Assembly (NCBI GenBank): GCA_000708835.1 | Contig: DF237241.1 | Coordinates: 1-64,000 of the forward strand | Source of the DNA: Klebsormidium nitens | Lineage: Eukaryota; Plantae; Klebsormidiophyceae | Length of the DNA stretch: 64,000 bases | Reading direction: 5' to 3' | In this document: positions 1-64,000 of the stretch, piece by piece | Layout: every line of letters begins with the position of its first letter | How positions within the stretch are numbered: the first letter of the stretch is position 1 | Notes under the pieces: model-generated | What the model saw: the letters and a program-made list of their open reading frames with translations, nothing else | Told to the model about the DNA's origin: nothing | Databases searched by the model: none | Position numbers and translations under genes: made by a program

Positions 1-106
1 ATCTAGAACTGTGGCGCTGGAGATCGATTATTAGAGGCGTGTGAAGAGGTGTGTTTGCCAAGCTGGACAAGGCTGGGGAGAACGGATTCAATTGATATCC
101 AGAAAG

Positions 107-3553
<3,447 letters not shown>

Positions 3554-4743
3554 TCAGGATCTTGTTGCTTCAAATCTGGACATTTGCAGCCTGCCTGGAC
3601 TGCAATCGCTGTGCAGGCGTTCTGTCTAGCGACCACACAAAGCTTGCTATGGCCAGGTGAAGCCTTCTGGGTCAAGTCGCATATGCCCACTTACCTGCAA
3701 AGCTTCTGTGCATATGTTGGCGCTCAATCTGCGGCTCGCAAACGTAGATCATATCTTCTCGTATGAGCATCTCGCTTTGAGTGATGATGCACATTTGACC
3801 CCGGGCCCAGGACAAGTGCAATTAATTCCTTGTGCAAGCCGGACTTCTGGCCGCATGTTTCGTATGCTCTTTGCAGCCTTGCAAAGCATTTCTTCAATGC
3901 TCTTTTGCCTGTGTGCACTGCCGGTGCACAAAGTCTCGATGCATTTGTGTATAGTACTAGCTAGCCTAAGCTTCGTATGGCAGAAATACCCATGCATAAC
4001 TCGACAAGTGAGTACCGTACACCTCTGCACTTGTAACATGATACGATGCACTAGATAGCTCGAGGCGCAAAATTTGCCGCCATTATCCGGTCGGACGCGG
4101 CACATATACATGCCACTTGTCCACTGAGTCTATATATGATTGTGTCATGCAATTTGCATATGCACAAATAGATATGTGTTTCAACATGATCCATATACAC
4201 TGCAATGTGCATGGCCATGCTGCGGCAGCCTCGCGTGCCGTTTCCATAGACGACTTAAGCTGCTTACCGCAGCATGCATGCAAGATTGACCATATATCAT
4301 ATTATTGCTTTGATTTGTCATGCATGGCTCAAGCACCCGGCCGCTAGAGTTGACGTAGCTGGCTGCGACGCAGTGATCCTTAGACTCGAGTGCCACAATG
4401 CAGATATATATGAGCGCGACCTATTATACACAAAGGCCGCTCACTCCAAAATAATATACATTGGATGCCGCTGCACGAGAGACTGAGAGGCCGCTGCCGT
4501 CACAGGCGCAGCAAAAAACGAATCAGCAGACAGCTATTTAGTCCTCCTGTGGAGCTGATGGTCTCTTTTTTAAATACGCCTGATGATGAGCTCTTTTCAG
4601 CGACATGATGCAAGCAATGCCTGGCAGTCACCACATGAAGAAGATCACACGCATTACGATCAGAAACGACCGGCGGAAGACGTGCATGCACTGTCAATCT
4701 CATCTCGTATGCTTCTTTAGAACGGTCTTCGGGAGTCTCAAAG

Positions 4744-7700
4744 CTAGTCGTCCATGTCCTCTTCTTGTGCGGCCTTCGCTAGCCGCTCTGCTTCTGCCAG
4801 AACATCCGCCGGAACCTGAAGGATCGACATACAGATTGCAGTCAGAAAAGACAGATTAACAGAAGTGTACCTTTCAGGAGATCTGGTTCATGGTTCACTT
4901 TGAGTGTTCTCTCATCGCGAAAGGTTGCCACAGGATTGACTCTGACAACAAGAGCCACAAATCACGACAAGCGTCAAGGTGCTCACCCGCTTGTGCTCCC
5001 GACCCGACTCCTCGCAGATCCAACTGAGCTCCAGCTCAAAGGCCTTGTCTTTCGCCTCATCGTGCACGCCATAAATGCTGCAGCAAGCACGAAGCAGAGT
5101 TCTGACTATGATGCATATGCGCAGACTGGGCACCCGTTACTATCAACTCCACATCGTGCGAGCGCGTTAGTCAGCGACCTGGAACTTTGCACTAGATCGA
5201 TTGCAATTAGAATCAGTCAGGACGGGACAGGTGATGTCATCGGAGAATGGGCGGAAGCCCAAGTAGAATGTTCGAGAGTGCTCACATCTTGGCAACTGCA
5301 GTGACCCCCTCTCTGCACGTCATCTCCGAGAGCTTCAGCTTCTCGATCTCCCTGCACAACCAGAAAAAGGCCCGTGTCCTGAGCATGTTGTCGTGTCAGG
5401 CGCGTACCTCCACCAGAAACAGACTAAGAATCCCACCTTTCTAATGGGATCCATGGAGCACTTGGACGCACACGAATCTGGGCGATCAAGCAGGGGAAAA
5501 CTCCGGCAGGCCCTGAATATGAGCACGCTCACTGACGCGACGGAGAGAGAAACGGCTTGGGATTCCGAGGGCTCACGTCTTGGCAGCCTGCCGTCCCTTG
5601 CCGATTGCTGTCCCAAAGAAGCGCTGCAAAAACGGACGGGGCAAGCCTTGTAACAGCACGCCAAAAACGACTGTTCTCGGGCCAACGTCTGAAGCGACGC
5701 CTTTTGGCCAGCTCGGCTGCTGACAGACAATCTGTCCGGCTCAGCAGGCAACAAAAACACCCGCTGATAAAGCCGACTCTCTGATTGTCTTCTTGATGCT
5801 TCTGTTCGGGATGGATTGACATGTGTCACAGCAACACAATCTCTAGCCTCCCAAAGGAGCCTGCTCCAGGATATATTCAAAGCTTTTGAAGTAAGGGTAG
5901 GTTGTGCCCCAAACTTACGTGTGAGATCCCCGTCGGCTCGATTGCATACAGCTGCGGCCCCTCCTTGTCATAGACGCCCAGCAAAACTGAGGATCCAAAC
6001 GGCCTGCATGCAGTGACGCAGGCTTACTTATAATGCATTCTTGCCAGGACGCCTTTCCACGTCGAGGCCACCGATTCGGGAACTTCCACGACTTGCTGCA
6101 AAAAGTTTCAGAATGGCAAAATCCTTTCTTGGAAAGGGGGGCCGATTTAGGGGAATTGCAACAAGTCTATGGTGCTATCATCTGCTGTTCGCCAAACCCA
6201 GGCCGGAGTTTGCAGATAGAGCGCCTCACCGCACAGACCAATACAGCGTGTACAGGTGGACGAAGGTTGCGACGCGATCGGCGATGACCTGGCCAGGAAT
6301 GGCGTCCCCGTAGAATCTGCACACATTGGTTACGTGCTCAGATTGGGTGGCACAACCCGTCTTTGAGGTAGAGCGTCTCATTTCGTACTGGGGGTGCTAG
6401 ACGTCATGCACTGTTGCAGAAAGATGCAAGGCCATGAAATCTCGTGCTACTGCCAAACACTGGCTTCAGCGCAATCAGCGCCGGAGTCAGTTTCACAGGA
6501 ATCAGCACACAGACTCGGCTCACGTTTTGTAGTTTGAAGCTTCCGCCCTCGCTCTGTTGACGATCTGCCGTCCGTCTGCTACCAGGCCCGCGGTTGCCTG
6601 CACAGAATGCCATGTCAATCTATTTTCACACCTGCATCCATCGATTTCCAATCGCAGACTCCGTCAATAACTTTAACGGGGCACCTATCACAAGAGTATT
6701 CCCTGGTGAGGTATGCTTTGAATGGTGGACATGATGATTGAATGGGCAAGGGCGTCAGCATGATCGCAAAAAGGCAGGACATACAGAATACATATGGGTG
6801 TAAAATTGATCAGGACCTAATTTGAATGAATCCTTGTGGGGACAGCATCAGCCTATCTCAGACCTCAGAGTGCAGGATACCGCAGAAGGTTAGGACGACC
6901 AAACGAGTTCCTCACCACCCCAATGTGTCTATCCACTGAAAGTATCCGCCGGTTGGAGCCCTCAACCAGCATCTTGGAAATCACCAGCTTTTCTACCCCC
7001 TGCACGTACGGCCAAGATTGACTTTCTCATATCCTCAATTCTTTCCCCAGGTAGCACGTCCTTTGCTTAGCACGACCACAGGATCCCTTTCAAAGGAGCA
7101 TCAGAACCAGTGCACACCATGAAGATGGTCAACTGGCCCTCAAACAGAGTCAGTTGAGCTCTCGTCAACTAAGAATTCACGTCATCTAACCGCAGTACTA
7201 TCTGCACAAAGCAGGTCTGAAAAACATGGGCGGCTGTGACAGCGCAGTGTACACATGACCAACGAAGTTCCCCAACAATGATCAACTCATTGTAAGGGAA
7301 GTAGTAAAGTCCCACACAGCGATCATAGGGTGGTGCACATAGGTGCACTTTATATCTTTGTGAATTTCTCTGCAGAGCTCTATGTATATTCAACAGGTAC
7401 TCACCAGAACAATCCCATCCTTACAGCGGATGCCAACAGCGGTCCTGTAGCAGAAGGACGAGAATATCAAATGGGTGCCGGTGCTGGTCTCCACAAGTAG
7501 GTAGTGCTGGCAGGAACCAGCACTCCTTCAGACCTGCAAATACTGCACAAAACTATCCAATTTCCAGTTCTGCTGCACATGTAGTGACAAAGTGATCAAA
7601 GCGTGAAAGGGCCTCACCCGCTGTTGTCAACTGCTTTGGTGGCATACTCGGTTTGGAAAACTCGCCCATCCGGCGAGAAGGTTGTTGAAGAAAGATCATA

Positions 7701-8011
7701 CTGCAGGAGAGCCAACACGGGTGCATGAGGGATCAGCGTTGATGTCCAATAATAAGGCAAAGAAACTCCGCAAACTGGGGCATATGAGATACTTGCTCAA
7801 AAGCAAAAACTTGCACACAATCTCTTGCTATTGGAGACCTGTGCTTCCCTATATACCACAAATCAGGCTTCCTATTCCATTTTGGGGCCAATCTTCTATG
7901 CAGGATTGTCGACTGCAAACCAATTGCATTGTCATTCCTTGCTAGAAGATGCAGGACCAGACATGGATGACATTCTTGGACGCAACGCACCCCGGTTCCG
8001 ATGCTGCTCAT
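4744..8011 (-). CDS. PAG1: 20S proteasome subunit alpha type-7 (alpha7/PSMA3 orthologue), 11 exons, ~249 aa
   Basis: Exons (minus) 8011-7991, 7700-7618, 7444-7405, 6999-6916, 6597-6524, 6316-6230, 6003-5919, 5623-5577, 5351-5286, 5077-4987, 4815-4744 total 750 nt. The translation [23 protein letters not shown]...[21 protein letters not shown] matches the alpha7 signature. Confidence 0.97.
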
Positions 8012-8203
8012 CCTGCTTTTCCTCGAGCTGCAGGCGTAGAGCAAACAGACAGAAGAAGAGATGACGCGCTGGTGCTAGTACTTGTGGGCTCCTCAAATCA
8101 TGAAGACGTTTTGAGACGGCTGTTGTCGGACTACTCTCTGCTGGGCTTTTTTTAAAAGCTTAAATAAGGTTATACTTTATGTAGGCCACCCCGTTAAACG
8201 ACC

Positions 8204-8277
8204 GACCTGTTGGCCCAATTGGATAAGGCGCGAGCCTACGGAGCTCGAGATTCTGGGTTCAAGTCCCAGGCAGGTCA
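8204..8277 (+). tRNA. trnR-ACG: tRNA-Arg (anticodon ACG), intronless
   Basis: Acceptor stem GACCTGT/GCAGGTC, D arm TGGCCCAATTGGATAAGGC, anticodon arm CGAGC-CTACGGA-GCTCG, T arm CTGGG-TTCAAGT-CCCAG. A T5 Pol III terminator lies at 8301-8305 and an AT-rich tract lies upstream. Confidence 0.93.
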
Positions 8278-9281
8278 CCTAATGCCGGCTGATGCTCACC
8301 TTTTTGGCCTCTTGAGTGGGAGATGATCTTTTCTAATCCTTTTGCATTGTGATCGGTCTTATAGGCATGCCATGGTGCATTCAACTCGGAGGGGATTGTG
8401 ATCATGCATGCACGCTTTACATTGATTCAACATATTAAGCAAGCATCCTCCGACAGGCCACCACCAATCTATGGCCGGCAATTAGCATGAAGTTCCGGTG
8501 ACACTGGGTCCCCAACTTGCAGAATTGCTGAGCTTCTCTTTACTTGACATGCAATCAAGGTAGCTAGGCGTTCAAAACTCAAACATGTATTCCCATGTAT
8601 GCCATGGAAGCCTATGGCCCATGTGGCTACGGCGTTTGAAAAGAGAACATCATTCAACTTCATTGCATGGTAGCGTCCCATTTCATTGTACTCAACACAC
8701 CAGGCAACGGCGGCCAAGGGCATCAATGGTTGGAAGTTACCATCGTTCTATTCACGCCCTTTCCCCATGGCAAATCATTCTCAAGCATGTGGCTAAGAAC
8801 GTTGATAAAGAACGAGTTAAACCATGATTCTCAAGCAACAACAGACGGTGCCAACTGCTGGAATTCTCAACCGGGACTTCATCAACTTTACTTTGGTGGA
8901 ACAAATAATTCATGCATAGAGAACCGGAGCGCAAGTTTGTCATTGGAAGTACAAGAGCATCTCAAACACCTGGTCCAGATTGAACTCAAAATACAGTCGG
9001 GGTCATATCAATCCTTTGCCCCTATAGACACCTTCTTTGGTTTGGCCTCTGATTGACAACTTCAACATCTCAAAGACGTACAGATCTATGCACCATCTTT
9101 TGCTTAATCTCAAGACTTCTTCGGGTTGATCTCCAAAAGTTCAAAAATTGTTTGTCAGCTTTGCATGACCCGTTTGTTGGAAACGCAATAGGCATCGGAT
9201 GTTCCTAATGCCATCCCCATAAACTTAACGGTGGGGCTCGTAACCTCCCCACTGCTTCCTAACCACCAGAACCTCCTACCG

Positions 9282-11990
<2,709 letters not shown>

Positions 11991-14280
11991 GCTGTCCGGA
12001 TGCTGCAGCTAGCTTTCTAGGTGCATGAGAATCAGGCTCCGATTGCAGCTGCACAGGAAAAGGACTGTCTATGTCCGCCTGCTTTCCAGCTCAACTTTTG
12101 AAACCTCCTGCTTTATCAAAACCGACGGCCTACTCCTGCATGTTAGGCGCACCCGCTAGCGCCCTTCAAACAAAAGTCAGAAGCGAAAGCGTTCGCCCTC
12201 TCCAAAGGACGAAATGACCACCAGCAGGGAAGCCAAGAAAGCGTTTGTCGCTACATTGACAGCGCGCTCCCTTCCACTATGAAGAACCTCTTGTATGCAG
12301 AAACAACACCCTTCCTGCCCGAAGCCGCCTCTTGGTTTTGCTGCTGCCCAGAATAGGGAGCTGCTGCGCGTGCTGCAACGCTTGCGTCGATTCAGTTGAA
12401 CTGCCACCGCGCACAACCACATTGACAACCGTCTAGTGCGCACAGCTGGCGCAGGGTTTGTGGGAACCCAGTACTTAACCTTCGCTTCCGCGGCCCTTAT
12501 CTCACATGACAGCCGTTCGATGCCTGACTGATGGATTTGTGACCGTCAATAAGATTTCCACAAACTCGACCCACTCGGCTCGGCGAGCTAACTTGCGTAC
12601 CTGCCAGATTGTCCAGGAATGGATCATGCATGATGTGCATTCGATTGTACACCCACAACGCTCTACCTTCCGGAATGGTTAAGGATTGGGTTCCAAGAAA
12701 GCAGCTGCCCAGTGAGCAAGGGTGCCGTGCCAGTTACCTGTGCGCGCACAGGCTGCAGGGTGAGCATCGAACGGTACAAGGCACATCATTCCTGCTAATC
12801 GACGGCCAAAAAAGGCTTTATCGGTGTAAGCGTAGTGACACCATTGCCAAGGGTTTAAGTTAACCTTTTTTTGGTATTGAGAACACGTGTCGGTGCGCCA
12901 GTGCAAATTACGGAGTGCTTCAGAACATATTTGCTGTGTCAAAGCGCGGCCATACTTGCGCTGCCGTACGTTTGACACCAGAACAAAACATTGCCCAGAA
13001 CTTTCGCGCAGAAGACCTGTTGGTGTTCTGAGCCGGCCGGCTTCACCAATAATTCAATGATTAAATTGTCGGCACGAGTGGTACCAATGGCACGTACTGG
13101 GAACGTGACGGTCAACGAGTCATGCAAACCTTCAAGACTCAAGAGGATTGCGCACTTGCTAGAACCCACACAGCATCAAATATGATCAAGTTTTCGTGCA
13201 CTTCAAAGTTCTCTTTTGTGCAGCCGCCCATTCAGTTCGTGTATCCAGATCATTCTTCTTCACGAACGTATCCGAGGGCCATGTGAACGTACATGCCGAA
13301 CATGCCCAACGCAGCTGAATGGAATCATCAGACTTACAGTCTTCGACCATGCACATCTTATGAATATAATGTTGTGCATGTCCTGCAATACAGCCGTTTG
13401 TAATATCTGTACGTCTAAGTTCGATTTATACTGTGAGCGGCAATGATCTAGCTCTAAAAACAACCCTTGCCTCACGAAAGACAGCAGCTTGATAGCATTA
13501 AAACGTGCATACCGGTATACTAAGTATAGTGCCCATGAAAAGATTCGCGCGGCAAAGTCGCATCCAAGATTACTCTCTGCTTCGTTCCAAAGCTCGCTCC
13601 TGGGAAAGAGCCCAAGACAGGCTTCAATGACTTCTTCAAGTCAAAGCAATGAGTACAAGCTTGTACGCGACGATTATACAACAAATGCTACAAGAGCAAT
13701 CATTGCACTCCATGCACTGATCATGGCGAGTACCCGTGATGCGCGATCACGGATGGTTCTCAACTGAATTGTTGAGGTTGCATGATGCTACCGCGCCGAA
13801 CTAGTGTTGATAAATATCCAATCTAAACTTCCGCAGATTGGTAGGACGCGGTACAGTCATCATCTTTTTAGACACAACCGCCATAAGCCCGCACAGAAAA
13901 TCAGCTGATTACGCGAGGCACATATCAAAGTTGGCGTCGGAAAGCGCATGTGCATGCCTTGCATACTTGCGTTATTAAGGGAATTTTGGTGCTGATAACG
14001 TGGGGCAAGATTCAAAAATGGCCTCAGAGAAACAGTCAATTAAAGTGACATGCGGTCCTCGTTCAACGAAAGCACAACTTTCAACGAACACATTAAGGCA
14101 TGACTTCTGGGCTAGGCTCATTGGCCGGGTCCGCCCATTGTTATGACATTTTTGTCACTCGACAACCACATTCATGAAGATCCCTCTTGATTATCAAACT
14201 TCCGATTAGGAACCGTTGAAATAAAGCATTTCAAGCAGCGCCAGATTGATGTGATTGCACGGGTCGCATACCGCGCATCC

Positions 14281-17200
14281 TTAAATGCACAAGGCTCCCA
14301 TATCAACAGGAACATCCTCTTCCGAGTATCTAGACACCTTCTTGCGAACAGACTCCGCAACATAGCTTTTACCGAGCCTTTGCGATTGTTTCCTTTGACG
14401 ATTCGACACCTCGGAAGCTGGCCTGCGAACACACACTTCGGAGATCAGGAGAGCTCTGTAGCACTAGCCGTTCCGTAGGCCATTAGCAAGCCACGGGCAA
14501 TCATAAGCAACTTGGATAAGTTGAAGTCGTTGTGGCACATGTAATTCCGCCCTTCCCCCTCACAGCCACATTGGATATCCACAATCACATCTGATACTTG
14601 CTTGGCAAACAAAGCGCAACTACCGAGATTGAGAGGAGGCGGCCAGAACATCTGTATTCGCCACACCTGATCCGATCGGCTTTCGACCCTGCCGCCCCAC
14701 AGCAGGCTTTGTACTTTTTCTTGCTCCCACAAGGACACGCCTTGTTGCGCGCCGCAGGCTGCACAGACACAACAGCAAGCGTTTGTAGAAACGACACACT
14801 CGGACTAGGAGCTCAGTGTTTCACTGGCGCTGGCAAATGTGTCCAGCAAGGACGGCAAAGCTGAGCCCGCCAATCATGCCGAAAGGGTCAGATTGGGAAC
14901 CCGTCAGACTCCGCTTGACGACTCAGCTGTGCAACAGCTTGGCTAAATGTATGGCACACTCCCTCGCACCACACGAGTCTGGTGAACAGATGACACACCT
15001 TGGCACTTGCCTTCGTTCTACGTGTGCAGCCGTAAAGCAGCTTAGAACAGATCGCAATTGGATGTCTGATGCTCTCTTACATGCTCTCATTTGATTCGCG
15101 ACCCTGGGCTGCTGTTGTCGGTCAGCTTTTTCACAACAACGTATCAAGCAGCCGCAATGAAGCGTTCACCTGCTTCTCTGCCCCCGAAGTTGACGCAGTC
15201 TCTCCATTCCCGCTGTCTTCGCCCTGTCTTCCGATGTCAAGCGTGCAGGCGTCGGTCGGAGATGCGGGCTCCAAGGACTTTGAAGCCAACGGGGCCCCTG
15301 TAGGTGAGACAGTGTTTGTGGAAGAGTAAAACAGAGGGAAAAAGCCGGGGAGCCGAACGCCCACGCCAGGTCAGTGAATTAACGACAACGCAATTTAGTC
15401 TTCAGCAGGACGCAGGCAAACTTGAGGGAGAAAGAGTATCTCTGCTCGAAACTCGGGAGTGAGGATTTTTTAGTCCGTGGGATCGGACAGTCGCTGTCCG
15501 TACCTTCGTGCATCGTTGCTAACGCCTCTGCCGGACGCTCTGAAAACACCCCGTCCTCGGCGATACCATTCGCTAGCGCGCTCTCGGAGCTGCCCTCGGC
15601 GATCAAAAACTCGATGACAGCATCGACGTCGCCGGCAAGATCGAGCAAGACCTGCGAAGCAACACTCTCTTGTCAGACCAACGGTTTCGCGCCTGCCATT
15701 GGCTTAACGTATGCGAGGACCTCGGCCGAAGGTGGTGCTCATGTTTCGTAGGGGTGTTCAACTCCGTCGAGCTGGCCTCGAACATTTGACGTCCGTGGAA
15801 AGGCTGAAGGACAAAAGAGCGAGCCAACCAGTCAGGAGCTCATCAGAAATGCTAGAAGTTGCAGATTCCATCACGCATGTTCTTTTCTGCAATCCAATGG
15901 CCAGATCCAAATCGGCCCCGAACCATCAACCCATCGACCCTTCTCCCCCTCGCTTGCTGAACAGATCGGCTCTAAGGCACACAATCCGAGAGAAACGGAA
16001 CCACATTTCAGCGACACGCATGCCTCGTGCAGGAAAGCCCGAGCAGCGGACGGACAGAAGGGACGCAACGGCATCACTTACTTGTCGTATCCGCTCCTCG
16101 TCTCGACAAGGAGTGCTGGCAATCACCCGCGTCACGTCCTCCTCCCGGAAACTGGAGCGACCTCTCGGAGTCGCGGTAGACTTTTTCTGAGCGGTGGGGG
16201 GGCCTTTGAGCTGGGCGTCGCCCTCAACGTGAATAGGCAGCGCTGGACCTCCCCCCGGGTCGTCTTCTCGACGCACGCTGTTGTAGTGCTCTCCGTCATG
16301 GTAGGACCTGCCACGTGGCGAGTTGATGGCTGATGTTGAGCTTATTTCGACCTCGGTTACTACGCTGTGCTCTGGGGCCACAGCCCTGACGACGTTTGAA
16401 GACAAGGTGAACAACAAGGAGAAGACGACTCTGCGAAGCCACAGGTGCTCCGATTGGAGCTTCTCCATGATCATCTTGCCACCACATACTGAGTTGAGGA
16501 ACTTGTTCAGATGGCCCTTGGAGCTCGCACCTTACACGACTCGAGTGTATGTCCGAATACAATGCGGCCCAGCTTCGCCGAGCCCTTGCAAAGATTGATC
16601 AGAGTGTCCGGAAGGGGCTGAACGAGAGATGTTGCGAGAAGGAAACTCGTAACTCACAGGTGGATGGTTCGCGTTTCAGCCACGTCGAAGTTTCTGATGT
16701 GCCACCTGGGGGACTGGACCTGTCCAAAAAGTACTTAAAATCAGAAGAGGTTGCGTTGACAAAGACTGGAGCATTCTGTCGCCCTTTTCTCAGCAAAGGT
16801 CGGCCGGACGAAAATGTCCTCAACTTAATGACGGTCGGAAGGGGGCTCCCAACACACTGGACGTTCGCCACCTTTTCGGCTTGGGCGCCTCTTTGAAAAA
16901 TCCTTTTGCTTCGAAATGCTCACTCCTGAGAGCGGAAACATCTTCTTATCATTGAGTTACTCATCAAGGATTGGTTGTCTCCTTCCAATAACCACAGCGC
17001 ATCAAGAAGCTTTACAGTCCTGTAAGTCAGACATTCTCAGAACACCGACCCTCGTGCTTCTCTCCTTCAGCTTACCCGAAATACAATCTGTCAGTCAAAA
17101 CATTCTCAGAGCACCGATCACTTTGGTTGAACCAAAATCCTGACCACCTCGAACGAAGCTAGTATGAACGCTTGCGCACGTCAAAGCTCAAAAGCACAGA

Positions 17201-18453
17201 ATCAAAAGCCCTGAAGCAGGCCCCCATTCTGTTGGATGCCAATCTTGGCTCTGGTCACCATGCTGGCGGCCTCCTGATTGATATTGCATGGGAGAGACGT
17301 GCTCAAGCTCTTTCCCACACAATCTGCCCTTGCACTAAATTCTCATTCTGAAATTCCTGAGCCGTGAACCCCCACCCGGTGTATGCAGATGTTGGCCCTC
17401 GTTACTAAGCTGGCCGCTTGCAGCTCCATGTTGCCCGCCCATGTCCCGTCCTCACGCATCTCCTGCAAGTACTTCTCAAGTGGCACGTCGTCCTCTACAA
17501 ATGGTGCAAAGTCGGCCTCGTGGGCCGCCATATACTCCACCACCCGTTCTCTGTAAGCGACGTGATCGCCCGCATCCCCCTCTAGTTGGTCCGCAATTGC
17601 TCTGTGAAAAAGGGGAACGGAGGGTGTGGGATCAGAGGGTTTACCAAGAAGTTAGTAAGGATTCGAGTCATTAGCGATGCACAGAGGATACAAAATGCCA
17701 GGAATGGATGGGGTAGGAGACAGTAAGAAGGAAATCTGGAGAAAGGCACAGATTGAGAAGGATACAAGGTGCGGGGCCAGAAGGATTCAGTAAAGCTGGA
17801 GAGGAAAAGAGCCAATGGAATGAGAAGGAGACAGTGACAGGGTTGTCGACAAGAGAGACTCGTGGCTCAGGCAGAGAATCTTCTGCTGATAGGTGGTGAT
17901 GGGTGCAAACAAATTGACTCTCAAAGGCCAGGCTCTGCCTGAAGGGGCCCACCTGAAAAAGCAGTTGCCATCAGCGGTCACCTCCTGAATCTTCAAACCA
18001 ATGACGCGAAGCTGCTCCCGAAAGAGGGCAATGTCAGAACCCCCCTGTGATGACAAGAAAAGAAGAGCGTTCATGAGCTGATTGCGCATGGGTCTGAGCA
18101 GGGGCAAGAACAAATGACGTGCACAAGCACGGTTCTGTCACCAAGTCTTCTCGTAGTACCTTCTCAGCAGTGGTTGTCCTTTACTGATTGGCGTCTGTGA
18201 CGATACTCATTGCACCCCAAAAAGTACAGACTGCAGGATGTGCCATTAGTCCGCCACTTTTGTGGGGCTTGCATTCGCTAAGATGTACCTTCAACTTTTC
18301 TTTGGCCCGCCGGATCGCTTCGCGTCGCTTCCTCTCAGCATTCTTGCCCACCACCACTTCTGGAGTGCTGGGGCTGTCTTTTTCGCGGGCGGCTGCCGCC
18401 GCCTTCGTCCCTTTGGCTACTTTCACCTGAGTTTGCACCTTCTTCTTCGCCAT
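14281..18453 (-). CDS. OTU7: OTU-domain deubiquitinase with UBA/CUE-like segment and SEC-C motif (OTU7/OTUD3-like), 9 exons, ~426 aa
   Basis: Exons 18453-18289, 18044-17953, 17601-17376, 16719-16658, 16307-16082, 15651-15504, 15297-15170, 14758-14667, 14422-14281 total 1281 nt. Catalytic ADGNCFFRA and SYHDGEHYNSVR, SEC-C RNKACPCGSKKKYKACC and C-terminal DMGALCI are present. The exon 7 donor (GTGAAC) is weak. Confidence 0.9.
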
Positions 18454-19162
18454 TGCACCTGTACGAGCATCCTGTAAGCTGGTGCATCACATCAAAACGG
18501 AACAGTCGTACATGTGTTGAGACAAACTCAGAGAGAGGGAAGCGATCCTATGACTCTGAGTCTGACGTTCTCTTGGAAGGGCGCGTCAGAAACTTGAAGT
18601 TGAACTTCAAGTTGTGGGGCTTGCGGAGAATGCTGGATCGACAGCGTCTCCACTCAAAATCGCTCTTTAACCCTGCCTTTAACCGGCCGATTGCCATATT
18701 AGGTTAGGGGTGCCTGGACTTAAAGGCTCATGCAGGCTACGATTGAAGCCGATGACCATACCACCCAACCGCCCGGTTAGCCGCTCAAACCAGTAGTTTC
18801 CGTTGACATCAGGTTCCTTGCCTTGCACCTGAACTTGAAGAAGCAGGGCATCCAGTGCAGACAAATTGCGCCCTGCCATGTCAATGTGGGACTCCATTGC
18901 AAAACGAGAACAAAGAATGCAGTTCCATTGCGCCTTTTCTTGGCTCAATCTCAACTCAACCTGCCTGCTAAGTCTACTGTCCTTAAAGTACTCTCGAGCT
19001 GCCGTGGCTGAGCTTGGAGACAAGAAGCAAAGACAAGAAGATCGAATGGCAGTGATCTGATGAAGAATTGTCATAAACCGCTCTCCTTTGATTGCTCTTC
19101 TTGAATCAAAAGGCCAGAGGTCAAGGTTCGCGTGGTTATGACAAGCAGCGCGGTGACACAGG

Positions 19163-22100
19163 ATGAATCTAAGCCCCACCCTGCAGCGAAGCCCTTCATT
19201 GAGGAGGACTACCTCCTCCCTCAGGGGCTTGCAGCGCCGGACCAACTGGACGCTCGTCGTGGTGGTGCTTACGGTCTTGCACCTGAGTGCCACTTTCCTT
19301 TACTACACATTTCTTGCTGGGACAGGGGAAGTGAAGCAGGGAGGAACTCCCAAAAAGGTAATTGGGCCGCCCCATTGTGGATTGAAAATCTCAAGGAACA
19401 CACCACCAATCATCGCCAGCTTTCTGGATAAATTCAAGCAAGCCCGCATCATCGTGTACCTATGCACAACCTTCTAGATGCACTGTTGAAGAGAGGTTTG
19501 CCTTCTTCCATTTTGGAGAGTCAACTCAGGACGCTGCTTGACAGCCTCATGACCAAACAGAAGCTGCTTATAGTGGTGGTCACATAGAAAGAACTTCAAA
19601 AGGTTATTCCTTTTCTGGCCCACCTCACTGCCCCAGCTCCCTGCCCAGACAAACATGTGCACTTTCCCCCTGTGCAATCATGGTCAGACCATTCTCCTCA
19701 AGCCAAACAAGTAAGCCCCTCTTTCCACAGTTCCACCCAAAAAGTTGTTGAGCCCTTAACCGCAGCCTCGCCCCCTTCAGGTCGCCATCAACTATGATGC
19801 TGAGGTGGCCCTCTTACGAGAAGAGCTGGCCCAGTCCCAAGAGGCACTACGTGAGGAGCGTCTGGCACGGCATACGCTGTTAGCAACAGACCCCGGGGGC
19901 CGCAGGGGCCATCAGGAGATCGAGATAGTGTTCCCCTTGGGGCCGGGGGCTCTAGAGACCAAGACCAATGGCGTGCTGCCGGTGGGTGTTGGTTTTGTGG
20001 TTGAGTGGTGAAGGAAGGAGACATCTCCACAAACCCCCCTCTTGTTTATCTTGACATTAATTGTCTCGGTCTTGGCTCGAACCTGTTTGATATGAGTCTT
20101 TGTCAACCTGCGATTGTGTTTCTCCGGATCCGTTAGTTCTTTATGGGGATACCATCATCTTCTGGTCGTCCGATCAGTTTTCAACAACTACAACCTTCGT
20201 GTCTGAGGCTTGCAGACTTTTTGCAAATCGTGTGGTCCAGTAGTAAAATTTCTCTGAAACAAACGTTAAAGAGGAACCGATTGTTTAACCACTTGGATGA
20301 GCGACATGAGGTTAGCGGAGCTGGGCAGGCGTGCAGAACTGAATTCTGCTGGGTTAAAGAGGTAGTTAAAAGCCAATCCCCACATATGGTCGATCACATA
20401 GCTTGCTGGGTGGTAGTTTCCGTGCCTGTTGCGGTCAAGCCCTTAAACGAAAATCATTCTTTCACTTCAGACAGTATATTGCCCAGGCTGCTGTTTGAAA
20501 TTCAAAAACATGCTTGCCTGCTACTAGATCAAGCAGTACTCTCTACAAACACCAGCCGATGTACAGCTGCGACCGTTGCTGACCTTCTCTGTCTCTCTTG
20601 CTTTCTTCAGGACCGGACGAGGGATCCCTTGCAGCCTCTCATAAGCGTCATCATCTCAGCGCGGAAGCAGGGCGGCACCATCAGTGACGCCATACAAAGT
20701 GTAAGACCACCATGCTCTTACGCTTTGCACAAGGGTAGCACAGCGGTCATCTGACACCTGAATTGAGTGCGACCTTCGAAAAGGTCCTTCGATAACACCA
20801 AATGACTCCACTGGACTGCGCAACCCTTCCGGTGTATGTTCAATGTCGTCTTTGGAGCATTGCTGTGAAAGGCGCCGTGGCAGATTCATATGGGCCCTTC
20901 ATCCCATCTGGGGTCTCACAGCATTTACGTTGTTGTTAAGATCTTAGGGCGTTCAGTCGATGTCAATCCATGTTTTCGATCAGATCTGAATGTTTCTGAG
21001 GTTTGAGTATCACTGCAGATTTCACGCTTCCGGTGCTTTCACACCGTTAGTCGTGATTGGGGCTTGCACGAAAGACGACAAGGCATTCTTGGCTTTTGAA
21101 CATGCTGGCACACCCGTAAACGTAACGGGCTTTGTTACACCCGTAAGAAAACAGCTCGTGCAAGTTGTGAATGCACGTCGAGTTTAGGAACTTCGTTTGG
21201 AAGGCTGATTCTCCCCCTGGTTCCATTCTTCCTCGGATTGTTCGCGGAGTCTCTGAAGCTCTGTAACATGTCCATTGATTTCCGACACATGTGCATGCGA
21301 GTATCGACGTGACTCGCGCGCCGTGCAGGTGTTTGCTCAGACGTACCCCCATTGGGAGCTCATTCTGGTAGACGACAACAGTGCGGACGATACGGCGGCC
21401 CGCTGCCGGGAAGCGCTTACGAAGCACACGCAACACCCCGTCACCTTCATCCGGAAAGGGAGCACGGGCATCGTGGATGGGCTCAACCGGGGGCTGGAAG
21501 TGAGTCAATGCAATGCGCTTCGCTGCTTTTCAGTCCTTGCTGCTTGGCCAAAGGAATTTCGGTCCACTGTCAAGAGGCCGTTGATTGGTTGCGCTTTTTC
21601 AGGGGCGGCAATGAGTCCCTCTCATAGGCGAAGACGAAGGAGAGAGAAACTGGTGCGGTACAGCTGGTTCAGCTCCCGTATCTCAGCGAGAATAAAAGGA
21701 ATCGAACACGCGGTGCATCATCTGGCGCTTGTAGACTTTTGCCACCATGCTTGAGACCAGGGCTCGGAACACAAGGATACATATAAGTACTGCAGACTCC
21801 TTTGCGAAGCCCTCTTAAGTCCCCGTACTGAAAGCAGAGACCTCAACCAATCTCTCATACTCACAGCCCTCAAGATCGTCGTGGCTTTGTGGTTGCCTGT
21901 CAATTTTTGTGCCATTCGATGATTCAACTTTCGACACCGTTACAAGCCCCTGCGCCTAACGCAGCCCTCTTCTGCTTCAAGAGGAACATATGCGCTGCAT
22001 CTCCGTTAAAAACCAACCGCAGTGGTGTTTTGCCCCTCCTTCAATCCACTGTCGCCCCATTTTGAATCTCATATCCAGAATCGAGTTTTCCGTCCTGCCA

Positions 22101-25100
22101 GCTGGCGCGCGGCGACTGGATTGTCGCCTTGGCTCCAACTGACCGGCTGGCCCCAGGTTATTTTGCTGATGTTGCGGAGGGTGCGGCTGCAGACTTTCGG
22201 GCTCAGATTTTCCTGGTGAGATTTGACCCATAACCTGAGCTCCAGAAGCGCAATGACTCCGCTTAGCTTTGCTTGACTGGGTGATTTCGAGAGTCTCTTT
22301 TCGAGAAGCCGGCAGAGCCTTCTAAATCCATGGAGAGGCCCTATGTTGGAAGCTTGGAAGATATTGGTTACATAAGTTTCAGGACGCCGAGTCACTGCTT
22401 CGGTTTCTGCCTTTTCTTCCGTTCAGCCAGACGCAAGGACCCACGAGGCCTTGAAGCCGCCCCTTACTGAGTCCACCTGGCAAGCTTGCAGGGGTGCATG
22501 GAACTAGAGACGGGAAAGCAACGCACGTGGTGCTTTCCAGACGGGTGGAGCCTCAGTGGGCTGACGCAGCCTAGCGATCTGCCTTTGGGGTGAGCATCCG
22601 GCGCCGTAACCTGCCGTCCGGACTGAAATGTCTGGAATGCTGGGGTCTTGGTGCGCAGCTTCAAAGTTGGTTCTGGGAATGGCCTCTTTCTTGTTGAAAG
22701 GATAACCAAGCGCCGACGATCGACTGGACTATCAACGCCTAAGTACTTAGAAGCTGCTTGCAAGCCGTTCTAAACCCATGCCCTTTCTCACGACTTGCAG
22801 TCTTCCGGCTGACGTCACGCATGCGTCGTTCCTTCCAGCGATGCTTGCAGCTAACAGCTATCCGCTCACGCCCGCATTGAAGTGCTCGGCGTTCATCTCT
22901 TCGCTTAATCAGCTGTATCTTACTTTCCGGAAGGTTATTAGACTAGATTGTTGTTTCAACGGAGAAAGAAACTCTGACGCAGCATGTGGAGGGGCGGCAT
23001 GCGAAGTCTTTGCACTGGTCTGTGCCGACGGATGCTGAGCCGAGAACGGATCGCGTTCTGCAAACCGGAAAAGGATGGCGCCTTTCACATTCTTGTCTGA
23101 GAATTTGAAAAGCCGATTCCGCAGAAAACGAAACGCTTGCGGTTTGTTAAAATGCATGACGCGTGTTCTCACCCGCCCGCCTCCAGGTTTGCAGTGCGCC
23201 GCGACCTGGTGTCGGACGTCGGGGGGTTCGATCCGGCGTGTCCGGAGCAAATCCACCACTGGAACTTCTGGCTGTCCGCCCTGCGCTACCGCCCAAAGGT
23301 GAGAGCACGCGCGCTGCACTTTCGTCAATCAGCTGCGCTCTGTGTTGTGTGGGCCTTGCTCGTGGCTACCATAGTCAATGACGTACATTTAGTCACAGAA
23401 GCTTTGGAATGGCTGAGGTGTTCGGAATTTGTGTTGTGCTGTAATCTGGATCGATTATCGGGGGGCTCCGCCGACCAATAAGACGGGTAGGCTACTGTAG
23501 TCGGATCAGCGAAACGCGACGCACATTTGTTGGTGAAAAGCAGCTACCTGTCCGTTTTGAACGGAGAAGGGTCTGCCTGCAAATGGCGGAGTTCCGCACC
23601 TGGCTGGCCTTCTTGCTAAGCTTTGCTTTACGGCGTTTCAAACGTCGGCGGCAGTCCAAACGGGGACATGAGAATCGGACGTTGTGCATTTGCATAATCT
23701 CGAAAGCCAAGATTCTCGCTTGGTATGTATCTACAAACTTGAACTATTTGTGCTGAAAGCACACCAGTTTGCGATTGGAATTTAAACGTCCACTCATTAC
23801 ATCCCACTGCCCACCTTTCCTGGAACAGAAGAAGGTACACTGGAACATTTCAGAAATCACCGCAATCAGCATCAATCAGCATCGCGATATCAGAAGCCGT
23901 CAACATGATCACAACATCTCAATAACGTAAATGTATGAAATTTTGAGCCCCTCAACTGCAGGTCCGCTTCCTTCCCAAGGTAGTCCTCTTCCACGCGTCC
24001 GGCGAGGCGTCCGATGCTCTTTCTGCGGACGGTCACGAGGGCTACGTGTCGGCAGTAGAGCGCGCGGAAGCGGCGGCCATGGTGCGGACGCTGCATCCCG
24101 ACGTGTTCGAGCCGAGCCAGCTACTTGCGGACCACGAAACGCTCGCCTTCATGTCCACCGAAACGCTGACTGGGGTGAGTTGAACCCATACTAGTTGCGG
24201 ATTCGCAAGGTACGTCACAAAGAGGCGATCGCAGTCCGGGAATTTCTGGCTCCAGCAGCGGTGTCATTGTGCAAAGTAGGAAAGGGCCTTTGAAGCGCCG
24301 CAAGCTTGCGTCAGCTTTTCGACTCGTCTCAGAGCCCCCATCCACCTGCAGATCTCGCTGACGTCACAGCTGACGTCATGCTCCGCAGGTGCTGAGCCGG
24401 TGCTACCAGTTCCCGGGCCACCCGGTGCTCCCCTTCTGGAAGGGCCTCTACTGGGAGGCGCAGGGCGAGCACGTCCAGGCCGTAGAGCTCGTGACGGAAA
24501 GCCTGCGGGCCGCGCAGAACGGCACGCGCTTCGCCGACCGCTGGCAGCAACACTTCTGGTGAGGACCACTCTTAAAGTGTCACAGTTTGCGGCTTTTGGG
24601 CTGCGAGGAATAAGGGCGCCGGCGCTCTGTTGTGTGGGTCTTGCGTCATAGGGTTTGGGTCCTTCTTGCGAGGTCCCTGTGGGCCTTTCCGCGGTCAGCC
24701 TGCGGGCAGCAGGATTTTGATGAGCAAAGGCCTGTCATACCCTTAGGAACGGGATGCGCCAGACAGTGTTGGACGTAGGATTGCGGTGCGGGGTTCGTCT
24801 ACCGTCAGCCCGTTGTTTCTTCGGTGATATGTCCCTCTTGATCACTGGCATCAAGTAGAAACATCTATGGAGGAGCCTTCGCTTGAACCATGTCAAGTCG
24901 CATCATTCTGCCCTCCAAGAACAGATTGTGTCTGATCTTTGCATTCTCTTGTGATTCAAGACTTTTGCTTCCCGATATCTCTGCATGTTAAGGGCATTTC
25001 CCGATTCTCCTCCAGAATTCTCGCTTCGAACGACGCAGTTGACAACGCTTAAATCTTCCGTGACAGCAAGTGCTAACCGAAAGCCTCTGTTAACCGCGGC

Positions 25101-28100
25101 CGCAGCTTCCGTTATGGCCTAACCCTTGTCTTGACTCCGGCAGGTTAGCGTTGTTCCACGAGGCCAACGGCAGCCTAATGGCGGCTCTGACGCACGCACG
25201 GTTGGCGCTGACGTTCAATCACTTCGACGAGCTGCTGCGCGCGCTGTCGCGGTTAGAGATCCAGGTTAACGGGCTGAAACCCGGGGTTAGCGGGGCGCAT
25301 TTGCTGCCGGTGCCGTACTACTGGTCCAACGAGGAGGAGGTGGAGCGGATACGGTGAGGCAGTTCTACGGGCTTGTGAAGGCGTTAGTCTATGTGGATCC
25401 AGTACCAGTGTATAGAACGTATAGAAGAAGGACACCCTTGTCAGGAAGAGCAACGAGGTTTCATACCACCTTCAAGATTCGCTTGCTTCTTGGTTCAGAT
25501 CGTAAGAGTGAAGAAGCACAAAGGCCGTGATGACCGCTACATGCCGTCGTTAGCAGGGAGAACGACGTCCGATGCGAGCGTCACCTGATCTCGCTGCTCC
25601 ATCCGCGGATCTGCAATTAACGGCTCGCCTACGTCTACTAGCGAATCTCACTGCATGGCTTCTCGTGCGGGTTGCCGCTTCCAGAAAGCCTCCTCCCGTC
25701 GTGACTCGTGACTGAAAATAGACGCTCTTTCTGTCGAGGGTTGACCTTCCGAACCCGGTCCGGGGCCCGACGCTTCCAGTCTCCTTCGTCTAGAGCAAAG
25801 CCCTATTTCCGCGACCCCTGACCGCTTTGCTGCCACGTTTATTTCCTCAGGCAGCGGTCGCTGTCGGGCAAGCTGGGGCGGCTGGCGGAACTAGAGGCGG
25901 GCCTCGGCCGCACGCGGCGCAAGCACGTGGAGCTGGTGGCGCTGCTGGAGACGCTGAGGGACCACCCCTGCCAACAGAAGCAGGGGCCCCGAGGTGCGCG
26001 CGCGCCCACTCCCTCAAATCTTGAAAACTGCATTAAGAAAGCATTGATTTCCTAACCGCTCTCCAGAATCTGGTCCGTGCAATGCTGCGGACGAAGGACA
26101 CCCCAAGCCTTTCTTGGCGTCATAAGCTCTGCTTTGATTTTTTGAGAGCCTGAGGTTCGTTGACCATTGGGAGTGGAGAGGGCTGCCTTTCGAAGCCCTC
26201 GTAGAAGGCTTCTAAAGCTTTGTGAAGCATTCTCGCCTTCTAGATACGCATGCCGTTACATTTCGCTGCACCTGCGACACAGTACGTGCAGATCCTCTCC
26301 ACCGGCCTGCCTTTCTTGCATCAGAATCAATACAGCCAGCACGGGACAAAAGGGTCCGTTCGAAGAAGAGTGCACCGCTTGTTCTTCTTCCGGGCCCCCT
26401 TCGCCGCTTGTCAGATTTCCGAAAGTCGAAGCCTTGCTGCCTGATCTCTTCTTGATGCTTTCGAAGTCAGACACGATTCGGATGAAGTCATGTGACCGCT
26501 TCATCTGTTGAGCGAGCCTCTTTCCTTCAACTCGCATGAGTGCCGTCTTTATCCCTCACCAAGCTTCTGTTTTCCAACCAGGCCCTTTCAACCTAGTTCG
26601 TAACCCGCACTTCGACGGCCGCCGCGAGTGGTTCAATTTCGGGTTGGGCTTCGACATCGACCCCGCCAACGGCCGTTCGGGGAATGTGAAAGAGGAGCAG
26701 CCCGCGTTGAGCCTGCAGTCGTTTCGGCTGGACGAACAAAGGGGCGCCATGCAGTCCGTTACCGTGGATCAGGTAACGCGTAGCTGGCAATGGGCGTTGC
26801 AAGCAAGCGTGCCGGTCGGTGCAGAGCTTTGGGTGGATTCCAAGGAGTTGTACTTTTCTTTCGTCGTCACACTTTGAAGATGCGGCTGGCTGACGGCACA
26901 CGCCCACTGCGAGGATGGGGCGTGGAATTGTAAAGGGATCTGGGTTGTAGAATGCAGTTTACGACATTTTCAGGGACTTTCAGGCTGTCGGCACCTTGTG
27001 GGTCGAGAAAGGGCCGCAAACTCTTGATCATAGAAGGAAGACCGACGCAAGCAGCGGAGAGGAAAAGAGCGTGATCTGAAGCTGCCGTTTGATAATGCGT
27101 TGCTCTTATGTACTGAAAGAGGAGGCATGTACCCCGTCCAAAGTCTTGCAATACTTGCCGTTCTGAGCGGAAGACTCCAGCCTTGAACGTCCTTCAACGT
27201 CCCGAAACTAAGCGGGGGGCTCGAATTGGGTGCAGAGAGTTGCGGGGCCTATTCTCATCAGCGCCTGGCACAAGGGCCAGGGCGTGGTGGGACCCGCCGA
27301 CGAGGGCCTGGGCCTGTTGCTCGAAGTGCACTATCAGAACGGTGAGACCGCGCCACAAGAGTTGCATGGTTGGCCACCGGTGTGCCCCTTCTAGTTGCCA
27401 CCGGGGTGCACACACTCTAGTTGCAAAAAGTTCTGCTCACTCTGATTGCCCGCGCTATTTCGCATCGGATTGCCCGCTGTAGTTGGCACCGATTTGACCG
27501 CTGTAATTGGCACTGGTTGCCCCGCTCTAGTTGGCCCTGGTTTGCTCATTTTACTTGGGGCGGTCATCGGGTACACGGTGCCGACTTGAGGGCGACAATT
27601 GGAAAGCCGAATGCAGAGCTTGTGGCAAGGATAGGACTCGAAAAGTGCTGCGGCGTAATAAATTGCATCCGCAGCGAAGCAAAGGGACGAGGAAGTCTGT
27701 GCAATACTCCGCTTGCTTGAGCCCACCTCGGCGAATATGCGAGTCGCAAAGGTGGAAAATCAGGACACTTCCAGCCCATTCTCTCGGGGAAGACATTCCC
27801 CAATCTTTGAGCAGTGGACATTTTAAGATTTCTCGGTCAGTCACGAAGCTACGGCGTTCCGACTGACAAGTTCCGCTTGCATTTTCCCCAATCTTGCCAT
27901 TAAGGCGTAAGCTAGTAATTCGGGTTCATTTCAGAGCGCTGCGCTTGCTAGACGTCTTGTGGAGAAGACTAACAATGGCAACGCCGAAAGAAGAACGGAA
28001 AGCAGAAAATACGAGGAGAAAAACTGAAAGTTGTTACCCTATCTCGTCCAGGCAGCGACGTGTTGCAATCGATGGTGCACTTCGCTCCGGGGACGCATGA

Positions 28101-28665
28101 TTGGGAGGACGTCAGCGCAGTCGTCAGCGGCGGCGCGCCCATCGCCTCCATTGACGTTACCATCCTCTTTGTTGGGCACTCTGGCCAGCTCTGGGTGGAT
28201 GACGTCGGCGTGGTCGAGCTTCGAAAAGGTCAGGCCCCAATCTTCTTTCCCGTGAAGCTGAGTCTCCCAGAAGGCAACTTTGGTGCTAAAGTACGCGTTC
28301 TGAGTCCCTTGCTATGGCCTGACTGTGACAAAGCAGCGTGGCGCTCTGACCAACATGACCCGTTCGGTGTGCACGTAGTGAGGTGGAACTCTGGATGATC
28401 ACGTCGACTGCGTATCTGTTGTTTTCAATTGATTCAAAGAGCCCGCTGCATCTGGAAAACGTATCACGTTGATTGGTTCCTTTTCCGTCTCAATTGCGCA
28501 ATGCTAGACACATGGGGGACTTATCGCAATCGCTTGGGTGCAGCCGCTTGCCTTTGCCCTCCAAATACGTTCTACGACCCGACTCCAGCTCGGGAGTGCA
28601 GTCCGTGCCCTGAAGAGCACGTCTGTGTCCATGGGTTCAAGGTAGAGAGAGATGTCGGCATGTAA
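19163..28665 (+). CDS. Type II membrane glycosyltransferase family 2-like protein with TPR-like helical region, carbohydrate-binding-module-like domain and Cys-rich tail, 16 exons, ~769 aa
   Basis: Exons 19163-19357, 19781-19981, 20611-20700, 21329-21499, 22102-22180, 22541-22589, 22801-22881, 23187-23298, 23962-24174, 24389-24558, 25144-25353, 25851-25993, 26582-26772, 27236-27341, 28052-28228, 28544-28665 are phase-compatible. They encode a TM (WTLVVVVLTVLHLSATFLYYTFL), GT-A motifs PLISVII...QSVFAQTYPHWELILVDDNSADDT...GLNRGLE-LARGDWI and VGGFDP, the CBM-like NLVRNPHF...GTHDW...WVDDV, and CLCPPNTFY...CSPCP. Exons 6-7 are the least certain. Confidence 0.75.
27368..27545. repeat. Degenerate ~23-24-bp minisatellite in intron 14 of the GT2 gene
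   Basis: Recurrent core (c/g)cT(g/c)TAgTTGgCaC (e.g. CCGCTGTAGTTGGCACCG, CCGCTGTAATTGGCACTG, CCGCTCTAGTTGGCCCTG, CTTCTAGTTGCCACCG). Confidence 0.55.
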
Positions 28666-30504
28666 TGAATCTGAAACTGACATCTGGTTGCTGAATCATC
28701 CGGTGACCAGCGACGCGCGAATATGAGACAGCTTGACAGGCGACTGTGTCTTATAACGCTGTTAGAACCCAGCATGACATAACCCAAAACAATTAGCTAC
28801 ACAATTTCATTCAGATACGAAAAATAGACGTTGCTTGTCAGATTTCTTCTCCGCCTGCCGCTGTGCAACGAACCTATGCCGCCCGACAATCAACCACCAT
28901 CCGAATACGATTGTTACCGTACAGCTGCAATCATCAACACTGCAGATGCGTGTATGCAATGCTGCCCGCGGCAGATCAAGCTTCTGATGCGAGTGCCAAA
29001 GCCCATGCACGGTATACGCTATTGTCCCTAAAGAACATTGCGTGTGACGGCATGGCTGATACAGCCTCTTGTTTAAATTCAAACATGCATGCTCGCCTGG
29101 CACGTGTATGCGTCCGCGGCCAGCCGGCCATGGGCACATGCATTCATTGACACATTACTGTTTTGCATCGAAAGGTTGACACATGTGCTATATCATGCAA
29201 CTAATACAATAGCCGCTCGAACATATGTCTAGGCCGTAGGCCGTCTATTGCACGATGGGTTATTTTGTCGCACGTGGAGGCTGGGCCGCCTATAGCACAG
29301 GGCCTCCTCGTACGGTGACGGTACCGTACGTGACCGGTTAACCTAGAGCTGCAGAGGCGGCGGCCCATGCCTCATTTTTCATGAAAATGTCCTGGCATAT
29401 ATATATATCAGATACTAACCGTCGTTTGCAAGCAGCATGTGTAGCTCTCCGCCTGAATATATATGTGCACATGTTTCAGTATACATGCAGCCTACTAAGC
29501 TGGGCCTTAATTTACATGTGAAACACAAAGGAAACCTCTTGCTATAGTGCCGCCGCGCCCAGCTGGCGCTAGACTCAGCCTGCAACAAGGGCCTCGCACT
29601 CGAACGATTTTGACTTCAAGCGACGCAGCATGGCCACGCGTTTTTGGGCAGTCTTTTCCACAAATGGCATATGTTCACGTTGGCTTATATCGATTCAAAC
29701 CACAGGGATTTCGATACATATGCAGTCATATATCAAGCTTCTATCGCATTTAATCATTCACAAAGGATAGGCATCCTTTTGATCCGACTTGGATAACAAG
29801 CAACTTGTCATTGTGGACCAGATATGCAAACTTCAAAGAAGAACCGCAATGAAGTCAATCAAAGTGCCAATCATTGCGCAACAGAATCTACAATTGAAAT
29901 GGTGTTCACGTCTTTGCGTATATGTACAATGCTTATGTCACTGTAATACTGAGCAAGACAAATGGGCGACAATGCAATTCTACCTTAACTATAACATGCA
30001 AGACGGAACCTTCAAACAATGCTACTCGGACCCTAACAAGCAATGGCCACTGCTGCTTCCGACCAGAACTGGATGCAACATGTTCTCAAATCAACACGCT
30101 CAATTACAGTCAATCTTTGACAAATCAAGACTGCAACTTTTGTTCAACAGTCCTAAGGTAGCCTGAACTTGCGACAATCAACCCCGGGTTGGTGGCTTTG
30201 GACCTGAAAGCCCCCAGACCCCCCCCGTCCATAGTCCGCCCAATCTCCTCCCCCAACCCTTGGTTGCACGAATGCCATCACACCCGGCTCGAAAGTGCTC
30301 TAGCCAGCACACGGTGAATCCACGCGATGCACACACGATAGAGCATTACAGTCCCGGATTTCCAGGTTGGCAGCCTCAGCCGGCCCCTTATTCAACCCCG
30401 CCCGCTGCCCGATCGAACCCGCTTTTCTAATAACCCCAATTTTCTTCTCCCAACACCGTTCGTGCAATATTGGAGGTCCGACTCCCGTCTTTCACCGACA
30501 CGCC

Positions 30505-33500
30505 CTAGTCGAGCAACGTGGGGCTGTCTGAGGAGTCCGGGTAGTTTGAGCGCGACCTGGTCGAGCGCCCCTCCTCCTTAAGCGTCTCCACTTCAAACGC
30601 CTCATCTATTGGGTCAAAGCCCCCTCCCTCAATCTCGGCCAACTTCTCGACCTCCGAGGACCCGACTTCGGACATTTCAGCAGTGATGTCCTCAAGATTG
30701 GACAGTTCCGCCAGCTGCTCCACAGGGTTTGGCGCAGAGAACATCGTCGAGATCTGGGGCATGGCGGCACGCAGCGGTGGCGCCATCGTAGGTGACCCGA
30801 AAGACAGAGACAGCCCGAGCATCGACGAGAGGAGCACAGAGGCGCCGGCCGCGTTCATGGCCTTCCTCGCGGTCTGCTCGGTCTCGGGGTCGGGGGTGAT
30901 TTCGTCATCGTCGTCAGAATCAACGTCCGCCTGCGCTTTGGCGTCGCCCTTTGCGTCCTTGTCCTGGATTGCGAGAAGGGAATGGTGTCAGGCAGTGAAG
31001 GGGTACATCGGTTGTTTAGACGGCTGAGTGTTCAGAGTTTCCTTCACATGGTTGTCAGAAACAATGGCCCACTGTATTCAGCATAGTACTCTCAGCAGAG
31101 CTTCTACTTGATCTCAAGAACTCTGGCCGTTGAGACCTCCTTCTCAGGGCTTGTAGCCAAGATTTCCTCAAAACCAAGGAAAGGAAGAGGATAACGAAAA
31201 GACAGAAAGAAGAACATTCATGAAAACGGCAGGGACTGAAGATGCAGATTGTCCGACTTCGTTCTCAAATACCCCAGATCCGAAAACAGGTGCTTTGGTG
31301 CAAGGAGACAAAAATGTGCCACGTGTCCTTTCTGTCGGGCACCCTCTCACCTTGCGCTGCACGGCCACCGTCAGGCTGGCAATCTTGGCGAGCTGCTTGC
31401 CGACGGACGGCTCGTCGTCGGAGTCAGAACCGTAACCGCGCCTGTCGTTGCCCGCCTGGACTGTGCGTGCATCGGCCAGCTGCTTGACCAGATAGGCGGC
31501 CTGTAGCAGGATGTATTCAGGTTGAGAAAAGACGTATGGTAGGTTTCGGGTCTGATTGCGAACTTCGTCTTTTACGATCAAAAAATGTCTGGACAACCAC
31601 CCATTCAATCATCCGCTCTTCTGCAGACGCCAACATATTGAACCCGACACTGCACTGTCTGCGAAACAATTTCGATTGCCAAGGAAACAGACTATCGTTG
31701 GGACGCTTTTCGTCGCTCGCCAAGACACCAATGATCTTTGCTGGTCTTCAGGAGGAGAACAACCAAGTTTCATTTGGAAAAACCAAACCCTTCATCGACA
31801 TCTCCCCTGATCGATGAATCCTCGGGGGAAGACGGGCACATAATCTTCAGAGAGGGACTTCAGCAGATGTCGCGGCCTCACCTCCTTCTGCATCTGCGCC
31901 AGCGACTGCGTCAGCTCGGCCAGCTCCTTCTCCTTGGTCTCGAGCAGCTCCGCGCGCTTTGACTTGGCGCGGTGCAGCGCCATGTTGTCCACCTTCAGGT
32001 TGAACAGCTGCAGCAAAAGACAAGCGTGCTCCGGTCAGCGCACACGTCACAGGGGGGGTGGAAAAGCAACAAGAAAAACCCCGTTAGAAACCGTATTCAA
32101 ATGCTGCATATTGGAAGGCTGGACAGCTGCAGCAGAAACAAAGAAGCTTGTTCCGGTCAGTACATGTATATTCGAGCGGCTGACGGAAGTAGTTGCGACA
32201 CTGCATTACAGTCACCAGAAACGTTGCAATCTAACGGAAGCATCGCAGTATGACTAAATCGTTGCAACTCTGAGATGACAATTGCGATTGAAGAGAAAGC
32301 GCTGCAATCAAGCAGCGTTGCATCCGACCAGCGACCAGAATATTACTGCAAACACGAAAAAGCGCTGCAAACCGAGTCGACTGACCTGTTTCTTGAGCTC
32401 CGTCTGGTCGCCGCGAAGGGAGCGCTCCTCGGTCTGGATGGCCCTCAGAACCCCCTCGAGGTAGCCTGCCTTGTCGGCCAGCTCGCCCTTGGAGGACATC
32501 ACCTCCTCCAGCTCCGTGGAGAGCTTCTCGCCCTGTCAGAAACGAACGGAAGAGCCGTTAGGGTCGTACGAAATTCAGCTTTCGAAGGCACAATTGCATA
32601 CACAAGCACCAATGTGGAGAAAGGCGCGCAAGGGTGTGAAAGATGAAGCAGCCTGAAAGACGACAGCAGTGGAACGCCTATATCTTCTTCTCTTTCTCTC
32701 TCGTTTTCACAAAACCGGACACGATCTGTCTGCACGTACGAGTGGTCGAACCAGTCCCAAAAACACAACGAATCTAAGGACGAACGAAAAGCAACCTCTG
32801 AGAGGACACAAGAATCCCGCAGCAAGGGGCAAACTCCGCTCGCTTACCTTCGCCTCAAGGTCCTGGACTCGGCCGTCGAGCATCGCCTTGGTTGCACGGA
32901 TGTGGCTCAGGTCCAGATCCTGTGACAAGACCCTGCTGCGGAACTCGCCGCCCTCGGCCTCGAGGCGCGCCACCTCGTCCTCCAGCCGCGAGATCAGCGA
33001 GAGCGCCTCCTGCAGGCTCTTCTCCTGCACGATCACACACAAAGAGTTCAGCTCTCGTGCGGTTACCTAACAGGTTAGGCTCTTGAACCACTGAGTCATG
33101 AAGGTGGATTCGGCTCAGAATAGTTGGGAGGTGAGATCTCAAACCACTGGTGTTTTACAGGGAGATCGGCGCTCAACAGCCGGGCCGATAGTGTGTAAGA
33201 GCAACGACGGGGAGTGGACAGAAGTGCTACGAGGGGCGACCTTGTGGTAAAAAGCGAAAGGTCAAGGCAAATTAATTCGAAGCCGACCGGATTCGAGTAC
33301 TTTGAAAGGCCAACAGCCAGCAACGGGCCAAGAACAGAAGTAGAAGCCTTTCGAAACGGTTCAAACGACTGTAATGTTGCATAAGAGAAAGATGAGGACA
33401 ACCAGGGCATGCAATGACAAACGCTTTCAGGAAGACGGCTCAAGGGGCACATACCGGCGCTTCTATCCCCTTAAAACGTTCCATGACAATGAAAAACCTG

Positions 33501-36500
33501 CAAGCACTCAATCCGCAGTGTGAAAGCTCACCTCCTGCTGCTGGACGGACTCCGAGAGCGAGACAAGCCCAGCCCACTGTTTCTCTGACTGGTTGGCAGA
33601 CTCTTGGTCGTCCATGGCCGTCTGCGCGTCCTCCCGCATGAGGGTAAGTTGGGCAATCTGCAAAAGAAAGACACCGGCTCCTGAGGATCTGCCTACTTTG
33701 CAATAATCAAGACTTGCTAAAGACGGCGTTGTTCTCCGGTGTCAAGGCTCAGTGAACGTCGTGTTGCTGGCAAGCAAGGACTGTCGGGGTCCGGAGCTGT
33801 GGCGATTTGAGAGAAATGCACGATTTCCCGGAAGGGAAGAACTTGATGACAGCTGGCAAGCTTACCTCGTTTTGCGCTGCCGCAAGCGCCTGCTCCACTT
33901 CTGCCAGCTCGCGCTCCTTGCTTGCGAGGATCTCTGAGCGCTTCACCTTGGTCCGGTTCATCGCAGAGTTGTCCATCTTCAGATTGAACACCTGCAGCAA
34001 CAAGAGTCCCAAGCAGCCGTTGAAAAACCGAGGCAAACCCAGAGTGACGCCCAAAAAAGCAGAAAGTCGGCAGACGTCCATAGAGCAATCAGGGGCAGAA
34101 CTCCGAACCAACTTTCGTATCGTTTAGCAAGCGAATGAGGGCCCAGGGAAGCATTCAACGCATCTGAGAGCCTTGCTGAGAGGTTCTTTGAACGGCTGAA
34201 ACTGGACTTCGCAAGGACCAAAGTGTTGCACACCATATTAGACCCTGGGCAAGAAACGCACGAGTACTTTCTGTGAACAGAGGTATTGGAGAAGTCCAGT
34301 GTCTTTGCAGTGAGGTTGTCACAGACAGCAAGGCGTACTTTTCCGCATGACAACCTGACAAGAGAAACAGGTTTTGATCGTTCCTTTAAGTTCCAACAGT
34401 GCACTGGTGTCGATCTCACCTGCCGCTTGAGCACGGACTGGTTCTGGCGAAGAGCGCGCTCCTCCTTCTGCGCGTCCTTCAGCGCAGTAGTGAGGGTCTC
34501 CACCTTCTCCTCCAGCTCACCCTTGGAAGTCAGGGCCTCCCCAAGAGCCGCCTGGAGCAGCTCACCCTGCAAGACAAAAAAAGAAGAGGCTTGGTTCCTA
34601 TTCCAGGACTTCACATGGTCCAGGGCCAAGGTGGAACTGTACACTGTTCGCTGCACATCAGCCACTGTCTTAAATCAAGAACTGGTAGCTTCCCAGTTCG
34701 TTAGGAATCCAGACAACAGGGTTGTTGTGGGCTTAACCTTACTTGTAAACCATATAGAAGCACAATCAGTACGTCAAGTGGAGGGTAGATGTAACAGGTT
34801 GGATGTTTTGAGCCATCTTCCTTAAGCACAAAATGTACTTGTGACTCAACAGCATGCGCAGTGGGACGGGTCAGCGTGCACCAATAACAATCTGATTCTA
34901 ACAGCACTGGGAACAAAACAACAAACTACACTCGTCAAGCAAAAAACAGAAGCCCCGAAGCCTGGGCTACGTAGCGGGATTCCCCCGCTCACCTGTGCCT
35001 CAAGAGATTCAACCCGGTCGCCCAGGATCGCCTTTGTTGCGTTGGCGTGGCACAGGTCGAACTCGTGGCGCAGGAGGTTGGTGCGCAGCATGTCCCGCTC
35101 CCTCTCGAGGCGCTCGCCGCCTGTCTCTAGCTGCTCGATCAGAGACAGTGCCTCTGACAGGCTCGTGTCCTGCAATATCAAACAGGACTTGAGCTGCCAG
35201 CGCAGGACCAACTTCGTGATTGACCAGCTAACCAAGGACTGTTTCCAGGACTGTTCTACACAGTCGGATCAAGGCCGTAGCAAATCATTTAGTGTGCAAC
35301 TGAGGTCGTCAAAACGAGCCCAGGCAAAGTTCTCAAAGAAGGAATGGATGGCAAACCGGCTATGGAGAATTTGCCATGCAGCCTGCTAACAAAGACATTG
35401 TACCGCGCGTAATTGACGACAAAAGTTGGAACACTGGGACATAGCAAGCACTACCTTTTATGACACAAGATCAAGACCTGTCAGAAAAAGTCTTGTGGCT
35501 TTGTTGCGCAACTTTAACTCTCGGCACTTCTTGAAAATTTGGAAACAAAAGAGTACGGCGAAACAAACATTTCCAGAAAAATCTGCAGCAGACGGAGAGT
35601 AAACAGCACCCGCTCACCCGAACTTGAGCAACCTCGTCGTACGACGCAATCATGCGCTCAAGGTCGTCGACCTTCTCGGCAAGGATCGACTTCGTGTGGC
35701 GCTCGTGGCCGAGGTCGAAGTCTGACTTCAGCATGTTGAACTGCAGAGCGCCGCCCTCTGCCCGCAGGCGCTCCAGCTCGCTGTTAGAAATCTCCGCCTC
35801 CGCGAGGGCTTCCTTCAGCTTCTCCAGCTGCGGGGTGGAAAGAGGATGGTCAATGCTCCAGGAAAACGCGTTTCCCAATCCTGAGATTGTCCCAGAACAG
35901 AGTTGACAATGGGCGGAATTCTTCATCACCACCTCACCACCACTGGCACCACCGACAGGGGCGGTCACGGCCTGCTTTCACGGCCACTCGAAAAACCTGG
36001 TCGACGCGAAAACGGGGATGCAAAACGTCACGAAGAGCAGATGGGAGCAGAGAAAGCGGCAGCAAAAGGACCTCGAAATAAGAGGGCATGATTCGTCCGG
36101 CAACTTGCAAAACCAGCGCAGCACTTGGTCTCTCACCCGCTCGCGTGCGGTCACATCCAGGTCTTCAACAGAGCGCTCGAGGAACAGCACTTTGTCGTCC
36201 AGGATCGCCTTCAGCGCTTGCGTGTGGGCCAGGTCGAAGTCCTTGCGCAGGAGCTGGGTCTGGAGCATGCCCTCCTTCGCCTCGAGCCAATCCACGTGAG
36301 ACTCCAGCTCAGTGTTGGCAGAGCGGGCAGCCTTCAGCTTTGCGCCCTGCAAGGTGGTAGAATATGACCGTGAGATTCGAAATTCAGGATGGAATTCGCA
36401 GTTTGAAACCCCCCGGACTTAGCATTTGGCACGGGGTTTAAATGACACTGCTGAGCATTGAGCTGATTCGGTTGTCTCTGCCATCCGTTTTGCGACCAGC

Positions 36501-39500
36501 CAGGCTCGTCAACTCCGTAGGAAAAAGAGCCTCCTTAAACCAAAGTGTGCCAAAACACTCCCAAGTCTGTCAGACCTTCCTGACAAGAACGAATCAACAC
36601 TCGGATCAACATAAAAACAATGTTCAGATGAACATATTGCTTCTCCGACCCACTAAGCGGCAAACCCGTTGAACTCACCAGGTCGTCGTGAGCGGCGATG
36701 ACGCGCTCCAGATCCTCCACCTTGTCGTGCAGGATCGACTTCAGAGAGCGGGTGTTGGTCAGGTCGAAGTCCTGCAGCAGCAGCTTGGTCTTGAGGTCGC
36801 CGCCCTCCGCCTCGAGGCGCGCAACACGGGCTTCCAGCTGGGCCTCCGAGTCGTAGGCCGCCTTCAGCTTAGTGCCCTGCAAAGGGAGGTCACAAACATA
36901 AATGAAAGTGCAAGCCGCTGAGAAAGCGAACAAAAGGATAACACGGATGAGACCACTCAAGTTCAAGGGACTCAGGTTGTGATTGATCGCAGTGCTTGCT
37001 GCTTCCGAACACAATCTCAAAAGCACTGTGCGAGAAAGATTGTCTGAGAGACAAAGAACCTGCGGCACTTTCCATGTGCTGTCGGGCGCGGTTTCGACTG
37101 TGTGGGCTGGACAGAACCCGGCAAGCTTCTCAGCGTAAGGCAAGACGAAACAAGAAGTATCAGTATATTGTTCAAACGAAGTCGCACTTACCAGGTCGTC
37201 GTGGGCCGCAATCACGCGCTCCAGGTCTTGCACCTTGTCATCCAGCATCGCCTTCATGGCCTCAGTGTGGGTCAGGTCGAAGTCTTTGAACAACAGCTGC
37301 GTCTGGAGATCCCCTTTCTCCGACGCAATCTGCTCCACCTCGGCCTGCAGCACGGCGTTCGCCTGCTGGACCTCCGCCAGCTTCTCGACCTGCACAACGT
37401 TTTAACCTGTCTCAGGAGACAGAAAAGGGCAGCGGACAACGTTTTTGACTATCTGAAGTGCCAGAAAGGTGCAGCGTACGCCGTTTTGGACTGTCTCAGG
37501 TGCCAGGACCGTGAAGCGGCCAATCGTGTGTGCAAGGCAACGTGATTGGAATCCGGCCCAGACTTCCAAAGGTACCGAGTAGATTGCTCAAGTGAACGGA
37601 CGTGAACGCAGTCTGTTTAAGCCTTACTATATTCCGAAGCCAGGGATACAAACTCTTTCGATCGAGAAAGTGAGCAAAACGGTTTCCCTTCCATCAGACA
37701 CAGAGCCGAACAAGGTCGATTCAAGGGCAGAAGCAACAGTGTCTTGCCTCCAGAACAGACACTCTTCTAAACTCACCATCTCGTCGTGGGCAGCGATCAC
37801 GCGCTCCAGGTCGTTGACCTTGTCGTCCAGGATGGCCTTCAGCGCGCGCATGTGGCTCAGGTCAAAGTCCTTCGAGAGCGCTTGGGTGCGGTAGAAGTTC
37901 CCCTCCTCCCCGAGGCGCTCCACCTCAGCGACCAGCTCGGCGTTTGTGGACTGCGAAGCCCTCAGTTGTGTGCCCTGCATTTGAGAATACCCTGTTAGCC
38001 AGGAGCTCTTTGCAAGTGAATAAGGTTGCAAAGACAGCTTACAGATGGTGACCGCCAGTTTCGAACCGTGAGAAAGTCAATACGGACCCGATGAGCTCCA
38101 AAAGCCGAGGGCACACAATCGTGCAACATACTCCTTCCAACAAGACACCCAGACGCGCTTTTCTGATATGCTACACACCAGGCCGGCCAGCAACGGCTCA
38201 ATCTATGAGACACCTTTCCCAGCACTCACCAGGTCGTCGTGGTCTGCGATTGTGCGCTCCAGGTCCTCCACCTTCTGGTTCAGGATGCTCTTCATGGCGT
38301 GAATGTGCGTGATGTCGAAGTCCTTGCTCAGCAGCTTGGTCTGCATCGTGCTGCGCTCCGCCTCCAGGTGCGCCACCTGAGCGTTCAGCTCCTCCATGGT
38401 GTAGTTGGCGGCCTTCAGCTGCGCGGTCTGCACAAGGTTCATGACAGGGTTAGGAAACCGGTCTGTTTTCGCCCTGCGCATCTTCAACTGCTTTCTAATT
38501 ACAGGAAAGAGAGTGCCTTATAGTCGTAGCGCCTGGAAGCAGCGCTCTCTTTCTCGACCAGACAACAACCGGGCGAACACCAGGCACTAGGAGACACTGA
38601 CCTGCAAGAAGCACAGGTCAACAAGGGAACAGCTGGAGACAAACCCCGAACTCACCATGTCGTCATGCTCCGCAATGACTTTCTCGAGGTCGGCGCACCG
38701 CTCGGCGAAGATGGCCTTCATTGCACGCGTGTGCGTCAGGTCGAAGTCCTGGCGCAGCATCTGGGTCCTGAGACTGTCGCCCTCCTCCTTGAGGTTCCCA
38801 ACCTCGGCTTGGAGCTCCGCGTTGGAAGAGTAGGCAGCGCGCAGCTTCGCACCCTGCACGTGCAACGACATTGATTCAATTGACATCCGGAACTGTTGGC
38901 TAGATCGGAGCTCTTGGTTGAGCGCGCAGCCACACTACCTGAACGAGCATCTTGAAGTTGCGGACAGCAGACTGGAAACAAAGAATTCGACTTAGCGTCT
39001 CCGAGAGCAATTTGATTAGTTGCGAATCTTTCTTAGGTGGTCGAACCGGAACTGCCCGAATCAGAACACTTGATCAAGTCCGTTTCAGTATCCAGAACCA
39101 ATGCTTGATGAAATCAGCCCAGATCACTACGGCTTGCAGCTAACAACGTTCGTTTCTTCAGTGTAACTGTACTTGCAGACCAACTTACCAGGTCCTCGTG
39201 AGCCTCAATCGCGCGCTCCAGGTCTTGCACGCGTTCGCCCAGCATTCCCTTCAGAGCGTCGGCGTGGGTGAGGTCAAAGTCCTTCATCAGCACTTGGGTG
39301 CGGAGGGAGCCTCCCTCCTTCACAAGGTGCTCCATCTCCGCTTCCAGCTCAGCGTTCGTAGAAAGGGCGGCCTTCAGCTTCGCGCCCTGCAAGTTGATAG
39401 ATACGGTTTAGTCAAAGAGGGTTTGACGCCTGATTGGGGTGCTCCAACAGATCGCTAGGAGCACAATCAACAGTCAGGAGGGAAACGCAAACACAAGCTT

Positions 39501-42500
39501 GGTTCATATCTTGTCAGAGACTCTTCTGTTGTCCTTTCAGCGTTGGCCAGGGTCATCTTAGCCTACATCAGGCCAAGAATCAACGGATTCTGTATTCATG
39601 ACCAGTGGAATCTGATGCATGACATGCCACAACGTAGGGGCAGAATCACAAAGCCACTGCAAATCCAACACCAATCTGCTGCACCTGAACTGCTACAAAG
39701 CGTCCAGTCTGCACATCCTGGCACTCACGGCATCGTCATGTTCTGCAATTGTGCGCTCGAGGTCGTCCACCCTCTCATCGAGGAGCCTCTTCAGGGCGAC
39801 AGCATGGGCGATGTCGAAATCCCGGCGCAGGAGTTGAGTCCTGAACTCGTCTCCCTCCTCCATCATGCGCACCGCTTCAGCCTCTAGGGTGATGTTGGAG
39901 GCAAGGGCAGCTGCCAGCTTCTCATCCTGCATGTGGGCAAGACTTCCTTTCAGAACGTTTCGTTGCAACACTTGGCAAGTGATTGGGATCGAAAGCAAAG
40001 TTGTCAGCATGGTCTATTAGAAGAAGAGCGAAGTCTGAATGAAACAGCTGAGCAGAGTCAAACCCTTCTCAATCCTCGTGACTCTCCGAAAGCAACAACA
40101 ATCAAAACCACGTACCAGAAACTCTTGGGATAAGTACGAAAAAATCTCCGTTTACTCCCACTTACCCGTGCCTGAGACCTCTGGGCGTCAGCCTGGATCA
40201 GGCGCTCAAGGTCGTCCACCCTCTCCCCATAGACCCTCCTCCCTGCGCTCACATGCGCCAGATCGAGGCTCAAGCACAGCACCTTCTCCTTGAGAGCGGT
40301 CCCCTCTTCTTGCACTATCGCCATGCCAGCCTCCAGCACAGCGTTGGCCTCGGAGGCATCCGCAAGGGCGGTCTTCAGCATCTCGTCCTGCAGCGTGGTA
40401 AAACAAACTGAGAACTCGCTTCTTTCTCGCGTTTGCCTTTTTCTTTAACCTTGTTAGACAGGGTGACAACCCATGGCGGATTGTCAAGCCGTTGCTCCAA
40501 AACTCGCATTTTCTTTGGATGTCCTCACATTTTCTTTGGACATCCATGACAGGAAAGGTCAAGAGCATTCCACATCTCTCAAAAGGGGAAGCAGCTAAAG
40601 ACAGGGAAGAAAAAAAGATGTACTCGATCTGCTTACCTCCAAACGAGTTGCCCCGAGCTCCCGCTCAAGGTCGTCGACCTGGGCCCCAAGAATCTGCTTC
40701 GTCGCACGCGTGTGGGACAAGTCCATGTCCAAGCGCAGAACCTGCATCCGGAGAGCGGACGCCTCCTCGTTCAGGCGGTCATACTCTGCGATTGCCGCGG
40801 ACGACTCTTCGAGGGCGGCCTTCATCGTTGCAGCCTGCGAGCAAAAGGTGAAGATTGAAGCTCAGAACTTGATGCACAACAGTTTATTGGAAGTCCAAGT
40901 ATCAAACGGCTCCCTTAAAAAAGCACTGGATGGCCTGACAACAGTCTTGAAAGATTGAATCGTTGGCAAAACTGCAGTGTTTGGTATCCGTTTTGAAGTT
41001 TCTACAGAAGCGTAGCACAGCAGCTGGTGATGCTGCTGTCTCAAAATGAGTGAGACGCCCATTGAAGGACACAGGCACAAAGAGAAACGGCCGGAATTCG
41101 ATCATCAAAAATGGAACCGAAACCAACTCAGGTCCGAAACCAAGCAGGACTAGGTCAGCAGGAGCCAAGGAAGCGGTGGCTCAGAAGGTTTTTCTCTCAC
41201 CCGTTCCTGGGCCGTCTCCTCGTAAGCCGCCACAGTGCGCTCCAGTTCTTGCACCTGCTCCTCGAAAATCTTCCTCATGGCCTTGGAGTGAGTCAAGTCG
41301 AGGCTGAAGTTCATGACATTGCCCCTCAGATTCGACTGCTCCTCCTGCAGGGCTGCCACCTGCGCCTCCAGCTCAGCGTTGGCGGCGTTGGCCTTCGCAT
41401 ACGCGGCCTTCAGGGTTTCCTCCTGCAGGATTGTGCAAGAGATTGAGATGCAGATTTGTGGTCAAATTTGAGTTCTGCTCGCGACTTATCAATGTAAGGG
41501 TTGCGCGCTCAACCAGGGGGTTTGCAAGCAAGATAGAAAAAACCTGCCTGTGTGTTGGTTTCCGACCGTTGCTCAAATGTTACCAATGGATGGATGACTG
41601 GACGCGAGAAACCGATTGCGAAGATAAGATAACTGTTAGCAGGGCAGCCATTTTTCTCCCCAGCCAATCCACGGGCGCTTTGCTCGAGTCTGATGGTCAC
41701 ACAAGTGCTCTGATAAAAGTAAAAGACACACAGAAAAGAAAGTCGGAGTAAGGTACAACCCAATCTGTCTCTTCAAGTCAGAATGCTGCTGTAAGGACGC
41801 TGTATTGTGTTTGGTTGGTGAGCAACAGGAACCTGCCTCTTCACAGCATTGACCAACCTTGTAAATTCTGTAGACCTATCAGACAAAAGGTAACAACGAT
41901 CCTAACTCAACGCACTAAAAACCCTTCCAGGATGCCAAAAAAGGTTTCGTTCTCTCACCTCCTCGCGCAGTGTGTCCATGGCCTTTTCGAAATCATCCAC
42001 TCTCGCACTGAGTAACGCCTTGGTTGCACTGGCATGGGTGAGGTCAAAGTCCTTGCACAGGAGGCTGCTCCTCAGAGCGCTGGTCTCCGCAGTCAGGCGC
42101 TCTAGTTCACCAATGGCTGCTTCTGCCTCCACCAGGGCAGTTGCAACCATCTCCTCCTGCACAACGACGAAAGGAACGAAGTCTGAGCAAAATACTCAAT
42201 GATTGAAACCAGGCTCTGGACGTTGAGCTCGGCCTTCAGTACCAGACAAGCGTCTCAACCAGTTTGGTCCCTTTTCAGGGGTCTGACAGAGCAAAAGTGG
42301 CTTGTAGTGACTCCCCAACCAACCAAACAGATCGAGACTGGTTCTGCTTGCGGTTACTTTTTCCTTGTACGAATCAAAAGCACCTTCAAGATATACATTG
42401 TTCCAGATTACATAATTTACAAAACTATAATGAAGAACTGACCAGGGTTACAGAACACAAAACATCAATCCCAATTCTGTCAAACTTTCCAAGGCAAAGT

Positions 42501-45500
42501 CAGGCCATTCAATCTGTTGAATATTCACTGAGCACTGTAGACAGCAAGGCAAGGCAACTGCATCCAGTTCAAAGAAGCAGTAGGCAGAAACTGCAAATCA
42601 ATCAGCTGCATCAAGCACAAGAAAATCAACACAAGAACGAATCTGAGAGAGGGGCCAGCAACACCAAGCTGGCAACGAAAGGAGAAGGCTCTCACCCGTG
42701 CGCGGGAGGTCTCGGCATCGGCAGCCAGCACGCGCTCGAGGTCATCAACCTTGCTGTCAAGAATCTTCTTCCCGTGAGCGACATGCGCCAAGTCCATGCT
42801 CAGGTTCAGGGCCTTGGTCCTCAGTTCGGTTCCCTCCGACTGCGCCGCTTCCAGCTCAGCCTTCATAATGGCATTGGAAGAGGTTGCCTCCTCAAGGGCA
42901 GTCCTCAACTTCTCATCCTGCACGTGAGGCAAGGACAAGGGCATTTAGAAGCTGATCAGAAATGCAAGTAAGGGTCATGTTTGCACTCGAGCTCCACTTC
43001 CACAGGGGCAAATTGGCTGTCAACCCAAACTGGTTAAACTCCAAGTCATTGCCCTTTATCAAAGGCAGAAAAAACAACGTCATCGTCCTCTTGCTAATTT
43101 CTCTTCCGACTTTCTGCATATGAACACCAATTCAACAGCAAATGCAAGAATTTCCTTCAGAAGTTCAATCTGCAGAGATGCAAGATTCGACCAAATACAG
43201 GGTTGTCCTGGATTGCACAAGCCTATGTGGTCCTGAGAACAACTAATTGCATTTGGGGCACTCCACTCTCCAGATTGCAAGCTCCAGCAGCAATATGCCA
43301 CAAAAGGACACTGGAAATTAAAAAGGTAGAAGCGACCAAGCAAGGATTCGCTCCTCACCCGCACTCTAGATGCTTCGGTATCTGCTGCAAGTGCACGCTC
43401 AAGGTCGTCCACCTTCTCGTCGAGGATTCCCCTTGTCGTGCGCGCATGGACCAGGTCGAAATCCAGGCGCAGCAGCTTCTCCCGGAGATTGCTTGTCTCT
43501 GACTCCAGGCGGTCCACGTGCACTGCCAGCTGAGCGACGGACGAGGATGCGTCCGCCAGAGCACTCCGCAGCTTCTCATTCTGCAAAATGCAGCAAAAAC
43601 AAGTGATGAGTCAAAGCTCTTTCCAGACACCTGCTGACCAAGGTTAAGACGTCCTGAACTGAGAGCTAGACAGATTCCCACGTAAGACTGTAACTGATGA
43701 AACCAAGCATATCGGATGTTCCATCTCTCCTTGTTCAGCAGCTTGATCAAAGAGATGCAGAACAGCAAATGGCACCAATTTGGACGTTCACAAACGCCCT
43801 TCCTGCGGCCTGCATGAAGTGTCATCCACATTACCAAGCGTGCATGCTACTGGCCTTGAAAAGGGCTGGTTCTATGCACGAGTCGCATCTTTCTAGGGAA
43901 ACCTGGATTCTAAGCGTAATAATCAGGCTTAGGAGTAAGATGGCCCTACAATGCAGCACAAGGGGTGAAATCCAGCGAATTTTACTGGCTTTGAGCTGGA
44001 GTACGCAGCAGAAAAGTGGAAAAATGCGTGGCTGCTAAGGAGGGAGACGGTATCCAACTCGATAAAACTCTCGGGCCCCAGCAAAGCCCAAGATTATAGC
44101 AGAACCTAACTAGAACCTGACTGCCGTCTCTTTCCCTCAAAAAGACACGCAGTGCAAAACAACCCTGTCATCATCAATGACATGTCACTTGGTAATGACC
44201 GAGGGCTCACCACAGAAGAGAAACAGGAGGAGAGACAACCATGGCAGATTCACGCAGAAACATCTGTTAGAAACCCTCAGAAGCCGTATGGAGGAACCAG
44301 AAAAGAATGGGAACAAGGAGAAGTGCTCTTACATCGTCCGTGCGGGTCTCCATCACACGATGCAGGTACTGCACTTGGTCCTCAAAGATTGCCTTGCCTG
44401 CGCGGGCATTGGCAAGGTCCAAGTCCAGGCGCAAGAGCTTGAGCTGGAGGTCCGCAACCATCTCTGACGCCTCATGCGTCGACTCCTCTGGTTCGCGGGC
44501 CTGCGGGTACGAAGTGCAAAGGAAAAGCTTAGACAGCTGACCCAAATGCCTGCATCTTCCAGGATTGAGATTCAGGTCCCTGACATCGGGCTAGCATCTG
44601 CCGTGCATGCTTGCAAGTCAAACATAGGGAGCCCTGGCCCACACTCAAAAATGGGTCTCTGTAGGCAAAGGAACCCTTTGAAAGGGCACTTTGAAACGAC
44701 CTCAAATGACATGTAGGTCTGTCCTGAAGTGCAGTCAAACCTGCCAATCAAACCAGTCCAGGCTGAGACAAGAATCAGGAAAGATTCAATGCTGCCCGAA
44801 ACTTGGGATGGCTTCACATGGGAACAGTCTGGGCAGGAAGCACCTCAATCTGCTGCACACGGATTGGATAATTGAATTGTCGAGGCTCGACTGTTGCATG
44901 ATAAAGCTCCTACTGGACGCAGCAACCCTATCGAGAGTGAAGCGTCTGAACCTCTGTCAGGCGATGTTATGGCACTACTGATTGAGCCCCAGTCAGTCCA
45001 CCAGTCAGTCCAACATTCAAATGGTCCAACATTCCAACTGCAGGCTTGGGAAACTTTCAGGTCCTCTGCATTGGAATCGTGCCCCAGAACGGTCTGCCTT
45101 AGGCCAGCTCAATCAAGGAGAACGAGAAGACAAATGGGGCCCACAGCCTGCTCCCTCCTCGACACTTCTCTGCACAATCTCTCAGGCATACGGCAATTCT
45201 GTGAGATTTATTAGCCGGTGATTACCAAACAACATTGCTAGCATTTCTGGAAGAGCCTCTTATATCAGCAGCGTTTGAGGGCACCCAAGAATGTCAGGGT
45301 TGGTTAAAGACATGTCTCTCAGAACCATGTCTCTCAGAACCTCTGCGCCAATCTGATCAGAATTCATCAAAATCAACTCCCTGCAAATCAAAGCAATTGA
45401 AACTAAGGTGCTTGAGATTATACAGACTATGCGCCCACTCACCTGGTATGTAGGCTCGACATATGTAGGCTTAACGTATGTAGGCTCAACCTGGGGAATG

Positions 45501-47408
45501 ATGATGTCATCCTTCTCCTCCACAGCAGGGGCCGCGCTGAAGCTTGCAGAGTATGCGGGGGCCTCCACATGGGCAGGCTCCTTTGGCAGTGTATAGCTGC
45601 ATATTGGCAAGTGGTAACCATTATACTGTATGAAGGACTCGAGACTGTATGAAAGATTCGAGACCCTCCAAGAAGTCTGGAGTGCATGGACGGAGGCCCT
45701 TGCCTGTAAGACAAGTCCATCCAATCCTTGCATGGAGGTGCCCCTTCTTGGCAATCCACCATTTGGACCCTGCCAAGCATTGTCACTACAACAGTAGCAG
45801 GGTTGAGACAACCCAGTTGCAGGCTGTTTCCATGTCAGCTTCGACTTTGGAGGAACCCGAAAAATAAGGTCCAAGAATTGTGTCTCAACTGCATAGAAGC
45901 CCTGTACTTATTTGCCCACCCGGCTAATCCTTCCTTCCTTACCAGAAACTCAACTTCTTGGGGCTGCAGTGCCATGGATACATCTATCCAAGTAGTACCA
46001 ATACCCAATGGATCTCTCAGACTGGAGAATAGCCCAAAACCTGGACTGACCAGTCCCAAAGCTCTTCACAAGGTACTGACTCAAATCAGTCGGCTTTCTG
46101 GCTACTGTCCCTACTGGAGAAGAGCATGATGTCAACAAACTTCAACCCAAGAATCCAGAAATGATCGAGCAAAGATGGTCTCCTCCGCTGCCAACCCTGA
46201 TAACAGGCCCAGAAGAGCGTAATCTGTTGACCGCAAAAAAGCCGAAGGGGACACACAGACTCATCAACCTCATAGGTCCATATAATGTCACAAGACCAGC
46301 AGGTTGACGAAAAGAAGTTGGTGGAGAAGACTGCTTGTGGGATATCACTGCTCTTGATCCAATAACCCTGGCTGTCAACCTGCACAAGACCCCCTGCATG
46401 TCTCCTTCTAGAAGCAACCATCCACGTTCGGAACAGTACCGGCCATACAGCCAGTTCTTTTCCCTCTGGTCTGACACTTCAGGGTCTGCCCATCCAACAA
46501 TCTAAGTAAAAATTTCCCTGAGGTCAAACAGCTTCCAAATCTGAAGAAGAGGCTTGACACAAAAGCCCCTTGAGCACTTGCTTTTTGGACCAGAAGCTCC
46601 CTCACCTGTTGTCAGCCTCTGGCAGCTGGAAACTCTGCGCAACAGCTCCGTTCTGGTGTCCATTGTTGTCCTGGACATCATTCGTCCATGCCCCATCAGC
46701 AGCAGGCTCATCTGGCATCCTCTCCACGACAGCCACAGCATTGCACGCCCGGCAACGGGTCTGAACCCCATCCTTTGTTTTCTTGTTGGGTGCAAAGTCA
46801 CGCAACTCCTTGACGACTCTGCACTTTGAGCATTGCTTGGCGTGTGCCCAGGCCTCGTCCACCGACATGGACAAGTGGTACATATCCTTCCCAGAGCGGT
46901 CAGCAAGGCTAACTGCCACACACGCCCTGCACGAAGCCCTCAGCCCCTTCCCAGCCTTCTGGAAGTCAATCAAAGGCTTGACCCGGTGGCAAGCTATGCA
47001 AGTCTTCCCCTCCACATCAATCGAAACCCCTGCGGAATGGCTCTGAACTGTCACATGCTCCGCGTCTCCCGTCCCAACCGCCACGGCTCTGCTAGTTGTT
47101 GTGCGCATACTCCGCGAGTGACTCGATCCATGGGGCACCTCCCTAGAGCGTGAGATGTGAGCCCCCTTCTGCTCGCGCCCTGCGCTTGCACTGGCCTTCA
47201 CCCTAATGCGACTGCCAACCAGCGCTTGCTCTGAACTCTTCAAGTGAAAGTCCAAAGCACCTGCCAAAAACGTCTTTGTGAAATCAGTTAGAGGAAGATG
47301 GACAAAAGGTCTAGTAGATGCTGCATTCCCCCTGGCTGCGGACGCCCCGAACTTGGATGTGCAGGGCTTGGTCGCGGCACTGGTCTGCAGCTGGACAGAG
47401 GCCGCCAT
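30505..47408 (-). CDS. Uncharacterised giant (~1949 aa) putatively plastid-targeted protein: transit-peptide-like N-terminus, two CxxC-CxxC zinc fingers, ~1430-aa exon-repeat coiled coil, acidic tail with hydrophobic segment; 27 exons
   Basis: Exons (minus) 47408-46606, 45596-45443, 44500-44333, 43580-43359, 42917-42696, 42156-41959, 41422-41201, 40834-40637, 40387-40166, 39926-39729, 39386-39189, 38853-38656, 38427-38230, 37974-37777, 37389-37192, 36876-36679, 36346-36137, 35827-35618, 35169-34993, 34566-34420, 33991-33866, 33657-33532, 33024-32848, 32532-32386, 32007-31882, 31500-31351, 30963-30505 total 5850 nt. Every exon has a canonical CAG acceptor and GT donor, and the joined frame is open. 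The exon1-exon2 join is the least certain. Confidence 0.8.
32848..44500 (-). repeat. Array of 18 paralogous coding exons (56-74 aa each), consensus ..KL.AA...NAELEA.V..L..EG..LRT.LL..DFDL.H..A.KAIL.EKV.DLER.IA.HD.
   Basis: Manual alignment of the translations of exons 3-19 and 23. Nine exons are exactly 198 nt, four are 222 nt, two are 210 nt, two are 177 nt and one is 168 nt. The introns between them show no obvious similarity. Confidence 0.9.
37395..37520. repeat. 42-bp tandem repeat x3 (degenerate) abutting the 3' splice site of exon 15 of the giant gene
   Basis: Units 37395-37436 CAACGTTTTAACCTGTCTCAGGAGACAGAAAAGGGCAGCGGA, 37437-37478 CAACGTTTTTGACTATCTGAAGTGCCAGAAAGGTGCAGCGTA, 37479-37520 CGCCGTTTTGGACTGTCTCAGGTGCCAGGACCGTGAAGCGGC. 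Confidence 0.75.
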
Positions 47409-47471
47409 CGCTGAGCGTTGTGCTTTCCCTAAGCTCTTGCGAGGCCCCTCAACACAGTCTTCTTCTCAAGC

Positions 47472-47479
47472 TGACGTCA
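47472..47479. promoter_or_regulatory. Palindromic C-box/CRE TGACGTCA just upstream of the giant gene start codon
   Basis: Exact palindrome about 64 bp upstream of ATG 47408, with a second copy at 48403-48410. This is a motif match only. Confidence 0.3.
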
Positions 47480-47903
47480 CACAAAAATCCCTAGGCCTTT
47501 GTATGTACAAGTTAGTAAACAAGCGTCTCCTCCATGAAAAAGCGCCTTGGTCCTGGATAGAATTTGCTCTTCCTTGTCCACTTTCAAATTCCAGTTCTGT
47601 CACGTAGGCATCTAGACTACGGTCTATCTTTTCCATGAGAATTCGGAGCCAGCGACAAGTGTGGGGCTGTGGCTGGTACGCAACCTGATCTGTTCAATTT
47701 TATCTCGTAGGTACAATGCATGGTTAAGAAGGGCGTTGGGTTTTGAGGAACCCACGTGGGACGTTGCGGCGTCCGTGATGGGGCAAAATATACCTTCAAA
47801 GTCGCTGCAAATTCTAGCACGTGCGGATCGCGGCGACGGAAACAGTTGCACTCTATGGTTACTGGTCGCTATATGCAGATGCATCGGTATGCCCTCTTTA
47901 ATG

Positions 47904-48173
47904 CCGTACCGCCAAGGGAATTCGCCACCTTTTGGTGCGAAAAGTCAATTTCGTTCGTTTTGAGGTTTCACCCGTGTACTTTGAGAGTTTATTTTACATT
48001 TCGCACAAAGCATTTTTTCGCTTTCTTTTGCCCCACAAAACAGGACTTTTCACCATTTTGAGGTAATTCTTTAGTTTCGCCTTTTCGCAGTTAGGGTCCC
48101 ATTTACATACTTTCTAATTCTTCGCACCGACCCCAAAATATTTATTTTCAGGCGATTTCCCTTGGCGGTACGG
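47904..48173. mobile_element. Candidate MITE (270 bp, 23-bp terminal inverted repeats)
   Basis: Left CCGTACCGCCAAGGGAATTCGCC (47904-47926) and right GGCGATTTCCCTTGGCGGTACGG (48151-48173) are reverse complements with one mismatch. There is a subterminal IR GGTGCGAA/TTCGCACC, a T-rich non-coding interior and TG on both flanks. Confidence 0.55.
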
Positions 48174-49264
48174 TGCATGTGATCATCATTGATGCGCAGG
48201 CCGCCACGCTGGGGACAATTGTGGGCCGCGGAACTTCGCAAAATTGGAAGACAATTTTAAACTTTCCAAGATTTTCATGTGGGCTGCGACGTCACTTTGC
48301 GAACTTAGGACTAGATTTTGAAAACCACTTTTTGGACCGTCCGAGTGGATGATTGTAGATAGTCAGAAGCCAGACTGATTGAACGTCCGAAACCCCACCA
48401 CATGACGTCACGGGATCACGGTCAAGTCCAGACCGGCAAGCGCGCGGCCGCGCCGAGCCCAGTGGTCAAACGTACTGCTGGCACTGAGTGACTCCGATCG
48501 TGCCAGATCGGATCGGACCGTCTTGTGGTCTTGAACCACCACCGGGCAGTATAAATACCTAGTGCTGGTTACCAGCTTTGCCATATTATCATCTGTGGCA
48601 CTTGAAATTTTGCGACGGGCGCATTGCCATTAGGCCGTTAGTAGCCTCGAAGGCCGCCTGAGTCCCCGGCCGCCCGGCCTGGCAGGGCCGGGCGGCGGCG
48701 GCGCAACAAGAGGCCCCGGTAATTGCCAGGCTCGCCGCCGGTGGCGAACTTTCATTTGGGATCGTTTAGAGCAATTTTTGCAACCGTGAATGACCACAAT
48801 CAGATCTGCCCGGCCGGAGTTAACCGAGAACACTGCTACTACGTCAGCCAGCCGCGCATGTAGCTGCCAGTACGCCCGCAAGAAATGCCTTGGGCGCTCA
48901 TGATGTTATGTGCCACCGTCTTGATTCTCAACTTCTACGTACCCTAACCAAAATAGACTTAAGTTCAACATCTCATTATAGTAGCCGTGCGTTGCAATCC
49001 CGACAATATCACATGATCTTACATGCATAAGCTTCAGAGACAGGGCAAGTGGCCATGCAAGGGTCATTGCAAGTTGAAAACATGCCACGACATGGTTGTT
49101 GTTGCTAATCAAAACAACTTTAGGCGTCGTTTCATAAAGGTGCATTTATGTTTGTTGCGGCAATATCTCCTTTTGGGCTACTACTCTTCAACGTAAGGCT
49201 GTTGCTTCGGTAAAGAGGAATCTCATCGAGCTGAATTGCCGGCCTGCCTAGAAAGACGACTTTA

Positions 49265-52200
49265 TCAGGCGTCCTTGTCCTTCCCTTTTGAACCTTTGTC
49301 TTCCTTCACTTCTTCGTAAGCATTTGTAACTGGGTTCAAGTAGTACCTGCAAATACAAGTCGTGAACCAGCATCAGCGTTCTCGAAGTTATGCTTTCCAA
49401 TCCTCAGACCTCAAGGTTGCAACAAAAAATAACCGCTTAACCCCAAAGCATCAAAGAGTGTATAGTACTCTGGATTCGTTTCACAGTGTCACCTTCCACA
49501 CCGAACTTGTCGTTCACTATGGGCACACGGTCACTTTCACTTACCATTGTTGAGTGCTAGCGCTGCAGTACAGCCCTGAGCCCGGATCGTAGTAGTAGCC
49601 CTGTTCACTATTGTAGTAGAACCTGCACAGAACTCAATTGCCTGAGGAAAAAGGCTGTGGCGGCTTTCCTAGAGGCTTTGCTCGGGGTTTCAACACAAGG
49701 CAGTACTCATCGGCCGAGCAGCCCATTCCAAACAAGCTAGCCAGAGGTGCTCGTAAGTGCTTTCGAATCTCTAGTTGGTCCATGCATGAAGCGGAGATGC
49801 AGTGGACAAGCGCGGAGGCTATACGTCTCTTGAATCACAAGCGGTTCAACATGGATTCCCGAACGGATCCAATGCATGCAATCGCTTGATTTCAGCCGAT
49901 CTTTGAAAAGGACGATGCCTATACTGAAGAACGTTATCGACGCTATCAGACACAATGGTTTTCAAAGCTTCTGGATGTACTGACGGCGAAGACCTGGTAT
50001 GAACTCACGGCAGGGCGAAGACTGCAACCTTATTAAATCGCTGAAGGGGTCTTCATCCTTCCGATAAAACTTGACGTACGATCCATCGATCAAAAGGAAA
50101 CTTCAGAAATTTTGCAGACCAACAGCCGTACAACATGCACTTCTCGGACACCGAGGCTTGCGAGATCTGACGACCTTCAACACGAGGTACTTTGAAAGGA
50201 CACGGACAAAGGGGAGGACGATATGAAGGCCACGGTTTGGTTTGACCCCGCAGACCGCTCACCCGGAAGTCTCGTCATAGACGAATCCAGAAGCTTCGGT
50301 CGGGATACCCCCCTCTGCCCCTCTGTTAGACGCGCCCCCGTTTGCAGAGGGCCCTGCCTTTTCCCTCCCGAGAGCGGGTGCAGCGTCATCATCCGCAAAC
50401 ATGTCGTCATCCTCCGTTGTTGCAGCAGCTGCCTGGGCGCGCAGCCGGTGGATCGCCTCGTAACCCTCTGCTTCCCGCAGAAACGTCTCCTTCTTGTCCG
50501 AGTAAACGTCTGGACAGAGATTTCCAGCGTTCAAAATTTCCACGACATCTGAATCCGAGTCGGCCGTCGTTAACGCAATTTAAGGCGCCCAAAATACAGA
50601 CCAGTGCAGACTGGGCAATAAGAAAGGGTGCAAAAGAGAACGAAGAGCTACCACAAGTCAAAGTGTGTCTTTTCCTAAGAATTACGGCTTAAATCGCAGT
50701 CCACAAAGAATGCAAGCCACAAGATTGTACTGGCTGCTGAAACATGCGCACACGCCCATACCATCTTGCCCTTCACGAGATAGTAGGGTGCCAGATTGCG
50801 CCAGGGCGCAGATCAAATCTAGAAAGAGGACAATGAGCAGCCAAACTGCGGGACAGCGTAAGTAACCACGGAATGAAAGAAGGTCGCAGATACGACTCAA
50901 AGCGAAAAACCTGAACGGCCGATTCCGGGCTATCTTTTAAGGAAAGCGAGAGCAGGAACCAAAGGGGAAAGCCTAGATTGAGACATCAGAATAATCATAA
51001 GGGTATCTTTCCACCTTGACTTCCAGAGAGAAACGACGTTGGCCACGAACACGAGCCTTTTCGACTCTCTGGAACGTTCTGAAAGAGCTCATCAGGACAG
51101 AAATGCATGCGGACCTGGTTCGGACTACTCACTGTATTCCCCTGCCTCCATTAGCCGGCTCGCGTCCTCCGTCAAGGCATCGAACTGCCTCTTCTCCTCA
51201 TCGCTCATCTTCTTCTCTTCTACCACGGGCACCCCCGGTGGTCCCCGCCCCCTCCCCCGACCGCCCGGCTTACTTCCGCTTTGCCCCCTTCCCGCACCCC
51301 CCAAGCGCCTCAGCCCCTGGAGCACAGTCTCCCCGTTCTGAAGCGAGTCTGCGATTCGCCGTTTGATGGCGGCCATCTCGCCCGTAGACATTTCCTCCTC
51401 GACACTGTCGGCTGCGGCCTGCTCCTCAGCCGCGCGCTTGGCCAGGCTCGGGTCCACCTTCACGCCCTCCAGCCAGGCGTCCTGCAACAGATGTTTGCGC
51501 CTCAGACATTGACCGATCATCTCCAATCTGTACCAGAATACAAAAGGTGAAGCAAGGCGAGTGCGAGTGCTGGCGAGTTGTGTTGCTGATTCAGAGCAGC
51601 CAGCGCAGCAGCCCCGCACAGGGCTTCGTTCGCTCATCAAGGAACATTTGAACGTGGAGTGAGCTCCTTGTGGCAGAGTGTTTCGACTTTACCCAGATGG
51701 TCAGACGATTCAGCTTTGTGTAAACCCCGTCCTGCGGCCAAATATCCCGCTCACCCGTGCATCGTTCTCCTGGCGGTATTCGACATAGTTGCCCTCGGCG
51801 TCGAAGTAGCCGTCCTCCCGCTCCTTCTTGAGATTGAAGGGCTCCAGCTTTGTCCCCTCGTCGTCCCGCACCAGGCCGTGCTCGTCATCATAGTCCTGAA
51901 CCAGAAGGTAGAGAGTTGACCGGCTCTGCTTAGAAAAGCTACAGAGTTCGCTCATACCTTTTGAGGTTGTTGGGAAACAGAAAAGGATAGGTTGTCGAGG
52001 AACAAAAGAGGATAACCTAAGCCAAAGTACAAACACTTGAGGATTGTGCATGGCCCACATGAAGCACTGTCAACAACGGGGGAACTTTCATGCACCTGGG
52101 GATGAACACCTCAAGACTGAGAAGAACCGTGTCACTGGATTCTTCTTGCAGAAGTCAGGACACCATACAGTATCATGCATGAGGAACATCTGAGTACCAA

Positions 52201-52911
52201 CTTCTCCCTTACTCAAGGCATACCACCGATTGCAGATACAAGAGTCAGTGAGATTGAGCTCAGAAAAAGTCCAGGATGGCCAATGTAACAAGAAGCCCAG
52301 CTTATCGGCAAGCCGAGACATCGCAAGTATAGTGATCAGACTTACCTCATAATCTTCCTCTGCCCCTCCGACATTGGTTCCGACATCTGTATCCTCTTTT
52401 AGTTTGTTCTTGCCCTTCTCCTTCCTTTTCACCGCTCGCTCCGTTGCAACAGCCCTCGCATCCGCGGCAATTATAGGCCCTCCTGCCTCATCCAATTCCA
52501 CTGCTTCCTCCTGAGCCTTCTTGCTTTTTGGGAAGCGCACCTTCTTGGCCCTGTTCCAGTAGCACGGGCCTAAGTCTTTGCTGACAGCATTGATTGAGCG
52601 ATTCTCGAACTCTTGAATCCTTGCAGAGACGAAATTGACGTAAGCTTGTCCTCTCCAACCAATCGAAGATGACTGTGCATTGGTTTCAAATCTCGCGAAA
52701 ATCCTGCATTATATTCAAAGTTACCAACAGAACACAGGAAAGAGTGGACTAATGCCTGGATAATTCATGCACCACGTCGCTCTACAAAGGCTAGGAGAGC
52801 TGCAGGCAAAGAGGCTCACTTCTGATCTTCTGCAGCGTCCTCATCGTCACCTTCATCACCCCCAAAGCGCTCCCGCCTCCGCTTGAGTATTTTGCCATCG
52901 GCGTCCGTCAT
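49265..52911 (-). CDS. CD2BP2: CD2 antigen cytoplasmic tail-binding protein 2 / Lin1 (U5 snRNP 52K) homologue with C-terminal OCRE-like aromatic repeat, 7 exons, ~397 aa
   Basis: Exons 52911-52820, 52550-52346, 51895-51755, 51481-51133, 50509-50263, 49622-49545, 49346-49265 total 1194 nt. Motifs: LEPFNLKKEREDGYFDAEGNYV, DAWL, GETVLQGLRRLG, LTEDASRLM and GFVYDETSGFYYNSEQGYYYDPGSGLY. Confidence 0.88.
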
Positions 52912-53463
52912 TGCTCCGCTTACTGATTGTCCAACTCGTCCTTGAACGTTTCACAACCAGTGCCTCTAAGTCTTCTACCACAGGACTCGTTGCAACCATG
53001 ATGATGATCGCCTCTCCTTTATTGTTGTGTTGCACTTGAAGTTGCAGCTGCGAAGTACCTACCACAGGCTTAAATTCAGGCCTGTGCCAGAAATTAAGCT
53101 TAAATAATAAATTGCACAATCGCAGGGTAAATATTTGCAGCTCATGCATGTACCGTAGATCGATTCACGGGTTTCCTTTTGAGCTTTGTAATTTTTTCCT
53201 TAAGCAGATATCTACGTAATTGCTTGGTTTCTTTGGCCTGGGCCCGAAGGGTTGTGAACTTGTCATACCTATTTGAAAATTTTCAAGTTTCATCCGCTTA
53301 TATATGTAGCAGATGAATATGTTAGAAATTACACCGAGCAAGTGAATTCTTTCCGCTTCAACCTCAACCCCAGCTGTGAGGTCCAGCTGAAGCACTGCCA
53401 GCATTGCAGAACGCCAGCTTGTGAGGACCGCATGTGGTTTGCGGCCTGGCCTTTCTGAGGAGC

Positions 53464-56326
53464 ATGGCGAGCTCGTGCTTAAGACAATCTTTTATGCAGA
53501 ACATTAGCTCGGTGGCAGCATTGGATGCGCGGAGCCAGTCCGAACTAGATTGTTCTACAAGCTTCTCTTGCAGGGCCAGTTCCTCGCTCGCCGCTCCTTC
53601 CTGCTTGGACAATTCTCTGATTAGTCGAGGCTTCCAGTCAAGCAGGTTCCTCTGGCATCTTGGCAGAATGGACGCCAATCTCCTCAGATCTCGGAGCAAG
53701 CAGAGCAGATCAACCAGAGCAGCTGTTGGCGATCAGGTGAGGGCAAATGTATCAGTTTCACAAGAGGTTCCATCAGGATCACTGCGACAGTGGCCTTCAT
53801 CTCTTTGTCCATCTAGTTATTTTGACAATACGGTAAGTTTGTCACTGGTGGTGGTATACTGTATGTGGTACTGTTGACGTACACATGAGGAGCGATAAAT
53901 TTGCCTAAGAATGTTGGGTGCAGATATAGATGAATGAATATGGAAGCACACAGGACCTGCACTTTTCCCCCTCTTTGATTCTCCAGTCTGACTATTTCCA
54001 CGAGCTGCATAGGACAAGGTCCAGCAATATTCATCACCAACATGGCACGAGTCGCTTGGAACAGAAACTTGGAACCATCATTCAACCTTCCTCTGTTCAC
54101 TCAATCCATTTCATTGCAGGGTTCCGCTGAAGATCTGGTGAAAGCCTCGACTGGAAGCCCAGGATGGACAGCAGAAGGAGAAAACCAGGCAGCAAGTATA
54201 ACTGACCTCAGCCAAGTGAGGTCTGGACTGACAATGTCTGTCGGTAGTGATGTGGGGGTGTACCAGAGTTATTGGAACTTCAAACTTCCTCATGTTGGCT
54301 TCAGTAATTGTCTCAATTCTGCCCCCATTTTCTGGCATGTCATCCTGCATCGCAGGATCCCCCACAATGCACCTCAAGAGCTGGAATGTAGGGAAATGCT
54401 TCTTGGAAACCTTGGTGATGAGCTTTCTTCAACGAGTGATGCTGCGCCATGAGAGTTCTCCGGGGTGGGCCTTTTCATGAGGCACAATCACACTGCGAGC
54501 AAGTTATATTCACGAAGGAACGTTGAACCTTTGATCTGTTGTATCAAACATTTCAAAACACAATCTACAGAGATTGCACTGGACTGACAACTCTGCTGTG
54601 CTTCTGGCAGCCTGTAAGCGATGGAGCACCGCTGCTGGAAGCGCCAGCCTCGGTACAGGAGATGGCAGAAGCAGCCGTGGGAGCACATTCTGATGAAGCC
54701 GTCAAGAAGGGCGCCTTGATCCACGATTTCTGCTTTGGAATACCATACGGTAAGTTCCATGTCAAGTGACAGACAACAATCTTTGTTCTGTTCCCACGAA
54801 ACTTTACACTGGCTTAGTCATTTACTTTGGTTCAATGATTTGCCAGCCCTACCCCATTCCTTCCATATCCGAGTTACCATGTTGGTGTCATTTTCCACGC
54901 AGCCAAGAAAGGCTTCTCACTTGGGCCGAAAACAGAGCCTGTGCACAGAAAATCAAGTTCAATTCCCTCGATTGAGAATTCCACCTTCTTTTCCCACCTG
55001 CTACCGAGGCACAACCCGCCCATGGCATACACACACCAATCCATCCCCACTCCGTAAAGCACACCGAATCAACATGCGCCCCGCGTTGGATGCAGGATCA
55101 GTCCTTGCTCTGGGCGGCGTGATCTGGTACTTTGTCAAGCGGCAGCCGGTTTCCCTCTGGCACGGGCTAGCACTGGGCCTCACACAGCTGCTGCTCAGTG
55201 CCCAGAGCCTCAAGGCTTGGAAAAAGGGGGCCTCGTCATTTCCATACATCCTGGGGTCGCTGGGTAAGTACGTCGGTCATTGCAATCTGATCAAGATTTT
55301 ACTTTCGAAGCATAATCTTTGGCATGCGGTTATACCCTCTCTGTGCACTCAACCTTGACTTCGATTGAAGTCACGGAAGTTCCAGGTGAATGCTGTGCGA
55401 TCTGTTGGAAAGATGGTCGAGCCTAATGAACCTCAGTGCCCTCTTCTTGGAGTCGTACAAGAGTCGAGGAGTTCAACTTTTAGCCTTGCTCCTGTTCAGG
55501 ACAACGTGCTCACTTAGCTCGGCAGGCTCACCTCAGGATGTCTGTAACTATCGATCCCGAAAATACTGACTTCGAAAACTCAAATCTTAGCTTGGAATGG
55601 GCGGGTGTGTCAGGCGAACCGCTTCGAAGCTCGGTCTCATCAGATGCATGAACGAAAAGAGTCCGATTTGTTGCGGGACAAGTAAGTAGATCCCGGATGC
55701 TAAGCATTTGACCTTCGTTTCCAGGCATTGCCCTCTTCCTGACCGTGACCAAGGGACGAGCCTTTGCGCAAGTAAGCTGCTAGTCTTCAAACAGACGCTT
55801 CATGTCTTGCACTGGAGCTTTTCTATCCTTAGTCATTTTCTTGTTGTCAATTGGCGACCTCCTTGGACATTCTTGATAGCGACTTTGCAGTTCCACGACG
55901 TACTGACGGGTTCTGTATCTGAAACTCACTCCCTTTCCTGTTCTCTCTCCAGGGCGCACCCTTCCTTCCGATGGGGCTCACAGCGTTGACCAGGTAAGGG
56001 GTATCCTCCTTTTCAAGCAGTCGAAGATCGAGCCATTTTGGAACCGCCTTGGTTGAAGCACTCCGAGGGACTTCGCCGTCTCATGAGGTGCTCGTTAGTA
56101 TAATGGACCTATACTCATCAGGCCTGCTCTCATTCGGCTCTATCCTTGGCGCGCACTCATTGACGGTGTGCTGTTGTCATCGTGCTTCGAACAGTCAATC
56201 TTGAGCTGGCAGCTAAGCTTGGTGTCTTTGCGGATTTGCAGCATTCTGATGGCGCTCTTCTTCTTCTACGTCCTTCTTGCCGGCGGCAACCCACCACCCA
56301 AGGCCAACAAGGCGCCTGCAGTTTGA
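53464..56326 (+). CDS. FAX1: Plastid inner-envelope fatty acid export protein (FAX1-like, Tmemb_14 family), 7 exons, ~282 aa
   Basis: Exons 53464-53736, 54120-54215, 54611-54749, 55096-55263, 55725-55771, 55953-55993, 56242-56326 total 849 nt. Ser-rich transit peptide, IHDFCFGIPYG, SLKAWKKGASSFPYILG and YVLLAGGNPPPK match FAX1-type signatures. Confidence 0.92.
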
Positions 56327-56925
56327 ACTGGACGGAACCAAATCGGCTGGCATGAATAATAACGGACTGACTCTTAGTGCATGTAACCATGGAACTTTTC
56401 TGAGTCCGTTCAGGGCTCAATTGATAATTACTTGCCAGGTTTACAACTATAAAAGCAAGCGAACGTTTTTTGTTTCTCTCTATCTTCTTCAAAAAGAATC
56501 GTCTAGATTGATTATGATGCACTGAACTGTGAGTCCGTGACAATACATGTTGCTCTGGTCGCATCTTGCAAACCACATGCGCTGCACATATGCTATACGT
56601 CCCATATCTAGCTGGTGGCTAAACCAGTTCACTCACATGGACTGCATATGGATGATACCAACAAGAGAGCTTCGAAGCATTTTGAGCTGTCGACTTCAGG
56701 CCCTATACATATGTGCTAAAACAGAGACTAAATGTCCCATTTTCCTGTTTCTTAAACCTTTCCTGTAGTAAACTTTTAGAACCTTCTGTCACGTCCGGCA
56801 TCTGTTGTGGCAACCCTGGCCCCCCCTATGCAGTACATACACACATGCACGTCACCACCGACGTTATGACATTTCGAAGCATGCAACTATCGATCTGTGC
56901 AAAGTATCCCTGCACGAGGGCCTTA

Positions 56926-59900
56926 TTATGATCCACCTGGTGGAGCTTCTCCTGACACCGGCACATCGCCTTTCGGCTCTTGCTCGGGAACCCCGTTGGT
57001 TCCTGCTTCCTCGGGCGGATCTGTAGTGCTCGCTGGTTCCAGGGCCTCCTCAGCTGGAGCTGTATCCGTTGCTGTCAAGTTCTCAACCGACATCGCTGTT
57101 GCAAGTGGCGGATCCGCAGGATCAACGGGCGCAGCTGATAAAGGCTCGCTTGCCCCCTCAGCACTGGCCAAGCGAACAGGGTCTAAACCAGCCCCCTGAA
57201 CCTGCAGCCAGAAATATCGAGCATGGATTAAATGCTGCCGGTAGAGCGTGGGTTGAATGCTAACGGTGTGTATACTATCCACAGGCCAATCTGAAGCAGT
57301 TAAGAGTGAACATTCAACACACCTCTCTCTTTGTCCGGACCACCACAATGAGCGCCGGTGATTGCAATTCCTCAACAAGAACCTCGAAGTTCCCCGCTTT
57401 GCCCTACAACAAGCAAAAGACCAAGCCTTTCGCAGCCACCCCACCTGAGCAATGAGCGCCACGATGTCCTGCGTAAGCAGCGCCACCCGCTCCGAGAGGC
57501 GCTGCACCTCCGCCTTGAGGTTGCTGTTCTCAACCGACAGGTTGTTCTTTACGCGGCCCAGGTCCTCCGACTCGGCCTGCTTGCGAAGCCGCGAGCGCCG
57601 CGCCGACTCCCGGTTGCTCTGCTTCCGCCGCTGCCGCTTCAGCTCGCGCTCGTCCAGGAAAGGGCCTGCCCCCAGGTCGCCATTCAGCGCGGAGGCGCTC
57701 CCCCTACGAACCCCAATCTGCAGAGTAGGGGTCAAGGGTTTGCACCACTTTTGGCAGGGGAATCAAGCAGCGTATTGGAGAAGCTCCAACGTACGAGCGG
57801 TGGGGACGCGTGAACGGTGCGATACGATGCGATGGAGCTGTGATTGGAACAAGATTGTCACCATGCCGGGAATCACTGCCCCCTGTCCGCAATCAGGGGG
57901 TTCAATATCGGAGAAGGGTCCCGAAGCCAACTTTTTAGACCGAGGAATTCCCCAACTGCTGCTTCTACAATTGGGCGCTGAAACAGGTATGATTGAGCAG
58001 ACTGGTACGCTCAGTTTGTCAAAACGGCTTGGTTCCAGAAAGGGGGTGATGGATGTTCCTTCTAAAGAACCAGGAATGATACTGCTTAAATCGATCTACA
58101 ACAAAAGCCCTGTCTTCAGGATTCCGCAAAAAGGAGTGAGCCCAGCAGGCTTACTGCGAAGCCCGTCAGGTCACTGACATCCTTTTGAGCCACCTTATCG
58201 AAGCCCCAGAACGATAAAGAACTACGCTCTCAGACCTGCGCCACCTAGCCACTCTCCCTAAGATACGATCTTTGAGCCGCCACTCAAAATTTCAGCTGTC
58301 AAACATTGGCCTTGCCTTGTGGGTTTGGTTCCAAGGACCTACTTCTTTCTGTCATCCTCCCATCCTGGATTCTGAAAGCACCTTATGAGGACCCTCTGTT
58401 GACTCACCCCCCATTGTAACTCTCCTCCCGGACCATACGTATAAGTGGCGGGGCCACTGGGCCCCGAGTTCCCATCACCCCTCTGCACGATGCACAGAGC
58501 AGAATAAGGTGCGCCAGCATACAACTCGAGACAGTGATGCGGTGTCCTTGCACTCATTCTGACCACTCAATTGAGGGGGTTTCAACATTCAGTGTTAGCT
58601 GAGGGCAGCATCACTACACCAAGTGTGTTGCAAACGTGCTGTTGAAATGGCCTATGAGTCATCGGATGCACACGTTGCCTTTGCACAGAGTGGCCCCCAA
58701 GAACCGCCCACAATCAGTATCGTTTTGCATCAAACGTTCAGCTTCTCAAAAGGCCCCACCGCAACTTACCCCGTCGTCCCCACTGCTACCCGAGTCACTG
58801 CCGCTCGACCTTCTTGTGTTTAGGTTACCAGAGCCACCCTCAGCACCGGTTGGCTGCACACAGAATCCTCTGGCTCAGCTCAGAATTGGTGAGATCAAAT
58901 CTGTTGCAGACATGGCTTGCCTGTACTTGAACTAAGATGTGACGCGGCTTTCAACAAAATCGACAGGATGCTTAAACCCTGAATGCCTCTGAGAACAAGA
59001 ATTTGCTTATCCACAATGAGAGCAATTGCCTGGCACCAGAAGAGAGCTCAAGCACAAACCCAAGATGCGGAATGCATGCACAAGCGCCCCGCATACCAAA
59101 AGTAGGTAAGAATCATAGCTTTCAATTAACTGAGTGGCAGTCTTGGAGTAAGCCTGCGATCTTGAAAACGCTTGACGGAACCATGCTGATCTGAAAGTTC
59201 GGGCATCACCTTGGGGGGCGTGGCTGCGTAATAAGCAGGAGCTGCTCCGGGTGCCGGGGGGGGAGGATATCCAGGGTAATATGCTCCTGGTGCTCCATAA
59301 GGCACCATCATAGCCGGCTGGGGTCCCCACATGTAAGGGGGATGGTGCGGGCCATAATAGGCGCCGGGATATGGGACCGGGACTTTATATTGGGCTTGCT
59401 GCACGGGCGAGAGGAGCACAAAACCTCAATTGTACAAACAAGGTCTTTGGGAGTCGAGCAGTACATTAAATGGTTAATTTAAGGGACTGTGGCCACTTGC
59501 AGGTAGCTCTGCGATTGCAATAGATGCTGCACTCTGACGGATGCTGCACGGTAGATCTGAGCATTGACCTCGTCAAGTGTCTGGTAGCAGGCCTACCTGG
59601 ATGGCTGGGTTTTGCTCAGCTGCCTGATCTGCAGACTCTCTTGCGGCAGGGACTGCGCAGGCAGAGGGATTAGCAATACTGAGCTGGCAGATCATAATTC
59701 TAAATCTGCGGCTTGAATGCATTCTGGTCACTGTTAATCTCTCTTTAAGTCCTCTTCAATTTTTACCATTGGTAAACCAATGCAAAGATGAAGATAATCT
59801 GATCGTAGCTCTGATAAACTGCGCCTGATCTTGCTGTGGTTGGCTCCATCCCATCAAGACGACAGGATCAGCACGCAAGCTAGATTGTTTTAGAGAACCA

Positions 59901-60115
59901 TCAGAGGCTATCAACGATCTGAGGGATCACCTTGAGAATTTTGAGCATTTCAGCGAGGTAGCTTTTGTTTTAGAAAAGTGCCCCTTCGTACAATGCGTCA
60001 AGATCAGAGCCAAGAGCATCCACAAAAAGCTTTTGAGAAACTTAGAAAGCATACCTGCACCCACTAGAGCAGGCTCGGTGCCAAACTGCGTGGATGCATT
60101 TCCTGTCTCAGCCAT
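56926..60115 (-). CDS. GBF: G-box binding factor (group G bZIP) with Pro/Tyr-rich MFMR-like N-terminal region, 7 predicted exons, ~337 aa
   Basis: Exons 60115-60055, 59652-59597, 59398-59210, 58853-58770, 58482-58408, 57717-57445, 57201-56926. Basic region [28 protein letters not shown] and [20 protein letters not shown] are group G hallmarks. Small internal exons are less certain. Confidence 0.88.
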
Positions 60116-60755
60116 TTTGTGTCAAGCTGCTGGTGCTTCTGTGATATGCTGCTTTGATGCAGAAGTGTCTTGCATACAACAATCTCTTCGATGATAAGAC
60201 AGCAAAACTATCACGGTTTATGCTCTAAACCTTTCAAGCCTGCATGGTTCTTGAAAAGTCACGGTTGACCCATGAAGGGGGCACTGACTTTATTTTCAAT
60301 CAACGGGTAATCTTTCTGGATCACTTCTTCAGCAACTACAGCTTTTTCTGCAATCACAAGCGTGCATTGAATAGAGACGCCTGCCCCGTACTTCGCCCCC
60401 GAGCTGCACAAGGGCACGATGAGTCCTTTTCCACAAACCGTATTCCTCCTTTTCTTACTCAACCTGCAACCCAGAACAGTGGCCCCCGAATCGACCTGCG
60501 TGGGATCCCCAACTACGGAACCGGTACGTGCTCTCCTTCACAACTCTCATGCAGCTAGAACGTTCAACAAAATACTTTTCAAACAAAGAGGCACGCCATG
60601 GCCATGCAGCCCACTCCCCTTCGCAATGCTCCTTCTGCGCAGGTTTTCGAATTCCCCAGTGTCCACCTCGACTGCTGCGTGTCTCATCGGACGGTTTAAA
60701 GTCATTCTAAGCCTCACCGGCCGTCGGTGAGGCCAGCGCGACCCGGAAAAGAAGC

Positions 60756-60764
60756 TGACGTGGC
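60756..60764. promoter_or_regulatory. Hex/ABRE-like element TGACGTGGC in the GBF / Pin3-like divergent intergenic region
   Basis: Exact motif match about 640 bp upstream of the GBF ATG. No functional evidence. Confidence 0.3.
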
Positions 60765-61234
60765 GGATCCTCTGCCAGCTCACATGTTCAAACCTCCGTA
60801 ACCCGCATTGTGCTGAAGCTGGTGCCGGTCGCACTGGCGGCCGCGAAACGGTTCGTGCGCGCGGTAATATTCGCATTTGCTTAGCATTTATTCAGGTAAA
60901 TCTATAATTAGGCGGTATACAAATACCGGTAGTGTCAATCTCGATCCGATCTGATTTGATGGCGATTTAGGAATTTGGGATGCTGAGAATTTGCACCGTA
61001 TCTTCTGCTCTTTCAGTGTGGACTTGCTGTGACCTGTGACAGAAGGAAGGTAGGTGGGTACAATACGGGCAGGCTGCAGGGAAGTTGGCGGGGCACTTGC
61101 ATCTTTCCTTTTCTTTAGGAGACAGGTAAAACAGGGGTATAATAAACGTGAGCAATCGACTGAGCACCAACAGCTACGGGGTGTCCTTGTTAGGTTAATC
61201 AGAAAGGGACGGACTACTGTCAGTTGCGGGAAAG

Positions 61235-62859
61235 ATGGCGGACCTCAGGGCTCATCTCTTTTCAGAGGCAGAGCGGGCGTTGCAGACTCTCCTGGACAAT
61301 CATGTGGTGTCTGCGCCTACGCATGCATCTGCTGTCAGCATCCTGAAGCACGAGCGGGACGGAACGCCAGTCGCAGTGCCTCCAAGGTAGGCATAGCAGA
61401 CAAGGTGCTGCTGTGCAGATCTGCCACAGTCCCTGTGATATGTAACCTATCCGCATGATGATTGGAACTGATGGAGAACTCGATGCTTGAGATCATTGAG
61501 AGGCATTGCGGAGCGTCCTTCTTGATGTGCGTTGCAAAACAGCACTTGATGGACGACTTTTACGTCTCTAGTATAAACCCAGGCCTCGACTCGCTGTCCC
61601 TCCAAACAAGTCCCCGTGCTTTCTGCACCCTTGTCTTTCGTGTTACTGCCCCGGGTGTTCAAAGTGATGGTCAAAGTGTGTCCTAAAAGCAGTGAAATAC
61701 TCATGATGTCAATCTGCAAATCCCTCAGCATCCTCCTTGTTTATTATCTTTTTGGCCATTGTGGCTGGTCATCAGCACAACCAGAACCCCTTTGCTCACC
61801 ACCTTCTTCGGACGCATCATCGCAGCGGCGCTCCTCCGGAGCCTCTTGGCGGTGCAGACCCCGCCCTAAAAGCGTACCTCTTGAAGGAGGCGGAGAGGGA
61901 GCTGCAGAACCTGCACGACAACAGATTTTTGACCCCTGATAGCCACGCCCGCATCACCGCGCTCCTCCAGCAAACCAGGGACGAGAAGGGCATCCCGCAG
62001 GCTCCCCCCGTGGGGTACATCCCGCCGGTCTCTGCATATTCGCCAAGCACCCAGCCTCAAGTGTAAGCTTCTAATCCTGACCAGCTTCAACGACTCAGAG
62101 GCATTCCATTGCACTCTGATTTATTTCTGTGCCGCTGGCCACTAAAGCCACGTGTCCACTTGAGTCCTGCATCACGTGCTTTAGCCATTCTGGCTACAGA
62201 AGTCTTCAGTCCACTTGAGTCCTGCATCATGCACTCGAGTTAGTGCAAGATTCTCGGGGGGCTTTCATAGCCAAGTGCCCGTCCCCCGGTGGTAATGTGG
62301 CTGGTGTGACTCCTGCAGATTCCAAGGCTATGCATACCAGCCAGCTGCTTACGCCCCCGGCTACCCGCAACCTGGGTATGGCGGATACGCCCCTGCGTAT
62401 GACCAGCAAGGCCAGTACGGGTATCCCCCGGGACAGTACGGCCAGCAGCCTCCTTCCGGCCAATATGGACCTCCCCCCGGACAGTATGGTCAGCAGCCGC
62501 AGTACGGACAGCCCTACGGACAGCCCTATCCTTACTCCCAGCAGTATCCCCAGCAATACTCACAGCAACAGCCGAATGTCAACAACCCAGGTATCGTAGG
62601 CACACCAAATGTGACCCCGCTACCACCCCCCGAGCCTTCCAAGCCGCAGGCACAGGCACCCCCCCCGGCACCTGCACCTGCGCCTGCGCACGCTGCTCCA
62701 GCGGGGCCAAAGCCCCCATCGCAGTGGGGCCAGTTTGCGGGCCGCATGGGGAACAACATTGCGAATGGTATGTCATCTGGCTTCGGGTGGACCATGGGCG
62801 GGAACGTTGCGAACGAGGTCTTCCACGACACAATGCACGCGATCCACAAGATCACATAA
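61235..62859 (+). CDS. Uncharacterised ~309-aa protein: two tandem ~45-aa helical repeats, P/Y/G/Q low-complexity region, Gly-rich amphipathic C-terminus (Pin3/Lsb1-like, no SH3); 3 exons
   Basis: Exons 61235-61386, 61826-62062, 62319-62859 total 930 nt with compatible phases (2,2). Repeat 1 ADLRAHLFSEAERALQTLLDNHVVSAPTHASAVSILKHERDG aligns to repeat 2 PALKAYLLKEAERELQNLHDNRFLTPDSHARITALLQQTRDEKG. Confidence 0.72.
62154..62229. repeat. 21-bp exact direct repeat GTCCACTTGAGTCCTGCATCA in intron 2 of the Pin3-like gene
   Basis: Copies at 62154-62174 and 62209-62229. Confidence 0.75.
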
Positions 62860-64000
62860 TCTATTCTTGAGTGCTCAGGTGGGGCTTGTGTCAGAATGGA
62901 GGAAACGGAGGATTGCAGGCCACCAATGTGCCCACCTGTTGCATGACCTGTACCATATGCTCGCGGGGAGTGTTGCTGGTGGCTCGCCCTAGTTTCCGGA
63001 TGAGGACAATTGTCCTCACATCGTAAGACTGATTGATGACAACAGGACTAAGTCTGTACTTATTCAGAAGTGCACTTGCCAAGAGATTCACAACTGAACG
63101 TCATCGCCGCAACAAACTGAAATTCTTAGAACTTCTAAGGTCCAAAGTGCAGCGTTTAAGGAGCTTTTACTAAGCACTTAATCGCGTTTCGATCCGGTAG
63201 GAAACACATGGCTTCTGCATCAGCGAGCTCTGTACATGGTACGGTCAATTCCCCACTTAGCCAATAGTTGAGTTGTATCACGCAAGCCACTAGAATTGAA
63301 AGAAGGCATATGAGTCGCTCTGGCACCTTCCCAACATGGAGTTTCGACATTACCCCTCGAACTTGCAGTGTTCTAGCTTGACTTTCCACATATCTCCTTC
63401 CTTAGAAATGTTGTCCGCGGGTGCCTGAATCCCTTGGATGACACCCAATGTAGACGACATATGACATGAGCCCAAGTCTCTTATTTGCATGTGATACAGC
63501 TTGCAGCATATTCAAGAATTCCTTAAAGCCGGTGTACATTGCAATCGTACATTGAACATGTTCAATTGTCGGACATGGTAATGATGTCGGATGGATAATC
63601 GTTTCTATATATAAGCGCAGACGGTGAAAGTCGATCATTCTTCGCCTATGGATGATATTGCACTGCATAGTAAAATTATATCGATCCATAACTTACAGCT
63701 GTAGAGTCGAGCATGTGTGACAAACTATCCTGGGCCCGGGCGGCCCGGGTAGCTGCCGCGGAGATCGTGCGGATCCAAGCCATCATGACATGGCGGCTAT
63801 ATAACTAGGGTGCATTCAGTACATAATAAAAGCTATAGAAGTTAACATCATTCCATCTGCCAGCTAGCTCATAAGGCGGCCACAGCCGGATATGCGAGCA
63901 GGTTGCATGATGTATATATTGCGGGACCCATTGTTAGGATCGACTTTCTTTTGCTGAATAAAAGTAAGTGTTTCAATCGAAGCTTAGTATGCAGTTCAGT

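Follow-up and report, generated by a model that had tools for sequence, protein, structure and literature searches.

A 27-exon Klebsormidium nitens gene predicted to encode a lineage-restricted protein with Stc1-like zinc fingers, a long helical rod and a putative membrane anchor

In the window, that is the whole 64,000-nt stretch of Klebsormidium nitens DNA analysed here, we identified a gene of 27 exons on the minus strand whose product is probably a rod-like tether or scaffold that is anchored in a membrane and restricted to its lineage (Table 1). On this reading, drawn from the sequence and its comparison with other algae, a hydrophobic segment would anchor one end in a membrane, a zinc-finger head at the far end would hold a partner, and the whole molecule would serve as a defined-length spacer or scaffold.

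Table 1. Coordinates of the exons and protein features discussed in the text.
Feature	Position	Strand	Basis
Exon 1 (aa 1-267 + 2 nt; presequence-like N-terminus and both zinc fingers)	46606..47408	-	ORF, translation, donor 12.3
N-terminal ~130 aa, A/S/T/R-rich, acid-poor (transit-peptide-like)	47019..47408	-	composition, alignment
Zinc finger 1, C137-x2-C140-x19-C160-x2-C163	46920..47000	-	Cys positions, Pfam Stc1, AF2
Zinc finger 2, C193-x2-C196-x22-C219-x2-C222	46743..46832	-	Cys positions, Pfam Stc1, AF2
Exon 2, Pro/Tyr-rich linker SYTLPKEP...DDIIIPQVEPTYVKPTYVEPTYQ	45443..45596	-	acceptor 6.3; dN/dS 0.50
Exons 3-19, 17 consecutive copies of 66/74-aa repeat	34993..44500	-	exon table, alignment, AF2, heptads
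Exons 19-22, first copy of 4-exon module (59+49+42+42 aa)	33532..35169	-	paralogous to exons 23-26
Exons 23-26, second copy of 4-exon module (59+49+42+50 aa)	31351..33024	-	paralogous to exons 19-22
Exon 27 (aa 1798-1949 + stop), acidic tail with hydrophobic segment, NPVEQ motif	30505..30963	-	ORF, exon table
Hydrophobic transmembrane-like segment AAGASVLLSSMLGLSLSFG (aa 1835-1853)	30796..30852	-	KD19 1.48

Spliced together, the exons between 47408 and 30505 give one 5,850-nt ORF, free of internal stops, that encodes 1,949 aa and runs from an ATG at 47408 to a stop at 30507-30505. The continuous spliced frame over 27 exons claimed in a preliminary description of this DNA was rebuilt independently and is intact, and the features listed there, the A/S/T-rich N-terminus and the VEPTY x3 linker among them, were all found in place on the minus strand. 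Every intron is GT-AG and all are in phase 0 save intron 1. Scored with donor and acceptor PWMs trained on the same gene's own sites, the 24-25 clear sites ranged from 6.6 to 13.7 for donors and from 8.5 to 21.5 for acceptors. On a syntenic contig of a related alga the projected model is an intact 1,941-aa ORF in which every AG/GT splice site is kept. DNA identity between the two orthologs is ~70-88% in exons and ~40-63% in introns, and dN/dS is 0.29 over 1,862 codons; exon by exon it lies below 0.6 (0.26 for exon 1, 0.50 for exon 2) save for exon 25 (2.11, over only 42 codons). Such agreement, like the heptad score given below, goes well past anything expected by chance. Moreover, a third, distant species (~40% identity) carries the zinc-finger exon, the linker exon, the repeat array and the hydrophobic tail on one strand, with order and spacing kept. 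Because the splice sites and the ORF are kept in the related alga, and the order and phase logic in the distant species, it is well supported by these comparisons that exons 1-27 belong to a single, genuine protein-coding gene in this streptophyte green alga.

The joins between exons 1, 2 and 3 we infer by comparative genomics. Left unspliced, the exon 1 frame hits a stop 1 nt into the intron (TGA at 46604-46602), as it would if a 268-aa zinc-finger protein ended here and a separate coiled-coil gene lay downstream. However, this stop overlaps a strong donor (CAG/GTGAGG, 12.3) at which exon 1 ends in phase 2, and three species keep the donor in that phase. The acceptor of exon 2 is the lowest-scoring site in the model (6.3), which also favours two genes, yet exon 2 (154 nt) brings the frame from phase 2 back to phase 0, and its DIIIP...YQ/GT end is common to all three species. 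Exon 1 is 803 nt here and 797 nt in the ortholog, where its ATG is also kept and its indels are in-frame, and exon 2 is 154 and 142 nt, respectively; despite these differences the frame into exon 3 is restored in both. The distant species follows the same logic over exons 1-3, phase 2 then phase 0, with the same phase-2 GT end to exon 1. At 1,009 and 942 nt, introns 1 and 2 exceed all others in length and are also conserved slightly more strongly, and paralogous finger genes occur without an adjoining coiled coil; both observations would suit two genes. Against this, order, strand and spacing hold even at ~40% identity, and extending the exon 3 frame upstream reveals no ATG, the first Met past exon 1 lying within exon 3. 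Two adjoining genes are therefore highly improbable. The linker exon that joins head to rod also contains VEPTYVKPTYVEPTY.

The middle of the protein is a very acidic (net charge -105), Pro-free, alpha-helical heptad rod of ~1,450-1,480 aa; the Pro-free stretch, put at ~1430 aa in the preliminary description, measures 1,454 aa (residues 324-1777). The rod grew as phase-0 exons, one 66- or 74-aa repeat to each, were duplicated in tandem; the repeats have the consensus ..LRTxLLxxDFDLxHxxAxKxILxxxVxDLERxIAAHDD and their exons are flanked by phase-0 introns. Exon-encoded copies number 18 in total, the 18th being exon 23, and the four-exon C-terminal module is single copy in the distant species. 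One repeat modelled as a monomer with AF2, segment modelling having been proposed earlier, folds into one helix of 64 residues (pLDDT 96.6). The heptad score of the rod is 233.9 against 112.3 +/- 7.0 in shuffled sequences (~17 SD), with ~71-73% of a/d positions hydrophobic, and its 1,478 aa contain only 13 register breaks vs 36.7 in shuffles, with one stretch of 413 aa free of them. Stutters recur every 66 aa and super-repeats every 140 aa; a 74-aa and a 66-aa repeat together make 140 residues, exactly 20 heptads. The helices would presumably pair as a parallel coiled coil of ~215-220 nm if fully extended, in keeping with the ~210 nm first estimated for a continuous coiled coil.

Rod length is the same in the two close relatives. 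Their repeat exons correspond one-to-one with equal lengths, and of 10 indels between the two proteins none falls inside the 1,478-aa rod (p ~7e-7 if spread evenly). Over deeper time length varies, the rod of the distant species being ~1,645 aa by rough estimate. Bearing on the age of the array, the repeats of one lineage and their reciprocal best matches in the other run collinear. A profile of the repeat searched against 1.84 billion proteins, a search also suggested at the outset, returned only exon ORFs, all without annotation, from a small number of related algae and no land-plant protein at E <= 1e-3. Neither Pfam scans of 10 exons nor this profile search linked the repeat to any described family, in agreement with the original impression that no characterised family could be recognised. 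Judged by these searches, the predicted protein is lineage-restricted and outside every described family.

The acidic tail does hold the hydrophobic stretch reported for it, which is the sole hydrophobic segment of the whole protein and whose position is kept in three species. Conservation between the orthologs peaks here, with 90% identity over residues 1830-1860, and in the zinc fingers (87%); it is lowest in the linker, at 51%, and in the tail as a whole, at 57%. We measured the mean Kyte-Doolittle hydropathy over a 19-residue window (KD19), for which ~1.6 is the customary threshold. The segment is Ser/Gly-rich and its KD19 is a borderline 1.48 here and 1.55 in the ortholog, values that would suit a soluble protein forming filaments or lattices, like an intermediate filament or striated fibre, in which this stretch is no anchor at all. 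The 66-aa stutters and 140-aa super-repeats are likewise features of filament-forming coiled coils. However, no other part of the tail is as well conserved, and the distant species has at the same place a different but more hydrophobic sequence of clear transmembrane strength (KD19 2.10), suggesting that hydrophobicity itself is selected for, as it would be in a transmembrane helix. With these observations a soluble filament is very unlikely, and a membrane-anchored tether or scaffold is the reading we prefer. A tail anchor, which would lie within ~30-40 aa of the C-terminus, was considered and rejected, as the segment here ends ~96 aa short of the C-terminus and its counterpart in the distant species ~300 aa short.

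At the other end, the two four-Cys zinc fingers noted in the preliminary description are borne out, and all eight of their Cys are invariant in three species. The top Pfam family for the fingers in these species is Stc1 (PF12898, gathering score 24.8 bits), above that score in two of them: 29.0 and 28.7 bits here and 26.4 in the ortholog, with 22.1 and 19.1 in the distant species. Paralogous finger genes score 13.8-24.1 bits, below the cut-off. In two species each finger aligns to the second half of the Stc1 profile only, finger 2 being the best stretch (profile positions 51-83). AF2 models the head with a mean pLDDT of 63.9 and the fingers at ~75-78; finger 1 is a beta-hairpin plus helix (pLDDT ~78). 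Fold searches gave weak and mixed matches (Hpy99I, PacI, Stc1 and SBP/SPL fingers), and Foldseek ranked the Stc1 structure 2luy third, below significance (E 0.054, probability 0.54, TM 0.28-0.33). The fingers thus appear to be an Stc1-like tandem Cys4 module whose family membership is borderline. The small nuclear protein Stc1 serves as an RNAi/heterochromatin adaptor, binding Argonaute and coupling RNAi to heterochromatin, and in fission yeast its tandem zinc finger is LIM-like and binds protein. The algal protein shares with it two consecutive Cys4 fingers of the form C-x2-C-x19-22-C-x2-C; unlike the algal protein, Stc1 itself has no coiled coil, membrane segment or presequence. By analogy with Stc1/LIM-type fingers, the partner of the head would more likely be a protein than DNA, although the basic charge of the module (net +7) leaves some probability for a nucleic acid.

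The preliminary description had instead proposed that the fingers bind plastid nucleoid DNA while the C-terminal segment is anchored in the thylakoid or envelope, a tether like MFP1 but reversed. The basic charge of the finger module would suit DNA, as would weak local likeness to Hpy99I, PacI, SPL fingers and SBP. The SBP family (PF03110), however, reached just 14.8-18.5 bits against a gathering score of 27, with Foldseek matches confined to 28-32 local residues (E > 2), and no DNA-binding family scored above threshold in the Pfam scan of the fingers. The sole family above threshold is the protein-binding Stc1, and the acidity of the rod disfavours its lying along DNA. MFP1 does show that membrane-anchored plastid coiled-coil proteins exist, and its present association is with starch granule initiation, not nucleoid anchoring (PMC10801857). 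The analogy with it holds as far as architecture goes, both proteins having a long coiled-coil rod and a single membrane anchor, putative in the algal protein. It fails in orientation and sequence: in MFP1 the transit peptide, Tat signal and transmembrane segment all lie N-terminal, ahead of a C-terminal coiled coil, and its domain scheme is without zinc fingers (PMC10801857), whereas the candidate algal anchor lies near the C-terminus (1835-1853 of 1,949), no Tat-type signal was seen and there are two fingers. Moreover, the repeat profile search found zero land-plant proteins at E <= 1e-3. DNA binding by the finger end is not supported, and a plastid nucleoid tether is quite unlikely.

A plastid location would fit the N-terminus, where the transit-peptide-like composition first described was recovered: the first 80 aa are 40% A/S/T with a net charge of +6, and the first acidic residue is at position 42. 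V-x-A-type motifs occur in this part (RVKA/S here, VRA/T in the distant species), which would also fit a plastid nucleoid tether. From N-terminal composition only, the plastid is the best single guess for location, albeit a tentative one. Two motifs, FGASAA and DF(T/S)K(T/S)FL, are kept in three species, and such conservation at ~40% identity is unusual for a pure transit peptide; conserved motifs in the N-terminal 70 aa argue for a role beyond import. This would suit a tether in the cytoplasm, the endomembrane system or the nuclear envelope whose N-terminus is a disordered region. Golgins (giantin, CASP, golgin-84) and nuclear-envelope linkers are rods hundreds of nm long that carry their membrane segment near the C-terminus and bind through a head at the opposite end, a classic design that the algal protein, with its putative anchor, shares, and Stc1-type fingers work in the nucleus or cytoplasm in fungi. 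Unlike theirs, however, the algal N-terminus looks like an organellar presequence; exon 1 in translation has no N-terminal signal peptide, the hydrophobic segment is too far from the C-terminus for a tail anchor, and the scanned exons gave no Pfam match to the golgin, GRIP, KASH or SUN families. A non-organellar tether of this kind is therefore doubtful.

Returning to a plastid scaffold, SAGA1/SAGA2 of the Chlamydomonas pyrenoid starch sheath and MRC/PII1 of Arabidopsis are large plastid coiled-coil proteins with a small terminal binding module (PMC6744930, PMC10801857). The algal protein shares this plan, without sequence similarity in the repeat profile search. A pyrenoid-scale scaffold, the alternative offered in the preliminary description, is neither favoured nor disfavoured by what follows. 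No CBM, CBM20 included, was found in Pfam scans of 10 exons, a set that left out exons 5-10, 12-14, 16-18 and 23-26. The Chlamydomonas-type Rubisco-binding motif, [D/N]W[R/K]xx[L/I/V/A], is absent around all four Trp (187, 241, 1285 and 1583, in EAWAHA, GAWTND, VDWLEA and KQWAGL, respectively). A more specific reading would have the protein enter the plastid by import and take up its anchor in the thylakoid or the inner envelope, as a ~200-nm molecular ruler that keeps a finger-bound partner, be it nucleoid, pyrenoid or starch-initiation machinery, at a fixed distance from that membrane; this is unlikely. If true, such a ruler would be an element of plastid architecture in one streptophyte-algal clade, without land-plant or chlorophyte counterpart.

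Lastly, the window is of algal and not of human origin; it also contains an exon of a MAP kinase, and the nearest named matches of this exon are from Closterium, Chara and Riccia.

Coding blocks, seen as stop-to-stop open frames, lie in a regular series on the minus strand from 47408 to 30505. With exon edges placed at the GT-AG sites bordering these blocks, 27 exons were joined into 5,850 nt encoding 1,949 aa without an internal stop, thereby rebuilding the single continuous frame of the preliminary description. Its other landmarks were also recovered, namely an A/S/T-rich N-terminus in translated exon 1, two four-Cys fingers (C137/140/160/163 and C193/196/219/222), the linker motif in exon 2, a long Pro-free stretch (residues 324 to 1777, 1,454 aa) and an acidic tail with the sole hydrophobic segment of the protein (residues 1835-1853). 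All introns after exon 2 are in phase 0, with donors scoring 6.6-13.7 and acceptors 8.5-21.5 under a PWM trained on these same sites.

The product of exon 1 has no exact match on record. A relative with 76% identity to it was found on a Logan contig of 33 kb (SRR23617307), which is syntenic with the window, upstream bZIP gene included. Blocks of DNA similarity between the two match the exons (~70-88% in exons versus ~40-63% in introns) and all 27 exons have one-to-one counterparts. At all projected boundaries inspected AG/GT is present, the sole shift being the exon 26 donor, 6 nt further downstream, and the projected model of this ortholog is an intact ORF of 1,941 aa. Exon 1 measures 803 nt in the window and 797 nt in the ortholog, exon 2 154 and 142 nt respectively, and in both the frame is brought back into register for exon 3 by the same phase-2-plus-1 arrangement. 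Between them dN/dS is 0.29 when all exons are taken together; exon 1 alone gives 0.26 and exon 2 gives 0.50. Because the ORF is intact in both orthologs, the splice sites are conserved and dN/dS is 0.29, we ruled out a pseudogene, a transposon or a non-coding tandem repeat. The sole exon above 0.6 is exon 25 (31882-32007; 42 codons), whose dN/dS of 2.11 (dN 0.183, dS 0.087) is probably small-sample noise.

A second relative, far more divergent, is encoded on a 146-kb contig of a JGI metagenome (IMG 3300060285, here L008). When JGI metagenome contigs were scanned with the finger protein or its alignment, no locus was confirmed; the gene-bearing contig was reached otherwise. Its finger exon is ~40% identical and likewise ends in phase 2 at GT, the linker exon ends ..DEDIIIPDVAPAPSDPIYQ|GT with a phase-compatible acceptor, and an exon-3-like exon comes next on the same strand, followed by ~21 repeats. 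That finger exon 1 and the coiled-coil exons are separate genes is an unlikely alternative, kept because the exon 1 frame, if unspliced, hits a stop 1 nt into the intron. Judged on the gene structures of the three species, exons 1-27 very probably form a single gene.

Most of this single gene is a repeat array. A unit of 66 or 74 aa is present in 18 copies (exons 3-19 and exon 23), which share 29-58% identity with the reference copy and the consensus ..LRTxLLxxDFDLxHxxAxKxILxxxVxDLERxIAAHDD; exons 19-22 and 23-26 are a duplicated four-exon module. Modelled by AlphaFold2 with the 18 copies as alignment, one repeat is an unbroken single helix of 64 residues (pLDDT 96.6), in keeping with the long helical repeat described before. 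Across residues 320-1797, 71-73% of a/d positions are hydrophobic (heptad-register Viterbi), with 13 register breaks versus 36.7 in shuffles and a heptad score of 233.9 versus 112.3 +/- 7.0. Exons 5-10 alternate between 74 and 66 aa, so that each pair of 140 residues is exactly 20 heptads, and 413 residues pass without a register break; consecutive 66-aa exons bring about one stutter-type shift per repeat. A spectrin-like helical bundle is not favoured, because one repeat is modelled as a single unbroken helix and the heptads run continuously over repeat borders. Pfam scans of individual repeat and tail exons gave sub-threshold generic coiled-coil families only. The rod region is strongly acidic (net -105). 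A coiled coil rises 0.1485 nm per residue, which yields ~216 nm for the 1,454 Pro-free residues and ~219 nm for residues 320-1797; the earlier figure of ~210 nm is sound if the helices pair throughout.

The window and ortholog proteins share 74% identity, and all 10 indels that separate them lie outside the 1,478-aa rod; were indels evenly spread, the probability of this would be ~0.242^10 = 7e-7. Identity is highest in the finger module (87%) and hydrophobic segment (90%), the linker at 51% and the tail at 57% being the least conserved. Conserved ends on a rod of conserved length would be the pattern expected of a tether or spacer. On a longer timescale the array varies in steps of whole exons. 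Repeats of the window and of the distant species pair as reciprocal best hits in collinear order, and therefore the array predates the split of the two lineages. In the distant species a block of four exons was recently duplicated and the C-terminal module is single; the rod comes to roughly 1,645 aa, only an approximate figure because automatic picking mis-set several exon boundaries. The duplicated blocks are in tandem (L008:11206-14417 versus L008:15249-17636) and encode near-identical peptides. Moreover, partial duplications occur within its exons, giving 97-aa exons with extra units of ~15 aa, and a 21-aa (three-heptad) duplicate that includes the donor site is found at L008 ~20055-20127.

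The hydrophobic segment, identical between window and ortholog, holds the same position in all three species, with a 19-residue mean Kyte-Doolittle hydropathy of 1.48 in the window, 1.55 in the ortholog and 2.10 in the distant species, where its sequence is different and its hydrophobicity higher. Located C-terminal to it is an NPVEQ motif, which in the distant species has multiplied to PVEQ repeats.

At the other end of the protein, the fingers score 29.0 and 28.7 bits against PF12898 (Stc1) in the window and 26.4 bits in the ortholog, at a cut-off of 24.8; the distant species matches the whole profile at 22.1 bits, below the cut-off. We regard membership of the Stc1 domain family as borderline on these profile scores. 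The AlphaFold2 model of the finger module is of mediocre quality, with a mean pLDDT of 63.9, with two beta-hairpin-plus-helix units at ~75-78. Foldseek against the PDB returned nothing at E <= 1e-3 for this module, the top matches, all non-significant, being Hpy99I (E 0.0098), the Stc1 tandem finger 2luy (E 0.054), PacI and short local SBP-finger matches. Nor did the repeat profile or the finger module find a significant sequence match in the PDB. The proposal that the fingers bind nucleoid DNA found no positive evidence; no DNA-binding family reached threshold and the nearest family, Stc1, is one that we take to be a protein-binding finger. A profile search identified paralogs with three or four tandem C-x2-C...C-x2-C fingers, 40-43% identical (L009:2029-2502 and L010:4656-5479), one in each of the genomes holding the ortholog and the distant homolog; the coiled-coil repeat is absent from the flanking sequence examined at both loci. 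Since these paralogs have fingers with no repeat nearby, the head comes from a small family of such fingers and has been fused to the rod. In one strain (SRR14092358, L002:1276-1522) a canonical GTGAGT...CAG intron of ~246 nt interrupts the second zinc finger. It is missing in the 93-95%-identical JGI contig (L008:7080-7115), and with the intron excised K-E-I-R-D-F-A is regained exactly. The case is one of presence/absence polymorphism for a spliceosomal intron, by recent gain or precise loss; no further copies of the insert were found in the loci compared.

The reach of the family was searched with a profile of 18 repeats against 1.84 billion representative proteins, giving 44 matches. Four long matches were judged spurious from their sequences and names: cyanobacterial CHAT/TPR proteins, in which only ..DNLEKAIAAY.. 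matched, and a pig coiled-coil protein ('restin homolog'). Nearly all the others are single-exon ORFs of 63-194 aa from unannotated assemblies (the exception has 298 aa, E 9.3e-4), and the single-exon ORFs map to the ortholog contig, the distant contig or further relatives ~55-86% identical. No annotated or transcript-derived multi-repeat protein was present in this library. As far as can be seen from these matches, the family seems confined to a few related, unannotated algae, and the earlier view that it belongs to no characterised family holds. Its traces in protein databases are single-exon ORF fragments only, such that current databases cannot name the gene.

Taken together, a real gene and a new lineage-restricted family are well supported, whilst location and function are guesses. 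The N-terminus is 40% A/S/T with a net charge of +6, a first acidic residue at 42 and V-x-A motifs; the conservation there of the motifs FGASAA and DF(T/S)K(T/S)FL is atypical for a pure transit peptide. A plastid location is a guess from N-terminal composition only. We envisage a parallel coiled coil of ~215-220 nm, one end of which would be anchored by the hydrophobic segment, with the finger head at the opposite end holding a partner. MFP1, the analogue proposed earlier, has an N-terminal anchor via a Tat signal and is now tied to starch granule initiation (PMC10801857), whereas here the hydrophobic segment is near the C-terminus. SAGA1-type proteins require a CBM and Rubisco-binding motifs (PMC6744930); this protein has no CBM (Pfam scans, 10 exons) and, around its four Trp residues, no Rubisco-binding motif. 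Membrane-anchored long coiled-coil tethers and scaffolds, the kind to which it would belong, are known; the sequence family and the domain combination, a rare zinc-finger module on a length-constrained ~220-nm rod with a membrane-anchor-like segment, are new. With one repeat per phase-0 exon, 74 and 66 residues summing to 20 heptads, no indels in 1,478 aa and block duplications in a further lineage, the gene offers a clean example of a giant coiled coil enlarging by exon duplication whilst retaining heptad phase. The family is well defined, conserved and absent from every annotated proteome searched, and is a tractable object for localisation or knockout. The nearest relatives of the land plants are the streptophyte algae; their plastids are often elaborate, and few factors are known to shape the interior of these plastids and of the cells.

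Features of the window, with the first two exons of the gene and its neighbours
Feature	Position	Strand	Remarks
Exon 1	47408-46606	-	ATG start; phase-2 end at CAG|GTGAGG, donor score 12.3
Exon 2	45596-45443	-	Acceptor 6.3, weakest in gene model; contains linker motif VEPTYVKPTYVEPTY
AAA-ATPase fragment	2118-2594	+	
MAP kinase	9719-11990	-	
Family-2 glycosyltransferase fragment	21275-21754	+	
bZIP transcription factor	56926-57735	-	Syntenic in ortholog contig

The window is eukaryotic, with ~52% GC and short GT-AG introns, and its neighbouring genes have no evident functional link to the zinc-finger coiled-coil gene. For the MAP kinase exon at 9722-10456 (minus strand) the best named matches are from Closterium (87%) and Chara (85%), then Riccia and Selaginella, which makes the window DNA of a streptophyte (charophyte) green alga and not human. 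Between the gene and the bZIP gene lie ~9 kb (47900-56800) versus ~3.1 kb in the ortholog contig. The extra sequence may be an inserted gene or mobile element; on its minus strand it holds ORFs (51125-51640 and 52088-52540) that match nothing in Pfam. Lastly, 300 nt of intron 2 upstream of exon 3 (44501-44799, minus strand) are 70-74% identical to the ortholog and were not found in the distant species. This possible intronic regulatory element has a near-identical core (..TTGACTTGCAAGCATGC..GGCAGATGCTAGCC..) and indels whose lengths are not divisible by three.
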